From the NCBI GenBank assembly GCA_020725895.1, contig DYTO01000002.1, positions 3,966 through 67,965 of the forward strand: DNA of 64,000 bases, given 5' to 3'. How positions within the stretch are numbered: the stretch's first letter is position 1; each line of letters begins with the position of its first letter. A model generated the notes under the pieces. The model did no database searches and was not told the origin of the DNA. It worked only from the letters and a program-made list of their open reading frames with translations. Position numbers and translations under genes: made by a program. This DNA comes from Candidatus Hadarchaeum sp. GTDB taxonomy: Archaea; Hadarchaeota; Hadarchaeia; Hadarchaeales; Hadarchaeaceae. This document shows positions 1 to 64,000 of the stretch, piece after piece.

Positions 1-210
1 CACTGCATTTTCAAGAACAAAGTCCTTTCTTACATCACGAGGACGCCCATTCACGCTGAGCGAGGGGAGCAGGAGTTGCCCGACCTGATCCAGGTGGCGG
101 TCGACAACGGCCACAAGATAAAGATCTTTCCCGTTTGCAAGAAGTACACGAACATAAACACGGAAGAGGACCTCAGGGAAGCTGAAATGCTGATGAGGAA
201 ATTGGGATAA
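1..210 (+). CDS. 3'-terminal fragment of a sugar-phosphate nucleotidyltransferase (start lies outside the window)
   Basis: The open frame runs from base 1 to the TAA at 208-210. The tail HCIFKNKVL...GHKIKIFPV resembles NTP-transferase C-termini. It sits beside a glycosylation cluster. Confidence 0.4.
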   Translation, partial: HCIFKNKVLSYITRTPIHAERGEQELPDLIQVAVDNGHKIKIFPVCKKYTNINTEEDLREAEMLMRKLG

Positions 211-223
211 ATCGTTCGTTTAA

Positions 224-517
224 TTGCGCTGTTTCCTGGTTTATAAGCAACATCCGCGCAAATTCCTGGCGGGGGAAATGAGAAAAAATAGAGCGGCGAA
301 CGTTCGCCACTACGTGATATATGATTTCAATGGCAGGGCTCCTCGGGGCCTATACCGCCTGCGGAAAAAATTGGAATCGAAAGGATTGCTTGAGGTGATC
401 CAGTACAGTGTCGTTGCTTCCGAGAGACTTGACGTTGCCTTGGATGTGGCGCATTTCTGCCGAAAGAGAGGAGGAAAAGTAAACTTGATTAGGGGCATCT
501 TGTGTGATGTTTGCTGA
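224..517 (+). CDS. small Cas2-fold-like protein (orphan, no other cas genes or array)
   Basis: A 97-aa ORF in a 560-bp gap between convergent genes. The pattern VIYDF..GRAPRGLYRLRKKLESKGL..IQYSVV...KVNLIRG matches the Cas2/VapD beta-alpha-beta layout. The true start may be the internal Met at 278. The ORF is flanked by identical 16-nt palindromes. Confidence 0.3.
   Translation: MRCFLVYKQHPRKFLAGEMRKNRAANVRHYVIYDFNGRAPRGLYRLRKKLESKGLLEVIQYSVVASERLDVALDVAHFCRKRGGKVNLIRGILCDVC
295..310. repeat. 16-nt palindromic motif GGCGAACGTTCGCCAC (copy 1)
   Basis: Exact copy also at 519-534. The 12-nt core GCGAACGTTCGC occurs a third time at 58698-58713. Confidence 0.6.
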
Positions 518-518
518 T

Positions 519-534
519 GGCGAACGTTCGCCAC
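519..534. repeat. 16-nt palindromic motif GGCGAACGTTCGCCAC (copy 2)
   Basis: Identical to 295-310. It lies immediately after the stop of the Cas2-like ORF. Confidence 0.6.
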
Positions 535-620
535 CGCACATGGAAATCGGTCTTTTGAAGTTTTCGGATTGCGAATACTCGTAAATGCTCTTATTAGCCG
601 AAAAAAACAAAAATAGCACT

Positions 621-758
621 ATGGCCGACGCAAAAGAAGGATACGGCAAATCGTACAAGAAAAATTTGAAGAAATATCTGCTATTGTACATCGTGATTGG
701 TGCGATAGCTTACTTCCTGATCTGGTACCTGTTTCTGCGGGGCGCCTACGCGGGATGA
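621..758 (+). CDS. small hydrophobic protein (45 aa, single TM helix)
   Basis: An ATG-to-TGA ORF reading MADAKEGYGKSYKKNLKKYLLLYIVIGAIAYFLIWYLFLRGAYAG. It has a charged N-terminus followed by one TM segment. It lies in an otherwise unexplained intergenic gap. Confidence 0.25.
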   Translation: MADAKEGYGKSYKKNLKKYLLLYIVIGAIAYFLIWYLFLRGAYAG

Positions 759-770
759 TCTCCACATTAG

Positions 771-1784
771 TCAAGTGCCAGTTCTTGTGGCACGATACCA
801 GGCGATGGATCTCGCGACGAGGCTTTCCAGATCGCCCTTGGGGCGGTAACCGAACCTCTCCCTCGCCTTGCCTATGTCGTACGCCAGGCTCACATGCTCA
901 GCGATGTTATTTCGCGACAGCTCGAGCGGGTTGCTCCCAAGAGTTGTTTCAAGCAAATCGCCCGAATATGCCAGGAGCTTGAACAAAATTTTAGGAATGT
1001 ATATCTCCAAAGGCTCCCCGCCGAGAACTCGCGATATCGTGTCCAGCACCTCCTTGTCGGTGTATGGGCGCCCATCGTCAACGTGGAATATCTCACCCTT
1101 TTCCTTCACTCCCATCGCCAGGACCAATGCATCGACCAGGTTGTCTATGTAGCAAAACGTTACGAGCGTGTCGCCCCGCCCGATGTGAATAATCGGTGCA
1201 CGACCTTTCATTTTCCCTTCAACAAATTTCACCATCTCAAGGAGCCCATCTTGGCCCCCGGGCCCGTAAACTGTCGGCGGCCGTAATATTGTAACAGGAA
1301 ATCCTGATTTTCTGTGGTAGTCGAGCAAAAGCTGTTCGGCCTCGAATTTCGACCGCCCATAAGGCGTGACGGGGTTGCATTCAACGCTTTCGTCAACGAT
1401 ACCGCTATTTGTCTTCGGCCGCCCTATCGCGGCAATGCTGCTAGTGAAGACGAAATTTTTGACGTTTTGTTTGAGATAGAGCTCGGCCAGATTTCTAGTC
1501 GCGACAACGTTCGCCTCGTGGAAGACGCGGTAGTCTGTGATAGAGTGGTCGAGGACCGCAGCCAGATGAAATATGAAATCAAAATCCTTCGGCAGGCCCG
1601 CCAAGGTCTCCGGCTTCAGCAAGTCCACGCGGTGGATCTTCACCCCGCACTTTTCCAGCTCCGCGATTCTTTCCTTCGATGAAGTTTCCCTGGCGAGCCC
1701 GACGACCTCGTTCCCTGCCCCAGCAAGCCTGCAGGCTAGCCTTGAGCCTATGAAACCCGTCGCGCCAGTAACCAGTATTCTCAT
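771..1784 (-). CDS. NAD-dependent epimerase/dehydratase (UDP-sugar 4-epimerase family)
   Basis: It carries the MRILVTGATGFIGSRL Rossmann motif and YxxxK-type SDR features. The ORF track starts at 1829, but the conserved N-terminus begins at the Met at 1784. Confidence 0.85.
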   Translation of the reverse strand: MRILVTGATGFIGSRLACRLAGAGNEVVGLARETSSKERIAELEKCGVKIHRVDLLKPETLAGLPKDFDFIFHLAAVLDHSITDYRVFHEANVVATRNLAELYLKQNVKNFVFTSSIAAIGRPKTNSGIVDESVECNPVTPYGRSKFEAEQLLLDYHRKSGFPVTILRPPTVYGPGGQDGLLEMVKFVEGKMKGRAPIIHIGRGDTLVTFCYIDNLVDALVLAMGVKEKGEIFHVDDGRPYTDKEVLDTISRVLGGEPLEIYIPKILFKLLAYSGDLLETTLGSNPLELSRNNIAEHVSLAYDIGKARERFGYRPKGDLESLVARSIAWYRATRTGT

Positions 1785-1846
1785 CCTACCATTCAAGAAA
1801 AAGCTCGAAACGATATAAGACGGTAGCAATAGTGGTTGTGGAGAGC

Positions 1847-2944
1847 ATGAGGGTCGCAGTTTGCCACGATAGGCTGATGGAGAAAAGCGGCGGCGAGCGC
1901 GTCGCCCTGGTCCTTGCGAAGACTTTCAACGCGGACCTCTACGTCGCCAATTACGACCCCGAGCACACTTTCGAGTTCGCCAAGGGGATAAACGTCATAA
2001 AGACATCCCCCTCGGCGGAGCCGCCACTCCCGCAACTCTACACGCTCGTCTGGATGAAGGACGCTATCAGGTTCTCGAAGCTCAAAGAGTTAAAGGATTA
2101 CGACCTGGTCGTGACTTCGGGGCAGCTCGCTCATTTCGCCTCCATCCAGAACCCGAGGAACATCTGGTACTGCCACACTCCTAACAGGGCGCTATACGAC
2201 CTCAGGGACGAGGTCAGGGCGCGTCTAGGTTTCCTATGGCAGCCATTCTTCGACATATGGGCCGATCTATGGAAACCCTTCGACAGGAATTCCGTCAAGC
2301 ACATCAACAAGATAGTCGTGAACTCCAAGAACGTGAAGAGGCGCGTGAAGGACTTTTACGGCCGCGATTCCGAGGTCGTTTACCCGCCCGTCGACCTGAA
2401 GAAGTTCAAGTTCAAGAAGTCGGGCGGCTACTGGCTCTCCGTGCAGAGGGTCGAGCCCGAGAAGAGGATTGAGATGCAATTGAAAGTCTTCGAGAAATTC
2501 CCGAATGAAAAGCTAGTTCTCGTCGGGCCAGGGAAGTACGGTAAGGAATACATGGAGAGGATCACGAGGATGGTCGAGAAAATGCCGAACGTCGAGTGGA
2601 AGAAGGACGTCAGCGAGAAGGAGCTCGTTGAACTATATTCCAACTGCAAGGCGCTGATTCAGACGCCGATAGACGAGGATTTCGGGCTGATAGCGATAGA
2701 GGCGATGGCCAGCGGAAAACCCTGCATAGCGGTCGACGAGGGAGGCTTCCGCGAGACGATAATCCACGGGAAGACCGGGCTGCTCCTGAAGGAGCCTTAC
2801 GAGGAGAATCTCGCGAATGTCGTCGAGAACTTCGGGAAGTACAGGTTCGACCCCAAGGCCTGCCAGGCGCGCGCGAAGGTCTTCTCGGAGGAGGAGTTCA
2901 TGAGGAAAATGAAGAAAGTCGCGAAAGAGGTCGCGGGCGGCTAA
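1847..2944 (+). CDS. glycosyltransferase, GT4 (group 1) family
   Basis: The C-terminal domain shows the EDFGLIAIEAMASGKPCIAVDEGGFRETI motif typical of GT4 retaining transferases. The likely start is the second Met, MRVAVCHD. Confidence 0.85.
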   Translation: MRVAVCHDRLMEKSGGERVALVLAKTFNADLYVANYDPEHTFEFAKGINVIKTSPSAEPPLPQLYTLVWMKDAIRFSKLKELKDYDLVVTSGQLAHFASIQNPRNIWYCHTPNRALYDLRDEVRARLGFLWQPFFDIWADLWKPFDRNSVKHINKIVVNSKNVKRRVKDFYGRDSEVVYPPVDLKKFKFKKSGGYWLSVQRVEPEKRIEMQLKVFEKFPNEKLVLVGPGKYGKEYMERITRMVEKMPNVEWKKDVSEKELVELYSNCKALIQTPIDEDFGLIAIEAMASGKPCIAVDEGGFRETIIHGKTGLLLKEPYEENLANVVENFGKYRFDPKACQARAKVFSEEEFMRKMKKVAKEVAGG

Positions 2945-2991
2945 GATAATGCTAAAAACATTTGGAGAGAGATAGCGGTTAAGGTGAAAAA

Positions 2992-3987
2992 ATGAGATAC
3001 TACTCGATTCACGGGCTTTTCACGATCGAGACGAACACGGACATCCCCGTCCCCGACTACCTCGAGGTCAAAAAGCCAATCGCGAAGCCCGACATGAATA
3101 TCATCTGCGGGCCTCTCGAGCTCAAGAGGCCGAAGGACAGCATGATGAGGACAGGCTACTACTTCTGGAGGGACGAAAAGTCGCTCTACATAGACTACGG
3201 GGTGCGAGACGTGAAGCTAGTGATGCGCGACCTCCTGGGCAAGCCCGAGATCCTATGCTCGAAGAACTTCCGGAAGTACTCCTCCCAGGACAGCTGGAAC
3301 GACCTGATCAACGCCGTGATTCTCCTGAACCTGATAAAGCGCGGCTACACCCTCGCCCACGCCGGGAGCCTCAGCTATCGCGCCAAGGACGGCGTCATCA
3401 TCAGCGCCCCGGCCGACACTGGGAAGACGTCCACCATTCTCTCGCTCGTCGCGATGAAAGACTTCGGATTCATGTCCGACGACGCCGCGCTAGTCGGCAA
3501 GGGCTTCGTCTACGCCTACCCGGAGAAGGTCAAGGTCTCGCCCTACACCCTGACAGGCGACCTGCGCGTCAAGAAGCTGAAGAGGAAGATATTCAAGTCG
3601 AGGATGCTCGGCCTTGCCTCCGAGAGGATCTTGAAGATGAACCTCACGGACTTCTACGAGGTCCCGAAAGACCTGGTCGTGGAAAAGTCCCCGATAAAAA
3701 AGGTGTTTGTTTTCGGCGGCCACAGCGCCGAGAGGACCGTGAAGAAGATAGACAGCAAGCTCGCGGCGAGGATGATATTCATCTCGTCAGTGGACCTCGC
3801 GAGGCTTATGCACAGGTACCTGGAGCTCTACTACTACGTCTTCGCCGTCGACACGTACAAGTTCACAGAGGAGATGAACAGGATAGTCGAGGACTCATTC
3901 AAGAAGGCGCAGTGCTTCATGGTCTCTGCTCCGAGGATCAAGGACTACGCTCATGTCGTCGCCGAAACGCTAGGGAAGTCCTCATGA
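2992..3987 (+). CDS. HPr-kinase C-domain-like P-loop protein (HprK-related kinase family), function unknown
   Basis: The segment AHAGSLSYRAKDGVIISAPADTGKTSTILSLV...SDDAALV parallels the HprK core hHG..v...GvLI.G.SGsGKSe.al.Lv..G..LvaDD. Confidence 0.55.
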   Translation: MRYYSIHGLFTIETNTDIPVPDYLEVKKPIAKPDMNIICGPLELKRPKDSMMRTGYYFWRDEKSLYIDYGVRDVKLVMRDLLGKPEILCSKNFRKYSSQDSWNDLINAVILLNLIKRGYTLAHAGSLSYRAKDGVIISAPADTGKTSTILSLVAMKDFGFMSDDAALVGKGFVYAYPEKVKVSPYTLTGDLRVKKLKRKIFKSRMLGLASERILKMNLTDFYEVPKDLVVEKSPIKKVFVFGGHSAERTVKKIDSKLAARMIFISSVDLARLMHRYLELYYYVFAVDTYKFTEEMNRIVEDSFKKAQCFMVSAPRIKDYAHVVAETLGKSS

Positions 3988-3997
3988 GGGCAGGAGA

Positions 3998-4819
3998 ATG
4001 GAAGAGTACAACTTCAAGAGATGGTACCCGACATTCTCTCTAGTGAACAAAATTTTCCGAGAGAACGACATCGACCACGTCTTCATCAAGATGCTGCTAG
4101 ACCCCTTCCACATGAGGGACGTCGACGTCATCATCCCGAAGCTCGATGACGAGAAGCGTGCGATAGATCTTCTGAGGAAGGCTGGTTTCCGACCCTACAG
4201 GGCGGGCAAACTCCTCAACCCGTGGAAGATAATCTGCGAGGGGATAGACATCGGGCATCTGGCGGTCGACCTGCACCCGACGGCCGAGTGGAACAGGACG
4301 ATGGTCGCGGACGGGAGGGAGATCAACTCGCACAGGATCGAGGTCAAGATAGGCGACACTAAGGCCTTCCTGCCAATCCCTGAATATTCGCTATACCTGG
4401 TTGCCACGCATTCCTTCTACCAGCACATGACTATTTTGCGCCCCGAGGTGCAGAACGGCATACACTTTATCTCCCAGCCGAAATTCTCGTGGAAGCGACT
4501 CCAGGCGATCGCGAGAGTCTACGGGACTGTCGAGTCGATTTACGCTTTCCTTCTCGCGATAAACGTTGAAAAGCCGAAGACAATCGATGAGATGACGTTG
4601 GGTCTCTTCTCAGGCGGAACGCCGAGTGCGTTGGTACAGAGGTGGTTCGATGAAACTGAAAAGAAGTTCCCGCTTATTATCCCACGCTGGCTCGGCTGCA
4701 TCTTTCCATCATACTACCACACGAAATCCCTGATTGGGAAGGTCAGGCCGACAGAAGTCGCGTTCGATTTTATCTCGCACTACATGAGGCTGTCCAGCGG
4801 AAGGGGTGCTTTCGTTTGA
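3998..4819 (+). CDS. uncharacterised nucleotidyltransferase-like protein (PF14907-like)
   Basis: The N-terminus VFIKMLLDPFHMRDVDVIIPKLDDEKRAIDLLRKAGF fits the KG..L...YP..R...DIDLLV..D...A...L...G(F/Y) signature. Its stop overlaps the next start in an ATGA arrangement. Confidence 0.4.
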   Translation: MEEYNFKRWYPTFSLVNKIFRENDIDHVFIKMLLDPFHMRDVDVIIPKLDDEKRAIDLLRKAGFRPYRAGKLLNPWKIICEGIDIGHLAVDLHPTAEWNRTMVADGREINSHRIEVKIGDTKAFLPIPEYSLYLVATHSFYQHMTILRPEVQNGIHFISQPKFSWKRLQAIARVYGTVESIYAFLLAINVEKPKTIDEMTLGLFSGGTPSALVQRWFDETEKKFPLIIPRWLGCIFPSYYHTKSLIGKVRPTEVAFDFISHYMRLSSGRGAFV

Positions 4820-5745
4820 AGGCGACATTTCTCTATCCCGCGAGCGGCATCAGCCCCCACTACGCGCACCTCACCTGGGCGAAAACTGTGTGCAAGAAAG
4901 TCGTCGAGACGCCGATGGGGTTCGGGCGCTTCGACTATAGCCAGCTCGAAGGTTCGGACATCCTCCTTCTGGAATCCCTATACTGCGTGCCTTTCGCGCG
5001 CAAGTTCAAGAAAAATAACCCTGACTGCAAGATTGTGACGATAATCGCGGACACGAGTTTCTGGAACGAGCGGCTGGGAGTCCTCAGGAAAGTTTTCTAT
5101 TGGAGATATCTCGGGATGGTCGACGGTTTCGTCTCGGTTTCCGAAAGGATAAAGCGCGACATTCAGGGTTACGTTGACAGGCCCGTCGAGGTCGTGAGGC
5201 CTTTCCTCGTGAACAAGTACGACTTCAATCGGCGCGGTTTCAACAAGAACGTTCTTTTTGTGGGAAACGACGCGGTCGAGAAGGGCTTCGGCAAGCTCGT
5301 GAAGGCCATGGAGCACCTGCCGGACTTCGACCTTTACCTAGTCGGGGACTGTTACAAGAAGATCAAGACGAATAAACCGAACGTCCACGTCGAGAAGAGG
5401 GTGCCCAGCCTCAAGCCATACTTCGGGAAGTGCTCGATATACGCGCACCCGGCGGATTTCGACCCTTGCCCGTCGGCGATTTGGGAGGCGATGTACGCCG
5501 GGCTTCTTCCCGTGATTTCAACTGGCGTCGGGCAGAGCGAGCTTTTCAAGGGGGACCTTGGGAGGCTCGTGCTGAAGAACAATGAACCGAAGAGCATTGC
5601 AGATAAAATTTCAGAAGTCTATTCAATCGGCGACAAGCGGAAGATTCTTGAAAGTTGCAGGAAGCTGGCGAACGATCACACGAAGGAGAAAATCGTCTCG
5701 AGGTTCAAAGTCGCGTTTTCAAAAATCTTGAAAGAAATTTCTTAA
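4816..5745 (+). CDS. glycosyltransferase (GT4-like C-terminal domain)
   Basis: It carries HPADFDPCPSAIWEAMYAGLLPVISTGVGQSELF, an EX7E-like GT4 motif. The gene is translationally coupled to the upstream gene. Confidence 0.65.
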   Translation: MKATFLYPASGISPHYAHLTWAKTVCKKVVETPMGFGRFDYSQLEGSDILLLESLYCVPFARKFKKNNPDCKIVTIIADTSFWNERLGVLRKVFYWRYLGMVDGFVSVSERIKRDIQGYVDRPVEVVRPFLVNKYDFNRRGFNKNVLFVGNDAVEKGFGKLVKAMEHLPDFDLYLVGDCYKKIKTNKPNVHVEKRVPSLKPYFGKCSIYAHPADFDPCPSAIWEAMYAGLLPVISTGVGQSELFKGDLGRLVLKNNEPKSIADKISEVYSIGDKRKILESCRKLANDHTKEKIVSRFKVAFSKILKEIS

Positions 5746-6404
5746 AGCCTGTTTAACCTCAGCTTAATGAGGCCGATGAAAATCCTGATCCCGCTCGCGA
5801 TAGTGGTCCCGCGCGCCTTTGAATACTGGGTGAACAGGCATGGGACGAGGATTTCCTTCAGCTTCAGCTTTTCCTGTTTCGCGATGATGACGATCTCGGA
5901 CGAGACCTCGTACCTGTTGCTCTTTATCTGGACGGCCCCGAGCGCGTGCCTGTTGAGCGCCCGCATCCCGGACTGAGAGTCCGTGAAGTAGCCGCCCATC
6001 GCCCGGGTCACAAGGTTGAACCAGAAATTCCCTATCTTCTTGTGGAAAGGCGCGTCCACGAAGTACCTCACGCCGATGACCAAGTCGTAGCCTTCCAGCA
6101 CATCGATAACCTTTTTCACGTGTTTCGGGTCGTGCTGGCCGTCCGAGTCGAATGTCACCGCGACGTCCGCATCCAGCTCCCTCGCCTTGGCCAGCCCAGT
6201 CCTCAGGGCCGCGCCCAGCCCGGAGTTCTTCTGGTGCTTCACGACTGTCGCTCCCTTCGATTTCGCGACCTCGGCGGTGTTGTCCTTCGAGCCGTCGTCA
6301 ATGACGATAATGTCCTTCCAGCCCTCCGCGTGGAGTCCGTCGATGACTTCGCCTATCGACTTGCCCTCGTTGTACGCCGGCATAACTATCCAGACTTTCA
6401 TCAT
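5742..6404 (-). CDS. GT2 glycosyltransferase, dolichyl-phosphate mannose/glucose synthase-like
   Basis: MMKVWIVMPAYNEG...IIVIDDGSKDNT...TFDSDGQHDP are classic GT2 DxD and DPM1-like motifs. Confidence 0.85.
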   Translation of the reverse strand: MMKVWIVMPAYNEGKSIGEVIDGLHAEGWKDIIVIDDGSKDNTAEVAKSKGATVVKHQKNSGLGAALRTGLAKARELDADVAVTFDSDGQHDPKHVKKVIDVLEGYDLVIGVRYFVDAPFHKKIGNFWFNLVTRAMGGYFTDSQSGMRALNRHALGAVQIKSNRYEVSSEIVIIAKQEKLKLKEILVPCLFTQYSKARGTTIASGIRIFIGLIKLRLNRL

Positions 6405-6479
6405 CTCACTTCTCAGGTAATTTTTTTGAGTTAATCTAACTTGCGTTTAACGTTAAAAAGGTCGAGGTAGATTCCAGAT

Positions 6480-6899
6480 TTGGTTGGCATGAGGACCTGG
6501 TACAAGGAGTTCAGTTTTTCGACGAGGAAGCAGAAGGAGGTCGTCGATGTCACGTCCACGATCGAAAGGGCGGTCGACGAGTCCGGGATAAAGAACGGGC
6601 TTCTTCTCGTGCAGATCCCGCACGCCACGGCCTCGCTAGTCCTCAACGAGGGCGAGAGCGGCCTGAAGCAAGACCTTTTGAACAAGCTCGAAGAGTTGTT
6701 CCCAGCGGGAGGCGGATACATGCACGACAGGATTGACGACAACGCTCATTCGCATCTGAAATCGGCGGTCATTGGCTCATCGCGGGTTTTGCCCGTGATT
6801 GACGGCGGCATCGTTCGGGGGACTTGGCAGAATTTCCTGATAATAGAGGAGGACGGGCCGCGCACGAGGAGGCTCGCGGTATTCATGATGGGTGAGTAA
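6480..6899 (+). CDS. YjbQ/UPF0047 family protein (secondary thiamine-phosphate synthase-like)
   Basis: 139 aa with the conserved YjbQ blocks LLLVQIPHATASLVLNE and YMHDRIDDNAHSHLKSAVIG. Confidence 0.8.
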   Translation: MVGMRTWYKEFSFSTRKQKEVVDVTSTIERAVDESGIKNGLLLVQIPHATASLVLNEGESGLKQDLLNKLEELFPAGGGYMHDRIDDNAHSHLKSAVIGSSRVLPVIDGGIVRGTWQNFLIIEEDGPRTRRLAVFMMGE

Positions 6900-6959
6900 T
6901 TTTTAAATTTCAATTAATTGTGGGCAATGGCAATAATGATCCGAATACTTTCGGTGACC

Positions 6960-7003
6960 CCCCCAAAATGACTTGATTAACTCCGATGTTTTGATTTTGG
7001 GGG
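6960..7003. promoter_or_regulatory. perfect 10-bp inverted repeat CCCCCAAAAT/ATTTTGGGGG with 24-nt spacer immediately upstream of the LAGLIDADG gene start
   Basis: The repeat is seen directly in the sequence. It lies between the yjbQ stop at 6899 and the ATG at 7008. Confidence 0.4.
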
Positions 7004-7007
7004 TTTA

Positions 7008-8015
7008 ATGCGAAAACAAGTCAACAAGGAAATTTTTGGAGAAATACTTCGGAGATATTTCGAAAATCACGAAGGTTCTACAACATTGGCAAAAATGTAT
7101 GGTATCAATAAATCGACCATTCAGAAATGGTTGAGTTTGAAACTACGCAAAGGTGAAGTTCAATTTGTAATGACTCTTAACAATTGGAATCTCGCCAAAT
7201 CGCGCAGACTGGTGTTTAAAAGAGCAGCGGCAGCAAGAGGCGCTAAATCGAGGAAAAAAGTGATGTTGCGATTCGGCAAAAGTTTTGCATATGCGTTGGG
7301 CGTTCTGTGCGGAGATGGGCATGTCGCAGAGGGTTATGCATATCTACCCTGTCATGACATAAAATTTGCTGAATCGTTTTTGGAAAATGGAGAAAAAGCA
7401 TTTGGTATAAAGGCATCTTTTAATCCAGAAAAGAAAATTAGAGGATTGTACCGCGTAACGTTTCATTCAAGGGAATTAGCGGATAGGTTAAACGACTTGT
7501 ATAAGACTAGGACAAGAGAATGGAAAATTCCTCCGGAGATTGTTAATGGCAATAATTTACTGAAAGCGAATTTTCTAAAGGGGTTTGTTGATTCAGAGGG
7601 ACGTGTCGGTCTTTCGGTTTACAAGTGTTATTATACTGTTAAGAGTGGAGAAAAACGCAGCTGTTGGATTTTGCATGGCTACGTTAATTTAAGTTCTGTA
7701 AATGAAAGAGGCATCAAACAAGTACATAAACTTCTAAAAGATTTGGGCATACGCACCAACTTGTATTTTATCGGAAGAAACGACGAGTGGCGCATTTCAA
7801 CAGTAAAAAACAAGTCAAACTTGCTCCTGTTTCAAAAACTCGTTGATTTCAGAACTGCTAGTGATCACGAGAGGCTGAGGTTTTTAAACCAAAACATCAA
7901 TCATTCACCGAATACATGGAGGTGGATAGGCAGTTCGAAGTACTTGCCAAAAAGGTGTAAGGATATGATGCAGCAACAGAGGCCTAGAGGGGTCGTCTAC
8001 TTGGATAGGCAATAA
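7008..8015 (+). CDS. free-standing LAGLIDADG homing-endonuclease-like protein with N-terminal HTH
   Basis: It has two LAGLIDADG motifs, FAYALGVLCGDGHV and LKGFVDSEGRV. The N-terminus TTLAKMYGINKSTIQKWL is HTH-like. The gene is AT-rich relative to its surroundings. Confidence 0.75.
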   Translation: MRKQVNKEIFGEILRRYFENHEGSTTLAKMYGINKSTIQKWLSLKLRKGEVQFVMTLNNWNLAKSRRLVFKRAAAARGAKSRKKVMLRFGKSFAYALGVLCGDGHVAEGYAYLPCHDIKFAESFLENGEKAFGIKASFNPEKKIRGLYRVTFHSRELADRLNDLYKTRTREWKIPPEIVNGNNLLKANFLKGFVDSEGRVGLSVYKCYYTVKSGEKRSCWILHGYVNLSSVNERGIKQVHKLLKDLGIRTNLYFIGRNDEWRISTVKNKSNLLLFQKLVDFRTASDHERLRFLNQNINHSPNTWRWIGSSKYLPKRCKDMMQQQRPRGVVYLDRQ

Positions 8016-8061
8016 AGTTGCCCCAAAAATAGAGACGACTTCAGTAAAGGCCGATACAGGC

Positions 8062-8565
8062 ATGGTAGTCGTTATAGGCGTGCTTGGCGATGGCGAGGCC
8101 GAGCTAATCTTTTCAGGGAACGAGCGCGACGAGCGCGAGGCGCTGGAATGGCTGAAGGAGAAGCTGGAAAATTGCAACTTGATAATAACATGGTACGGCT
8201 CCGGGTTCGACATACCGTTCCTCCTGACGAGGGCGGTCCTCCACGGGGTGGACCTCTCCAAGCTCGCGGAGATCCCGATGCTGGACCTCTACCAGTGGGC
8301 GAAGGCTAATCTCATTTTGAACAGCTACAAGATGACTTCCGTGGCCCGTTTTCTAGGCATCGACGAGGAGACGGGCGACTTCGCAGGGGCGGACGTCCTC
8401 ACTCTTTTCAAACTCTGGGAAAGGGGAGAGAGCAAGGCGAGCGACATGATTGTCCAGCACTGCAAGGAAGACCTCCATGTTTTGAAGCGGGTGCACGAGA
8501 GGCTGAAGCCGGCAATCGTTCGTTCATCGTCGGCGCCTGGGCTTGGCCCATTGGAAGAAGAGTAG
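8062..8565 (+). CDS. predicted 3'-5' exonuclease, RNase H-like fold related to the PolB exonuclease domain (PF10108-like)
   Basis: Exo I-like LGDGEAE, Exo II-like ITWYGSGFDIPFL and Exo III-like HCKEDLHVL motifs occur in that order. The protein is 167 aa. Confidence 0.55.
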   Translation: MVVVIGVLGDGEAELIFSGNERDEREALEWLKEKLENCNLIITWYGSGFDIPFLLTRAVLHGVDLSKLAEIPMLDLYQWAKANLILNSYKMTSVARFLGIDEETGDFAGADVLTLFKLWERGESKASDMIVQHCKEDLHVLKRVHERLKPAIVRSSSAPGLGPLEEE

Positions 8566-8569
8566 TACC

Positions 8570-9148
8570 ATGCCCGCTAGCAAGGAAGAGAAGTTGCGAT
8601 GGCTTGAGGCCGAGGCGGAGGATTGCAAACTTTGCAGACTTAACGAGGGGAGGGGTAACGTAGTTTTCGGGGTCGGGCCGGCAAATGCAAAAATCATGCT
8701 ACTGGCCGAGGCTCCAGGACGAATGGAAGACAAAACGGGCGTTCCCTTCGCTGGGGCGGCCGGAAAGTTCCTGAACAAGCTTTTGCTAGAGGCCGGGTTG
8801 AAGAGAGAAGAGACATACATAACGAACGTTGTCATGTCGCGCCCGCCCAACAACAGGAAACCTTTGCCCGATGAAATCGGATTTTGCAGGCCTTTTCTAA
8901 AGGGAAAGATTTCGATAATCAAGCCGGAACTGGTTGTTTCTCTTGGCGCTACCGCGTCCGAGGAGCTTTTGGGGAGGCGGGTTGTCCTGGGCTCGGAGCA
9001 CGGCACCCTTCAGGATTGCGAATACGCCGGCGTCAAGTTCAAGCTATTCGTTTCTTACCATCCGGCAGCAGCGCTGTACGGCGGGCAGACTAGGCTGAAA
9101 CTGCAGGAGGACTTCAAGAAGCTCGGGAAACTCGCGGAAAAAATTTAA
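8570..9148 (+). CDS. udg: uracil-DNA glycosylase, family 4 (4Fe-4S type)
   Basis: It carries the CKLCRL...GEGPANAKIMLLAEAPGRMEDKTGVPFAGAAGKFL motif. The ORF track starts at 8543, but the Met at 8570 lies just after the upstream stop. Confidence 0.85.
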   Translation: MPASKEEKLRWLEAEAEDCKLCRLNEGRGNVVFGVGPANAKIMLLAEAPGRMEDKTGVPFAGAAGKFLNKLLLEAGLKREETYITNVVMSRPPNNRKPLPDEIGFCRPFLKGKISIIKPELVVSLGATASEELLGRRVVLGSEHGTLQDCEYAGVKFKLFVSYHPAAALYGGQTRLKLQEDFKKLGKLAEKI

Positions 9149-9810
9149 TCGATATTTTTCAGGTCGATGACCCTTGCTTCCACGGATTTCAAAATTTCCG
9201 CCGGGATATCCCAAACGTTTTTCGCGTGTTCGATAACCGCCCTGTCGCTTGTCGCCACGACCCCGTAACGTCTCAGTTTCATGTCGACCCCGACAACAGC
9301 CTTGGCCGCGCCCCTCACGTCGGCGATTTTCATCACCTTTCTGAATTCGGAGGCAGTATCGCCGCTATGGCCAACCTGTTTGTCGAAGAGGACATCCATA
9401 GATTTCACACCCGAACTTTTGATGATGCTTACGATCAGAGGGATTGCTTTGGAAGTTACGTGAGATTTTCGATATTTCCCGAACACTGCCCTGAGGTCCC
9501 TGACATAACCATCGTCGCAGGCAACGACAACTTTCCCCATCAGAATGCTCTCCATAGTTATAAGCAGGTTATATCCGTCAACGCCCAATCTCTTCCCGCG
9601 CAACCCCGCAACCCCAACGGCCTTTCCAGAGTTCTTATCGATTTCTCTCGTGGAAAAAACGCACCTCGCCAGAAAGTGCCTGACCTCAAGTGGGAAGCGG
9701 TAGTGGTTCGTGACGAAGTTCAGCGCCGTCGTACGCGAATAGCCGCGGTTGAGCAAGAACCTGAGTTCCTGGACGGCACCCACAACTTCAGGCGGTGGCG
9801 TGACAGACAT
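9145..9810 (-). CDS. conserved archaeal hypothetical protein (DUF434-like)
   Basis: A 221-aa ORF with good coding statistics. No catalytic motif was recognised. Confidence 0.45.
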   Translation of the reverse strand: MSVTPPPEVVGAVQELRFLLNRGYSRTTALNFVTNHYRFPLEVRHFLARCVFSTREIDKNSGKAVGVAGLRGKRLGVDGYNLLITMESILMGKVVVACDDGYVRDLRAVFGKYRKSHVTSKAIPLIVSIIKSSGVKSMDVLFDKQVGHSGDTASEFRKVMKIADVRGAAKAVVGVDMKLRRYGVVATSDRAVIEHAKNVWDIPAEILKSVEARVIDLKNID

Positions 9811-9816
9811 CCGCCA

Positions 9817-12711
9817 CTACCCCAGATAAATCGCCGGTCTCAGAGGGATGCTGCCAACTGCCCTATTCTCCGGGTCGAACCTAGCTTGGTCGTCAGATAT
9901 GAAGACCATCACCTGGAGGCCGAGCTGGTCTCTCATAAAGTCAGACGCCTCCTCGAGCACAGAGAACTCATCTATCTTTACGCCCTTTATCAGTTCAATC
10001 TTCTCCTCGGCCGTCTCCCTCAGGCTCGCCACCATCTGCTGCAGGAGCTTTGAGAGGTCGGCCTTGTGCAGCCGCAGCCCCAGCTCGCTCTCGACTCCCT
10101 TCAGAAGCGCGCCGAAGTCGAACTTCCCTCCGCGCACCTTTTCCATGACCTTCAGGTACGCCTTCCATTTCCAATCCTGCGCGACGTAGACGCACACCTT
10201 CGTCGGTTTCGCCTTGATGACCTTCTTTATCTTGGCGATGTCCTCGATCACCCTCGTGACGTAATCCTCCGAGAACTCCACGCCCCTGTCTATCTTTTTC
10301 TCCTCCACGGCGGGCCACTCGGTAGAAGATATGAAGTTGTCATTGCCCAGCCTCTCCCAGAGTTCCTCGCAAGTGTGCGGGGTGAACGGGGCGAGAAGCC
10401 TGAGCCAGACGTCAAGCACATTTTTCAAAGTCTTAGTCCTCGCCTCGGGGGTGCTCGCCCGCTTCATGTATCGCCTCACGTCCTGCATTATCATGAAGAA
10501 CGAGTGCTGCACCGCCCTCCTCGTCTCGAACGCCTCCAGCGCCTCGGTCGCAGCCTTGACGTGGGTCTGGAGCCTGCTCAGCATCCAGCGCTCCGGCTGC
10601 CCCATTGCCGTCGCCCCCTCGCCCGGCATCGCGATTATCTCCTCCGCCAGAGAATAGAACCTATCCAGGCTCCTCTGCATTGCCTCGACCTCGGAGGTCT
10701 TCCAGTCCATGTCCTGCCAGGGCTCCGAGACGGACATCAGGTATATTCTCACGGTGTCCGCGCCGTACTTCTTCACCGCCTCGTTGATCGCGATGATGTT
10801 GCCCTTGGACGATGACATCTTCTGCCCCTCGAGTATCGCGATCCCGAAGCTGACGATGCCGCGCGGGCAGTACTTCGGCAGAAGCTGGGCGTGGTGGAAG
10901 ATGTGGAAAGTCAGGTGGTTCGGGATGAGCTCGTTCGCCGAGACGCGGTAGTCGAGCGGGTACCAGTACTCGAACTCTTTCCTCATCTGCTCGAGCTTGC
11001 CCTTTTCGATGCCGGTGTCCGCGGAAATCTTTCCAGCGTCGCCCTTCGCATCGAACACGTAGTCGAAAACAGCGTCGTTCAGCGACCCGGCCTCCACGGT
11101 TTTCAGGATGTGCGAAATCGTGTAGTATGCCATGTAAATCGTCGAGTCGCTCAGAGATTCTATTATCCAGCCCGGGTCCCAGTGGGCTGGCGTCCCCATT
11201 CCGATCTTCCTCGTGCAGGGCCACTCGTGGAGCCAATCCATCGTGTGCTCGAACTGCGCCCTGCTCTCCGGCGGGATCAGCTTCATGCTGGCAAGGCACT
11301 TCTTCGCCTTGGATTTCCACGTCTCGTCCGCGTAGTTCAGGAACCACTGGTCCTCGACAATCTTGATCACGACGGGCGTCCCGCACCTGCAAGTGACAGG
11401 CCTCGATGCGAACTCGTACATCGTCGCGGCCTCCTTGTCGGCGAGCATCTCCTCCCGAACTGCTGTCTTCGCCTCCGAGACGGGCATGTCCTCGTATCCC
11501 TGGACCCACGAGCGCATCTTCCCCTTCGCGAACTCGTTGCGATAGACCTCGGCAGTCGCCTGCTCGAGCTTGTGGTCCGTCTGCCTCTTGATCCCCATCT
11601 TGTTCACGACGTCGATGGCGGGCGATTCACCGAAGCCCGGGACTTCTATGAGTGATATCGGCTCCAGCTTCATCACTTTCTGCGGGTCGATCCCGCTGTG
11701 GGCGAGCAAATCGACCTGCTGCTGGGCCTCGATCAATGCGATGTAGTCGTAAGGCGCGTGGGCCGGGACCGAGCCGACGACTCCCGTGGCGTTGTTCTCG
11801 TCGACGAAAACCGCCGGAAGGATCGGCACCTTCTTGTGAGTCAGCGGCACCTCGACCTCCTGGCTGAAGTCTATCTTGAAAGGCTTCGCTTCGCCGACAT
11901 TGTATCCCTGCTGCCTGAGCTTTTCAATTGCCGGCTCGCTGACAACCCAGCTCTCGCCGTCCACCTGAACCGCGACGTAGTTCACGTTAGGGTTGAGCCA
12001 CAGGTTCGTCACGCCGAAGACAGTCTCCGGGCGGAGAGTCGCCGCCGGGAGAACGTAGTCGCCAAGGCGGTACTTCAGCAGCGTGAACTCGACAGTTTCC
12101 ACGCCTTCCCCCTCGAGTAGGTCGTGGTCTGTCACGGGGTTCCCGTCCGATGTGCACCACTTGACCGGGTGCTTCCCCTTCACTATCAGCCCCGCGTCCC
12201 ATAGCTTGTGATACTGCCAGGTGATGAACTTGCTGTAGTGTGGGTCGACGGTTGTCAGCTCCCTGCGCCAGTCAATCGAGAATCCCAGCCACTCCATCCC
12301 CTTCCGATAGCTGAGGTCGCTCTCCCTCGCGAAGTAATTGGCGTAGAAGTGTGGGTTCTCAAAGTCCTTCAAAGACTCCTCCGGGATACCGTAGCGCTCG
12401 GTCAGAACATTTATGAATTTCGTGTCTCTCGATGCGACTCTCTTGGCCGCGCCGACTATCGGCGTTCCGGTGAAGTGGTAACCCATCGGGAAAAGGACGT
12501 TGAAGCCCTGCATTCGCTTGAATCTCGCAATGACATCGGGGATTGTGTACGTCCTTCCATGCCCGACATGACAAGGGCCCGAGACGTAAGGAAATGCAGC
12601 CGTGACGTACCACTTGGGCCTTTTATCAGGCTCGACCTCAAAAAGTTGGTCCTCGCGCCAAGCGTCCTGCCATTTCTTGTCGATATCCTGCCAGTTCACC
12701 ATGAAATCCAA
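9817..12711 (-). CDS. leuS: leucyl-tRNA synthetase (archaeal type)
   Basis: 964 aa with a HIGH-region PYVSGPCHVGHGRTY, a KMSKS-like KMSSSKGN and an editing domain. The stop is TAG. Confidence 0.95.
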   Translation of the reverse strand: MDFMVNWQDIDKKWQDAWREDQLFEVEPDKRPKWYVTAAFPYVSGPCHVGHGRTYTIPDVIARFKRMQGFNVLFPMGYHFTGTPIVGAAKRVASRDTKFINVLTERYGIPEESLKDFENPHFYANYFARESDLSYRKGMEWLGFSIDWRRELTTVDPHYSKFITWQYHKLWDAGLIVKGKHPVKWCTSDGNPVTDHDLLEGEGVETVEFTLLKYRLGDYVLPAATLRPETVFGVTNLWLNPNVNYVAVQVDGESWVVSEPAIEKLRQQGYNVGEAKPFKIDFSQEVEVPLTHKKVPILPAVFVDENNATGVVGSVPAHAPYDYIALIEAQQQVDLLAHSGIDPQKVMKLEPISLIEVPGFGESPAIDVVNKMGIKRQTDHKLEQATAEVYRNEFAKGKMRSWVQGYEDMPVSEAKTAVREEMLADKEAATMYEFASRPVTCRCGTPVVIKIVEDQWFLNYADETWKSKAKKCLASMKLIPPESRAQFEHTMDWLHEWPCTRKIGMGTPAHWDPGWIIESLSDSTIYMAYYTISHILKTVEAGSLNDAVFDYVFDAKGDAGKISADTGIEKGKLEQMRKEFEYWYPLDYRVSANELIPNHLTFHIFHHAQLLPKYCPRGIVSFGIAILEGQKMSSSKGNIIAINEAVKKYGADTVRIYLMSVSEPWQDMDWKTSEVEAMQRSLDRFYSLAEEIIAMPGEGATAMGQPERWMLSRLQTHVKAATEALEAFETRRAVQHSFFMIMQDVRRYMKRASTPEARTKTLKNVLDVWLRLLAPFTPHTCEELWERLGNDNFISSTEWPAVEEKKIDRGVEFSEDYVTRVIEDIAKIKKVIKAKPTKVCVYVAQDWKWKAYLKVMEKVRGGKFDFGALLKGVESELGLRLHKADLSKLLQQMVASLRETAEEKIELIKGVKIDEFSVLEEASDFMRDQLGLQVMVFISDDQARFDPENRAVGSIPLRPAIYLG

Positions 12712-12742
12712 ATCTCCTTCCGTTTCTTTCCTTTAGTATTTT

Positions 12743-15475
12743 CTATAAAACTCCGTGCTCGACGCACATATCAGTCGCCCGCTGGATCGCCTGGGCCAGG
12801 TTCTCCTTCTTCGGCCCGCCGCCCTGCCCGATGTTGGGCTTGCCACCGCCGCCACCGCCAAGAACTCTCGCAGCCTCGGCAGCCACCTCGCCGCAGTCCA
12901 GCCCCGTCTTCGCAGCCACCTCGCCCGCCATCACCACAACCTTCGCAAGGTCGTCGCTCGCGCCGAGTATCGCTACGAGCCTCGGGTCGTCCTTGATGAC
13001 GCTCTCGCCTATCTTCACTAGCTCGTCCGGCTTCGCACCCTCGACCTCCGTGCTCACGATCTTGATCTTCCCGAACTCCTTCACCATCGATTTCAGCTCA
13101 ATTAGCATGTGCTTCGCGACCCTCGCCTGCATCCTCTCTATCTCCTTCCTCGCCTCCCTCCACGACTCGTAGAGCTGCTGCGTCGCTGGAACCACCTTGT
13201 CCACCGGCACCCTCAGAATCCCAGCCGAGTGCGCGATCTGGCTCTCCTGCTCCTGCACGAACTGGAGTGCGGCGTCGCCGGTCGCGAACTCGATCCTCTC
13301 AATCCCATCTTGGATCCTCTCGGTCCTGATTATCTTGATGAGGCCGACCTCGCCTGTCCTCGTGTAGTGTGTCCCCGCGCAAGCCTGTGTGTTCCAGCCC
13401 TCTATGTCGACCACGCGAACCTTCTTGCCGGGCACGACGCCGCCCTGGTACAGGTCGAATCCGTACTTCCCCTCCGCCTCGTTCCTTTCCATCCAGACTG
13501 CCTTCACAGGCCTGTCCTCCCGAACAACATCGTTGGCCAGCCGCTCTATCCTCTTGATTTCGTCGATCCCCATTCTCCTGAAGTGCGAGATGTCTAGGCG
13601 GGTCCTGTCGACGCCCTTCTGCGCGCCTTGCTGCCAGACGTGGTCGCCGAGAACTCTCCTAATCGCGCCGAGAAGGATGTGCGTCCCAGTGTGGTGTGTC
13701 ATCAGGGAACTCCTCCTCACCCAGTCAAGCCGCCCGGTCACCGTCTGCCCCGGCCTGAACTCGTTTGGCTTCACCTGATGAAGGATGACATCACCTGCCT
13801 TCACGACCTTCTTCACCTGCGCCTTCGACTTTTTCGTTTCCATCTCGCCGACGTCCGACGGCTGGCCGCCGCCCTCAGGGTAGAATGCCGTCTTGTTTAG
13901 AACGACGTAATCTCCGATCGATTTCAAAACCCTCGCCCTGAACTCGCGAGCGTACGGGTCGGTGTAATGGATCGGCTTCGTCGCCGGCAGGTCCTTCAGC
14001 GCCTCGATTGGGAGCGGCGAAACTTCCGTCGGGACGTGCCTCGGCTTGCTGTGGGACTTTGCGACCTTGATGTAGAAGTCCTCCGGGACCTCGACCTTCA
14101 CGCCTGCCCTCTCCGCGACCTCCTTCACGGTCTCGGGCGGCAACCCATGGCTGTCGTAAAGTTGGATGAGGCTGTTCACGGGGAGCACGCCCTCCTTGGT
14201 GAAGAGGTCCTTGGCCACGCGCTCGACGAGCCTCGACCCCCGCGCAATCGACTCCGAGTATCTCTTCTCCTCCTCAGCGACGACCTTTGTTATGTAGTCG
14301 TACTTCGCCGCGATGTCTGGGAACTGCCTTTCAAGAGTTTTGATCGCGAAGCCTATCAGTTCAGAAAGCGGCCTGTTGATGCCGAGATCCTTCATCATCC
14401 TGAGCGTGCGCCTCAAGACCAGCCTCGCCAGGTAGCCTTCGCGTACGTTGCTCGGCGTTATCCCGTCCGCGAGCATGAATGAAAGGCACCTCAGGTGGTC
14501 GGCTATCGCGTAGAGGTTCTCGAGAGGCGTCAGCAGCCTGTTCAGCTCGGAGATGTCCATCCCGACCCTCTTCGCGACATTCGTGCGCAGGATGTTCATG
14601 TCTCGTCCGCTGTCGATGTCGATCACTCCCGCGAGCTTCGAGTTCTCGCGGAGTATCTCATTCGGAGGCATCTGCACTTTACACAGCTCGTGCAGGTAGT
14701 TGATGATCTGGCCAAGCACTGGCTCGTAGCTCGTCGGCGTCCCCTGTGATAGCCAGACTAGGCGCTCCATTCCGTAACCGGTGTCAACGATATCCAGCGG
14801 CAAGGGCTTGTACTTCCCTCCCTCCCCATCGTAATGCATGAACACCAGCGTCGCCACCTCGAGTCCGCGAACGTTCACCTCAAAGTCCTCGCCAGCGTTT
14901 CCCCCGCCCTCCCAGTAGTCCTGGATGTACGTGATCTCGGCGGGCTTTATCCCGACCTTCCTCGTGAGGAACTCGTGGCAGAGCTCGACTGTCTCGTCAT
15001 TCCAGTATATCTTTTTCTTGTCGTTGAACGCGTGGTGCCCGCCCATGAAGAAAAGTGTGAAGTGGCGACCCGACCTCCCGACGTTGTCTATGTCCTTGAG
15101 ACGGATGCTCGGCTGGCTGATCACGAGGGGGTTCGCGGGCGGCGGGACCTGGCCGCTCGTCACCCACGGCTGGAAGTCGGCAATCGATGCAATCGTGAGA
15201 AAAATATCGTCGCGCCAGCGGGCCACGACCGGGTATCGTTTTATCGCCTTGTGCTTCTTTCGCTCGAAGAAATCAAGGAAAGTCTTCTCCATCTTCTGGA
15301 GTGAGAATCTCTGTTTTGTCGGAGGTTTTCCTATGAAAGTGTACTCTTCGCAGGGGGTGTCGCCGCATGTCTTCTTATCCGGGTTGAGCGTCCAGAAAGT
15401 TCGACCGCATCCGCTGCACTGCTTGCGGACGAAACCCTTCTGCTTGAAAAGCTCTACTTCGTATATATCGCTCAC
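12743..15475 (-). CDS. alaS: alanyl-tRNA synthetase
   Basis: 910 aa with an archaeal AlaRS N-terminus and the editing-domain HxxxH...CxxxH motif MTHHTGTHILL. The stop is TAG. Confidence 0.95.
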   Translation of the reverse strand: MSDIYEVELFKQKGFVRKQCSGCGRTFWTLNPDKKTCGDTPCEEYTFIGKPPTKQRFSLQKMEKTFLDFFERKKHKAIKRYPVVARWRDDIFLTIASIADFQPWVTSGQVPPPANPLVISQPSIRLKDIDNVGRSGRHFTLFFMGGHHAFNDKKKIYWNDETVELCHEFLTRKVGIKPAEITYIQDYWEGGGNAGEDFEVNVRGLEVATLVFMHYDGEGGKYKPLPLDIVDTGYGMERLVWLSQGTPTSYEPVLGQIINYLHELCKVQMPPNEILRENSKLAGVIDIDSGRDMNILRTNVAKRVGMDISELNRLLTPLENLYAIADHLRCLSFMLADGITPSNVREGYLARLVLRRTLRMMKDLGINRPLSELIGFAIKTLERQFPDIAAKYDYITKVVAEEEKRYSESIARGSRLVERVAKDLFTKEGVLPVNSLIQLYDSHGLPPETVKEVAERAGVKVEVPEDFYIKVAKSHSKPRHVPTEVSPLPIEALKDLPATKPIHYTDPYAREFRARVLKSIGDYVVLNKTAFYPEGGGQPSDVGEMETKKSKAQVKKVVKAGDVILHQVKPNEFRPGQTVTGRLDWVRRSSLMTHHTGTHILLGAIRRVLGDHVWQQGAQKGVDRTRLDISHFRRMGIDEIKRIERLANDVVREDRPVKAVWMERNEAEGKYGFDLYQGGVVPGKKVRVVDIEGWNTQACAGTHYTRTGEVGLIKIIRTERIQDGIERIEFATGDAALQFVQEQESQIAHSAGILRVPVDKVVPATQQLYESWREARKEIERMQARVAKHMLIELKSMVKEFGKIKIVSTEVEGAKPDELVKIGESVIKDDPRLVAILGASDDLAKVVVMAGEVAAKTGLDCGEVAAEAARVLGGGGGGKPNIGQGGGPKKENLAQAIQRATDMCVEHGVL

Positions 15476-15534
15476 TATCTCGCCAAGTGAAATAACATTG
15501 CCGGAGTTAAAAAGTTGTTTTCAGAATTCCTTAA

Positions 15535-15849
15535 TCAGCCGAACAGCGCGCCAAGACCGGCCAAGGCTTCCTCTTCCTTCTTCTCTTCCCTGGCTTCTTC
15601 CTTCTTCTCTTCCTTCTTGCCCTCGGCCTTCGCCGGAGCAGCGGCAGGCGCAGCGGCCGGTGCGGCCACAGCGACGGCAGCCGTCTTCACGGCGTCGTCA
15701 ATGTTCACTCCTTCGAGAGAAGCCACGAGTGCCTTCACCCTGGCCTCGTCAACGGCAATTCCGGCAGCCGAGATGACCTTCTTCAGGTTGTCCTCGTTCA
15801 CCGGTTGCTTTGCGTTGTGCAGCAAGAGTGCTGCGTGTATGTACTCCAT
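15535..15849 (-). CDS. rpl12: ribosomal stalk protein P1 (L12e)
   Basis: An N-terminal [11 protein letters not shown], an Ala/Pro hinge and a C-terminal [13 protein letters not shown]. Confidence 0.9.
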
Positions 15850-15905
15850 CAGTATCCCCTTTGTTTTAGTTCACGACCAATATAAATCATTTCGGTCACC
15901 GTTTT

Positions 15906-16943
15906 TTACCCGAAAAGTGCCCCCAGTCCGCCGATGGCCTCCTCTTCCTTCTTTTCATCCGGCTTTTCCTCCGCCTTCGCCTTCTCCTCCGCGGGTGCAG
16001 CGGCTGGCGCAGGTGCGGGCGCCGCAGCCGCAGCGGCCCCGATCGTCTCCTTGAGCTTTGCGCTCAACGCCTGCTCGTTCTTCGCTCCGATTACTCTTGC
16101 CAAGGCGAGCATCTCCGATTGTGCGATCGAAAGCAGCTCAGGCATCACGCCCTTGACAGTGACGCGCGCGTTTATCGCCAAGTTCTTGCTGAAGAAAGTT
16201 GCCTGTGACAAGAACAGGCCGACGTTAGATTTTGTCGGGTATGTTATGTTGAACGCTAAGTTGAAAGCGCTCGAGCCGGCGCCCTGGACTTCTGCCAGAA
16301 CCTGTTTCTCGTCTATGCTCAGCACGCTGGCAGTGAATAGAAGCCCGTCCTCGAAAGCCGCGCGGAGCTTCAACCCGAGCTCGAGCGGCATTATGCCGAA
16401 CTTTGCGAGCGTGTCCGAGATCTCCTTTGTTATGACATCGCCCTCCTTGACTATTTTGTGGTCCTCCAGGACGACGACCTTCCCCGCCTGAATCCTGGCC
16501 TTGAGGCCGACGCGCTGCAGCTCGCCGACAGCAGGGCCCGGCGGTAGGTCAGTGTCGCCCGCCGGGATGACGATGTCTCTCGGGGATTTCGACCCGGGCC
16601 TGGCGGAGGCGTTGACCTTGTTTTCTTTCAGGAACTTGTTCAGCTTGAACGGGTTGATCTTCGAAAGGATCACGCCCGACTGCCCACGGATCTGTCCCTT
16701 GAGCTCCACGAGTTTCGGGTTGTTCTCTGCGGCCCTGTCGAAGATTATGTCGAGAAGTGTGTTTTTTGTGACGATGATCGATGCCTGGTCCCTGAGCTTC
16801 TGTCTTATCTGCTGGAACTGCCGCGCGGGCAGCTCAGACATGTCGACTATCCCGATCACTGGATATTGCTTGATCTGCTCAGTGAGATCGTCAACAGTTT
16901 CCTTCTTCCAGTTCGCGACGTGGGAAGTTCTCGCAGCCATCAT
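15906..16943 (-). CDS. rplP0: ribosomal stalk protein P0 (L10e)
   Basis: 345 aa with a conserved P0 N-domain and a C-terminal ...EEAIGGLGALFG stalk motif. Confidence 0.9.
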   Translation of the reverse strand: MMAARTSHVANWKKETVDDLTEQIKQYPVIGIVDMSELPARQFQQIRQKLRDQASIIVTKNTLLDIIFDRAAENNPKLVELKGQIRGQSGVILSKINPFKLNKFLKENKVNASARPGSKSPRDIVIPAGDTDLPPGPAVGELQRVGLKARIQAGKVVVLEDHKIVKEGDVITKEISDTLAKFGIMPLELGLKLRAAFEDGLLFTASVLSIDEKQVLAEVQGAGSSAFNLAFNITYPTKSNVGLFLSQATFFSKNLAINARVTVKGVMPELLSIAQSEMLALARVIGAKNEQALSAKLKETIGAAAAAAPAPAPAAAPAEEKAKAEEKPDEKKEEEAIGGLGALFG

Positions 16944-17596
16944 TCCGTGACCACCAGCTTGACCGGCTTGCCCATCGAGCTCTTTAAGTAAGCGGCCCTC
17001 ACGTTCCCGCCTATCGAGCTTACTTTCCTCTCGACCTCTTCGAAGATTGTGACAACGTTATCCGCGAGCTGCTCGTTAGTCATCGATTCCTTCCCGATCC
17101 TTGCGTTAAGTCCGAGTTGCGCGCGAGATGAAATTCTGATGGTCTTTCTCATCTTTTCGATAAGAGGCGCCGGGTTTGCCGTCGGTGGGAGAGGCTTCGG
17201 CATCTTTGCGCGCGGACCCAGCACGGGCCCGAGAGTTTTACCTATCATTACCATGAAATCGGTCTGTGCCAATGTCAGGTCGAACTCGTTCGCCAGCTTC
17301 TTGATCGCCTTCTTGTTGCCCTCGAGTTCCGCGACATCTTCCTTGTTCATGACCTTGTCCGCGCCAGCGTTCTTCGCTAGGCGGGCTAGTTCACCGTCCC
17401 CGAGTACCAGGATCTTCTTCGGGTCACCAACGCCATGAGGTACGACGACGTCAAGGGAGAACTTGCTTTCGGGCTTTTTCAGGTCGAGCCCGCTCATCGT
17501 AATCGAGATGTCGACGCTCTGCTCGAACTTTTTCTTCTCGCTCTGCTCCCGCATCTGCTTGATTCCCTGCATCACGGCTTCCCTTGTGAGTGGCAT
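16940..17596 (-). CDS. rpl1: 50S ribosomal protein L1
   Basis: 218 aa of the L1 family, lying between L11 and P0 as in the canonical operon. Confidence 0.9.
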   Translation of the reverse strand: MPLTREAVMQGIKQMREQSEKKKFEQSVDISITMSGLDLKKPESKFSLDVVVPHGVGDPKKILVLGDGELARLAKNAGADKVMNKEDVAELEGNKKAIKKLANEFDLTLAQTDFMVMIGKTLGPVLGPRAKMPKPLPPTANPAPLIEKMRKTIRISSRAQLGLNARIGKESMTNEQLADNVVTIFEEVERKVSSIGGNVRAAYLKSSMGKPVKLVVTE

Positions 17597-18390
17597 TATT
17601 TCTTGCCCTCCGCTTTCTTCTCTTCCCTCCTGCCTTCAGCCTTCTCAGGGGCTTTCTCGACAGCCTTTTCCTTGCCGCCCTTCTCTTTACCCTTTTCCTC
17701 GGCAGCCGGCTTTGCCTCGGCCTTCTTCTCGCCGGCGGCCTCGGCGGGCTTGGCCTCGGCAGGCGCGGCGGCCGCAGCGGCAGCCTTCGCCTCCTCGAGC
17801 TTCTTCTCTTCCTCGGCCTTCTTCTCGGCGGCTATCCTCTTCTCCTCCTTGAGCTTCTCGAAGAGCTTCGTCTGCTCCTTCTCGAGCGCCTCCAGCTCCT
17901 CCTTTGAGATTTTGCCTTCGAAAATCATGTCGTACGTTCCACTGTCAATCTCCTTCTGGACCTCCCGCGGATCCCTGCCCTCGACAGTGATGCCCATGAC
18001 GACGCAGGTCCCGATGACCTCCTTGACGGCCGCCTTGATTGTTTTCGCAAAAGTTCCCGGCAGCTTCATCTTGGCGATTTCAATAGCCTTGTAAAGCGGA
18101 AGGTTCCCGACGAGCTCGGTGCCCGGGGTCTTCGCAGCCTTCTCAATGCCGAGCTGCTTCTTCACGAGCGCAGATGTCGGCGGCGTCCCCACCTCGACCT
18201 CGAACTTCTTGGTCGCGCCGTCCACGATTAGAGTGACAGGGACTTTCATCCCCTGGAAAGATGCGGTCTTCTCGTTGATCTTGGCCACCACCTGCCCGAC
18301 GTTGACGCCGAGCGGTCCGAGAGCCGGACCTAGCGGTGGCCCAGCCGATGCCTTGCCTCCGTCCACTAGCAGTTTTATCTTCGAGCCCAT
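17596..18390 (-). CDS. rpl11: 50S ribosomal protein L11 with an unusual ~100-aa Lys/Glu/Ala-rich C-terminal extension
   Basis: The N-terminal ~165 aa is a canonical L11, MGSKIKLLVDGGKASAGPPLGPALGPLGVNV...YDMIFEG. The same ORF then continues EKLKEEKRIAAEKKAEEEKK...KKAEGKK to the stop. Confidence 0.85.
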   Translation of the reverse strand: MGSKIKLLVDGGKASAGPPLGPALGPLGVNVGQVVAKINEKTASFQGMKVPVTLIVDGATKKFEVEVGTPPTSALVKKQLGIEKAAKTPGTELVGNLPLYKAIEIAKMKLPGTFAKTIKAAVKEVIGTCVVMGITVEGRDPREVQKEIDSGTYDMIFEGKISKEELEALEKEQTKLFEKLKEEKRIAAEKKAEEEKKLEEAKAAAAAAAPAEAKPAEAAGEKKAEAKPAAEEKGKEKGGKEKAVEKAPEKAEGRREEKKAEGKK

Positions 18391-18464
18391 TCTATCTTTC
18401 TCCTATTGCACTACCTCAAAAATGAGCATTAGGCGTTAAAAAGGGTGTGTGGCAGAGGGTTTCC

Positions 18465-18752
18465 TCAAACTACTTCGAGTTTGCCGTATATCCCAGAGCT
18501 CACGTACGTCTCGTCGCGGAATGCCCTCGCGTACCCGTTGGTTATCTTGATCTTGGCGCCGACCTTCACCTTCTCTATGTCCGCGTCCCAGACCGAGACC
18601 TTTATCTTCCCACTCTCGTCCTTGCCAATCGCCGTCATCACTCTGCCTTCCTTGCCGTCTCTGCGAGTGTAGTTCCTCGGTTCCTCGGTTTCCACGATGT
18701 TGAGCTCGACGTCTATCTTGCGGGCCCCAGGGTTGATTTCACTAACTTTCAT
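18465..18752 (-). CDS. OB-fold nucleic-acid-binding protein (RPA/SSB-like single OB domain)
   Basis: A 95-aa ORF inserted between spt5 and rpl11. Its pattern of strands, GRVMTAIGKDESGKIKVSVWDADIEKVKVGAKIKITNGYA, is OB-like. Confidence 0.5.
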   Translation of the reverse strand: MKVSEINPGARKIDVELNIVETEEPRNYTRRDGKEGRVMTAIGKDESGKIKVSVWDADIEKVKVGAKIKITNGYARAFRDETYVSSGIYGKLEVV

Positions 18753-19240
18753 TTCTTCTTCTCCTCCTTCTTTTGTATCACCTTGACCGCGTCTCCGCGA
18801 ACGGTGACAGGAATCGGGACCGTGGCCTCGAAGAGCTCCACGGTGATCTCCTCTTTGGACTCGTCGATCCTTATGATTTTTGCGCGCTCGCCCCTGAACG
18901 GCCCTGAGATAAGTTCAACGATGTCGTCCTCCTCCATGCCGGTGATCGAAGGCCTCGGTGTCAGGAATCCCTCGAGCTGCTCTATCGGGACCTCCCCGCC
19001 GACCAGACCCTTCGCGTGCTTGACACCCGACCTCACCCTCTCGACGACCGACTTCCCGCCGAGAACCTCGACGAAAACGTAACCGTTGATGTCCGGAGGC
19101 GCGAGCACAGCCACGACGCCGAGGTTGAAGTTCTTCGCCCTGGCGTTTATCATGTCCGCGGCGTTCTTCTCCTGGCCGACGGTAGTCCTGATCGCGAATA
19201 TCTGCGGCTTGGGCGCTTCCTCGATCGGTTTCTCTTCCAT
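18749..19240 (-). CDS. spt5: transcription elongation factor Spt5 (NusG)
   Basis: An NGN domain plus a KOW motif, GERAKIIRIDESKEEITVEL. It sits in the canonical position. Confidence 0.9.
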   Translation of the reverse strand: MEEKPIEEAPKPQIFAIRTTVGQEKNAADMINARAKNFNLGVVAVLAPPDINGYVFVEVLGGKSVVERVRSGVKHAKGLVGGEVPIEQLEGFLTPRPSITGMEEDDIVELISGPFRGERAKIIRIDESKEEITVELFEATVPIPVTVRGDAVKVIQKKEEKKK

Positions 19241-19413
19241 CAGACCAGCCTTGAAAACTGGGTGAAATAGCTGATTAGCATTATGACGAAACCGATGGCT
19301 CCGATCAACAATATTCCAAGCCCGGAGATCTTCACGACCTGCATGTACTCGTCCTTCTCAGGTTTCTTCGCCACTTGGAAAAGGCGCTTGCAGTTCTGCA
19401 GGAATTCTCTCAT
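19240..19413 (-). CDS. secE: preprotein translocase subunit SecE (Sec61 gamma)
   Basis: A 57-aa ORF not in the supplied track, reading MREFLQNCKRLFQVAKKPEKDEYMQVVKISGLGILLIGAIGFVIMLISYFTQFSRLV. Its TGA overlaps the spt5 ATG. It lies between ftsZ and spt5. Confidence 0.8.
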   Translation of the reverse strand: MREFLQNCKRLFQVAKKPEKDEYMQVVKISGLGILLIGAIGFVIMLISYFTQFSRLV

Positions 19414-20543
19414 CAGACTTGCTCCAAACCCAAATCAATGTTCTGGATCTTGCGCTGGGGCTTCTCCGACGGCCCGACGGCGTACGGCGAGTGGACGCCC
19501 GACAGTATCACCATGACGCGGATTGTGTTCTTCATGTCCTCGGATATCTGGGCGCCCCACTTCACGTTTGCCTCCGGGTTTAGGGCCTCCGTGACCTTCG
19601 ACACAATCCTCCCGGCTTCCGTCAGCGTCAGGTCGGGGCTTCCTATGATGTTGACCAGGGCGCCTCTCGAGTCCGTGACGTCGACGTCAAGCAGCGGGTT
19701 GTTGAGCGCATCCTGCACGGCCTCGTCAGCCCTGTTTGGCGAGTCCGATTCTCCTATTCCGACCGCAGCGACGCCGCTGTTCTGCAGGACCGTTTTCACG
19801 TCCGCGAAGTCGCAGTTGACCAAGCCTGGCTTGGTTATCACTTCGGTCACTCCCTTGACCGCGTCTGTGAGGACGGTGTCCGCGAATTCGAACGCCGCGC
19901 CAAGCGGAAGGTCCGGGGCGAGTTGTATGAGCTTGTCATTCGGGATGACCACGACGCTGTCCGTGACGTTCTTCAACTTTTCGAGCCCCTGCTCCGCGTT
20001 CGTCTTCCTCCTGGCTCCCTCCACGGTGAAGGGAAGCGTCACAACACCCACCGTCAGGGCCCCGAGCTTCCTTGAGATCTCGGCGACTATTGGCGCCGCC
20101 CCCGTCCCAGTGCCACCGCCAAGCCCGCAAGTGATGAGTACCATGTCCGCGCCGTAGAGGTGGTCCTTGATCGTGGCGTCGTCCTCCCTTGCCGCCGCGT
20201 CACCCTTTTCCGGGTTGTTTCCGGCGCCAAGGCCACCGGTCACATCGCGGCCGATCAGGACTTTCCTGTCGCATGCCGTGTAAATGAGATCCTGAGCATC
20301 TGTGTTGACAGCTATCGTCTCCGCACCCTCGATTCCGACCTTCATCATCCTGGACAGCGTGTTGCATCCGGCCCCGCCGACTCCCACCACCATTATCCTG
20401 GCCTTTGCCTGGCGCAGGATCTGTTCGAGTTCCTCGTTTGTGGTGCCCTTGGGGGCCTCTGAAGATTTCGCCCTCTGCTTGGGCGACGCTATCCCGGGTT
20501 TTAACATGAACCCTGTTTTTGGACTGAAAGTTTCGTCTGGCAA
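19413..20543 (-). CDS. ftsZ: cell division GTPase FtsZ
   Basis: It carries the tubulin signature GGGTGTGAAPIVAEI and the T7 loop. Confidence 0.95.
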   Translation of the reverse strand: MPDETFSPKTGFMLKPGIASPKQRAKSSEAPKGTTNEELEQILRQAKARIMVVGVGGAGCNTLSRMMKVGIEGAETIAVNTDAQDLIYTACDRKVLIGRDVTGGLGAGNNPEKGDAAAREDDATIKDHLYGADMVLITCGLGGGTGTGAAPIVAEISRKLGALTVGVVTLPFTVEGARRKTNAEQGLEKLKNVTDSVVVIPNDKLIQLAPDLPLGAAFEFADTVLTDAVKGVTEVITKPGLVNCDFADVKTVLQNSGVAAVGIGESDSPNRADEAVQDALNNPLLDVDVTDSRGALVNIIGSPDLTLTEAGRIVSKVTEALNPEANVKWGAQISEDMKNTIRVMVILSGVHSPYAVGPSEKPQRKIQNIDLGLEQV

Positions 20544-20586
20544 CCTAACACCTGCGTTTTGAGTTTACCAACCATTGATTTAAAGT

Positions 20587-21363
20587 TTATCCAAGGCCCC
20601 CGGCCCGGACCACCTCAAGCCCGAGCTTTTCCGAGATTATTTTGCACGTTTCCCTCTGGTCGGCGGTCGCCCCCTTCCTGTCGAGGAGCAGGACTTCCAC
20701 TTTCCCCGCCGTCCTCGCGATTGCTTTCTCAATGAGGGCCTCGTTCGTCGCCGCGTATTTGGGGATTATGTGGCCGGTGCCGATGTCTGTCTTCAGGACG
20801 ACTTCAGTGTGGAGTGGAGCGTAGTGGATCCCACCTATCGCCAGCGCCCGCCTGCAGTCGGTCCCGCCCTCGGCAGCGACCATTATCGCGCTCGCGGCAG
20901 CCTCGCCGGCCTTTCTGTCTTCCCACTGCTCGGGCAGGCTCCCGATCTCGACGAATGTCACGGGAACGTTGAAATGGGTCGGTCCGTGATGAGTGGCCTC
21001 GAGAGAGACCTGGTAATCTGGCGCGAACTCGTCTTGCAAAGCCGCAAGTTCCTTGAGGGCGGCTTTTATCGTCGGAGGCGATGAGATTGCAAGTTCGCCA
21101 TTGTCCAAGAATCCGGGGGCGTGGACAGTCAGAGACTGCCGCCCCGACTCGCTGGCGTGCCTCGACGCCACGATTATCTCCTCTGCTTTGGCGGGGAGCT
21201 CGAGAAGCTTCGTAGTTTCTCCCTCTATATTCAGGAGAGTGATGTCGCCCCTCGCGTAGGCGTTCTTCTGGGACGGGGATCTTTCGAATTCGTGGTTTTC
21301 AATGAGCCTTTCCGCGATGTTCCGCGCTGCGAGGTCCTTCATGGATGCCAAGATCAGCTTCAT
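20587..21363 (-). CDS. dtdA: D-aminoacyl-tRNA deacylase, archaeal type (DtdA-like)
   Basis: 258 aa. Its length and the conserved block GIHYAPLHTEVV...GTGHIIPKY fit the archaeal DTD family. Confidence 0.55.
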   Translation of the reverse strand: MKLILASMKDLAARNIAERLIENHEFERSPSQKNAYARGDITLLNIEGETTKLLELPAKAEEIIVASRHASESGRQSLTVHAPGFLDNGELAISSPPTIKAALKELAALQDEFAPDYQVSLEATHHGPTHFNVPVTFVEIGSLPEQWEDRKAGEAAASAIMVAAEGGTDCRRALAIGGIHYAPLHTEVVLKTDIGTGHIIPKYAATNEALIEKAIARTAGKVEVLLLDRKGATADQRETCKIISEKLGLEVVRAGGLG

Positions 21364-21471
21364 TGTTCCATTCCTTCAAATAGATTCCACCGCGTTTCGT
21401 ATAAAAACAGATTTGAAATAACACACAACAGAAAACGTTTATTAACCTCGCGCAAATCTTCCTTCGGTAGA

Positions 21472-21939
21472 ATGAAAGTCCTCATTCAGGGACTTGGCGA
21501 GGTTCCAGCCACCGTCGAGTACGCAATTGAAAAGGAGAAGGCGGACGTCTCGTATATCCTGTGCTCCAAATACCAGATGAACAATATCGCTTCGAGCGCC
21601 GGGTACAAGCAGCCGAGCCAGGTCGTGATCGAAAGTGTCGCGAAAAAGGTCGGCACGAAGATAGTCTGGAAGATTTGTGACATTTTTGATGTCAAGTCGA
21701 TAGAGAACGCGATCGCGGAGATTTTCAAGAAGGTCAAGCCGAAGGACGAGGTCGTCGTGAACTACACGGGCGGCGCGGCGAGCGTCAAGCTCCTGATGGG
21801 ACTGGGTGCCATGCTCGTCCAGACGAAGTCGCAAGTCAGGCTCGTCTACGCGCTCAGGTACAAGGCAGGGACAGAGGTCTACCTCGATCAGACGGAGGAC
21901 CTGAAGGACATTTTCAAGAGGCTGCGCAAGATCAAGTGA
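21472..21939 (+). CDS. hypothetical Rossmann-like protein, possibly a stand-alone CARF-like domain
   Basis: 155 aa. The N-terminus VLIQGLGEVPATVEYAI..DVSYILCS and the block VVVNYTGGAASVKLLMGLGAML resemble the CARF/SAVED-type ligand-binding Rossmann pattern. The ORF-track start at 21121 overlaps dtdA, so the Met at 21472 was used. Confidence 0.35.
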   Translation: MKVLIQGLGEVPATVEYAIEKEKADVSYILCSKYQMNNIASSAGYKQPSQVVIESVAKKVGTKIVWKICDIFDVKSIENAIAEIFKKVKPKDEVVVNYTGGAASVKLLMGLGAMLVQTKSQVRLVYALRYKAGTEVYLDQTEDLKDIFKRLRKIK

Positions 21940-21946
21940 ATTTCAG

Positions 21947-22043
21947 TGGTGGGCCCGAAGGGATTCGAACCCTTGACCACCCGGTTATGAGCTTCGTCCG
22001 GTTTTCGCCGTCGGACGCTCTAACCTAGCTGAGCTACGGGCCC
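21947..22043 (-). tRNA. tRNA-Met (CAU) candidate with a 19-nt non-canonical intron between positions 30 and 31
   Basis: The minus-strand sequence is GGGCCCG-UA-GCUC AGCUAGGUUA GAGC-G-UCCG[ACGGCGAAAACCGGACGAA]G-CUCAUAA-CCGGG-UGGUC-AAGGG UUCGAAU CCCUU-CGGGCCC-A-CCA. Removing the bracketed segment gives the anticodon stem UCCGG/CCGGG. Confidence 0.6.
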
Positions 22044-22774
22044 TATCGGTTCTATGTTGCCTGCTCTAAAATACGTTTTTGAACGGGTGTAATACCATTT
22101 GTAAAGCTTACCGTTCGATTTTTTTACGTTGGCCTTCAGTGGCGAAAATTCAACGCCCAGAAATTTACGGCTCAATACAATTACTTGGTTGAGAAAACGT
22201 CTATCTTTCTGGACTATTGTTACACACGATCCAGCAACATGTCCATCAGAATCTATTAGGCCGCGCAAGAACTGTTCGAAAAAATCTCGTTTCCACACTA
22301 CTAAAGGAACTTTGAGTTTGCCATATTTGAGATCTATTGGGACGCCCAAACTGACAAAATACGCGTAAATAACTACGCTATCTACTCTCAACTCTAGCCA
22401 ACTTTTATGTTCACGCTCTTGATTATCTTTGGAAAATACAAAAAATTCTTCGCAAAAATGCTCGAAATATGTTTGGCTTGCGCTTTACCCTCAGTTGAGT
22501 TTGGTGCGTAGATTGAGAGCGTATATCTGGCACCGCCACATTTTCTTGGCTGCGGCGTTTTCAAACATCCGTCTCCACAAAGAACACCTAACAAATATGC
22601 AATGTCTCGCGTAACAGAAGGGACGGATATTTTGTTTTTTGATCTTTTAACGACGAATTTGTTATAATCGTCAAGTCTATACTCGATATTCCATTCATTA
22701 AGTAAGTTTATCACATCGTTTTGGTGTTGACTTTGCATATTACCAAGATGAGTTTTTACGTTGGGTTTAAGCAA
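22020..22774 (-). pseudogene. LAGLIDADG homing-endonuclease-like gene disrupted by a frameshift (two ORFs, 126 aa + 123 aa)
   Basis: The upstream ORF carries IAYLLGVLCGDGCL and the downstream ORF carries LRGLIDSDGHV. Together they span 250 codons, the same as the intact paralog at 55745..56497. The downstream ORF is in the +2 frame and overlaps the 5' 24 nt of tRNA-Met. Confidence 0.6.
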
Positions 22775-22846
22775 GTTTCAGGGAGGAGTCACCGAAAGTA
22801 TTCTTAAAAGCCGCGGGTGACGATTAGATTTGGTGGAAATTTGCAT

Positions 22847-23827
22847 GTGAAAATTCTCACTCACGGCGACGCCGACGGCATCTGTTCCGCGGCAATCGCG
22901 AAATCCAGGTTCCCGGAAGCGGACATCTGGTTCACGAGGCCCGTCAACCTCCTGCGTGACCTGAACGAGATAGAGATCGGCACGATGGTCCTGATCTGCG
23001 ACATCGCGATAAGCGAGTCCCACAAGGACAATATTTTCAAGAGGATCAGGGAACTCGCCCAGAAGGACGAGGTCGTCTACATCGACCACCACCCGCTCCC
23101 AGACCACACTCTGAAGAAGGACATTCCGGCCACGCAGATTGCGATCGAGAGCGGCGTCAGCTCATCCGAGTTGACTTTCAGGCTTCTCATCAGGGACGCA
23201 AAGTCCGACCTCGACAGGGTCGCCCTCTGGGGCGCGATAGCAGACTACTGCGAGAACACCGACTTCGTCCACGTGGGGATGGACAAGTACGACAGGAGGA
23301 CGATATACCTCGAGGCGGGGCTTCTCAGCCAGGCGCTTGGCGAGGCGGCCGGCGACTACAACTACAAGCGGGACGTCGTGGTCGCGCTTGCGAAGTGCAT
23401 CCCGCCTAGCGAGATCCCTGAAATCGTCGATAACGCGCTGAAGGCGACGAAGCGCGAGTGGGAGGTCTACTCATATGTGAAGTCGCACGTGAAGATGGAT
23501 GGCAACCTAGCGATAATGTACGACCTGCCTTCGGGCAGCCTCGGGAAGGCGGCGCTCTACGCGATGGGGATAACCGGCGCGGACATCGGGATATGCACGC
23601 GCAGGGACGAGGACGAGATCGACGTCAGCATAAGGCGCAAGGCCGACATCCGCGTCGACCTCAACGACATGCTCAGGCACATCACGGCGAGGATAGGCGG
23701 CTCGGGAGGAGGCCACGTCGGTGCGGCGGGCGCGACGATCCCGGCGGCGATTTTCGAGAATTTCATAGACATGGTGAAGAAGGAAGTCTCGCCGATTTTC
23801 TTGAGGAGACCCGATGAAAGGGCCTAG
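22847..23827 (+). CDS. DHH-family phosphoesterase (NrnA/RecJ-like, DHH + DHHA1)
   Basis: HGDADGICSAAI, DHH and the GGGH motif GGSGGGHVGAAG are present. The ORF track starts at 22817, and GTG at 22847 gives MKILTHGDADG. Confidence 0.8.
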   Translation: MKILTHGDADGICSAAIAKSRFPEADIWFTRPVNLLRDLNEIEIGTMVLICDIAISESHKDNIFKRIRELAQKDEVVYIDHHPLPDHTLKKDIPATQIAIESGVSSSELTFRLLIRDAKSDLDRVALWGAIADYCENTDFVHVGMDKYDRRTIYLEAGLLSQALGEAAGDYNYKRDVVVALAKCIPPSEIPEIVDNALKATKREWEVYSYVKSHVKMDGNLAIMYDLPSGSLGKAALYAMGITGADIGICTRRDEDEIDVSIRRKADIRVDLNDMLRHITARIGGSGGGHVGAAGATIPAAIFENFIDMVKKEVSPIFLRRPDERA

Positions 23828-24813
23828 CTCAGCAGGTCTATCTTCATCCCGACTTTCATTTTGATTGCTTTCTTGTAGACGACCCAGTCTGTGGCGATGT
23901 CCTGCACTGCGAGCCCCGTGGAATCAAAGACCGTCACCTCGTTCTTCGAAGTTCGACCGGATTTCTTGCCGGTGACGATTTCCCCGAGGTCGCAGTATAT
24001 GTCTGCGCGCGCGATCTCCCCCTGCGCGAGCGGGACGTTGACCTCGCCGCTGTGTATCGCCTGCTGGATGTCGTCGACAACGACCTTGGCGCGCTGCAGG
24101 ATCTTTGGGTCGAGCTCCTGCTTTCCCGGTGCGTCCGCTCCGATCGCGTTTATGTGCGTGCCCTTCGAGATCCATTCGTCCATCACGAGCGGTTTCCTGG
24201 AAGGCGTTGTCGTCACGACTATGTCGGCGCCGTTCACGGTTTTTTCCGTGCTGTCGTAAACGTCGATCTTGACGCCGATCTCCTTCCCCATCTCCTTCGC
24301 GTACCGTTCGGCGTTTTTTCTTGAAATGTCTTCGACTCGGATTTCCTCCGCTTCGAAGAGGCTCTTGATAGCGATGAGCTGGGTCCTCGCCTGGATGCCC
24401 GCGCCGACGAACGCCAGGATTTTGGAGTTCTTCCTCGCGAGGTACTTCGCGGCGACGGCCCCGGCGGCGCCCGTGCGGAAGTTCGTGATCGCTGTGCCGT
24501 CCATTATCGCCAGCGGCATCCCCGTTTTAGGGTCGAGCAGGATTATCGTGGCCATTACTGTGGGCAGCCCGAATTTTTTCGGGTTGTTTGGGTGGGCGTT
24601 CACTATCTTCACTCCCGCCGCGTCCAGATTCTCGAGGTAGGCCGGCATCACGCGGAAGTCGCCGTGGTACTTTTCGAAGAAGACGTATGATTTCGGTGGC
24701 ATCTGCGTCTTGCCAAACCCCTTGGCGCGGAAGGCCTCCTCCACCGCGTGAATCGCCTCCTTCATGGACAGGAGGTTTTCTACTTCTCTCCTGCGCAGGA
24801 ACAGAACCTTCAA
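23824..24813 (-). CDS. ornithine cyclodeaminase/mu-crystallin family enzyme (archaeal alanine dehydrogenase-like)
   Basis: 329 aa with an OCD-family fold and a Rossmann GxGxQA motif, AFVGAGIQARTQ. Confidence 0.75.
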   Translation of the reverse strand: MKVLFLRRREVENLLSMKEAIHAVEEAFRAKGFGKTQMPPKSYVFFEKYHGDFRVMPAYLENLDAAGVKIVNAHPNNPKKFGLPTVMATIILLDPKTGMPLAIMDGTAITNFRTGAAGAVAAKYLARKNSKILAFVGAGIQARTQLIAIKSLFEAEEIRVEDISRKNAERYAKEMGKEIGVKIDVYDSTEKTVNGADIVVTTTPSRKPLVMDEWISKGTHINAIGADAPGKQELDPKILQRAKVVVDDIQQAIHSGEVNVPLAQGEIARADIYCDLGEIVTGKKSGRTSKNEVTVFDSTGLAVQDIATDWVVYKKAIKMKVGMKIDLLS

Positions 24814-24869
24814 CCCACCACCATGATTACTTTGTTTTGCGTCGGTTTATGTTTTTCCTTTCAAAAAAA

Positions 24870-25024
24870 TGGCGCCGGGGAGAGGACTCGAACCTCTGAC
24901 CTCCTGGTCGCTGCTCACAAGCGCGTCGTACCTTCTGTTGAGGTTCGTTCATCATCCGCGCTTGGTTTTAACAGCCAGGCACGCTACCTACTGCGCCATC
25001 GAGCCGCTTTCGCGGTACCCCGGC
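24870..25024 (-). tRNA. tRNA-Asn (GUU) with two introns: a 19-nt insertion after position 9 and a 60-nt canonical intron after position 37
   Basis: Minus strand: GCCGGGG-UA-[CCGCGAAAGCGGCUCGAUG]-GCGC AGUAGGUA GCGU-G-CCUGG-CUGUUA[60 nt]A-CCAGG-AGGUC-AGAGG UUCGAGU CCUCU-CCCCGGC-G-CCA. The large intron contains GGAUGAUGA, which is box-C-like. Confidence 0.65.
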
Positions 25025-25109
25025 GCATCCGGCGCCAAAGGATAATCCAATCTTTTCCATATAAGGCATTTCGGCAAACGAGGTCGCCGGCGCGAAAATT
25101 GTGGTGGTG

Positions 25110-25201
25110 CGGGCCCGCTGGGATTTGAACCCGGATTTCTCCCTGTCTGCCATTGACAGGGTTAGCGGGGGAGTAGACTATACTGGTTGTCTTACGGGCC
25201 C
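25110..25201 (-). tRNA. tRNA-like locus (intron-containing tRNA or tRNA pseudogene; anticodon unresolved)
   Basis: The acceptor stem GGGCCCG/CGGGCCC and a T-arm GGGUUCAAAUCCC are clear. The D-loop lacks GG and the T-stem has one mismatch. About 18 extra nt in the anticodon region cannot be spliced to give U33. Confidence 0.35.
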
Positions 25202-25245
25202 ACCTCGCTGAAAATTTTTTAGGCGAGCTTAACAGAAGTTTACTC

Positions 25246-25283
25246 AGCGGGGGAGTAGACCGTCCCGTGGGTTGTCATACGGG
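25246..25283. repeat. partial duplicate of the 5' part of the adjacent tRNA-like gene
   Basis: AGCGGGGGAGTAGAC...TTGTC.TACGGG occurs at 25164-25198 and again at 25246-25283. The 15-nt core is identical. The second copy is followed by a T-tract. Confidence 0.5.
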
Positions 25284-25364
25284 ATTTTTTATTTCATTCG
25301 ATCTAGTGTTCACGATATTTCTCGCCGCTCATTTGCGCGGAGGCCGCTTATAAATAGAGAAAAA

Positions 25365-26159
25365 TCACTTTTTCAGCGCGTCTAGCCCTCTGAGCATTCT
25401 CTCAAAAGAAGTTTGGAGATTTTTTTCGTTATCGAACTTTGCCAACTTTTTCAGATTCGCCCGCTCGACAAAAGATAATTTTTTGGCAGTTTTGACCATC
25501 AAAAGCAAGGCGCGCGAGATGTTGTCGACGATTGTGATGTCGGCCGCTCGCGCGGTCCTCGACATCGGGTTCAAGTCTATCGCGATGACAAGCTTGCCCG
25601 ACTTCTTGAGCGCCTCCGTCCTGTCGCCGTCTTCGAGCGGCACGAGAACCACGTCTGCTTTAGCGATCCCGCGGCTGTCGACCTTCCGCCTGTCGCTTTG
25701 GATCTCTTTTATCCTCACAGAAAATTTCTTTTCAGCGCCGAGGACCTCCCGCGCCCCGTGCTTTTTCAACCATCGGGATATCCTCTTCTCCCTCGCGCTC
25801 GAGCCGTGGAACAGATTTACTTCCAGCTTCGAATTAGTTATTTTGCAAAGTTCGACGACCTCTCCAGGGACGAGCGCCGCGACGTTCCCGTTCACCGATA
25901 TCACGGGGTTCTTCGCGAGCAAGAGCGACGCCACCGCAGCATCGATTGCCTCCTTGGCGGCAGCGCTCGTTTTCTCCCCCAGCAGGTAGTCGAAAGCCTC
26001 ACCTCTTCCGTGCGCAGCCAGCCCCTCGGGGATTACCAGCCCCGTCTTGAAACCCTCGGAAATCCTCTCCCTCAGACGAAGGGACTCCGCCCTGGGGTGC
26101 TTTTGTGATATTTCACTCATCGTAGAACCGATTTCCCCCCAACCCAAAAGCTTTTTCAT
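25365..26159 (-). CDS. 4-phosphopantoate--beta-alanine ligase (archaeal phosphopantothenate synthetase)
   Basis: The conserved GRGEAFDYLLGE block and a ~260-aa length match archaeal PPS (COG1701). Confidence 0.7.
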   Translation of the reverse strand: MKKLLGWGEIGSTMSEISQKHPRAESLRLRERISEGFKTGLVIPEGLAAHGRGEAFDYLLGEKTSAAAKEAIDAAVASLLLAKNPVISVNGNVAALVPGEVVELCKITNSKLEVNLFHGSSAREKRISRWLKKHGAREVLGAEKKFSVRIKEIQSDRRKVDSRGIAKADVVLVPLEDGDRTEALKKSGKLVIAIDLNPMSRTARAADITIVDNISRALLLMVKTAKKLSFVERANLKKLAKFDNEKNLQTSFERMLRGLDALKK

Positions 26160-26186
26160 ACCAATCTGTTTTTTTATCTGGTAGGA

Positions 26187-26840
26187 ATGAGCGATAAAGA
26201 CATCATCTGGCCTATCATGGCCTTGGCAGCGGCGGTAGTTGCTCTAGGGGTATCCATCTATTCCAGCCCCTTGGTCATGGGAGTTGCGATACCTACTCTT
26301 CTGGTGTCAATAGCCGTCGTGCGCCAGTACCTCGAAAGGATAAAGATACGGGAGGAGGACATCCCCCTCGAGGATTTCTCATGGTGGGCCGACGTGGGCG
26401 AGCCAGCGGGGACCCTATTGAGCCTGAAGCCCGGTGAAGAGGTGATGGCCACCCAAGTGGTCGCCAGCGATTTCAAGAACCTATCGAGGAACGCCGACCT
26501 TCTAAGCAGCAGACTTAGGCTTCTTGTCGGGCGGAGGGAGTTCATAAACTTCAGCCCGGATTTCACCAACGACTCTTGGAAGGTCGCGCATTCGCTCGCC
26601 GATCTTGCGAGATCGATCGAGACGAGTGGAATGATAGAGTCGGAGCTTTACAAGACCATAGAGCAGCACGCGGCGCGCTTCGACAGGATGGCGAACAAGC
26701 TTTTCGAGTACGAGAAGGACAAGTCGGAGACCATTCACATATACATAGACCCGCTACGCAGGGCATCCGAGAAACTCTCCCGCGATCTGAGGAAAGCGGC
26801 TTCGAACCTCTACAAATTCGAGAAGCGGAAATCTCCGTGA
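26187..26840 (+). CDS. hypothetical membrane-anchored protein
   Basis: 217 aa with two N-terminal TM helices followed by a charged coiled region. Confidence 0.5.
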   Translation: MSDKDIIWPIMALAAAVVALGVSIYSSPLVMGVAIPTLLVSIAVVRQYLERIKIREEDIPLEDFSWWADVGEPAGTLLSLKPGEEVMATQVVASDFKNLSRNADLLSSRLRLLVGRREFINFSPDFTNDSWKVAHSLADLARSIETSGMIESELYKTIEQHAARFDRMANKLFEYEKDKSETIHIYIDPLRRASEKLSRDLRKAASNLYKFEKRKSP

Positions 26841-26846
26841 TGGTTC

Positions 26847-28115
26847 ATGCCAAAGCCGCACGTCAACCTAGTTTTCATAGGGCACGTTGACCACGGCAAG
26901 TCCACGCTTGTGGGCAGGATACTCGTCGAGATGGGGATGGTCAGGGAGGAGGACATCCGCAAGTTCGAGGCGATGGGAGACAAGGGGAAGACGTTCAAGT
27001 TCGCGTGGGTCATGGACCGCGAGAAGGAGGAGCGTGAGAGGGGGCTCACGATCGACATCGCATACCAGAAGCTCGAGACCCAGAAGAACTTCATAACTAT
27101 CATCGACGCGCCGGGGCACCGCGACTTCGTCAAGAACATGATCACAGGCGCTAGCCAGGCGGACGCCGCGGTCCTTGTCGTGGCGGCCGACGACGGCATA
27201 ATGCCGCAGACCCGCGAGCATGCGGCGTTGTCGTTCACTCTTGGAGTTGATCAGTTGATCATCGCGATCAACAAGATGGACACCGTCGACTTCAAGCAGG
27301 ATGTTTACAACAAGATAAAGGGTGAACTCTCTGCCCTCCTGACTGGGATAGGATACAGAAATGTTGAAAAGTTCCCGTTCGTCCCGATTTCCGCTTTTCA
27401 CGGAGTGAACATCTCGAAGACTAGCACGAATCTGCAATGGTACAAGGGCCTGACTTTGATTCAGGCGATGGAAGGCCTGATGGAGCCGGAGAAACCGATC
27501 AACAAGCCACTCAGGATTCCGATACAGGATATTTTTTCCGTGACCGGGATCGGCACGGTCCCGATAGGCCGCGTCGAAACTGGTGTTGTGAAAGTTGGTG
27601 ACACCCTGATTTTCGAGCCAGCCGGGGTGAAAGGCGAGGTGAAGTCGATAGAGATGCACCACGAGCAAATTCAGAAGGCGGTCCCCGGCGACAACATAGG
27701 TTTCAACGTGAGGGGAGTGAACCGAGAACAGCTGAGGAGAGGGGACGTCGCGGGACACGCGGACAAGCCCCCGAACGTAGCGACCGAGTTCACGGCCAAG
27801 ATAGTCGTGCTGGCGACGCCGACTGATATAACCGCCGGTTTCACGCCTCTTTTTCACTGCCATGCGGCTCACGAGCCCGGGAAGATTTTGGAAATAGTAC
27901 AGAAGATCGACCCGAAGACAGGAGGCGTCACGGAGGAAAAGCCGAGCAGCCTCAAGAAGGGTGACGCCGGGGTCATCAGGGTTTCCTTGCTGAAACCAAT
28001 GGTCCTGGAGAAGGCGAGTGATGTTTCTGAGCTCAGCAGATTCGCGGTGAGGCACGGTGGACAGACGGTCGCAGCCGGGATTTGTGTCGACACAGTTTCG
28101 CTGAAGCGCAGTTAA
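26847..28115 (+). CDS. elongation factor 1-alpha paralog (second copy; divergent domain III and C-terminus)
   Basis: 422 aa with a full GTPase domain, [14 protein letters not shown] and NKMD. It is roughly 65-70% identical to the canonical copy at 45015..46283 and shares a 143-nt identical tract with it. The HxHTAQ block is altered to HCHAAHEPGK. Confidence 0.85.
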   Translation: MPKPHVNLVFIGHVDHGKSTLVGRILVEMGMVREEDIRKFEAMGDKGKTFKFAWVMDREKEERERGLTIDIAYQKLETQKNFITIIDAPGHRDFVKNMITGASQADAAVLVVAADDGIMPQTREHAALSFTLGVDQLIIAINKMDTVDFKQDVYNKIKGELSALLTGIGYRNVEKFPFVPISAFHGVNISKTSTNLQWYKGLTLIQAMEGLMEPEKPINKPLRIPIQDIFSVTGIGTVPIGRVETGVVKVGDTLIFEPAGVKGEVKSIEMHHEQIQKAVPGDNIGFNVRGVNREQLRRGDVAGHADKPPNVATEFTAKIVVLATPTDITAGFTPLFHCHAAHEPGKILEIVQKIDPKTGGVTEEKPSSLKKGDAGVIRVSLLKPMVLEKASDVSELSRFAVRHGGQTVAAGICVDTVSLKRS

Positions 28116-28124
28116 AAAAATCGA

Positions 28125-28271
28125 TTATGCTTTCGGCTCTTTTGATTTTGGCCTGAGTCCATGGTACCCGCATTTCCTGCACTTCTCTGCACGCCAAGGA
28201 TTCTTGGCGTTGCACCTCATGCAGACCTTCAGATGGAAGAGCCTCTGTTCGGCGACATCAAACTTTGCCAT
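28125..28271 (-). CDS. rpl40e: 50S ribosomal protein L40e
   Basis: A 48-aa ORF not in the supplied track, reading [48 protein letters not shown]. The C4 zinc ribbon is typical of L40e. Confidence 0.8.
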
Positions 28272-28274
28272 CGA

Positions 28275-29153
28275 TTATCGTCTCCGCACTTCCCTAAATA
28301 CCTCTGGTAGTTTAAGTATGACGTCCGATGCAATGAATTCGTAACCCTTCTCCCCGAGGCAAAGGTCGCCCGCGCGCCCGCAGACCCATGCGCCTGCAGT
28401 CGCAGCCTTGAATGGGTCGGCGCCCTGCGCCAGAAAAGTCCCGACAATCCCAGTCAACACGTCCCCAGTCCCGCCTACAGTCATGCCCGGGTTTCCTGTG
28501 TGGTTTAGTTTCGTACGAGTCGGCGAAGCGATCACGTCCACGTGAGATTTCAAGAGCACGGTACAGCCTATTTTTTTGGCGAAATCTTTCACAATCCTCA
28601 CCCTCGCATCGAGTCCCGACGGCAGCGTGATCCCAGAAAGCGTCCTGAACTCCCCGCCGTGCGGCGTCAAGACCCAGGGCATCCCCTTCACGACTTCTAT
28701 TTTTTTAGACAAGGCTTTCAGCGCATCGGCATCGAACAGCGCGGGTTTTCTCAGCTTTCTCAGCTCGCCAGCGATCCTCAGAACAGCCTTTTCGGTTGCC
28801 GGATTTTCCCCAAGCCCCGGACCGACCACCACGGCATTCGCTTTTTCGATCTTTGCGATGACATCGCCCAGCGCCGACGGTTCCAAGTCCTCACATTTCA
28901 GCTTGATCGTGGTGATGTCCGGCGAAATTGAGTTCATGACCCAGGCCGCCTTTTCGGGCGCCGCTATCGTGGCCAGGTCAATACCAGACCTCAGCGCCGC
29001 CAGCGCGGAAAGCACAGGCGCCCCCACATATCTCGAGCCCCCCCCGATGATCAAAAGCCGGCCGTAGTCCCCTTTGTGGGTATCGGACCTCCTTTTAGGC
29101 AAAATTTCCAACACATCCATCTTGCAAGCGCTTTTTTCACCCATTTCTCTCAA
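28275..29153 (-). CDS. nnr: ADP-dependent NAD(P)H-hydrate dehydratase (YjeF C-terminal/Nnr2 family)
   Basis: HKGDYGRLLIIGGG, GPGLG, LTPHGGEF and GDVLTG are present. Confidence 0.85.
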   Translation of the reverse strand: MREMGEKSACKMDVLEILPKRRSDTHKGDYGRLLIIGGGSRYVGAPVLSALAALRSGIDLATIAAPEKAAWVMNSISPDITTIKLKCEDLEPSALGDVIAKIEKANAVVVGPGLGENPATEKAVLRIAGELRKLRKPALFDADALKALSKKIEVVKGMPWVLTPHGGEFRTLSGITLPSGLDARVRIVKDFAKKIGCTVLLKSHVDVIASPTRTKLNHTGNPGMTVGGTGDVLTGIVGTFLAQGADPFKAATAGAWVCGRAGDLCLGEKGYEFIASDVILKLPEVFREVRRR

Positions 29154-29201
29154 AATCAGTTGCAGGGCAAGGAATAAAACTTCAACTGTTCATTTTCTTC
29201 T

Positions 29202-30575
29202 ATGCGCAAACAGAAGATTACGAAGACGTCAAAATGGAACGGGGTAGGCCCGAAAGTAGTGGTGGATATCCCCGGCCCCCGTGCGAAAAAGATAGTCGAG
29301 CGCGACAGCAAGGTGATGTCCCCCTCCTACACGCGCGCGGAGGCGATAGTTGCCAGCGATGGCTGGGGCTGCTACGTGCGCGACGTCGACGGGAACGTCC
29401 TGCTTGACCTTTCCTCCGGGATGTTCGTCCTGAACTACGGTTATTCACACCCGCGCCTGATCACGGCGGTCGAGCGCCAGATGAAGAAGCTCACTCACTT
29501 CGCTGGTACTGACTTTTACTACGAGTCGCAGGTCGAGCTCGCGGAGAGGCTCACAAAGATCACACCGGGAAACTTTTCGAAGAGGGTCTACTTCGGAAAC
29601 AGCGGGGCCGAGTCGGTGGAGGCGGCGTTCAAGTGCGCGAGATGGCACACGCGCCGGCCGCGGATAATCTCTTACACCGGCGCATTCCACGGGAGGACAT
29701 TCGGCGCCATGAGCCTTTCGTCCGCGAACGTCCTTCACCACAGGAACTTCTCGCCATTGGTGCCGGGCGTCAGCTTCATGCCCTATCCATACTGTTACCG
29801 CTGCCCGTTCGGCAAGGAGTGCCCTGACTGCGGCTTTGCGTGCATAGACTTCATTAGGGACCAGCTCAGGAAGGTCGTCCCTCCGGAGGAAGTGGCGGCA
29901 GTCATAACCGAGCCCATCCAGGGAACTTCGGGATACATCGTCCCGCCCGACGGATATTTCAACGAGATCAAAAAGCTCTGCGAGGAGAACGATTGGATTT
30001 TCATAGCCGACGAGATCCAGACTGGACTCGGGCGCACGGGCAAGATGTTCGCGATGGAGCACTGGGGAGTCGTCCCCGACATCGTCTGCATCGCGAAGGC
30101 GCTCTCGGGCGGCATCGCGCCAATCGGGGCGACCATCGCGAAGGCCAAGGTCATGGACTGGGAGCCGGGCGCGCACGCCTCGACTTTCGGCGGGAACCTC
30201 GTCGCATGCGCGGCGGCTATCGAAGGCATGAAGATAATCGAGGAGCAAAATCTGGTGAAGAATGCTGCGAAGATGGGAGACTACATGTTCAAGCGCCTGA
30301 AGGAACTCGAGGAGAAATCCAAGCTGATCGGAGAGGTCAGGGGGAAGGGTCTCCTTCTCGGGTTGGAGATGGTCAAGGACAAGCGCACGAAGGAGCGCGC
30401 TCCAAAGGAGAGGAACATGCTGGTCGAAGAGGCCCTGAGGCGTGGGCTGATAGTTTTCCGCGGCGGCCGCTCGGTCATCAGGATAGCCCCGCCGTTGATA
30501 ATCCAGCCGGAAGAGCTGGAGCTCGGCCTGAACATCTTCGAGGAATCCCTGCGAGAGGTAGAGCGCAAAGTTTGA
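29202..30575 (+). CDS. class-III PLP-dependent aminotransferase (ArgD/DapC/GabT-like)
   Basis: 457 aa with the AT-III fold. The lysine is in the context of ..DEIQTGLGRTGKMFA.. It is the first gene of the lys operon. Confidence 0.8.
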   Translation: MRKQKITKTSKWNGVGPKVVVDIPGPRAKKIVERDSKVMSPSYTRAEAIVASDGWGCYVRDVDGNVLLDLSSGMFVLNYGYSHPRLITAVERQMKKLTHFAGTDFYYESQVELAERLTKITPGNFSKRVYFGNSGAESVEAAFKCARWHTRRPRIISYTGAFHGRTFGAMSLSSANVLHHRNFSPLVPGVSFMPYPYCYRCPFGKECPDCGFACIDFIRDQLRKVVPPEEVAAVITEPIQGTSGYIVPPDGYFNEIKKLCEENDWIFIADEIQTGLGRTGKMFAMEHWGVVPDIVCIAKALSGGIAPIGATIAKAKVMDWEPGAHASTFGGNLVACAAAIEGMKIIEEQNLVKNAAKMGDYMFKRLKELEEKSKLIGEVRGKGLLLGLEMVKDKRTKERAPKERNMLVEEALRRGLIVFRGGRSVIRIAPPLIIQPEELELGLNIFEESLREVERKV

Positions 30576-30593
30576 TCGAAGACAGGTGAAAAA

Positions 30594-31904
30594 ATGCTCA
30601 TACTCAAATCTCACTTCAAGTCCAGAAACGGGAACCTGATCATCGGTGAGCTCGATGTCGTCGAGCTCGCGAAGAGGTTCGGGACCCCGCTTTACGTGAT
30701 GGACGAGCAGCGCATCCGCGAGAAGTACAGAAAGTTTTACGCGGCGTTTTCAAGCAGATGGCCAAGTGTCCTCGTCTGCTACGCTTTGAAGGCCAACTCC
30801 AACTTGGCGATCGCCAAGATATTGAAGAGCGAGGGGGCAGGCGCGGACGTGAGCTCCGACAACGAGATGAGGATCGCTCTCCAAGCAGGCGTCCCAGGAA
30901 CGAAGATGGTCTTCAACGGCAACCACAAGAGCCCGTCGGAGTTGAAGCTGGCGATAGAGAACAACGTCATGATAAACGTAGACAGTTTCCAGGAGCTGGA
31001 AGCGATCGAAGCCATCACGTCCAAATTAAAGCTCCGAGCCAGGATCAGCTTCCGGGTTAACCCGGACGTCCAGGCGTCCACCCATCCTTACATCGCCACG
31101 GGGCTGAGGGAAAGCAAGTTCGGTTTCGACGTGGCGAGTGGACAGGCCTTCAGCGCGTACAGGCGCGCTCTCGACATGAACAACGTCGAGGTCGTCGGGA
31201 TGCACGCGAACATAGGTTCTCAGATTCTGGAACCCGAGCCCTTCGAGGAAGAGGCCAGGAAGCTGATGGCTCTTGTCGTGGAGCTGAAAGAGAAACTGAA
31301 CGTCTTCATCTCCGTGATGGACTTCGGCGGCGGGATAGGCATACCCTACAAGCCCGAGGAGAAGGAACTGGACCCGAACGTCGTCGCCGAGCGCATGGTC
31401 TCCGTGGTCAAGAGCGTGACGGAGGAGAAGGACCTGCCGAAGCCCACGCTGATGTTCGAGCCGGGCAGGTACATGGTCGGAGATTCGGGCGTGCTTCTGA
31501 CGAAGGTCGGGTACACGAAGGAGCGACCCGGAATCCCAACGTGGATTTTCATCGACGCCGGGATGAACGCTTTGATAAGGCCAGCGCTTTACGGAGCATA
31601 CCATCACATCGAGGTCGCGAACAAGCTCGAGAACAAGAATGATTTCGAGTACAACGTCGGCGGCCCCCTTTGCGAGTCCGGCGATTTCCTAGGAAAGAAC
31701 CGAAAGCTGGCGAAGGTCGAGCAGAACGACTTGGTGGCGGTTTTTGACGTCGGGGCTTACGGCCTCGCGATGTCGAACCAGCACACGGCCCAGTCGCGGC
31801 CCGCGGTGGTCCTAGTCAACCGCAACAAGGCGGAGATAGTCAGGAAGAGGGAGACTTTCGAAGATTTGACGAGGCTGGATCAGATCCCGGAGTGGCTGAA
31901 ATGA
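30594..31904 (+). CDS. lysA: diaminopimelate decarboxylase
   Basis: A fold-III PLP decarboxylase with YALKAN, GGGIGIPY and CESGD. It is adjacent to lysC, dapA and dapB. Confidence 0.85.
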   Translation: MLILKSHFKSRNGNLIIGELDVVELAKRFGTPLYVMDEQRIREKYRKFYAAFSSRWPSVLVCYALKANSNLAIAKILKSEGAGADVSSDNEMRIALQAGVPGTKMVFNGNHKSPSELKLAIENNVMINVDSFQELEAIEAITSKLKLRARISFRVNPDVQASTHPYIATGLRESKFGFDVASGQAFSAYRRALDMNNVEVVGMHANIGSQILEPEPFEEEARKLMALVVELKEKLNVFISVMDFGGGIGIPYKPEEKELDPNVVAERMVSVVKSVTEEKDLPKPTLMFEPGRYMVGDSGVLLTKVGYTKERPGIPTWIFIDAGMNALIRPALYGAYHHIEVANKLENKNDFEYNVGGPLCESGDFLGKNRKLAKVEQNDLVAVFDVGAYGLAMSNQHTAQSRPAVVLVNRNKAEIVRKRETFEDLTRLDQIPEWLK

Positions 31905-33130
31905 AACGCATTGTCGTGAAATTCGGCGGCACAAGCGTGGGGAACCTTAATCGCGTCCGGAAGGATGCAGAGGCAGTCTACCGGGAGTTCAAGAAGGGCA
32001 ACCAGATCGCGGTCGTCGTCTCTGCGATGGGGCACACGACGGACGCGCTGATTGACGCGGCGAAGAAAATACTCGGGAACGTCAGCAACAAGGAGATGGA
32101 TTTCATCATGGCGTTGGGGGAGCGATCAAGCGCGAGCATTTTCTCGGCGGCCCTGAGGAGCCTCGGCGCGAAGTCGAGGGCGGTCGACCCGAGCGAAGTC
32201 GAGTGGCCGGTCATCACGGACAGCAACCACAGGGCAGCGAACATAGACCTCCAGGAAACAACGCGCAGGGTTAGAAAGTACATCGAGCCGATGATAGAAT
32301 GCGGCACAATCCCCGTGATTTGCGGATTTCTCGGCAGGGACAGGAAGGGCGACATAACGACGATCGGAAGGGGGGGCAGCGACATAACGGGTTTCTTGAT
32401 AGGGAAATGCCTGGACGCGGACGAGGTCGTGATCGTCACGGACGTTGACGGCGTTATGACCGCAGACCCGAACAGCATCTCACGCGCGAAAGTCCTGCAG
32501 AAGGTAACAGTCGAGGAGATGCGGGACTTGGCAAGGTTCGGCGCCCAGGTCATGCACCCGCGTGCCATGGCGTACAAGGACCCGCACATTGACGCGAAAG
32601 TGATCAATTTCGCCAAGTACAATCTGTCCGCGCCGGGGACCACGATAACGGGCCCGAGCGAGGAGGAGTTCGTGGGAGTGAAGTTGCAGGACGAGCCGCT
32701 GGCGATGCTGACGGTGGTGGGCGAGGAGATGCAGACGACGCCCGGAGTTCTGGTGAAGACCTCGACGCCGGTGAGCAGGGCAGGGATAAACATTTTTGGA
32801 GTGTCAATCGGCCCCAGGTCGTTCTCGCTCTACGTCGCCGAGAGGGACGTCGACAGGGCCACGAAGCTCATCCATGACGTGATAATCAAGACGAAGAAGA
32901 TGAAGTCGATCACGGCCCAGAAGGGGCTTGCGATGGTTATAGCGGAGAGCGAGAGGTTCATATACACGCCGGGAGTGATCGCGAAGCTCACGATGCCGCT
33001 CTCTCAATCTGGTATAAACATCGTGGAGATATTGTCGAGCCGCGCCTCGATAAGTTTCTTCGTGGACTGGGAGGACAGGGAGAAGGCCTTGTCTTTATTT
33101 GAAAAGACCATGAAGGAGATTGTGAGCTGA
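31892..33130 (+). CDS. lysC: aspartate kinase
   Basis: VVKFGGTSVG at the N-terminus and ACT domains at the C-terminus. Confidence 0.9.
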   Translation: MAEMKRIVVKFGGTSVGNLNRVRKDAEAVYREFKKGNQIAVVVSAMGHTTDALIDAAKKILGNVSNKEMDFIMALGERSSASIFSAALRSLGAKSRAVDPSEVEWPVITDSNHRAANIDLQETTRRVRKYIEPMIECGTIPVICGFLGRDRKGDITTIGRGGSDITGFLIGKCLDADEVVIVTDVDGVMTADPNSISRAKVLQKVTVEEMRDLARFGAQVMHPRAMAYKDPHIDAKVINFAKYNLSAPGTTITGPSEEEFVGVKLQDEPLAMLTVVGEEMQTTPGVLVKTSTPVSRAGINIFGVSIGPRSFSLYVAERDVDRATKLIHDVIIKTKKMKSITAQKGLAMVIAESERFIYTPGVIAKLTMPLSQSGINIVEILSSRASISFFVDWEDREKALSLFEKTMKEIVS

Positions 33131-34012
33131 ATGTTCGAAGGCGCATTGACTGCGATGGTGACCCCGTTTGACAAGGAAGGTAACGTTGACGAGAAGGGCC
33201 TCAGAAAGAACGTCGAGTTCCAGATGAAGAAGGGGATAGATGGGCTTGTCCCCGTGGGCACTACTGGCGAGTGTGCCACAGTTTCTTACGAGGAGCACAA
33301 TCAGATAGTGGACATAGTCATCGATGCCGCGAGAGGCAGGGTGCCAGTCCTTCCCGGCACGGGGAGCAACAGCACATGGGAGGCGATAATGCTCACGAAG
33401 CACGCTGAGGAGGCCGGGGCCGACGGGGCGCTCCTCGTCTGCCCTTACTACAACAGGCCTACGCAGGCGGGGCTCTACGCTCACTTCAAGAAGATCGCTG
33501 AGGAGGTAGACATCCCGCAGATAATATACAACATCCCGTCGAGGACTGGCGTGAACATGCTTCCGGAGACGATGGCGAAGCTGGCGAAGCTGAGGAACGT
33601 CGCGGGGGTGAAGGAGGCGACGGGGGACATGAAGCAGGTGGCGAAGGTCATTGAGCTCACGAAGGGTAGCAATTTCCTCGTTACTTCGGGAAACGATTCG
33701 GACACTCTCGATGTCATAAGGCTCGGCGGCGTCGGCGTGATTTCCGTCGCTTCGAACATAATCCCCGACAGGGTGGTCGAGCTCGTGAAGGTCGCGCGCA
33801 GCGGGGACTTTGAGCGAGCGAAGAAGATCCACGACGAACTCACGCCGATTTTCAAGAACCTATTCATAGAGACGAACCCGGCGCCAGTGAAGACGGCGAT
33901 GAACTGGATGGGTCTGCCCGCGGGAGGGCTTAGGCTGCCTCTGGTGGGGATGCTGCCGGAGAACCAGAATATTTTGCGCGAAACTCTCGTGAAGGCTGGC
34001 TTGTTGAAATGA
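33131..34012 (+). CDS. dapA: 4-hydroxy-tetrahydrodipicolinate synthase
   Basis: MVTPF...VPVGTTGE and the conserved lysine region. Confidence 0.9.
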   Translation: MFEGALTAMVTPFDKEGNVDEKGLRKNVEFQMKKGIDGLVPVGTTGECATVSYEEHNQIVDIVIDAARGRVPVLPGTGSNSTWEAIMLTKHAEEAGADGALLVCPYYNRPTQAGLYAHFKKIAEEVDIPQIIYNIPSRTGVNMLPETMAKLAKLRNVAGVKEATGDMKQVAKVIELTKGSNFLVTSGNDSDTLDVIRLGGVGVISVASNIIPDRVVELVKVARSGDFERAKKIHDELTPIFKNLFIETNPAPVKTAMNWMGLPAGGLRLPLVGMLPENQNILRETLVKAGLLK

Positions 34013-34782
34013 TTAGCGTGGCTGTTGCAGGCGCTTGCGGGCGCATGGGTAAGATGATTGTTGGCCAGATTTCGAAGCAGAAGGACATGAAGCTCGTCGC
34101 GGCGATCGATGCTGACGATGCGCCGCAGCTCGGGAAGGATATCGGCGAGGTGGCCGGGTTTGGGAAGTTGGACGTCAAAGTGGTAGGCGCCAGCAAGATT
34201 GCGGAAGTTCTGAAAAAGTCGAAGCCGGACGTCTTGGTAGATTTCACAAGGGCCGAGGCCGCGGTCCAGAACGTCAAAGCCGCTTCGAAGTCAGGTGTCC
34301 ACGTCGTGGTGGGCACGACGGGGTTCACGGAGGAGCAGAAGAAGGAGATCGAAGGTGCGGTCAGGTCGGGAAAGATCAAGGCGGTGGTTTCTCCGAACAT
34401 GTCTGTCGGGGTCAACGTTTTTTTCAAGCAGGTCGGAGAGACCGCGAAGAAGTTAGGCAGGGATTACAAGGTCGAGATAGTGGAGGTCCATCACGTCCAC
34501 AAGAAGGACGCACCGAGCGGCACCGCAAAGAAGGCAGCGCAGATAATCGCGGAAGTCCTTAGCATCGCGGAGAGCGAGATTGAGATCAAGTCAGTCAGGG
34601 AGGGGGAAGTCGTGGGCGAGCACACAGTAATCTTCTCAAGCCCATGGGAGCAGGTAGAGGTCATCCACCGTGCGAAGAGCCGCGAGACTTTCGCCGCGGG
34701 CGTCGTGAGGGCCGTGAGATACCTGGCGAAATGTGGCAAGCTTGGAGAAATCCAAGACATGCAGGATGCACTAGGGTTGTAA
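34009..34782 (+). CDS. dapB: 4-hydroxy-tetrahydrodipicolinate reductase
   Basis: An N-terminal Rossmann motif, AVAGACGRMG, and the EVVEVHHVHKKDAPSGTA block. Confidence 0.9.
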   Translation: MISVAVAGACGRMGKMIVGQISKQKDMKLVAAIDADDAPQLGKDIGEVAGFGKLDVKVVGASKIAEVLKKSKPDVLVDFTRAEAAVQNVKAASKSGVHVVVGTTGFTEEQKKEIEGAVRSGKIKAVVSPNMSVGVNVFFKQVGETAKKLGRDYKVEIVEVHHVHKKDAPSGTAKKAAQIIAEVLSIAESEIEIKSVREGEVVGEHTVIFSSPWEQVEVIHRAKSRETFAAGVVRAVRYLAKCGKLGEIQDMQDALGL

Positions 34783-34791
34783 TTTTTTCAA

Positions 34792-34878
34792 TTATTTCTT
34801 GTGATAGGGGCAAGGCCGTCCACTCTTGCAGAACCTGCACTTGTCCTTGCCAGGTGGTTGTGGCAGAGGCCCGACCAT
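34792..34878 (-). CDS. possible 28-aa zinc-ribbon-like peptide
   Basis: An ATG-to-TAA ORF, MVGPLPQPPGKDKCRFCKSGRPCPYHKK, in the dapB-asd gap. Confidence 0.2.
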   Translation of the reverse strand: MVGPLPQPPGKDKCRFCKSGRPCPYHKK

Positions 34879-35007
34879 ATGTCCGTACTTCCTGCGCGGC
34901 AATCGATCACTAAAAAAACGTCGCGTCTGCCGTTATGAATATTGTGTTAACATTTTGTAAACGGTTGGTATTTTAAATCCCGCAATAATACGGTAAAAGG
35001 TGAAAGA

Positions 35008-36147
35008 ATGGAAAAAATCCCAGTGGCAATACTTGGAGCGACGGGCGAGGTCGGCCAGAACTTCGTGACGAACCTCCAGAACCACCCGTGGTTCGAGATC
35101 GCCGCGCTCTACGCCTCGGAGAGGTCGGCGGGGAAGAGCTATGCGGCCGCGATTGATTACGGCAAGGAGACTTCCAGATGGTTCTGTCACGAGAAGCCAC
35201 TTAAGAAAATCATGGACATCAAGGTCAAGAACGTCGACAAAGTCGACGCAGGCGAGTGCAAGCTCTTCTTCTCGGCGCTGCCCTCCGAGGTCGCGCTCGA
35301 GGCCGAGGGGAGGGTCGCGAAGGAAAAACCGGTCGTCAGCACAGCATCATCCTACCGATATTTCGAGGACAGCTTCACTTACCTGCCGGGCGTTAACGAG
35401 TCGCACACTAAGATGATAGAGATACAGCGCAAAAGTCGCGGCTGGAAGGGCTACGTCGTCCCGCAGCCGAACTGCACGACGATAGGCCTTGCGATGTCAT
35501 TGAAGCCAATTTACGACGAGTTCGGACTGAAGAGAGTCACGATGGCTTCGATGCAGGCAGTCTCGGGCGCCGGGTACGCCGCGATAGCGGAGTGGGCGAA
35601 GCAGAGGAAGACGATGGGAGGGGAGCTGCCGTGCGACATGCAAAACTTCGTCCAGAAGACTTTCGAAGGCAACGTCATCCCATACATCAAGGACGAGGAG
35701 TCCAAGGTCAAGAAAGAGACAGTCAAGCTCTTGGGGAAATTCTCCGGCGGGAAGATCGAGCCAGCGAAGTTCAAGGTCGCCTGCAAGTGCAACCGCGTCC
35801 CGGTGATCCACGGCCACACTGAGTCTGTCTTCATCGAGACGGTGGAGAAGTGCTTGGTGGACGACCTGAAGAGTGCCTGGAGGAGCTACAGGGGCGAGCT
35901 ACAGAAACTTGACCTGCCGCTCGCGCCGAAGCACCCGATAGTGGTGATGGACGAGGCGGACAGGCCGCAGCCCAGGTTCGACTCCTACGTCGAGAATGGC
36001 ATGGCCGCGGTGATCGGCGGCGTCGAGACTAACGTTTACGAGAACGGGTTCCAGTACACTGTTCTCTCGCACAACGTCGAGCTCGGCGCGGCGCGAGGAG
36101 CAGTCCTAGCGGGCGAGTTCCTGCACAAGACCGGACTGATAAAGTGA
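35008..36147 (+). CDS. asd: aspartate-semialdehyde dehydrogenase
   Basis: GATGEVGQ, the active-site PNCTT and a 379-aa archaeal-type ASADH. Confidence 0.9.
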   Translation: MEKIPVAILGATGEVGQNFVTNLQNHPWFEIAALYASERSAGKSYAAAIDYGKETSRWFCHEKPLKKIMDIKVKNVDKVDAGECKLFFSALPSEVALEAEGRVAKEKPVVSTASSYRYFEDSFTYLPGVNESHTKMIEIQRKSRGWKGYVVPQPNCTTIGLAMSLKPIYDEFGLKRVTMASMQAVSGAGYAAIAEWAKQRKTMGGELPCDMQNFVQKTFEGNVIPYIKDEESKVKKETVKLLGKFSGGKIEPAKFKVACKCNRVPVIHGHTESVFIETVEKCLVDDLKSAWRSYRGELQKLDLPLAPKHPIVVMDEADRPQPRFDSYVENGMAAVIGGVETNVYENGFQYTVLSHNVELGAARGAVLAGEFLHKTGLIK

Positions 36148-37074
36148 AAATCATGGACTCCAGAGGAATATCCACTCTTTTGGTCGTCGGGATTGTTATA
36201 GTTGCGATGGCCGGTTCCGGCGCTTACTTTCTTTTGTCGAGAGGAGGCGGTCCGACGGGCAGCTCCGGGACAGGTTCGGAAGATTCTGCCCTCACCCAGC
36301 TAACATATTCAAACTCTGACTTATCCAGATTGGAACCCGGACGGCAGCAAGCTGGTGTACACTCGCGTCACAGGTTCGGGATATGAGCTTTGGATTGTCA
36401 ACGCGGACGGTAGCGGCGCCACCAAAATAGGCGGCGGGTTTGATCCATCTTGGAGCCCAAACGCTGACACAATTGCGTACACCCTCGACGGCGAAATATA
36501 CACTATAAGCTCGAGCGGCGGCAGCGTGACCAAACTAACGACCCAAGGCGGGGACAATCCCGCTTGGAGCCCCGATGGGACGAAGATTGCTTACGCGAGG
36601 TGAGGTTCGATATGGGTGATGAACTCCGATGGAAGCGGGAACACAAATCTAACGTCCGTCTCCGATGGATATTGTTCCTGGCCATCCTACAGCTACGATG
36701 GGACAAAAATAGTTTACATAAAAGGGGAGTCACCCAGTGCGCCGGGCACAGAGCAAACTTCCTCCAACGAAATCTGGACAATGGGCAGCGACGGCTCAAG
36801 CAAGCAGAAAATATACGGAGAAGGGAACACATACAACCTGATTTTCCAGCGGGCATGGAACAGCAGCGACAAAATACTTTTCATGAGGACCGCCATACCG
36901 CTTAGCCCGCCGGACGTTTGGGTGATGAGCCCCGACGGCTCGGGCGCCACAGTCGTTCTTGACTCGGACAGCTATACTTACGGAGACCCCGTCTGGAACA
37001 ACGCCGGCGACAAAATTGCGATCATAAAGGGCGAGGAAACCTCACAGAACGTATTTATTTTATCTTTGCCCTGA
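36144..37074 (+). pseudogene. TolB-like PD40 beta-propeller protein with N-terminal signal anchor, disrupted by a frameshift near 36300 and an in-frame TGA at 36601-36603
   Basis: Three ORFs, 36144-36386, 36355-36603 and 36616-37074, join into one protein with repeated PDGSKLVY/SWSPDGTKIAY/VMNSDGSG PD40 motifs. Frame 1 is open from 36304 with PD40 sequence. ORFs two and three share a frame across the TGA. Confidence 0.5.
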
Positions 37075-37097
37075 TGTTTTGTAGTTGAGGTGACTGA

Positions 37098-38000
37098 GTG
37101 AAAAACAGCGGCATATCATCAATGGTCGTCGTCATGATCATAGTTGTTGGTTTGGCCGCAGGTGTCGGCGCATATCTTTTGGTTTCCGGTCCGAAGGTTG
37201 CTTCACCCGGCAGCACGAGAGAGAACCAATCGGAGGGCCCGTTTCCCAATTCGCCGTACTATCACCGCGTCTATTCCGCCACGTCATCGGACGGCATCAG
37301 CTGGGTCGTCGACAACACTTTGCTGTTCGACCACGCCTCCGTCCCAGGAGCGGTCTACTTCGATAACAAGCTGTACGTCTATTTTGTCAACGCCGAGGAT
37401 TGGCAGAACGAAAAATTGAGTGTGGCGATAAGCGAGGACCGCGGCGCGACTTTCACGACCCAAGATGTCCAGATAACAGGCTCCAACAGCCCCTACCCCG
37501 TGGACCCCGCCCCGATAATAGACAACGGCAAAATCCGGCTGACATACTTGGGGAACTTCGGCCAGATGGGTCAGGGCGAGGCCGGTAAGATCGTCACCGC
37601 GACTTCCTCGGACGGCATCAATTTCACGGAAGGCGGAGTCATCGTGAATGGGAACTTCACCGACCCGGACCTTTTCTATGACGATGTCGGCGGGCAGTGG
37701 GTACTGTTCCTGAGCCCGACGATGACTAAAGAAACGGCCTCCTCTCTGTCATCATCTTTCGTCCCCGATTCGGGTTTCAGCTGGAACGGCAGCGTCTCGT
37801 CTACCCACAAGATCGGGAACAAGTTCTACACATACTACATCAGCGAAGGCGAAATTTCGGTGGCGGAGTACTCTAACGGGAGTCTCACGAAAGTCGCTGA
37901 CGGGATTTTGAACTACCAGGGATTGAACGCCGACCCGTCAGTTGCGATATTTGGCGATAATGATTACAAGATGTTCTTCAAGACGCAGGTAAACTCGTGA
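37098..38000 (+). CDS. membrane-anchored BNR/Asp-box repeat (sialidase-like beta-propeller) protein
   Basis: The signal anchor MKNSGISSMVVVMIIVVGLAAGVGAYLLVS is homologous to that of the upstream pseudogene. Asp-boxes SSDGISW, SEDRGATF and SSDGINF are present. Confidence 0.7.
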   Translation: MKNSGISSMVVVMIIVVGLAAGVGAYLLVSGPKVASPGSTRENQSEGPFPNSPYYHRVYSATSSDGISWVVDNTLLFDHASVPGAVYFDNKLYVYFVNAEDWQNEKLSVAISEDRGATFTTQDVQITGSNSPYPVDPAPIIDNGKIRLTYLGNFGQMGQGEAGKIVTATSSDGINFTEGGVIVNGNFTDPDLFYDDVGGQWVLFLSPTMTKETASSLSSSFVPDSGFSWNGSVSSTHKIGNKFYTYYISEGEISVAEYSNGSLTKVADGILNYQGLNADPSVAIFGDNDYKMFFKTQVNS

Positions 38001-38002
38001 GC

Positions 38003-39607
38003 TCAGGCCGGAGACTTTCTCTGGCGCGCGACGACAGAAACGACTACCAGGGCGACCACGACCACAGGTATGATCAAGTATATCGTGATGTCCGAGGATG
38101 GCGTGGAAGGTGTCGTTGGGGTCCCGGTGGCGAACATGCTAACGTCCGAAGAAATTTCTCCGCTTAGGCTCACGTATTTCGTCCCCTGGTAGACGTTGTC
38201 TTCGCTCGCGATGTACATCAGCACCCCTGCGAAGTTTTCATTTGAAGTCAGAACGCCCTGGGAGTTTGTCGTGCCAAGCAGCGTGTTTTCCCTCCCGTCC
38301 TCGGTGCCCCAGTAAATCACGGTGTTTGCCAGAGGGGTGTTGTCCGATTTCAGGAAAGTGAACGTGAAAGTGGCCTGGTTTTCGGTTGTACCTTGGTTAT
38401 CGGAGGTCTGGTTGTCGTCTGTGGTGCCTGACATCACGACAGTCCTGCTGAGCAGACTCGTGTTAATCCCGTCCGAAATACCCAAGTAGGAACCGTCCGA
38501 CGACATCGAGACGGAATAATTTGATGCGTAGCGCCACAGAGGTGAGCTGCTGCTGTTCGTGAACATGTAAATTCCGACGCTGCCCGACGTTGCGATGTAA
38601 GACCCGTCCGACGATATCGCCGTTGACAGAGCCTGGCCAGTGGCGTAATCGATGCTCGGCGTGCCGCTTGTGCGCGAGAACAGGTATGGCCCGCTGCTCA
38701 AAGTCCCGGCGATGATGTAGTTGCCGTCCTCTGAGATAGAGACAGATTTCACGGGGTTCAGGTATCCGCTGACAGCGTAGTTCCAGCCGACCGTGTTGTC
38801 GGTCCTCGCGTTCGAGAAGAGATAGACCTTGCCGCTAGTGTCGTCGTAAGTGCTGTCTGAAACCCCGGCCGCAACGTATGCGCCGTTCGAAGAAATCACC
38901 ACAGACGAAATGTATCGTTCGAATTCGGACGAAGTTGAGTATTCCCAAATTGGGGTGCTCGAAGTTCTGGAGAAAAACTGGACCTTGCTGTCGTGGAAGC
39001 CGGCCGCGATGTAGTTGCCGTCCGAGCTGATTGCGATGGAGTAGGCCAGCGCGCCGTTGCCGCCGTCGACCACCCACGTGGAGTATGTCCACACGGGCGT
39101 GCTCGAAGTTTTGGAGAAGAGGAAGACCTTTGAGAATTCGTAAGGATATTGCTGCGTGGAGTAATCCTGGTTCGCGGCCGCGATGTATGTGCCGTCCGCT
39201 GAGATTTTCACGTACACGACGTCACCGCCGACGCTGTGTGTCCACTGCGGCGTGCTCGAGGCGCGCACGAAGAAGTAAACGTTGCCGGCCGAGTTCGCAG
39301 CCACGATGTAGCGCCCGTCGGACGATATCGCGACGGATGTGATCGAGGCGCCGGTCGAGTAGCTCCAGATCGGGGTGTTGTCGGTGCGGGAGAAGAGGTA
39401 GACCGCGCCGTCGTGGTCGCCGGCGACCACGTAGTTCCCGTCCGCGGAGATTTTGACCTGGAAGATATTGATACTCGGGTAGTACGTCCAGACCGGCTGC
39501 TGTTCCGTCTGGGCGGCGGCGAGGCCGGTTCCGAGGGATAGGAAGATGAATTGCGTGAAGAGCAGGGCGAGTGTCATGTCCAGCAACGCGTTTTTTCTCG
39601 AACTCAT
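38003..39607 (-). CDS. secreted cell-surface beta-propeller repeat protein (YVTN/PQQ-like repeats) with C-terminal Thr/Pro linker and TM anchor
   Basis: A signal peptide followed by about nine repeats of the form ISADGNYVVAG...VYLFSRT.NTPIW. The C-terminus is TGTPTTPSTPSS followed by IIPVVVVALVVVSVVARQRK. Confidence 0.75.
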   Translation of the reverse strand: MSSRKNALLDMTLALLFTQFIFLSLGTGLAAAQTEQQPVWTYYPSINIFQVKISADGNYVVAGDHDGAVYLFSRTDNTPIWSYSTGASITSVAISSDGRYIVAANSAGNVYFFVRASSTPQWTHSVGGDVVYVKISADGTYIAAANQDYSTQQYPYEFSKVFLFSKTSSTPVWTYSTWVVDGGNGALAYSIAISSDGNYIAAGFHDSKVQFFSRTSSTPIWEYSTSSEFERYISSVVISSNGAYVAAGVSDSTYDDTSGKVYLFSNARTDNTVGWNYAVSGYLNPVKSVSISEDGNYIIAGTLSSGPYLFSRTSGTPSIDYATGQALSTAISSDGSYIATSGSVGIYMFTNSSSSPLWRYASNYSVSMSSDGSYLGISDGINTSLLSRTVVMSGTTDDNQTSDNQGTTENQATFTFTFLKSDNTPLANTVIYWGTEDGRENTLLGTTNSQGVLTSNENFAGVLMYIASEDNVYQGTKYVSLSGEISSDVSMFATGTPTTPSTPSSDITIYLIIPVVVVALVVVSVVARQRKSPA

Positions 39608-39709
39608 GTTTGACCATGAAATTTTGGCAATGCGCGGATAAATACTTGATTTTATTTTCGTTTAGAGAGCAATGTTTTTCCTTTTTATACAACCTTCTAA
39701 CAAAATCGG

Positions 39710-40420
39710 GTGGTGGAAAACACGAACAATCTGATACTGCCAAAGAAAGTGACAGTTGATCTTGTGTATCTCATAGGAGTTCTAGCTGGCGACGGCAGCA
39801 TAAATGTTCGGCCAAAACATGATTATGAAATCAAGTGCGTGGGTAATGTCAAGGAAAAAGAATTCTATGATTCGGTGGTTTGCCCGATAATAAAAAATTT
39901 ATTTGACATTGAAGTTAAAGCTAGACTTCATGATTCCGAAACAACTTATGGCATTAGAATCTGGTCGAAGGAGTTAGTTGGTTTTCTCACTGAATTGTTT
40001 GAACTGCCTATCGGTAAGAAATATGCTAAAATAAAAGTTCCCGACAATATCAAGTCTTGCGATAAGTTTTATGTGGCGTTTATTCAGGGCTTGGCAGACA
40101 CAGATTTTTCGTTAACGTTAAAAAGACGGTACAGAAAACAGCAATATTATCCCGTGATTGTTGGAGTTTCGAAAAACAAAAAGTTCATGATAGACATTTC
40201 AAAATATCTGCAAGGCATTGGTTTTTCTATTTCAGAGCACTTTGAAAAAGTTCAGGTTGATAAAAGATTTGGAAAGACGATTACACATGTAATCCAAATG
40301 TATGGCCCCAATCAACTTGCGAAGTGGATGAATACGATTGGATTCAGAAATACAAAACACATCAAAAAATTTGAAATTTGGAAGTCAATAAAAACAATCG
40401 TTGGGCAAAAAGTGCTTTAG
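39710..40420 (+). CDS. free-standing LAGLIDADG homing-endonuclease-like protein
   Basis: Two motifs, LVYLIGVLAGDGSI and FIQGLADTDFSL, in an AT-rich gene. The ORF ends 3 nt from the 3' end of the adjacent tRNA. Confidence 0.75.
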   Translation: MVENTNNLILPKKVTVDLVYLIGVLAGDGSINVRPKHDYEIKCVGNVKEKEFYDSVVCPIIKNLFDIEVKARLHDSETTYGIRIWSKELVGFLTELFELPIGKKYAKIKVPDNIKSCDKFYVAFIQGLADTDFSLTLKRRYRKQQYYPVIVGVSKNKKFMIDISKYLQGIGFSISEHFEKVQVDKRFGKTITHVIQMYGPNQLAKWMNTIGFRNTKHIKKFEIWKSIKTIVGQKVL

Positions 40421-40423
40421 AAT

Positions 40424-40616
40424 TGGTAGCGGGGGGTGGACTTGAACCACCGACTTCCCGCGCCCGCGCTCGACGCACGGACGTCTCCGGGTCTCGCAGG
40501 AGCGCCAAACCCACGGCTTGACGCCTTATGAGCTTCGCCCGTGGTTTCCCACGTCCGGCGGGCACTCCATGCTGCCTTGGGGGCAGAGTAGTTTCCTACG
40601 CTGCTCTACCCCGCTA
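40424..40616 (-). tRNA. long tRNA locus (193 nt) with ~117 nt of intronic sequence; CUCAUAA (Met-like) loop motif present
   Basis: Acceptor AGCGGGG/CCCCGCU, T-arm GGUGG UUCAAGU CCACC, discriminator A and an encoded CCA. The interior contains CGAAGCUCAUAA, as in the tRNA-Met at 21947. The exact splice sites are unresolved. Confidence 0.45.
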
Positions 40617-40718
40617 CAGGTCGTCCTCGCTACCGTAGATTCGATTTATTTTGTGGGATAAATGATTTGCGTTCTTGAAAAATGCGCAGCGAAAACCAGC
40701 CGTATTCGACAGAAATAT

Positions 40719-41354
40719 TCACGCTTTTTCAATTTTGACGGGCTGTTGTCTTTCGGACGGCACCATGAACCTCCTCAGCATCCCCCCCAGCACCGCCCCC
40801 GCCGCGACTATCCCGACTATCAGGAAAGCGCTCAGGAAGAATTGAACGAGCAGGGATTGCAGGAGCATCTCGGCAGTCACCGTCTGTCCGGCCGCCGATG
40901 AGGCCACAGTTGTAACCGTCCCCCCCCAACTCTCTATAGCCACCCAACCATTTGCCGCCTGTCCCACCGCCGATGAAGCCGCCGTTGACAACGCCGCGAG
41001 CATATCCGACAATTTGCTCGTGAGAATCCCGTAAGCGGTGCCGTTTATTATCAGAAACGAGCCCGGCATGAAAAGCGCCACGAGGAACAAAGACCCGCAC
41101 AACCCGCCGGCGCGAAACCGCCACCACGTGTGGATCCCGCTTCCGAGGAAATACCCTACGAGCATTCCCCCGAAAAGCAACGCGAGTGCCCCCCCGCCGA
41201 GCACGAAGTATCCGAAGAATGCGAAGAAGAACCCGTAGAGGACCGGCTTGAGGAAAGTCCTGCGATCCATTTTTTTGCTGAACAGGAACAGGAGCAGCCC
41301 CATCACCGCGCCGCAGAATGCTAGGTATGCCAGTCTGAAAGTTAGTTCGTCCAC
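40719..41354 (-). CDS. hypothetical polytopic membrane protein
   Basis: 211 aa with several Gly/Phe-rich TM helices. Confidence 0.5.
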   Translation of the reverse strand: MDELTFRLAYLAFCGAVMGLLLFLFSKKMDRRTFLKPVLYGFFFAFFGYFVLGGGALALLFGGMLVGYFLGSGIHTWWRFRAGGLCGSLFLVALFMPGSFLIINGTAYGILTSKLSDMLAALSTAASSAVGQAANGWVAIESWGGTVTTVASSAAGQTVTAEMLLQSLLVQFFLSAFLIVGIVAAGAVLGGMLRRFMVPSERQQPVKIEKA

Positions 41355-41601
41355 ATTTTCACAACTCGGCGCGCTCTTAAATAAAACAATTGTTTGTAGT
41401 TCGTGCTATGATTTTCTCTGTTTACAAGGGACATTCGCCCAAAGAAGAGGCGGAAACGGTTCAACGTTTATTTAAAATATTATTAATTGGTTGCCGGATC
41501 ACACCAGCGCCTGCCCGGCTGGTATCCCGGTCGGGCAATTCTTTTGAAATTTCGTCGAGCAAAAAATTTATAGCATGTGATATAAAGACCACTAAGGTTA
41601 G

Positions 41602-43539
41602 ATGCACGGTTGGGCAGGAACTGTATTGCGGGTTGATCTCAACCGAGAGAAGGTGGTCAAGCAGCCGTTGGACCCGAAGGTCGCGAAGGATTTCATGGGC
41701 GGCCGCGGGCTGAATTCTAAGGTCCTTTTTGACGAGGTGAAGCCCGGCATCGACCCACTCGGTCCTGAAAATGTCTACTGCATGTCTTCAGGCCCCCTCA
41801 CAGGCACTGCGATCAGCCTTTCCAGCAGGATCCAAGTCAGCACTATTTCACCGCTCAGCTACATCCTCGGTGACGGGAACTCGGGCGGCGACTTTCCAGC
41901 GCTGCTCAGGCGCGCGGGTTACGATCAGATTGTCATCACGGGCAGGGCGAGCAAGCCGAAGTACATCTGGATAGAGAACGACAATGTGGAGTTGAGGGAC
42001 GCCTCGGACCTCTGGGGTAGGAACAATTATGATACCGCGGACATGCTCCACGAGGATCTGGGCAATGACGTCAGGGTCGCCTCGATCGGGCAGGCCGGCG
42101 AGAACCTCGTGAGGTTCGCATGCACGGTCTTCGACAGGCACTTCACGGCGGCGAGGGGGAGCGGCGCCGTCCTCGGGTCAAAGAACCTGAAGGCAATCGC
42201 CGTCAGGGGGACTGGAAAGGTCAGCATCGCGAAGCCGGATGAGTACATGCAGCTCGTTCGCGAGGACACGCAGTTCTTCCTGACTGACAGGACCCAGCGC
42301 GAGATCCACAAGTACGGGACGCACCTCGGCGTCGTCAACTGGTATCCAGGCTACCGATACTTCAAGAAACTCCTGAGCAAGGAGGAGATCCCGTTCGAGC
42401 TCACGCCCGAGGGCTTCAAGAAGGACGAGATCGGGCGGTACGGGTGCTTCGGTTGCGTCGTCGCTTGCAGGGACGTATTCAAGATTCCTGACGGCCCGTA
42501 CAAGGGAGAGGTCGGGAAGGCGCTCGAGTACGAGACGATCTTCTGCACCGGGATAAACTGCGGGATAATGTAGCAGACGCCGGTCAGGGTGATGAACAAC
42601 CTCTCTGATAAGTACGGGCTGGACACAATCCCCCTCGGGAACGTCATTGCTTTCGCCAAGGAGCTCTACGACAAGAAGATTATCACAAAGGCCGACACCG
42701 ACGGGCTTTCGCTTGACTGGGAGGAGGTGGACGACCAGATCGAGCTCATCCACAGGATCGCCCTTAGGGAGGGCGTCGGGAACAAGATGGCGGAGGGGAT
42801 GTTCAGCTACGCGAAGATAGTGGGGAAGAACGCGATGGACTACTGCTATCACGTGAAGGGTCTTTCACGCGGGCCGGCCCTCTATCCAGTCGGAATTTTC
42901 ACTCTCGCTCACGCGACTTCCACTCGCGGCGCAGACCACCTAAGGGGAAGGAGCTGGGCTTACGGGGAGAATGATCCAGACATCTTCCCGAACTGGGTCA
43001 AGACGGGACTGATACCGAAGGATGCGGTGCCAGCGCTCGTGTTGTCAGAGAATGCGTGCACGCTTCCAGACTCGATCGGCCGGTGCAAGGGAAGCGTCAA
43101 CAACTGGCCCAGCGCAGTCCCACTCAGCTTCAAGTACCCGATTTGGGGGGGCATTGCAAAGCTCCTGACCGCGTTGACGGGCGTCGAGTATTCGGAGGCG
43201 AGCGTGGTTGAGGCGATGGAGAGGATTTACACTATCGAGAGGGCGCTTCTCATCAAACAGGGCGTGACGCGCAGGCAGGACAGGCTCGTGCTTCCGGCCG
43301 ACCAGCTTGGGACGCCGGAGGAGAGGCAGGCGCAGGAGGAGCACGCGCGAATGCTCACTGATTACTACAAGATGCGCGGATGGGAGCCCGAGAACGGCGT
43401 GCCGACCCGCGCGACCTTGGAGAAGTACGGGATGAAGTACGTGGCGGACGAGCTTCAGTCGCACGGGCCCTACAAGGAGTGGGACGGGCCGCCTCTCTGG
43501 CAGCTGAGCAAATATCCGCACGGTGGAAAACGGGCTTAG
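41602..43539 (+). pseudogene. aor: tungsten-containing aldehyde:ferredoxin oxidoreductase (AOR family) interrupted by a single in-frame TAG at 42571-42573
   Basis: The N-terminus MHGWAGTVLRVDLNREKV...FMGGRGLNSKVLF is AOR-like. The downstream part carries YGCFGCVVACRD Cys ligands and ...LSDKYGLDTIPLG. Both ORFs share a frame and are separated only by TAG plus 5 codons. TAG is a genuine stop here for leuS, alaS, rpoB and tuf. Confidence 0.55.
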
Positions 43540-44618
43540 TCGGTCTCGATTGAAGCCTGAGGTTTCATCCTTTGGGCTTTGAAAAACCAGCCAGGATTGT
43601 GCCCTATTGGCGCATTCTTGTAATCAAGCTGCCAGACAGTCTCGCCCTGAGGCGTGATCTCAAATATAACAGAAGTGTCGTCGGAGTCATCGATTATGGT
43701 TCCACCAATGTCAACGGAGACTATCAAATAATTGCCGTTAGGGCGCCTGTCCGCATCTCTCGTTGTGCGCAAGTTCAGGTTTTCATAAGTTCTAATAGTC
43801 GAACCATTTTCCCGATCGACTTCAACCATGACTGAATGCGAGTCGTCTTGCAGGCAGACGACTAGAGTGTTGTCATCCTCGTATACCTGAGGTTCGTGTG
43901 GCCACACGTCAGCACCAAATGAATTCCAGTCGTATTCTTTTACCACGCTACCATTTTCTGCGACGATTGCTGTCAGGTCAAAGTTTCTCAGGCTTATCAA
44001 AGTCGTGTTGTCGCTCAACCTTTGCGCAGCGTTCGTGTGCGCATATCCCTGATAAGAGTACTGAGATGACGGGTATCTCTGGGAGTAATAGTCGCTCGCG
44101 CGCCAGGACCATACCAGCGTGCCGTTTGAATCCACTTCCTTCACGGATGCGTCTGTCGTTTCGTCGTTGTTTCCAAAGACGTAAATCGTGTTGCCATTGG
44201 ACAATCGGTCTGAGTCGTGGCTGACTTTCGGATCGGATTCAGACCAGACCAAATTCCCGCTGCGATCTATCTCGTAAATCCCACTTCCTGAAATCGTGAT
44301 TAGCACGTGGTTGTCGGGGAGCACCTGCGCGTCAAACCCCACGATCACTTGTCCATGAACCCATGATGATGGAATACTGTATCCCCATACGATTTCGCCA
44401 TTCATGTCGACTTCCACGACCCTTCTGTTATCGGCATCGTAGGAGTCGGTGAACTAAGTCGTGCCGTCATACGCCTTCGTTTGGTCGTAAATTGAAACGA
44501 CGAATTTTGGTTCGTTGTCCGTGGTCGTCCGTGATGTTTGGATGTTCACGAATAGAAAAGCGCCGATGCCAATCGCACAAATAACGACTGATATCAAAAC
44601 TATTTTTACAACACTCAT
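43536..44618 (-). pseudogene. membrane-anchored beta-propeller-like protein interrupted by an in-frame TAG at 44454-44456
   Basis: The TM start MSVVKIVLISVVICAIGIGAFLF... is followed by ...KAYDGTT, then TAG, then FTDSYDADNRRVVEVDMNGEIVWGY... in the same frame. The C-terminal part has repeated W/Y-rich propeller-like blades. Confidence 0.45.
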
Positions 44619-44665
44619 TTTTGCACGTCTTTCATTATTTTTCAGACATTGAATAAAAGACCGCG

Positions 44666-44974
44666 CTATGTCTTCATCTCTATCTCGATAGCGACTTCTT
44701 CGGGGACCTGCACTCTCATGAGCTGCCTCAATGCCCGCTCGTCCGCTTGCATGTCGATCAGGCGCTTGTGGACCCTCATCTCCCACCTGTCGAAAGTCGC
44801 CGTCCCCTCGCCATCAGGGGACTTCCTTATCGTCATCTTGAGCTTCTTCGTAGGGAGTGGGATTGGCCCATGCAGGGTGACCCCTGTCCGCTTCGCTATC
44901 GTTATTATCTGCTCGCACACCTCGTTCAGCTTTTTGGTGTCCGTGCTCGATATCTTTATCCTAGCTTTTTGCAA
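44666..44974 (-). CDS. rps10: 30S ribosomal protein S10
   Basis: 102 aa of the uS10 family, immediately downstream of EF-1alpha as in the canonical arrangement. Confidence 0.9.
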
Positions 44975-45014
44975 GTGTATCCCTAAATTCTATGGAGCAG
45001 GGGTTAAAAAAGGA

Positions 45015-46283
45015 CTACTTTGCGGGCGTCAGGTCCACGCAAACGCCGGCAGCGACCGTCATCCCCATGTCCCTGATCGCGAACCTGCTCATCTGCGGGA
45101 ACTCAGAGGCTTTTTCAATAACAATCGGCTTGCTTGGCGTAACGACGATAGTCGCCATGTCACCCTTCTTTATGAACTCTGGCTTTTGCTCGGTCGGCTC
45201 ACCGGTCTTTGGATCCAGCTTGTTCGTTATCTCGGAGATCTTGCACGCGACCTGCGCGGTGTGCACGTGGAACACCGGCGAGTAACCAGCGGCCAAAGCA
45301 GTCGGGTGCTGAAGCACGGCGACCCTGGCCCTGAACTCTTTCACAACCGTCGGGGGCTTGTTCGGGTGCCCGATGACGTCCCCTCTCTTCACGGCGCCCT
45401 TCTCGATGCCCCTGACGTTGAACCCGATGTTGTCCCCGGGCTCGGCCTGCTGGATGTTCTCGTGGTGCATCTCTATCGATTTCACCTCGCCCTTAACGCC
45501 AGCGGGCTCGAAGACTATCGCGTCCCCGACCTTGATTATACCTGTTTCAACTCGCCCAACAGGGACAGTCCCGACACCGGTTATCGTGTAAACATCCTGC
45601 ACCGGAAGCCTGAGCGGTTTGTCCGTAGGCTTTTTCGGGATGATAAAGTTGTCAAGCGACTCGTAGAATGTCGGCCCGGTGTACCACTTCATCTTGTCGC
45701 TCCTCTTCAAGATGTTTTCCCCGAGGAACGCCGCCGTCGGCACGAATGTGAACTTTTCAGGCCCCCTGTGCCCGACAGCTTTCAACAGGTCTACTATCTC
45801 GCCCTTGAGCTTGTTGTATACTTCCTGCTTGTACTCGACCAGGTCCATCTTGTTGATCACGATAACAAACTGCCCGACGCCGAGCGTGAACGACAACGCC
45901 GCATGCTCGCGGGTCTGCGGCATTATGCCGTCGTCGGCCGCCACGACAAGGACCGCGGCGTCCGCCTGGCTAGCGCCTGTGATCATGTTCTTGACGAAGT
46001 CGCGGTGCCCCGGCGCGTCGATGATAGTGAAAGTGTACTTGTCAGTTTCGAATTTCTTGTGGGCGAGGTCGATTGTTAGTCCTCTCTCACGCTCTTCCTT
46101 CAGGGCGTCCATGACCCACGCGAACTTGAACGTCTTCCCCTTGTCTCCCATAGCTTCGAACTTTTTCACGTCGTCCTCCCTGACGACTCCCTTTTCGAAG
46201 AGAGTTCGCCCTAGGAGTGTGGATTTTCCGTGGTCCACGTGACCAATCGACACAAGGTTCAAGTGTGGTTTCGCCATGTTCAT
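45015..46283 (-). CDS. tuf: elongation factor 1-alpha (canonical copy in the str-type cluster)
   Basis: 422 aa with [18 protein letters not shown] and [10 protein letters not shown]. It lies between rps7 and rps10. Confidence 0.95.
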
Positions 46284-46325
46284 TTCTCCTTTGCTATTTT
46301 TTCTTAACGTAAAGGATATAAAAAC

Positions 46326-46931
46326 CTATCTGGCGCCTTTTGCTATGCGCTCAAGTTCCTCCTTTTGGGAAACGGCATAGCTTTTCACATCGTTGCCCGC
46401 GGCCATTATGATCTCCTCCGCCAGACTGACCTTAACGGTCTTTTTCGTGGCGAAAGTCGCCGCGTAAGCCCCAGCAGCAATGTTCTTCAGAGCTATGTCG
46501 AGCCTCCTCTGCGGTGCGGAATCGACCGCCATGTAATATGCTATCCCACCGTAAGTGAGTCTCGTGGTCTCCTCACGCGGCGCCGAGTTCTGGACCGCGT
46601 CGACCAAAACCTGCACCGGCGATTTCTTGGTTTTCTGAGCGATGATTTTGAAAGACTCCTTCACTATGTTGTACGCCTTGTTCTTCTTCCCGGTCGCCCC
46701 GCCGCCGCGGATGGTCTTCCCGCGCAGTCTCCTCGCCCCCGGCCCCGACCTCATTATCTTGTTCATCAACCTTTCGACGATAGTGACCTCCGACTTTTTG
46801 AACTGCTTGTTTGCGTGCCTTCCAGACGTGTGTGTGATGAATCTCGGTTCGAGGTTGATGTATCTCTTCAAGCCCTCGTCCCTGATGTTGATGTTCTCAG
46901 CACCCCATTCCCCAAAATATTTGAAATTCAA
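46326..46931 (-). CDS. rps7: 30S ribosomal protein S7
   Basis: 201 aa of the uS7 family. Confidence 0.9.
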   Translation of the reverse strand: MNFKYFGEWGAENINIRDEGLKRYINLEPRFITHTSGRHANKQFKKSEVTIVERLMNKIMRSGPGARRLRGKTIRGGGATGKKNKAYNIVKESFKIIAQKTKKSPVQVLVDAVQNSAPREETTRLTYGGIAYYMAVDSAPQRRLDIALKNIAAGAYAATFATKKTVKVSLAEEIIMAAGNDVKSYAVSQKEELERIAKGAR

Positions 46932-46935
46932 AAGA

Positions 46936-47382
46936 TCACCTTGTTGGTTTCTCCTTTCTTCCTTTCACGAGCTCGTTCAGCGAAACTCCGTTGACCTTTA
47001 CAACACGATACCTGACGCCCGGTATGTCCCCGTAAGACCTGCCCTTCGCGCCGCCTATCCCCTCTATCACTACCTCGTCGTGCTCGTCGATGAAGCCTAT
47101 CGCGCCCTCGCCGGGTGCGAAAGCCGTGAGCTGGCGCCCGTTCTTCACCAACTGGACCCTGACGCACTTCCTTATCGCGGAGTTTGGCTGCTTCGCCTCT
47201 ATCCCGACCTTCTCAAGGACTATCCCTCTCCCCTGAGGCGCCCCTTCAAGCGGGTCTGCCTTCTCCTTTAGCCTGAGGATCCTCCTTCTGTACTGTGGGT
47301 CCTTCCACCTTAGCTTCTGCCTCGCAAAAGTCAGCTTCCTAGCAGCGAATGCTCCTTTAGGCGACTTCATCTGAACACTCAA
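46936..47382 (-). CDS. rps12: 30S ribosomal protein S12
   Basis: 148 aa of the uS12 family, with the conserved [13 protein letters not shown]. Confidence 0.9.
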
Positions 47383-47410
47383 GTAACTTGTTAGTTTAGA
47401 TTAAAAAGGC

Positions 47411-47839
47411 TCACCTTAAGATAACGTCGCTGATGTTCAGGTGCCTCTCAGCGATTTTTTTAACGTTCTGGATCTTCCTGCCCTTCCTTCCGACGGCCAC
47501 CTTCTTGTCCTCGGCATCTATCCTGGCAACGGCGATCTTCTTCCCCTCATGCTCCGAGATGCTGACAGATTTCACCCGCGCGGGCACAAGAAGATTCTTC
47601 ACGAATTTCTCCGGCGTCTCCGAGTACTCGACCACCTCTATCGCCTTACCGACCAGGTGCTCAGCCCTCCTGACGTTGCTGCCGCTCTTCCCTATAGCAA
47701 GTCCCATCTCCCCCTCCTTGACAACATAGGTGATCAGGCCGCCGCTCTCGTTGATGACGCAATCCTTGACGTGCGCCCCCGAAATCCCCTCGAAAAATGC
47801 TATCTGTCTCATCTCATCTGTCGTTATCTTCAACGTCAT
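47411..47839 (-). CDS. nusA: transcription termination/antitermination factor NusA (archaeal KH-domain type)
   Basis: Two KH domains with GKSGSNV and GRKGRKIQN. The start was taken at [10 protein letters not shown]. The longer ORF-track start overlaps L30e. Confidence 0.85.
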   Translation of the reverse strand: MTLKITTDEMRQIAFFEGISGAHVKDCVINESGGLITYVVKEGEMGLAIGKSGSNVRRAEHLVGKAIEVVEYSETPEKFVKNLLVPARVKSVSISEHEGKKIAVARIDAEDKKVAVGRKGRKIQNVKKIAERHLNISDVILR

Positions 47840-48138
47840 CTCGTTTCCACCGCGCTGAGAATGCTGGAATTCCCTGGGTTCACGACTGCAACCATGTTCA
47901 CTGTGAATGGCTTCCCGCAAGCTAGCCCCAACTCCCTGCTGTCCTTCTCAAAAACGTGGAACCTCACGCCAGCGATGCTCGAGTAGTGGCGCGCGTCATC
48001 GAGAGGATCCTTCGGACAGTTCGATGCAACTATGACGAGCTTTGCCTGGCCGCGCTTGATGACTTTCAAAGTCCTGTCGGTCCCGATCGCAACTTCGCCG
48101 GACGACACGGCTCTCCCGAGTTCCTTACTTACCTCCAC
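47836..48138 (-). CDS. rpl30e: 50S ribosomal protein L30e
   Basis: 100 aa of the L30e/L7Ae fold, between rpoA'' and nusA. Confidence 0.85.
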
Positions 48139-49318
48139 CCTTTGCGCCTCCTTTCATAACTAGCTCCACTGTTCCGGTGCCCAGTGGGATGGGCTGCCCG
48201 GCAATGACGTTCTCTATTATCCCGGATAGCCTGTCGGATTCCCCGTGCATGCAAGCTTCGAAGATGTGTTTGGTCGTCGTCTCGAAGGAGGCCCTGGCCA
48301 GAACGCTGGCCTTTTCGCCGCTTATCCCGTGTCTTCCTATCTGCCTGATCGACCCAGAAGCGGTCATCATGTCGGAGACGAGCATTATGTGGCGCACGTC
48401 CACATCTAGCCCCTGCTCTTCCAGAGTCTTTATCGCCTCGTTGATTATCGCGTTCCTCGCGGCCTCTATCCCGAGGGTCTGCTCAATCTCATAGATGTCG
48501 TTGGTGACCGTCCTGTCCTGGTCGACCTCAGGCATGTTCAGGATGTCCGCTAGGTTCGAACCCTCAGTGTACACCACGTACTCCGTTCCTTCTATTTTCA
48601 CGAGGACCCTGGTTATCCCCTTCACGCCGAGAAGCAAGTGGGACTTGACCTTTGTCGCGTTCCTCCTCAACTCCGTCATGCTCTCGTTTTCTGATTTTAT
48701 CCTGAGCTTGTACCCGTCTATCCCGACCTCCAAGTCTAGGCCGTTCGCTATCGAGGATGCGATTATCTTTGGCGTGAGCCCCAGCCTCTGGACCTTTGTC
48801 CTGTCCAGGGTGACGATGAAAATCAGGTTTATCAGGTCAGTCTCCGTCTGGAGCGCCAGGTCCTCGACGGTGGTCATCTCGATCTTCTGCGCGAATTCCC
48901 TCGCCTTCTCCCTGCTCTTCGAGTATTTTTCCTTCAAGTATATGACCATCAAAGCCGTTGAAAGGGTCTTCCTCGCGTCGAGGATTTCGATCAGCCTCGG
49001 CAGACCCAGCGTGACGTTCAGCTCTGCGACACCGGCATAGTGGAACGTCCTGAGCGTCATCTGAGTGCCCGGCTCCCCTATCGATTGGGCGGCCACTGTC
49101 CCTACAGCCTCCCCCGCCTCAACGGTGGCCCTCTGGTACGCGTTCTTGACTGCGTCGATTGCCTTTTCCAGCTGCTCCCTCGAGATAGCCTTGTCTTTCG
49201 AGATCTGCGTGAGATTTTGCTGGAGGTCTTTCATGATAAGTTCCGGTACTTCGCCCTCGAGCTTCTGGACCTCTGTTTTGATCGTGTCCGGAGAAACTCC
49301 CGCCATCTCAATCACCAA
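48125..49318 (-). CDS. rpoA2: DNA-directed RNA polymerase subunit A''
   Basis: 397 aa, homologous to the C-terminal third of Rpb1. Confidence 0.9.
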
Positions 49319-51938
49319 CTATCTGTGACAATATCTTCTTCACGTTCACAGATTTTCCTCCTTCGCTCCTCGAGGGGTCGACGTTGTCCTCCCCGTAAAC
49401 GAACTGAACTATGTATCCCCTGTCGTCCCTCACAGTCCCATCGTATTCCACGCGCAAGTCCTGGAGCGCGTTGATCAAGCGCCTCTGCAGATAACCGCTT
49501 TGCGCGGTCCTAACGGCAGTGTCGACGAGACCTTCCCTTCCACCCATCGCGTGGAAGAAGAACTCCAGAGGCTTCAGACCACCCTTGTAGCTTGAGCTGA
49601 TGAACCCGCGTGCGTCCGCGCCCAGGTCCCCGGCCTTGAAGTGCGGCAATGTCCTCCCCTTGTACCCGCGGCTTATCCTCTCACCCCTCACCGACTGCTG
49701 CCCCACGCAAGCCGCCATCTGCGTCAGGTTGAGCATGCTGCCCCTCGCGCCCGTCCTCGCCATCACCACGGCGTGGTTGGTTAGACCAAGGTATTTTTCG
49801 GCGATCGAGCCAGCCGTGTCCCTGCTCTCTGCGAGGACCCCCATTATCCTCATCTCTAGGGTCTCGTGGAGAGACCGACCTGGCAGGGGTTCCAGCTCCC
49901 CGGCGTTGTAGACTTCAATCAGCTTCTTCACCTTTTCTTTCGCATCGTCTATCGCCTCGTTGATCCTATCGATGGCCTCCGTCGGGATGTCCTCGTCGTC
50001 TATCCCGGTCGTGAATCCGAACTTCATCGCGGAAGCTATCGAAAGCTTCGTGGCGTTGTCGAGGTAATCCTTCGCGGCGGTCGTCCCGTAGTCTTTGATT
50101 ATCCTATCGAGTATCTCGCACCTGTCGAGGGCTTTCATCGCCCTTGCGTCGATCACCCCGGTGACGAGTTCCCCGTCCTTTATCGAGACGTACGCATCGA
50201 TCTCGCAATCCTCCTTCTTGCACGAGGCGCAGTTCTCGCATATCTTCGCCTTGAATCTCAGGTTGAGGTCCTTCGGGAAGAGCATGCTGTAAATCTGCTT
50301 CCCCGTCCAGTACTCCTCGCCGTCTTCCTTCCCGGCAGGTTTTGGCAAGTCCTTGAACATCCTCGCGCTCGCGAGAAGCTGCTGCGCGTCATCCCTGCTC
50401 AGCTTCGTGTCGCGCTTCGTCAGGAGGTAAGCGCCTGTTATGTGATCCTGTATCCCGCCGATGATCGGGCCCCCGAAGCGAGGCGAGAGAATCTGCTCCT
50501 GAACTTTCATCAGTATCCTGGCCTCGGCCTGCGCCTCTTCCGTCTGTGGCACGTGAACGTTCATCTCGTCGCCGTCGAAGTCGGCGTTGTAAGGCGGACA
50601 AACGCTCAAGTTCAGCCGGAACGTCTTGCCAGGGAGCACCTTGACCTCGTGGGCCATTATCGACATCCTGTGCAGAGAGGGCTGTCTGTTGAAGAGAACG
50701 ATATCCCCGTCCTTCAGGTGCCTCTCGAGCCTGTACCCGACTTCCAAGTTGTTTGCGAGCTCTTCCCTGTCGGCGTACCTCAGGTCGTAGCGTTTGCCGT
50801 CAGGGCTCATGAGATAGTTCGCTCCGGGATAGGCGTCCGGTCCGCGCCTGACAAAGTTCCTCAGGTCCTCCAGGTTGTGCTCCGTCACCCGCACAGGGAC
50901 TGTAAGCGTCTTGGCGACGTACTCTGTCAAACCTATCTCGTTGATGCTTATGTTCGGGTCGGGAGAAACCACGGTCCTCGCAGAGAAGTCCACACGCTTT
51001 CCCGAAAGGTTTCCTCTGAACCTCCCCTCCTTCCCCCTCAGCCTCTGCGCGATCGTCCTGAGCACCCGGCCAGACCTGTGCCTTGCGGGCGGCACTCCCG
51101 AGACGGCGTTGTCGATGTAAGTCGTGACGTGATATTGCAAAAGCTCCCAGAGGTCCTCTACGATAAGGTGAGGCGCACCGGACTCTATGTTATCTGCCAG
51201 TCTCTGGTTGATCCTTATTACGTCGACCAGCTTGTGAGTCATGTCGTCCTCCGACCTGACCCCAGACTCGATGGTTATGCTAGGTCTCACGGTGACTGGC
51301 GGCACGGGCACTACTGTTAGGACCATCCACTCGGGCCGAGCAACTAACGGGTCGATTCCCATCAGGAGAAGGTCGTCGTTCGGTATCTTCTCAAGCCTCT
51401 CCCTTACGTCGCTGGGCGTGAGCCTGTTCTTCCCCTCGTTGAACGATGTCGGTTTTTCGAACTTTATCTTTATCTTTTTTTCCTTGCAGTGGGGACATGT
51501 CTCAACCGCCGAGGCGTCCCTTATCGCCTTTTTCGAGATTTCCCACCATCTCCCGCCCTCCTTCTTCTGACTCTCTATCTCTTTTCTAATGTTTGTGGCC
51601 TTCTCGTCGGAAAGCAAGATTCGCCCACAGGTCCTGCTCCTGCAAGTTGCGCGCAGGCAATCGTAAATGTCTTCCACGTAGCCGATGTTCACGACTGGCC
51701 TCGCTATCTCGATGTGGCCGAAATGTCCGGGACAGTCTCTGGCGCCTGCACCGCATGTTCTGCATCTCAGGCCAGGGTCGATCACGCCGAGGCGGAGGTC
51801 CATCAGGCCCCCTTCTATCGGGTAGCCGTCCTCGTCGTACGTGTCGGCGGTGACAATCTTCGTGACGGACATCTTCCTTATATCGTCGGATGACATCAGC
51901 CCGAAATCGATCCTGTCAATCATTTTTGCTATCCTCAT
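49308..51938 (-). CDS. rpoA1: DNA-directed RNA polymerase subunit A'
   Basis: 876 aa with zinc-binding CxxC motifs and NADFDGDEM. Confidence 0.95.
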
Positions 51939-51946
51939 ATTCCCAC

Positions 51947-54900
51947 CTAGACTCTCTCCCTCGTCCTTATCTTTGGCATCAGCCCCATGGATTTCATCTC
52001 GTCAACCAAAAGCTTGAACGCGTATGACATTTCCACCTCGTATATCTCGGACTCCTCCTCGCAGAACATGCAAACGGCGCGGTCGTGTCTCCTGTCGTAG
52101 ACGGCGAGGTTGCCGCACTTTCCGCAGACAAGGACTCTGTAGCGGTCGGAAGCGTCGAGTAGCCTCTCCTTCAGGAGCATCGCCGCCCCGTGACCGATTA
52201 TGCAGTCCCTCTCCATCTCCCCGAACCTCAGCCCGCCTTCCCTAGCGCGGCCCTCGGTCGGCTGGTGGGTCAGGACCTGGATCGGCCCGTGCGACCTCGC
52301 GTGGATCTTGTCAGCGACCATGTGGTGAAGCTTCTGGTAGTAGCAGGCGCCTATGAATATTTCAACAGGTATCTTCTCGCCCGTGACCCCGTTGTAAAGC
52401 ACATCCTCCCCGGTGTTCTTGAAGCCGAATTGCTTCAAAATCGCCCTCAGCTCCATCTCCGGAGTGTTGCTGAATGGAGTCCCGTCCATACGCTTGCCGA
52501 TGAACGCCCCGACCTTCCCCGCTATCATCTCCACAAGCATGCCGACGGACATCCTTGACGGGATCGCGTGCGGGTTTATCACGATGTCCGGAACGACCCC
52601 CTCCTCCGTGAAAGGCATGTCGGTGGTGTCCAGCACTATCCCGACGACGCCTTTCTGGCCGTGTCTCGATGCCAGTTTGTCACCTATCTCCGGGATTCTC
52701 TGGTCCCTCACCCGGACTTTTGTGAACAAGTTGCCGTCCAACGTGATCGATTTGAGTATCATGTCTGAGACTCCCTCCTCGCTCGGCCTCACCCTGATTG
52801 AGCTCTCGCGCCGCCCGTGCTCCTTCGCCAGCCCGAACTCGTCCATCTCCTCGAGGAATCTTGGCGGGCTGGTCTTCCCTATCAGGACATCCTCCCCTTT
52901 CACGTCCGTCTCCACCTCGATTATCCCGTCCTCGCCAAGGCTCCTGTATGAGCTGGTTTCCGCGTATCCCCTGATATCTTCTCCAGGCGTCTCAAACTTG
53001 TCCATCTCTCCGCCCGGGTACCTGATTTCCTCCGCCTCGTATATGCGGTAGAATGTCGTCCTACCGAAACCCCGCTCTATCATCGCCTTCTTCACGATGG
53101 CCGCATCTTCCATGTTGTATCCGCCGTAGGCGGAAATCGCGACAATGATGTTTTGTCCGGCCGCCCTCTTGTCGAAGCCGACAGCTTCCATGACCTTTGT
53201 CTTCACGAGCGGGACCTGGGGGTAGTGGAGGAAGTGTCCGCGCGTGTCGACTCTCGAGTGTATGTTGGTGAATGCCAGACCGAGCGCCTGCTTTGCCATA
53301 TTCGCTCCGTAAGTGTTCCTGGGCGACTGGTTGTGCTCGGCGTATGGGACGAGCGCGGTGCTTATCCCCAATATCGCAAGCTGGTGCAACTCGACATGGG
53401 AGTGGTCGCTCGTGATTTCATTCGAGTAGACAGCTATTAGGGCGTTCTCCTCCTCGTCGGGGTCCAGGTACTCGATGACTCCCTGGTTGATCAGGTCTTT
53501 CCAGGCAAGCTCGCCCTTCCTGACCTTTTCTATTATCTCATCGGTCAACTTTGGTTTCATGTTTTCGACCACGATCAGGGGGCGCCTTATCCTCCCTGCA
53601 TCGGTGTTGACCTTCACCTCATCCGTGTCGGCCCTGAACGTGACGTTGACCTGCTCATCGAGGTTCCCCTTTCTCCTGTTCTGGCGTATTTTGTCGGCGA
53701 GCTCTTTCCCGTTTTCAGATATCCCGACCAAACGACCGTTGATGTAAACTGCGGTCTTCCCTTTCCTCTCGCTGCTCTTCATTATCTTAGTGACGCCGAG
53801 CCTGCCGAGAAGTTTCTCGACCCTGCTCTCGTCTGTGCCTATCGAGATTTCGGCCGTTATCGCCAGGTTCTTAACGAGGCCGCAGTTAGGGCCCTCGGGC
53901 GTTTCCGAAGGACAGATCTTGCCCCAGTGCGTCGAGTGCAAGTCCCTGGCCTCGAAGTGTGGCTGGCTTCTGCTCAGCGGCGAGACGACTCTCCTCAGGT
54001 GTGAGACGGTCGCTATATAGTTCGTTCGGTCGAGAAGCTGGCTAACGCCAGTCCTCCCGCCTGGCCAGTTCCCGGTCGCGAGCGCGTGCCTTATCCTCTC
54101 GGTGAGGACGTCCGCGCGGGCAGCCGTCCTGAGGTTCAGCTCCCTGCCTCTCGCGTGTGAGCGCTCGAGCTGGTACTTGATGTCCCTGACGAGGTTCATG
54201 AATGCGAGCCTGAAGACGTTCTCGAGCAGGTCACCGGCGAGCTTTAGCCTCTTGTTGGCGTAGTGGTCCTTGTCATCGGCCCTGCGCCTTCCGAGCGCGA
54301 GGTCTAACACCTGCTCGGACATCCTGCCAAGATAGTAAGCTTTGTTCGGGCGGTCCTTCTGGTCGGTGCCTATGTGCGGGAGCAAATATTTGTCGAGGAC
54401 TTCCTGAGCGCGCTGGAGCCGGTAGTTCCTCGGCTGTCCGATCGCGACGCGTTTCCCGATGAAGTCGAGGGCATCCTGCCTAGTCTTCACCTCTACTGCC
54501 TCTTGCAGGTTCTCGAAGAGCTCTCTAACTATTTCAGGATCATCAGAAACAGCCTCGACTATTTCCCTGTCGCTCTCGAGGCCCAAAGCTCGCACGATCA
54601 CGACCAGCGGGACCTGTCCAGGCACAGCGGGGAATGAGACGCGCAGCAACCCGTCGCGCTTCCTCTCCACGACAACGAATGCGCGGAAGCCCCTGTGGCT
54701 TGAGAATACTTTCGCGACCTCTGTCCCGACGCGCTCGTCCCTCTCGACGAGGATCGCGTTCGAGGCGAGGTCCTCCTGCGCGACGATCACGCGCTCTGAA
54801 CCGTTGACGATGAAGTAGCCGCCCGGGTCGAGGTAGTCCTCGCCGTTGGACATCAGGTCGTCCTCGCTCATGCCGCTCAGCCTGCAAATCTTCGATTTCA

Positions 54901-55249
54901 GCATGACGGGAAGCTCGCCGATGTAGACATCCTCCGGAGGTTGGACCCGGCCGCCGATGTCGAGGCTCATCTCCAAAAAGACCGGCGCCGTGTAGCTCAG
55001 GTTCCTGAGCCGCGCCTCGTGGGGCCAGAGCTTCGGCCTGGAGCCGTCCGCCTCCTTGACAGATGGCTGCTCGAGCCTTATCTTCGCGAATTTCACATCA
55101 ACGCCTTCGATGTCGAGGTCGATCCCGCTTATCTCATCAATGACTTGCTGGAGGCCCCGCTCGACAAAATCGTTATAAGAATCAAGGTGCTGGCGGACGA
55201 GGCCCTTTTCCTTGAAAAAAGATTCAACAATCGGCCAAGTTTCTTGCAT
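51947..55249 (-). CDS. rpoB: DNA-directed RNA polymerase subunit B (fused, unsplit)
   Basis: 1100 aa with both the B'' and B' regions in one ORF. The stop is TAG. Confidence 0.95.
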   Translation of the reverse strand: MQETWPIVESFFKEKGLVRQHLDSYNDFVERGLQQVIDEISGIDLDIEGVDVKFAKIRLEQPSVKEADGSRPKLWPHEARLRNLSYTAPVFLEMSLDIGGRVQPPEDVYIGELPVMLKSKICRLSGMSEDDLMSNGEDYLDPGGYFIVNGSERVIVAQEDLASNAILVERDERVGTEVAKVFSSHRGFRAFVVVERKRDGLLRVSFPAVPGQVPLVVIVRALGLESDREIVEAVSDDPEIVRELFENLQEAVEVKTRQDALDFIGKRVAIGQPRNYRLQRAQEVLDKYLLPHIGTDQKDRPNKAYYLGRMSEQVLDLALGRRRADDKDHYANKRLKLAGDLLENVFRLAFMNLVRDIKYQLERSHARGRELNLRTAARADVLTERIRHALATGNWPGGRTGVSQLLDRTNYIATVSHLRRVVSPLSRSQPHFEARDLHSTHWGKICPSETPEGPNCGLVKNLAITAEISIGTDESRVEKLLGRLGVTKIMKSSERKGKTAVYINGRLVGISENGKELADKIRQNRRKGNLDEQVNVTFRADTDEVKVNTDAGRIRRPLIVVENMKPKLTDEIIEKVRKGELAWKDLINQGVIEYLDPDEEENALIAVYSNEITSDHSHVELHQLAILGISTALVPYAEHNQSPRNTYGANMAKQALGLAFTNIHSRVDTRGHFLHYPQVPLVKTKVMEAVGFDKRAAGQNIIVAISAYGGYNMEDAAIVKKAMIERGFGRTTFYRIYEAEEIRYPGGEMDKFETPGEDIRGYAETSSYRSLGEDGIIEVETDVKGEDVLIGKTSPPRFLEEMDEFGLAKEHGRRESSIRVRPSEEGVSDMILKSITLDGNLFTKVRVRDQRIPEIGDKLASRHGQKGVVGIVLDTTDMPFTEEGVVPDIVINPHAIPSRMSVGMLVEMIAGKVGAFIGKRMDGTPFSNTPEMELRAILKQFGFKNTGEDVLYNGVTGEKIPVEIFIGACYYQKLHHMVADKIHARSHGPIQVLTHQPTEGRAREGGLRFGEMERDCIIGHGAAMLLKERLLDASDRYRVLVCGKCGNLAVYDRRHDRAVCMFCEEESEIYEVEMSYAFKLLVDEMKSMGLMPKIRTRERV

Positions 55250-55253
55250 TCAA

Positions 55254-55496
55254 TCAACCCTCGATCACGTATCTGTACGCCAGGACCTTCCCGGCAGTCG
55301 GACTTTTTCTCGTGATCTTGACGATGTCGCCCGGTTTCGCGCCACAAGCCATCGCTGCCGGATCGTTGCTCCTTATCCTCGGCATCTGGAAGGCGCCGAT
55401 CTTGAAGCGCTTAAGCAACTCTTTGGTTTCCTCCTTTGACAACACCTTATGGTCCGGCACGAGCTCGTGCCCCAACACATCCCATTTTTCCGTCAT
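55254..55496 (-). CDS. rpoH: DNA-directed RNA polymerase subunit H (Rpb5 homolog)
   Basis: 80 aa, upstream of rpoB as in the conserved archaeal operon. Confidence 0.85.
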   Translation of the reverse strand: MTEKWDVLGHELVPDHKVLSKEETKELLKRFKIGAFQMPRIRSNDPAAMACGAKPGDIVKITRKSPTAGKVLAYRYVIEG

Positions 55497-55513
55497 GAGG
55501 TTTCACCGCAAAG

Positions 55514-55588
55514 CGGGCCCGGTGGGATTCGAACCCACGACACCCGGCTTAAAAGGCCGGTGCGCTAGCCAGACTGCGCTACGGGCCC
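55514..55588 (-). tRNA. tRNA-Lys (UUU), intronless
   Basis: GGGCCCG-UA-GCGC AGUCUGGCUA GCGC-A-CCGGC-CUUUUAA-GCCGG-GUGUC-GUGGG UUCGAAU CCCAC-CGGGCCC-G. The CCA is not encoded. Confidence 0.85.
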
Positions 55589-55711
55589 CAAAAAGCGGCT
55601 GTCCTTTTTTGTGTTCGCTATTAACGTTGAAACCGAGGGCTTATAAATACTTTTGATTGGGGGACTTTGAAGTTTTTCGATGTTTTGGATTAGACGGGCA
55701 TAAACATCAGG

Positions 55712-55800
55712 CGCCCTGGCCGAGATTTGAACTCGGGGCAAAGCCTATCTGCGGAAACCGCGACAGGGCTTTATGTTAGACCGGGCTACACCACCAGGGC
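55712..55800 (-). tRNA. tRNA-Asp (GUC) candidate with a ~14-nt canonical intron
   Basis: GCCCUGG-UG-GUGU AGCCCGGUCUA ACAU-A-AAGCC-CUGUCG[CGGUUUCCGCAGAU]A-GGCUU-UGCC-CCGAG UUCAAAU CUCGG-CCAGGGC-G. Confidence 0.6.
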
Positions 55801-56497
55801 ACCATTTCTCTAGATATTTTTCCAACTTAAGACGTTTGTGAGGAATCGCAATCCTCGGCAAAAGATAATTTTTTAGCCAATCGACGTTCTTTTTCGACAC
55901 GACGAATTCTATAGTCCACCAAGAACCCCGGATTATCCTTCCATAGTATACATGACTTTTGCTTTGCCAATACATCGAAACCTTGCAATTCATGTTCATT
56001 TGTATCGCATTTCTCAGCGCATAGTTCGGTTTTCCATTGCTGATCCTTATGCAGCACTGAGGGGTTTTTCTGCTGTACCCCCTGGAGCGGATATCGCCGT
56101 CACCATCAATCACACCTGCCAGATACGTGCCAAACAAAAATGGATTTTGAGAGATCCAAAGTGGGATGGTCATATCGCGAAAACGTATTTCTAAATTTTC
56201 CAGTGGTTCAAGCAAACATTTGACGCTTGTCCCTACTTTGTACCTGCCGTCGGAAAAGCGATGTATTTTCAGCTTTCTTCCCAAGCTAGAATCAAAATTT
56301 TCTGCAAATCTTTCGAGCATGGGCAACGATTTCTCGCCCACGGCAAGTGATATTTCGAAGACGCGAAAATCATTTCCATTCTTCTTGGAGATGTAAGACG
56401 TCCTTTTTCCATCCGAATGCAATGCACCTAGCCAATAAGCCAAATCTGCATTTTTCACCAAGTCCATCTCATTCCCGATCCAAATTCGGAAATTCAT
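55745..56497 (-). CDS. free-standing LAGLIDADG homing-endonuclease-like protein (250 aa)
   Basis: Two motifs, LAYWLGALHSDGKRT and YLAGVIDGDGDI, in an AT-rich gene. The last 18 codons are read from the 5' half of tRNA-Asp. Confidence 0.75.
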   Translation of the reverse strand: MNFRIWIGNEMDLVKNADLAYWLGALHSDGKRTSYISKKNGNDFRVFEISLAVGEKSLPMLERFAENFDSSLGRKLKIHRFSDGRYKVGTSVKCLLEPLENLEIRFRDMTIPLWISQNPFLFGTYLAGVIDGDGDIRSRGYSRKTPQCCIRISNGKPNYALRNAIQMNMNCKVSMYWQSKSHVYYGRIIRGSWWTIEFVVSKKNVDWLKNYLLPRIAIPHKRLKLEKYLEKWCPGGVARSNIKPCRGFRR

Positions 56498-56557
56498 TTA
56501 AGCGGTTTGTCCACACGGGTCGCCGAAAGTAATCTTAGAATAACAGTAAGAAAAGGG

Positions 56558-56674
56558 CCGGCAGCGTATCGGAGTTCCCCATGGCTCGCGCACATGAGTA
56601 CAGTCCAGATCGCATGGCGGGTTTAACTTCCGGGATCGGACGAGACCGGGTGGGACCCCGCCGCTATGACCGCC
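56558..56674 (-). rRNA. rrf: 5S ribosomal RNA (stand-alone, not linked to 16S/23S)
   Basis: The minus strand reads GGCGGUCAUAGCGGCGGGGUCCCACCCGGUCUCGUCCGAUCCCGGAAGUUAAACCCGCC...CGCUGCC. This matches the archaeal 5S consensus, and the ends form helix I. Confidence 0.85.
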
Positions 56675-56719
56675 AACCCAAAATTAATTGAAATTTCTTG
56701 GTTTTATAGATTACCTATA

Positions 56720-57565
56720 TCATTTGGAAGGCAGCGTGAACTGGAATATGGAGCCCTTCCCGAGCTGGCTCGTCACCCAAATCTTCCCGCCGTGCGCCTT
56801 CACTATCTCCTTGCATATCGCGAGGCCGAGGCCCGTCCCGCCGTACTTCCTCTTCCCGGAGCTGTCAGCCTGGTAGAATTTCGTGAAAAGCTTGCCCACG
56901 TCTTTTCGCCCAATACCGATTCCGGTGTCGACGACTTGCACGAGCACAGAGTTGCCGGTCTTGCTCGCCTTGAGGGTGATCCCGCCCTTGTCCGTGAACT
57001 TTATCGCGTTGTTCAGGAGGTTCGTCAGCACCTGCGTGATCCTCACGGCGTCGCCCTTGATAGTCGGCAGGTTCTTTGGAACGACCTTCTTCAGGTATAT
57101 CTTCTTCTCCTTCGCGAAAGGCTCTGCGCTCGAGACGGCGTCGTTCGCGAGGCTCTCGAGCCTGACCTCCTCCATGTTGAACTTCATGACCTTCGACTCC
57201 AGCTTCGCGATGTCGAGGATGTCGCCGACGAGCCTCTGCAGCCTCTTGGTGTTCCTGATCGCGATCTCTAGGCTCTCCCTGTCCTCGGAGTCGAGCTTTT
57301 TCTTGTCAATCAATTGCAAGTAACCGACCATCGGGACCATTGGCGTCTTCAGCTCGTGCGCGGCCATGTTCATGAACTCGGTCTTGAGCTTGTCCACGGA
57401 TTTCAGCTTCTCATGCGCGCGCCTGATCTCGGCCTCGTGCATATCCTTGATCCTGAGCAGCTGCCTCGTGTATCGCAGCGAGTTAATGATGATCGCCAGC
57501 TCTACTATCACGAGGGAGACGAGGGCGACGAAGGCCCCGATGATTATGATGTCTATGTCTGCCAA
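56720..57565 (-). CDS. sensor histidine kinase (HisKA + HATPase_c) with N-terminal TM helix
   Basis: An H-box AAHELKTPM and N/G1/G2 boxes LLNNAIKFT, VVDTGIGI and GGTGLGL. Confidence 0.85.
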   Translation of the reverse strand: MADIDIIIIGAFVALVSLVIVELAIIINSLRYTRQLLRIKDMHEAEIRRAHEKLKSVDKLKTEFMNMAAHELKTPMVPMVGYLQLIDKKKLDSEDRESLEIAIRNTKRLQRLVGDILDIAKLESKVMKFNMEEVRLESLANDAVSSAEPFAKEKKIYLKKVVPKNLPTIKGDAVRITQVLTNLLNNAIKFTDKGGITLKASKTGNSVLVQVVDTGIGIGRKDVGKLFTKFYQADSSGKRKYGGTGLGLAICKEIVKAHGGKIWVTSQLGKGSIFQFTLPSK

Positions 57566-57590
57566 ACCATCACCGCGATTTCCGTTCTGT

Positions 57591-57956
57591 TCACGATTCC
57601 AGGAGCTCCTTTACCTTGGCCACAAGCTCGTCGGGGTCGAAAGGTTTTGAGATGTATTTCGGCATCCCGAACTTGAACAATTTCACTTGCGCTTGCGGGC
57701 CGATGTCGAGCGCCGAGAGGAAAGCTATCTTCTGGTTTTTGTTCATCGTCTTTATCTTTTCGAAGACCTTGTAGCCGTCGATGCCCGGCAGCATGATGTC
57801 GAGCAGGATCAGGTCTGGTTTGTCCTTTTCGTAGTTCTTGACGCAATCTTCGCCGTTATCGTAGCCGACGAAATCGTAGCCTTCTCTCTTCAATATCTTC
57901 TCGATCAGAGCCAAGGTTTCGGGGCGGTCCTCGATCGCCATTATTTTTTTCGCCAT
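57591..57956 (-). CDS. response regulator receiver protein (CheY-like, single domain)
   Basis: 121 aa with the phospho-acceptor Asp in LILLDIMLPGIDG and a conserved Lys in KPF. Confidence 0.85.
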   Translation of the reverse strand: MAKKIMAIEDRPETLALIEKILKREGYDFVGYDNGEDCVKNYEKDKPDLILLDIMLPGIDGYKVFEKIKTMNKNQKIAFLSALDIGPQAQVKLFKFGMPKYISKPFDPDELVAKVKELLES

Positions 57957-58030
57957 TCCACCACTTCATGTTTGTTTACTGAAATCAATCGCTCGGCGTG
58001 GTTTTATCTTTTTTGAAAATGGTTCGGAGA

Positions 58031-58142
58031 TGGTCCCGCGGGGGAGATTTGAACTCCCGACATGTCGGTGGCCGCTAAGGATCTACAGCCGACCACTCTA
58101 ACCAGGCTGAGTTTGCGGGGCGGTTTCGCGCCTTACCGCGGG
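58031..58142 (-). tRNA. tRNA-Tyr (GUA) with two introns: a 21-nt insertion after position 9 and a 13-nt canonical intron
   Basis: CCCGCGG-UA-[AGGCGCGAAACCGCCCCGCAA]-ACUC AGCCUGGUUA GAGU-G-GUCGG-CUGUAG[AUCCUUAGCGGCC]A-CCGAC-AUGUC-GGGAG UUCAAAU CUCCC-CCGCGGG-A-CCA. Confidence 0.65.
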
Positions 58143-58310
58143 ACGCGGGACCAGTTTAAGGTGAAATTCGTTTGTTAAAAATCTTCCTTATTTCTTCGCA
58201 GTTTTTATCGTGGATTTTTTCCGCTGTCCCGGCCAGCAGATCGGGCAGGACCCGCCGCCCGAATATTCGTGCCCGCGACTGCAAACTTTACGCCGCGTCA
58301 TTTTCCCAAC

Positions 58311-59435
58311 TCAAGTTGTTTTGATTTCTATTAAATCGTGAAGCCGGCGCACCGCACGGAGCTTCTCCTCGTTGCCGAGCCTAGCCCCGTCAATCGCGTT
58401 TTTCAAAATGTCTATCGTCTTCTGGTACGTTGGGCGGTCAACCGGGTAAGGTATCCCATCCTTCCCGCCGTGCGCCCAGCAGTACTTTGTGGGGTCCTTC
58501 CATGACGGCGGCTTCCCGTAGACGAGTTCAGAGACGAGCGCCAGCGCGCGGATAGACTTCGGTCCTATTCCGCGGAGTGAGACCAGCTCCTCGTAGCTAC
58601 TCGGCTGGATCTCGTAGGCGGCCTTCAGGGCCCGCATCGTGCGCTCCGTGAGTTCATCGATCGTGTGGCGCGCGGGCATGACAAGGATCTTCTGCGATTG
58701 CGAACGTTCGCAATAATCCTCAAGCGAAAGTTGCCCCGCCTTCCGGACGTACGGGCCGAGCCTAGTCGGGCAGTCGCGGACCAGGTCAAGGCTCGTCCCC
58801 CGCGCTTCCTCGCTCTCGCCCGCCGTCATATCGAGGACGGAACTTTCAACGCGCTCGGAGGCGATTCCCGAATGCGGCTCCTCGACAAATTCCGAAACGT
58901 TTTCGGAGAGCCAGTGGTATCGCCTGGCGAACATCTCGTTCATCCCCTGCTGGACGACAGCCCAGTCGCCGTCCTCGCTCATGATGAAAGTGTGGTGGTA
59001 AAGCTGGTAGCCGTCCTGGACGCACGAGTTGTCGACCTTGGCGGCCATCCTGCTCGCATACTTGAGTCGCTCGACTTTTTTCGAGCTCAGCGAAAAGACA
59101 CCGGAAACTTTTTCAATCTCATCTGGCGTCTTCCTGGAGACTTTCCCCTTCCCGCCGCAGACCGCAACGCCAAGCTCTTCGGGCTTTATCGCCTCCTTCA
59201 GGGCGCCCATCGTAGTTGTGGTCGTCCCGCTTGAGTGCCAGTCGAAGCCCATCACGCAGCTCAGAGCTTGGAAGAAGAAAGGATCTGCGAGCCTCCGAAG
59301 CAACTCTTCCCTCCCGTACTCCTCAACTATAATCGTCGAGATCTCCCCGCTCAGCTTCCTCATCCGGCCGAAAAGCCATGCTGGGCATTTGCCGCCGTGC
59401 AAAGGAAGCTGCGCCATGCCTACTCTTCTCAACAA
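58311..59435 (-). CDS. conserved hypothetical protein (DUF763-like) with helix-hairpin-helix motif
   Basis: A 374-aa ORF. An HhH-like LVSLRGIGPKSIRALALV and a conserved WAHGGKDGIPYPVDR block are present. The likely start is MAQLPL at 59417. Confidence 0.5.
   Translation of the reverse strand: MLRRVGMAQLPLHGGKCPAWLFGRMRKLSGEISTIIVEEYGREELLRRLADPFFFQALSCVMGFDWHSSGTTTTTMGALKEAIKPEELGVAVCGGKGKVSRKTPDEIEKVSGVFSLSSKKVERLKYASRMAAKVDNSCVQDGYQLYHHTFIMSEDGDWAVVQQGMNEMFARRYHWLSENVSEFVEEPHSGIASERVESSVLDMTAGESEEARGTSLDLVRDCPTRLGPYVRKAGQLSLEDYCERSQSQKILVMPARHTIDELTERTMRALKAAYEIQPSSYEELVSLRGIGPKSIRALALVSELVYGKPPSWKDPTKYCWAHGGKDGIPYPVDRPTYQKTIDILKNAIDGARLGNEEKLRAVRRLHDLIEIKTT
58698..58713. repeat. 16-nt perfect palindrome TTGCGAACGTTCGCAA (shares the 12-nt core with the 295/519 motif)
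   Basis: It lies inside the DUF763-like coding region. The 12-mer core would be expected fewer than 0.01 times by chance in 64 kb. Confidence 0.5.
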
Positions 59436-59572
59436 ATCACCGGCTTTCTCTACCCGACAAAATTAAAGCTGTTTTTGAGGAGGGGTGGGCGGAAGTATTA
59501 TTTTTCGCGGGGGGATGTCGAATTCCTGAATGGATTTTTAAGTCAACGAAAATAATCATCTCTGAGTCAACC

Positions 59573-59923
59573 ATGACCGATTGTCCAGTTTGCGGAAAAA
59601 ACAACCCGGATAACCAAAGGTCATGTTTCTGGTGCGGGGCCGACTTGACGGCGGCGAAAGCCGTGAAGATGGAGATCCGAGCTCCAACCGAGCCAAAACC
59701 GGTCGCAAAAGTCCAAGTCCCGGAACCGAAAGCCATGGCAAAATTCGAGCAGCCCCGATCTCAGAAGATTGAAATCCCGTCACCGGCGGCCGAGAGGAAG
59801 ATCCAACAAGCCATTCGTCAGCCCGAACAAACCAAGGATTATCTAAAACTAGCGCTGATTATAGCAACTATCGTCGTCATCGTTCTGGCGGCAATACTTT
59901 TCTTGGCATTGGGTCGTCATTGA
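59573..59923 (+). CDS. zinc-ribbon membrane protein
   Basis: MTDCPVCGKNNPDNQRSCFWCGADL (CxxC...CxxC) followed by a Pro/Lys-rich linker and a C-terminal TM helix. It is paralogous to the partial ORF at 63867. Confidence 0.5.
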   Translation: MTDCPVCGKNNPDNQRSCFWCGADLTAAKAVKMEIRAPTEPKPVAKVQVPEPKAMAKFEQPRSQKIEIPSPAAERKIQQAIRQPEQTKDYLKLALIIATIVVIVLAAILFLALGRH

Positions 59924-59934
59924 ATAGGCAATAT

Positions 59935-60150
59935 TTATTTCGTCAGGTAATATCCAGCAGACTTTTCCCTAGCCACGCGTTTCGCGTATCCCTTGTTGAC
60001 GAGCTCGAGGACCGCGTTGTTCATCATTCCCTTGGGCATGTTGGAAGCCCGCATCACGTCGTCGGCCGTCTTCAGGGCGTTTGGGTTCGTCGCCCCGATC
60101 TTCTTCAGCGTGTCGTACACTTTCTGCGCGTTCGGACTCAAATCACTCAT
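59935..60150 (-). CDS. small winged-helix DNA-binding protein (putative transcription regulator)
   Basis: 71 aa with a wHTH-like layout, reading ...ASNMPKGMMNNAVLELVNKGYAKRV... Confidence 0.45.
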   Translation of the reverse strand: MSDLSPNAQKVYDTLKKIGATNPNALKTADDVMRASNMPKGMMNNAVLELVNKGYAKRVAREKSAGYYLTK

Positions 60151-60191
60151 GTTACCACCTCGTTACCTCTCTTTTTCTAAAATGGCGCCTT

Positions 60192-61043
60192 TTAAGCCTT
60201 GCCGGTTATTTTCATGCCCATGTCGATGGCCGGCGCTTTCATTGTCATGTAACTCGATGAGACCACGTCGACCCCCGTCGCAGCGAAATCCCCGATGTTC
60301 TTCAGGGTTATCCCGCCGGACGCCTCGAGCAGGACCTTGTCGCGCAGCTTCTTCCTTTCAAGAAGCCTCACGGCCCGCCTGACCTGGCTCGGGGTCATGT
60401 TATCCAAGAGGATTATATCCGCGCCAGCCTGTGCGGCAGGAACTACGTCTTCAACTTCCGCGACCTCGACCTCGACTTTCCCCTTGTTCGTGGCCTTGGC
60501 CATCTTCACGGCCTTCTCAATCGAACCGACGATCTTGAGGTGGTTTACCTTGATCAGGATTTGCTCGCTCAGGTTGTACCTGTGCGGTTCGCCGCCGGCT
60601 ATGATGACGGCGCGCTTGTCCAGGTATGTCAGGAGCGGTGCTGTTTTCCTAGTTGCAGAAACGCGGATTTTTGGGTTTCTTCCCCTGGCCTTTTCCACCA
60701 TCTCTTTCGTGGCGGTGGCGATCCCGCTCATCCTCATGAGGAGGTTCAGGGCAACGCGCTCCGCCCCGAATATTTTTTTGGCCGTCCCCTCGACCCTGAT
60801 CACTTCCATCCCTGGCTTCACCGATGAGCCGTCCTCCACGAGAATCTCTGAAAAAACACCGTTCTCGCTGAAAACGGAAACCGTTTCCACCGCCCCGGCA
60901 AGAACGCATGCCTGCTTAGCGACGATTACCCCCCTCGCTTTTTCGCTGCTTTTCAAAAGGGCGTTCGACGTGATGTCGCCGGAAGCGATGTCCTCCGCGA
61001 GCATTTCCTTTATTTTCTTCTTCAAGTCCACCATTTGCCTCAC
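60192..61043 (-). CDS. nadC: nicotinate-nucleotide pyrophosphorylase [carboxylating] (quinolinate phosphoribosyltransferase)
   Basis: 283 aa with the QPRTase fold. It is adjacent to nadX. Confidence 0.85.
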   Translation of the reverse strand: MRQMVDLKKKIKEMLAEDIASGDITSNALLKSSEKARGVIVAKQACVLAGAVETVSVFSENGVFSEILVEDGSSVKPGMEVIRVEGTAKKIFGAERVALNLLMRMSGIATATKEMVEKARGRNPKIRVSATRKTAPLLTYLDKRAVIIAGGEPHRYNLSEQILIKVNHLKIVGSIEKAVKMAKATNKGKVEVEVAEVEDVVPAAQAGADIILLDNMTPSQVRRAVRLLERKKLRDKVLLEASGGITLKNIGDFAATGVDVVSSSYMTMKAPAIDMGMKITGKA

Positions 61044-61880
61044 CTATGTCCCGATCCTTACAGCCTCGCTCAGATTTTTGAGTGTCCTGACAGCGGAGAG
61101 CGCCGCGAGGTAGCTTGTCTTGCGCGAGTCCGGGAAAGGCAGGTTCCTGGCTATCGTCACCAACTCCCCGGATTTTCCCCGCACGATTATCTCGTGGACG
61201 TTCTTCCTGAGCTTGGGGTCGGCGATTATCCTCACACGGGTCTTGTCGAGGCCTATTCCAGCAAGGCTCAAAGTCGCGGCGACGTTCACGCTAGCTGGGA
61301 ACGCTTTGACTGCTTTGCGGGCCGGGCCGTCGAATATCAATCGCGGCTTTTTCAAATTCTTCAAATTGATCCCGCGTTTTTTGATGTATTCGCCGTAGGC
61401 GAGCGCTGCCGGCGGCTTGCTTGTCGTCAGGATGACCCGCCTGATTTTTCCGATGGCCGCCGCTTTGACGCCGTCTATCCCGAGAATCGCGCCGGATGGG
61501 ATGAAGACTCGGCGTTCGTTTTTGTCCGCGGCTTTCCTGACGCTGTTCAAGAGTTTTTGGTCTGAGAATGCGCCGACCGACATCACCATGAGGTCCTTTT
61601 TGGAGTTCAGGACGTCGAGCGCGTACTGCTCGACCGCGAGCTGGGAGGCGGACTCGATCACGAGGTCGACATCCTCATCCGCGTATATGTCGGTGGCGGC
61701 GGCGGCTATTTTCGGTTTTGAACGTAGTTTCTTGACGAGTTTCTCTGACTTGTCGCGCCTTATGTCGTATAACCAGACCAGCCTGGCCTCGCCCGCCACG
61801 CCCTTGTCGATGGCCTTTGCAAGCGTCGTGCCTATCGCACCGCAGCCGATTATCGCGACGTATAGTTTCATCAACCTCAA
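61044..61880 (-). CDS. nadX: L-aspartate dehydrogenase
   Basis: An N-terminal IIGCGAIG Rossmann motif and a 278-aa NadX-family ORF in an operon with nadC. Confidence 0.8.
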   Translation of the reverse strand: MRLMKLYVAIIGCGAIGTTLAKAIDKGVAGEARLVWLYDIRRDKSEKLVKKLRSKPKIAAAATDIYADEDVDLVIESASQLAVEQYALDVLNSKKDLMVMSVGAFSDQKLLNSVRKAADKNERRVFIPSGAILGIDGVKAAAIGKIRRVILTTSKPPAALAYGEYIKKRGINLKNLKKPRLIFDGPARKAVKAFPASVNVAATLSLAGIGLDKTRVRIIADPKLRKNVHEIIVRGKSGELVTIARNLPFPDSRKTSYLAALSAVRTLKNLSEAVRIGT

Positions 61881-61931
61881 TAGTATTCGACGCTTTTAAT
61901 TTTGGTGTTTTTGGTTTGCAGGATATGGAAA

Positions 61932-62008
61932 TGGTGGGCCCGGAGGGATTCGAACCCTCGATCTCCACCGTGTCAGGGTGGCGTCATAACCAACTGGACT
62001 ACAGGCCC
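61932..62008 (-). tRNA. tRNA-Val (GAC), intronless, CCA encoded
   Basis: GGGCCUG-UA-GUCC AGUUGGUUA UGAC-G-CCACC-CUGACAC-GGUGG-AGAUC-GAGGG UUCGAAU CCCUC-CGGGCCC-A-CCA. Confidence 0.8.
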
Positions 62009-62062
62009 ACAACCTACATAGAGTAAAGGACCTATTTTGTTTTTGCGGTTGGAAGTGAAAAA

Positions 62063-63814
62063 ATGGGTTCAAATCTGGTGAAAGCGGCTCTGGGTGAGAT
62101 GCCCGCGGACGTCGTTCTGAAGAACGGTAATCTCGTGAACGTCAACACGGCGGAGGTCGAGAGAAGCGTAGACGTCGCCGTGAAAGACGGCAGGGTGGCG
62201 CTTGTCGGCGATGCGAAGCACTGCGTCGGCGACACCACGAGAGTGGTCGACATCCGAGGGGAGTTCATAGTTCCAGGCCTTCTTGACGCCCACATCCACA
62301 TCGAAAGTTCCATGCTTACATTGACCCAGTTCGCTAGGGCAGTTTTGCCACGGGGAACGACCGGGGTTTTCATAGACCCCCACGAGATTGTGAACGTATT
62401 GGGGCTCAAAGGAATGGAAATCCTGATGGAAGAGGGAAAGAGGCTGCCGCTGAAAGTTTTCTTCGAGGTCCCGTCATGCGTGCCTTCTGCGCCAAGCCTC
62501 GAGACGAACGGTGCCGAGCTAGGACCGAGAGAGGTCGCCAGCGCGATGAAGTTTGGGAACGTGGTCGGACTCGCCGAGATGATGAACGTTCCAGGCGTCC
62601 TTTCAGGCGACGAGACCGTCAGCCGTAAACTGGAAATCGCGAAGGGTTTTGGGCGGGTAATCGAGGGTCACGCTCCGGGGATGGGCGGCAAGGAGTTGGC
62701 AGCGTACATATCAGCCGGAATTCACTCGGACCACGAGTCCTCGGTTGGGAAGGAGGCTGTGGAAAAGTTGAGGAGAGGGATGAAGCTGGAGATTCGCGAG
62801 GGTTCGGCCGCAAGAAACCTCTCGGCTCTGATGAAAGATATAGTGAAGCTTGTGTACGATACCAGGCACTGTCTTCTGGCTACTGACGACAAGCATCCCG
62901 GCGACCTATTGAAAGAGGGGCATATAGACCATGCAATCAGGTTGGCGATAAAAGAGGGGGTAGAGCCGGTCGAGGCAATCCAGATGGCCACCCTGAACAC
63001 GGCCGAGCACTTCGGGATTCTAGAGCTCGGTTCGATCTCGCCCGGAAAAGTCGCTGACATCGTCATTGTGAAAGATTTGGAGAAGTTCACGGCCGGCCGA
63101 GTTTTCGCGAGCGGCAAGCTCGTGGCAGATAAAGGAAGGATGATTGCAAAGTTACAAGGTTTCGCTTACCCGGATTTCACCAAGGCAACGATTAATCTGA
63201 AGAAAAAACCGGTAGCTAAGGATTTCACCGTCAAGGCGGGTTCAGGTTCCAAAACCAAGTCAAAAGTCATCTGTGTCATGGATGGTGAGATAACAACCGA
63301 AATGGAAATTCTAAAACTAAAATCCAAAAATGGAGAATTCCTGCCGGATGTTTCAAAGGATGTCATCAGGGCCGCTGTCGTGGAGAGACACAGGAGAACC
63401 GGGAACGTCGGGCTCGGCTTCGTCCGCGGCTTCGGGTTGAACAAAGGGGCGCTGGCTTCAAGCGTCGGTCACGATTCGCACAACATCACAGTTCTCGGAG
63501 TTGAAAAGGAGGAGATGGCGGTTGCAGTCGACGAGATTCAAAAATCAGGAGGCGGCCAGGTCGTGGTCCTGAACGGGAAGGCAATCGCCAAGGTTGAACT
63601 TCCGATAGCCGGGCTCCTGTCGGAAAAGCCAGCCGAGGATGTCGCCAGGGAGGTCGATGCACTCAACCTGGCCGCGCGCAGGCTCGGCACAAAGCTGAAG
63701 TCGCCTTTCATGACGATGGCTTTCCTTTCACTTCCCGTAATCCCGAAACTGCGGTTGACTGATAAAGGTTTAGTCGACGTTGAAAAGTTTTCAATCGTGA
63801 ACCTGCTCGATTGA
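62063..63814 (+). CDS. ade: adenine deaminase (amidohydrolase superfamily)
   Basis: 583 aa with the HIHIES metal-binding motif (GLLDAHIHIESSM) and the ADE-family domain architecture. Confidence 0.85.
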   Translation: MGSNLVKAALGEMPADVVLKNGNLVNVNTAEVERSVDVAVKDGRVALVGDAKHCVGDTTRVVDIRGEFIVPGLLDAHIHIESSMLTLTQFARAVLPRGTTGVFIDPHEIVNVLGLKGMEILMEEGKRLPLKVFFEVPSCVPSAPSLETNGAELGPREVASAMKFGNVVGLAEMMNVPGVLSGDETVSRKLEIAKGFGRVIEGHAPGMGGKELAAYISAGIHSDHESSVGKEAVEKLRRGMKLEIREGSAARNLSALMKDIVKLVYDTRHCLLATDDKHPGDLLKEGHIDHAIRLAIKEGVEPVEAIQMATLNTAEHFGILELGSISPGKVADIVIVKDLEKFTAGRVFASGKLVADKGRMIAKLQGFAYPDFTKATINLKKKPVAKDFTVKAGSGSKTKSKVICVMDGEITTEMEILKLKSKNGEFLPDVSKDVIRAAVVERHRRTGNVGLGFVRGFGLNKGALASSVGHDSHNITVLGVEKEEMAVAVDEIQKSGGGQVVVLNGKAIAKVELPIAGLLSEKPAEDVAREVDALNLAARRLGTKLKSPFMTMAFLSLPVIPKLRLTDKGLVDVEKFSIVNLLD

Positions 63815-63866
63815 GAGTTGCGGAAGTATTTTAGCCGAATGAAGCGCGAATAATTCGGGGTTAAAA

Positions 63867-64000
63867 TGGTCCGATGTCCGAATTGCGGCAGAGACAACCC
63901 ACCTACTTTCAGAAGATGCTACTGGTGCGAGAGAGACCTCTCCTTCGAGGTTCAGCACTGGATGGAGCACGCCGACGAGCCCACTCCCTCTCCGGAATCG
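63867..64000 (+). CDS. zinc-ribbon protein, 5' fragment (continues beyond the window)
   Basis: MVRCPNCGRDNPPTFRRCYWCERDL is paralogous to the N-terminus of the ORF at 59573..59923. Confidence 0.4.

Follow-up and report, generated by a model that had tools for sequence, protein, structure and literature searches.

Archaeal EF1A is the textbook single carrier GTPase for elongation, termination and ribosome rescue. Why, then, does the window (the 64,000-nucleotide stretch of the Candidatus Hadarchaeum contig analysed here) hold two EF-1α genes, and how do two clearly diverged genes come to share an exact tract of sequence? The overall account that we strongly favour combines an old duplication into an A-type and a B-type gene, recurrent conversion between the two, and an A-type that has a re-specified domain 3 and a membrane partner.

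As the sequence-only reading described, two intact 422-aa EF-1α ORFs lie on opposite strands (Table 1). The nucleotide-level alignment that it proposed gives 65.5% amino acid and 70.9% nucleotide identity over 420 ungapped aligned codons. Both copies match PF00009, PF03144 and PF03143/PF22594 (the three-domain architecture in Pfam) and both exceed the TIGR00483 equivalog cutoff of 540.1 bits, copy A with 615.2 and copy B with 648.4. Because they pass the same equivalog model, annotation gives both genes the same name and the paralogy is invisible to annotation pipelines. The B-type is the canonical, slow-evolving factor and the A-type a faster-evolving paralog. Every solved archaeal aEF1A scores higher with copy B than with copy A, all aRF1/aPelota contact residues are retained in copy B, and the rpo-L30e-NusA-S12-S7-EF1A-S10 order around the B-type recurs in other genomes (loci L004 and L132). 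Copy A lies outside any such str cluster and follows its partner gene elsewhere.

Table 1. Coordinates of the two EF-1α genes, their shared tracts and their neighbours in the window.
Feature	Position	Strand	Remarks
Phosphopantothenate synthetase (PPS)	25365..26159	-	Pfam PF02006; divergent; synteny marker beside the partner/A-type pair
Partner gene	26187..26840	+	217-aa orphan membrane protein; directly upstream of copy A
Copy A, A-type EF-1α paralog	26847..28115	+	422 aa; ORF and Pfam
Copy A domain 1	about 26847-27491	+	EF-Tu domain (Pfam)
Converted segment in copy A, older or second	26961..27017	.	B-type stretch including a 6-aa segment absent from most A-types
45-nt exact run, copy-A side	26973-27017	.	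2 mismatches just upstream
143-nt exact conversion tract, copy-A side	27096..27238	.	G3 to pre-G4, TIIDAPGH...HAALSFT
Copy A domain 2	about 27492-27761	+	EF-Tu domain (Pfam)
Copy A domain 3	about 27762-28112	+	EF-Tu domain (Pfam)
Putatively remodelled aRF1/aPelota domain-C docking face	27825..28058	+	Copy A Asp327, Ser368, His403, Gly404
Domain-3 block HCHAAHEPGK	27855..27884	+	aa 337-346; A-clade signature replacing H.HTAQVAC
L40e	28125-28271	-	Neighbour of copy A
str-cluster context of copy B	44666..47382	-	S12, S7, copy B, S10
S10	44666-44974	-	str cluster
Copy B, canonical B-type aEF1A	45015..46283	-	422 aa; ORF and Pfam; str cluster
143-nt exact conversion tract, copy-B side	45886..46028	.	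Reverse complement equals 27096-27238
45-nt exact run, copy-B side	46107..46151	.	Reverse complement; coordinates from the alignment register (copy A index + 6 nt)
S7	46326-46931	-	str cluster
S12	46936-47382	-	str cluster
RNA polymerase genes	48125-55249		Upstream of the str cluster

Copy A keeps the sequence features of a GTPase. Its G1-G5 motifs (SAF included) and catalytic His are intact, the equivalents of His94, Arg68 and Asp96 are invariant throughout the A clade, and the EF-Tu acceptor-pocket equivalents Glu226, Asp227, Phe229 and Asn285 are kept together with the stalk-pocket hydrophobics. It is neither a SelB (191 bits with the selB model, cutoff 242) nor an aIF2γ (112 bits, cutoff 514), and its 422 aa carry no extension that could hold a SelB-type extra C-terminal domain. 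An aGTPBP identity was set aside by description only: aGTPBP is described as a divergent sequence of the GTPBP type whose N-terminal region varies (PMC4342817), while copy A has no such region, is 65% identical to canonical aEF1A and passes TIGR00483. Copy A is no isolated pseudogene: it has A-type orthologs in relatives, and a dN/dS among them of 0.073 overall and 0.066 in domain 3 shows strong purifying selection on the A-type. Its codon usage falls within the range of ribosomal-protein and RNA polymerase genes, and as a proxy for expression it does not tell A and B apart.

The sequence-only reading held that separate EF-1α paralogs are not established in archaea, and we likewise found no described aEF1A paralog subfamily in the literature; the archaeal families listed in a 2015 survey of translational GTPases are only aEF1A, aGTPBP, aIF2g, aSelB and aSelBL (PMC4342817). 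The second copy is not an oddity of one genome but stems from an old duplication seen across many Hadarchaeota lineages. In the phylogeny of Hadarchaeota EF-1α (neighbour-joining only, with a single Thermococcales sequence and neither Methanobacteria nor Methanococci as outgroups) the A clade, the B clade and the A+B clade each received 100/100 bootstrap support. Support for A+B was still 96/100 after removal of conserved or converted regions and addition of Pyrococcus, a monophyly that conversion itself may inflate. Domain-3 sequences, 53% identical between the two clades, split A (99) from B (93), whereas domain-1 sequences do not (16 and 23). The clusters recovered number at least 100 for the A-type and at least 120 for the B-type, almost all of them with a Hadarchaeota label, and another genome carries both copies on one contig. 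A profile search of genome contigs with the EF1A alignment returned two Hadarchaeota loci and outgroups, its matches being dominated by IGHVDHGK and TIIDAPGH. EF-1α has thus been anciently duplicated into two genes in Hadarchaeota. It is highly improbable that the A-type was instead acquired by horizontal transfer from another archaeal lineage: a few A-type states are shared with Thermococcales aEF1A (the Pro in the ...IPV block, the Ile in YITIID, and EPEKP), but A and Pyrococcus grouped in 0/100 replicates, A and B are monophyletic in both analyses, and the sequence composition fits that of the host genome.

How did the two genes then come to share an exact tract? The identity noticed in the sequence-only reading holds over 143/143 nt. 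The tract does encode part of the G3-G4 region, as had been noted, but exact identity stops inside the Thr codon of ...LSFT and does not reach ...TLGV; from LSFT to TLGV the copies still match in amino acids and differ at some synonymous sites. Outside the tract the copies are 67% identical, and codons for identical amino acids differ synonymously in 99 of 227 cases outside and 1 of 48 inside. For 47 codons to show not one synonymous difference, the probability is about 2e-12 (7e-9 to 3e-12 with region-specific between-genome rates). Pairs from different genomes, be they A-A, B-B or A-B, all reach just 79-87% identity over this region: 87.4% for copy A and its sister ortholog, 85.3% for copy B and its closest ortholog, and 79-85% for the other pairs. 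A Sawyer-type permutation test found 44 consecutive matching polymorphic sites, compared with a maximum of 19 in 5000 permutations (p<1/5000); the second-longest fragment (13 sites) falls at the segment holding the 45-nt run. Between-genome A-B pairs yielded no fragment comparable to the 44-site one (lowest Sawyer p 0.044). Chance, codon bias and selection are excluded by the between-genome identities together with the permutation test, and the suggested gene conversion is upheld. The chimeric origin raised beside it is not needed, as on both sides of the tract each gene looks like the other members of its clade.

The 143-nt tract is the latest conversion in this lineage, after its split from the GCA_964453945.1 lineage, and it is recent because the sister-lineage ortholog (L131_A) differs at 18 of the 143 sites. 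Polarity over the whole tract is ambiguous by nucleotide sites (10:7:5), as it is for the 5' two-thirds, but the tract is a mosaic: its 5' ~95 nt match the A ortholog 8:1 and its 3' ~50 nt the B ortholog 6:1 (Fisher p=0.009). The sister ortholog has Ala at the position that is Ser (HAAL[S]FT) in the two copies of the window; this Ser is common to the five closest B-type clusters (P0154-P0156, P0158 and P0167), and the only A-types to share it are copy A and one unrelated case. Copying ran from B to A for at least the 3' third of the tract.

Exchange between the two genes is not limited to this event. A second genome, GCA_029259175.1, has an independent significant tract in domain 2. At the converted segment upstream of the 143-nt tract (Table 1) a 6-aa deletion marks 91 of the 103 A-clade members, and the 12 long-form members are nested among short forms in at least 4 places of the domain-3 tree, which indicates at least 4 re-acquisitions of the B-type segment inside that clade. 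From time to time, intragenomic gene conversion exchanges sequence of the G domain and of domain 2 between the A and B genes, and it has not erased the domain-3 difference. All sequences compared here are MAGs or metagenome contigs, and the window itself comes from a MAG contig of 96,870 bp (clusters P0001 and P0154); moreover, 143 nt is about one short-read length. Even so, we find it extremely improbable that the tract arose in assembly or polishing, since both genes are intact and clade-typical on both sides of it, an assembler breaks contigs at repeats rather than creating repeats, the same process can be seen in independent assemblies (the domain-2 tract and the B-type segments in A-types of at least four lineages), and the shared Ser has a coherent phylogenetic history. 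A practical consequence regards EF-1α as a phylogenetic marker, as trees with Hadarchaeota in them could be misled by mixed paralogs or by conversion-mosaic G domains.

What distinguishes the A-type is domain 3. Where the A clade has abandoned otherwise conserved residues, 10 of the 15 positions lie in this domain (P=4e-4 for the concentration). The altered block HCHAAHEPGK was correctly recognised and represents the clade consensus; it aligns with the strand that carries Gln341 to Gly351 of T. thermophilus EF-Tu, and <10% of the A clade has retained the ancestral residues there. A second set of changes falls on the face that docks aRF1. In the 3VMF structure Ala338, Phe379 and Asp414 of A. 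pernix aEF1A contact aRF1; Ala338 and Phe379 are reported to be important for complex formation, and mutation of Asp414 was without effect on two-hybrid binding (PMC3467058). With A. pernix numbering taken from the 4cxg_A alignment, copy A has Asp327 in place of Ala338, Ser368 in place of Phe379, His403 in place of Asp414 and Gly404 in place of Met415. Residues were counted in 103 A-type, 20 B-type and 21 outgroup sequences. Position 338 is D in 44, E in 44 and Q in 9 A-clade members (D/E in 88/103) and A in 20/20 B-types. Position 379 is A in 35, S in 31, Y in 12 and C in 10, with no Phe among the six commonest residues (100/103), so that the ancestral Phe is kept by <10% of the A clade; it is F in 20/20 B-types. 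Position 414 is H in 102/103 A-types and D in 20/20 B-types and 21/21 outgroups. Taken together, the B clade and the outgroups keep A or V, F and D at these three positions. Over the listed aRF1/aPelota contact residues as a whole, enrichment of A-specific replacements was not significant (P about 0.17-0.18). In the comparison of contact residues in domains II and III that had been proposed, aRF1 docking residues of domain 3 are replaced in the A clade, and the acceptor-end residues are kept. We had also considered the His-to-Tyr change at the EF-Tu His67 position and the Pro of HEPG as signs of altered aminoacyl-tRNA binding. This was dropped, for several of the A-specific states are also found in canonical factors: the residue at the His67 position is Phe in A. 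pernix, and Pyrococcus has the Pro (in HTAQIPV) as well as the Ile of YITIID.

The other distinguishing feature is the gene upstream. The unknown membrane protein and L40e lie beside copy A as the sequence-only reading placed them, but they are not equal neighbours: the former is strictly linked to the A-type and the latter merely local. The partner gene ends (TGA at 26838-26840) 6 nt before the ATG of copy A, and the two are very probably co-transcribed. In 39/39 testable metagenome loci, and likewise in 5 genomes that were found independently, it stands directly upstream of an A-type EF1A; among metagenome partner loci, the downstream genes that reach domain 3 are A-type in 28/28 cases, and basal and divergent A lineages have the partner too. 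The search for a syntenic second copy in relatives thus recovers the A-type with partner and PPS in further genomes, the latter adjoining the pair in loci L002, L007, L129, L130 and L131. The partner protein has two N-terminal transmembrane helices (aa 4-23 and 28-50), a conserved linker LEDFSWWADVGEP (aa 61-73) and, in the AF2 model (pLDDT 81.5), a predicted cytosolic bundle of four helices (aa 85-215) whose C-terminal motif DPLRRASEKLSRDLRKAASN is conserved. It belongs to a lineage-restricted family of only 21 cluster representatives among 1.84e9 proteins, without a match in Pfam, NCBIfam or PADLOC; PADLOC gave no link to a defence system, and Foldseek against the PDB returned generic helical bundles only, none at E<=1e-3. 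A linked orphan membrane partner is, at the same time, a concrete experimental handle.

What might the A-type do? It would still be a ribosome-dependent carrier GTPase, because the P-loop, switch regions, catalytic His, stalk pocket and acceptor-end pocket are intact. Selection may keep domain 3 distinct because the functional difference resides there, the ligand-docking face of the A-type having been re-specified, a step for which we regard the case as evenly poised. The face concerned would be the one that binds the tRNA T-stem in EF-Tu and domain C of aRF1/aPelota in aEF1A; if it has indeed been re-specified, canonical aRF1 service would therefore no longer be expected of the A-type. The A-type and its membrane-anchored partner could work jointly, with the A-type for instance a tRNA or tRNA-mimic carrier that is tethered to the membrane or gated by the partner. 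A role as a specialised translational GTPase is plausible, and the A-type is best read, judging from its sequence, as a putative ligand-respecified EF1A subfamily that is partly homogenised with the canonical gene. More tentatively, the A-type and an obligate membrane-anchored four-helix-bundle partner might form an undescribed two-component translational GTPase system. This would be the first known case of the 'omnipotent' archaeal EF1A being divided between two factors that differ in ligand spectrum, one of which is membrane-tethered or gated; conversion would keep the ribosome-facing G domain matched to the canonical factor, and selection would protect the re-specified domain 3; we see this as a possible reading that should be held with some doubt.

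Other roles have to be weighed against it. It seems rather unlikely that the A-type is a redundant or condition-specific second elongation factor, like bacterial tufA/tufB or Streptomyces tuf3, and that the partner's adjacency is mere synteny. Such an isoform would fit the shared equivalog model, the retention of all GTPase motifs and of the acceptor-end pocket, the codon usage of copy A, the non-significant enrichment at contact residues, and conversion between the copies, which implies that much of the protein is interchangeable. It does not fit a domain 3 that has diverged to this extent between the clades, yet is constrained within the A clade and unerased by conversion, nor the replacement of Phe379 and Asp414 throughout that clade; and a junction of 2-22 nt or with overlap, together with an orphan gene found only beside A-types (38 loci and one outlier), points to a functional pair. 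Somewhat less probable still is a specialised carrier of one tRNA or aminoacyl-tRNA, comparable to SelB, aSelBL or the nematode mitochondrial EF-Tu1/EF-Tu2. Aligned to EF-Tu of T. thermophilus, the A-specific changes fall at His67, Thr239, Gln341, Thr350, Glu390 and Gly391, of which we take Gln341, Thr350 and Glu390 to be T-stem contacts, and the acceptor-end and 5'-phosphate contacts (Lys99 and Arg309 equivalents) are retained. His66/67 of EF-Tu contacts the aminoacyl side chain (PMC9071432). In canonical aEF1As, however, the His67 position is also occupied by Tyr or Phe and the Thr350 position by Pro; the surroundings of the copy-A locus hold no unusual tRNA gene; the SelB-like extra domain is missing and the SelB and aIF2γ scores are far below their cutoffs; and the membrane partner would be left unexplained.

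The earlier proposal of a GTPase dedicated to release or rescue, taken here as an archaeal counterpart of eRF3/Hbs1 carrying aRF1, aPelota or a paralog of these, is disfavoured in the canonical binding mode, and we judge it very unlikely. Partner-specific contacts have been proposed to have enabled such a split in eukaryotes (PMC3467058), and the A clade does conserve the domain-1 aRF1 contacts Glu64, Asp96 and Arg68, as well as Arg413, and the aPelota-specific Lys99 and Arg309. Against this, the Site-1 residues Ala338 and Phe379 have given way to Asp/Glu and to small or polar residues, respectively, and Asp414 to His, across the A clade, and no aRF1 or aPelota gene lies near the A-type loci examined.

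Some known systems resemble the pair in part. Lineage-specific paralogy of a core translational GTPase has a precedent in the archaeal aEF2 paralogs, which belong to another family (EF2) and for which the accessible part of the source mentions neither a conserved membrane partner nor conversion tracts (PMC6143161). Altered tRNA-binding surfaces for a subset of ligands are known from nematode mitochondrial EF-Tu1/EF-Tu2, SelB and aSelBL; these have extra C-terminal domains or extensions and known unusual tRNAs, neither of which is evident for the A-type (PMC4342817; PMC3037878). Another diverged, lineage-restricted second factor beside the canonical one is actEF-Tu2, or Streptomyces tuf3, which is described as stress-expressed and antibiotic-resistant, has no obligate partner gene and is sporadic in its group, whereas the A-type occurs in many Hadarchaeota lineages (PMC4342817). 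In the eukaryotic eEF1A/eRF3/Hbs1 split an EF1A-type duplication was likewise followed by re-specified docking surfaces, with one copy keeping the aRF1/aPelota residues; eRF3 and Hbs1 gained N-terminal extensions and kept Phe379-type contacts to eRF1 or Pelota (PMC3467058; PMC4342817), while the A-type, at 65% identity to the canonical factor, has no extension and has lost the Phe379-type contacts. A second EF1A found phylum-wide, with a docking domain that appears remodelled, would be a natural experiment on splitting an omnipotent factor, independent of eEF1A/eRF3/Hbs1. Closest in gene arrangement are tufA and tufB of Salmonella and E. coli, two inverted elongation-factor genes, one in the str operon, that exchange sequence by homologous recombination or gene conversion (Abdulkarim & Hughes 1996; Hughes 2000; Lathe & Bork 2001; as cited in PMC4342817). 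There, tufA and tufB are near-identical over their full length and functionally redundant; the Hadarchaeota copies are archaeal, 65% identical and converted in patches of domains 1-2, with domain 3 distinct, and make the copy A and copy B loci a clear archaeal case of domain-restricted concerted evolution.

The window carries two full-length EF-1α genes, copy A and the canonical copy B, as the sequence-only reading had claimed. Both are intact, contain the three EF-Tu domains (Pfam) and score above the cutoff of the EF-1α equivalog model (TIGR00483, 540.1), with 615.2 bits for copy A and 648.4 for copy B; SelB or aIF2γ identity was rejected, model scores being far under the family cutoffs. The amino acid identity of roughly 65-70% estimated earlier was measured at 65.5% (70.9% at nucleotide level; no internal gaps, two-residue end offset), and the domain-3 block HCHAAHEPGK of copy A does differ from that of copy B. 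B-type genes always lie in the context rpoH-rpoB-rpoA'-rpoA''-L30e-NusA-S12-S7-EF1A-S10 at the loci examined. The aEF2 gene missing between S7 and EF1A in the window is likewise absent at L004 (GCA_029259175.1) and L132, the closest copy B ortholog.

Features of the window and of the comparison loci
Feature	Position	Strand	Remarks
LAGLIDADG_3 ORF	7008-8015	+	335 aa
FtsZ	19413-20543		
Archaeal-type D-aminoacyl-tRNA deacylase	20587-21363	-	PF04414; ~5.5 kb upstream of partner/copy A pair
tRNA-Ser(cga)	21947-22043	-	97 nt
Partner gene	26187-26840	+	217-aa ORF; stop 6 nt before copy A start codon
Copy A	26847-28115	+	intact 422-aa EF-1α ORF
45-nt run	26973-27017		exact reverse complement of 46107-46151
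143-nt tract	27096-27238		exact reverse complement of 45886-46028
str-type cluster	44666-47382		S12-S7-EF1A-S10, without aEF2 gene between S7 and EF1A
Copy B	45015-46283	-	intact 422-aa EF-1α ORF
tRNA-Asp(gtc)	55710-55800	-	called at 91 nt, unusually long
MazE/PIN pair, L002	7418-8078		toxin-antitoxin, GCA_029259175.1
EF1A genes, L002 / L004	10001-11254 / 10001-11263		GCA_029259175.1
Partner, L007	1242-2111		289 aa
Partner, L129	3102-4004		300 aa

Nucleotide alignment confirmed the exact 143-nt tract between the copies and revealed a further exact run of 45 nt. Synonymous differences occur at 99 of 227 identical-amino-acid codons outside the tract and at 1 of 48 inside, a deficit with a probability of ~2e-12 (7e-9 to 3e-12 with region-specific rates). 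Since amino acids are nearly invariant in the tract region, comparison between genomes served as the decisive control. There, copies from different genomes (A-A, B-B, A-B) reach only 79-87% nucleotide identity. The sister ortholog of copy A (L131, GCA_964453945.1; 92.9% amino acid and 85.2% nucleotide identity, same synteny) differs at 18 of the 143 tract sites, and copy B is 85.3% identical to L132 within the tract. In a Sawyer-type permutation test, copies A and B match at 44 polymorphic sites in a row, whereas 5000 permutations gave at most 19, and no comparable fragment was found in six between-genome pairs (four A-B, one A-A, one B-B; longest 12 sites, lowest p 0.044). Because between-genome copies are less alike than copies A and B, and given the permutation result, the tract is a product of recent intragenomic gene conversion, as first proposed, postdating the split from the L131 lineage. 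The two tracts form inverted repeats ~18.6 kb apart, which by recombining could flip the DNA that separates them, as with Salmonella tufA/tufB.

Sequence comparisons establish that conversion with the canonical gene recurs and is confined to domains 1-2; its latest instance here is the 143-nt tract. In GCA_029259175.1 the A/B pair has significant fragments in domain 2 (31, 19, 17 and 10 matching polymorphic sites, p<1/5000), where the two proteins are 95.6% identical and average 84% to other B-types; this is an independent conversion at a different position. Near-identical domain-2 runs between L002 and L004 measure 59, 44 and 31 nt. Most A-type proteins have a 6-aa G-domain deletion (...EKELK------DEAGSFKFAW), while 12 of 103, copy A included, show the long form of B-type and Pyrococcus-type proteins, ending (S/T)FKFAW. 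In a domain-3-only tree long forms are nested among short ones in at least four places, and the basal A lineages have the short form; most parsimoniously, the segment was regained several times from the B gene of the same genome. In the window this long-form segment includes the 45-nt run. Per-domain trees agree with recurrent, domain-restricted conversion: domain 1 leaves A and B unseparated (monophyly 16 and 23 of 100; A+B 98), and domain 3 resolves both clades (99 and 93). Identity between the clades is 67%, 76% and 53% in domains 1, 2 and 3.

As to direction, the Ser of HAALSFT is common to the five B-type clusters nearest copy B, and the position is ancestral Ala in L131 and otherwise in 92 A-type and 113 B-type sequences. 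Because Ser is native to these B-types and the sister ortholog has Ala, at least the 3' part of the tract moved from B to A. Among A-types only one other protein, P0013, has this Ser; as it is no near relative of copy A, an independent B-to-A transfer or parallel substitution may be involved. Informative sites in the first ~95 nt of the tract favour the A ortholog by 8:1, whereas those in the last ~50 nt favour the B ortholog by 6:1 (Fisher p=0.009), a mosaic suggesting either two separate events or a single heteroduplex that was repaired in patches.

Almost every homolog of copy A carries the label Hadarchaeota or Hadesarchaea. The A-like group (mostly 414 aa) is 70-78% identical to copy A and ~63% to copy B; the B-like group (mostly 420 aa) is ~80% identical to copy B, which as query recovered at least 120 further B-type clusters. 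NCBI gives one B-type sequence, P0172 (81% identity with copy B), the label 'Methanobacteriota archaeon', which may be a binning or taxonomy problem rather than a real occurrence beyond Hadarchaeota. In NJ trees of 103 A-clade tips, 20 B-clade tips and 19-21 other archaeal aEF1As, the A clade, the B clade and A+B versus other archaea each received 100/100 bootstrap. Together with the second copy found in related genomes (syntenic in L131; both types on a single contig of 249,782 bp in GCA_029259175.1, separated by ~50 kb), this picture is that of an ancient duplication across many Hadarchaeota lineages. The A-type is the derived copy: its branches are longer (mean distance to outgroups 0.69 versus 0.57 for B) and it scores lower than B against every solved archaeal aEF1A.

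Gene conversion between elongation-factor genes is classic for bacterial tufA/tufB; a 2015 survey (PMC4342817) also covers diverged second EF-Tu subfamilies (Streptomyces tuf3, the nematode mitochondrial EF-Tu1/2 pair), and Archaea are known to have aEF2 paralogs (PMC6143161). The survey lists no archaeal EF1A paralog subfamily, and in the limited literature searched neither the Hadarchaeota A-type nor its partner had been described, which is absence of evidence; the earlier view that archaeal EF-1α paralogs are not established holds to that extent. New here are an EF1A subfamily whose obligate partner is itself novel, and its domain-restricted concerted evolution.

This partner is an orphan membrane protein with no match in Pfam, NCBIfam or PADLOC. 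Its AF2 model (mean pLDDT 81.5) comprises a pair of TM helices at the N-terminus, the conserved linker LEDFSWWADVGEP and a four-helix bundle modelled with confidence; Foldseek against the PDB returned nothing beyond generic bundles. Among 1.84 billion cluster representatives a profile search retrieved only 21 relatives, and a metagenome scan with partner-specific motifs yielded 42 loci. In three of these the sequence runs out less than 23 nt or at most 23 nt past the partner stop; all 39 others have a downstream EF1A gene, starting ~2-22 nt after that stop in 38, and every downstream gene reaching domain 3 (28/28) is A-type, with FA(V/I)RH. Conversely, A-type genes found independently of the partner (GCA_029259175.1, Ca. 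Hadarchaeum L007, basal lineage P0109, divergent lineage P0068, L131) also have it, usually beside a divergent phosphopantothenate synthetase (PPS) gene. The linkage is obligate. Of the two neighbours of copy A singled out in the sequence-only reading, the membrane protein thus holds across lineages, whereas adjacency of L40e is confined to the window and the sister genome. At L126 (Ga0315306_10001118) an EF1A motif lies ~2 kb downstream of a short partner-like match; at L100 (JABAOH010004372.1) the A-type ORF behind the partner stops after ~130 aa, which may be a frameshift, pseudogene or sequencing error. The L007 and L129 partners exceed the usual ~218 aa through a long Pro/Glu/Ala-rich, low-complexity C-terminal extension.

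A-type orthologs (31 CDS, 65 pairs) have an overall median dN/dS of 0.073, and one of 0.066 in domain 3, indicating strong purifying selection in all three domains. The A-type is a functional, selected paralog. At 15 of the 208 positions that B-type and other archaea conserve, the A clade no longer has the ancestral residue; 10 of the 15 lie in domain 3 (P=4e-4). The EF-Tu equivalents Gln341, Thr350 and Glu390 of changed positions contact the tRNA T-stem. Position numbers come from alignments to A. pernix aEF1A (4cxg_A) and T. thermophilus EF-Tu (4v5p), which were verified. The comparison of contact residues from the aRF1-aEF1α-GTP structure (PMC3467058) found Site-1 Ala338 and Phe379 and also Asp414 replaced in A and kept in B. 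Stalk-binding pocket positions (PMC6791870) are hydrophobic in both copies.

Contact residues in the three groups, A. pernix numbering
Residue	Role	A clade (103)	B clade (20)	Other archaea (21)
Ala338	Site 1, aRF1 domain-C docking	D/E 88	A 20	A11, V9, S1
Phe379	Site 1 hydrophobic contact	A/S/Y/C/T/V 100, no Phe among them	F 20	F 17
Asp414	Site 3	H 102	D 20	D 21
Glu64, Arg68, His94, Asp96, His348, Arg413	domain 1, catalytic His, Site 3	invariant	invariant	invariant
Arg309	aPelota + tRNA contact	invariant	invariant	R20, K1
Lys99	aPelota + tRNA contact	K94, R9	invariant	invariant

An assembly artefact behind the 143-nt tract is very unlikely, as on either side of it both genes look like members of their own clades and the same process is seen at other positions in independent assemblies. 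Horizontal acquisition of the A-type from another lineage is scarcely more credible: with P. horikoshii added and conserved/converted regions removed, A+B still received 96/100 and the A clade never joined Pyrococcus.

For function, we give an even chance to the reading that domain 3 was spared conversion since it carries the functional difference. The A-type would then remain a ribosome-dependent carrier GTPase with a re-specified T-stem/aRF1-domain-C docking face, probably working together with its membrane partner. A-specific losses are not significantly enriched among the listed contact residues (P ~0.17-0.18), and some canonical factors have A-type states (Pro in Pyrococcus HTAQIPV, Phe at the EF-Tu His67 position in A. 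pernix). A condition-specific redundant isoform is a weaker candidate, at about half that chance, and a carrier for a special tRNA is weaker again; a dedicated release or rescue factor is distinctly unlikely, the Site-1 residues being lost in the A clade.

Some neighbouring features deserve mention. The D-aminoacyl-tRNA deacylase is probably unrelated to the partner/copy A pair, because the 10-kb flanks of the matching GCA_029259175.1 locus lack it. There, a MazE/PIN pair lies between the OCD and PPS genes, beside the partner/A-type pair; it is absent from the window, with none in 24814-25364. Neither tRNA gene is close to the EF1A loci, and the long tRNA-Asp(gtc) may contain an intron. Finally, the ORF at 7008-8015, given its GC of 0.39 and GC3 of 0.40 (~0.55-0.59 and 0.66-0.82 in other sampled genes) and its LAGLIDADG_3 homing-endonuclease-like domain, is probably a recently acquired mobile element.
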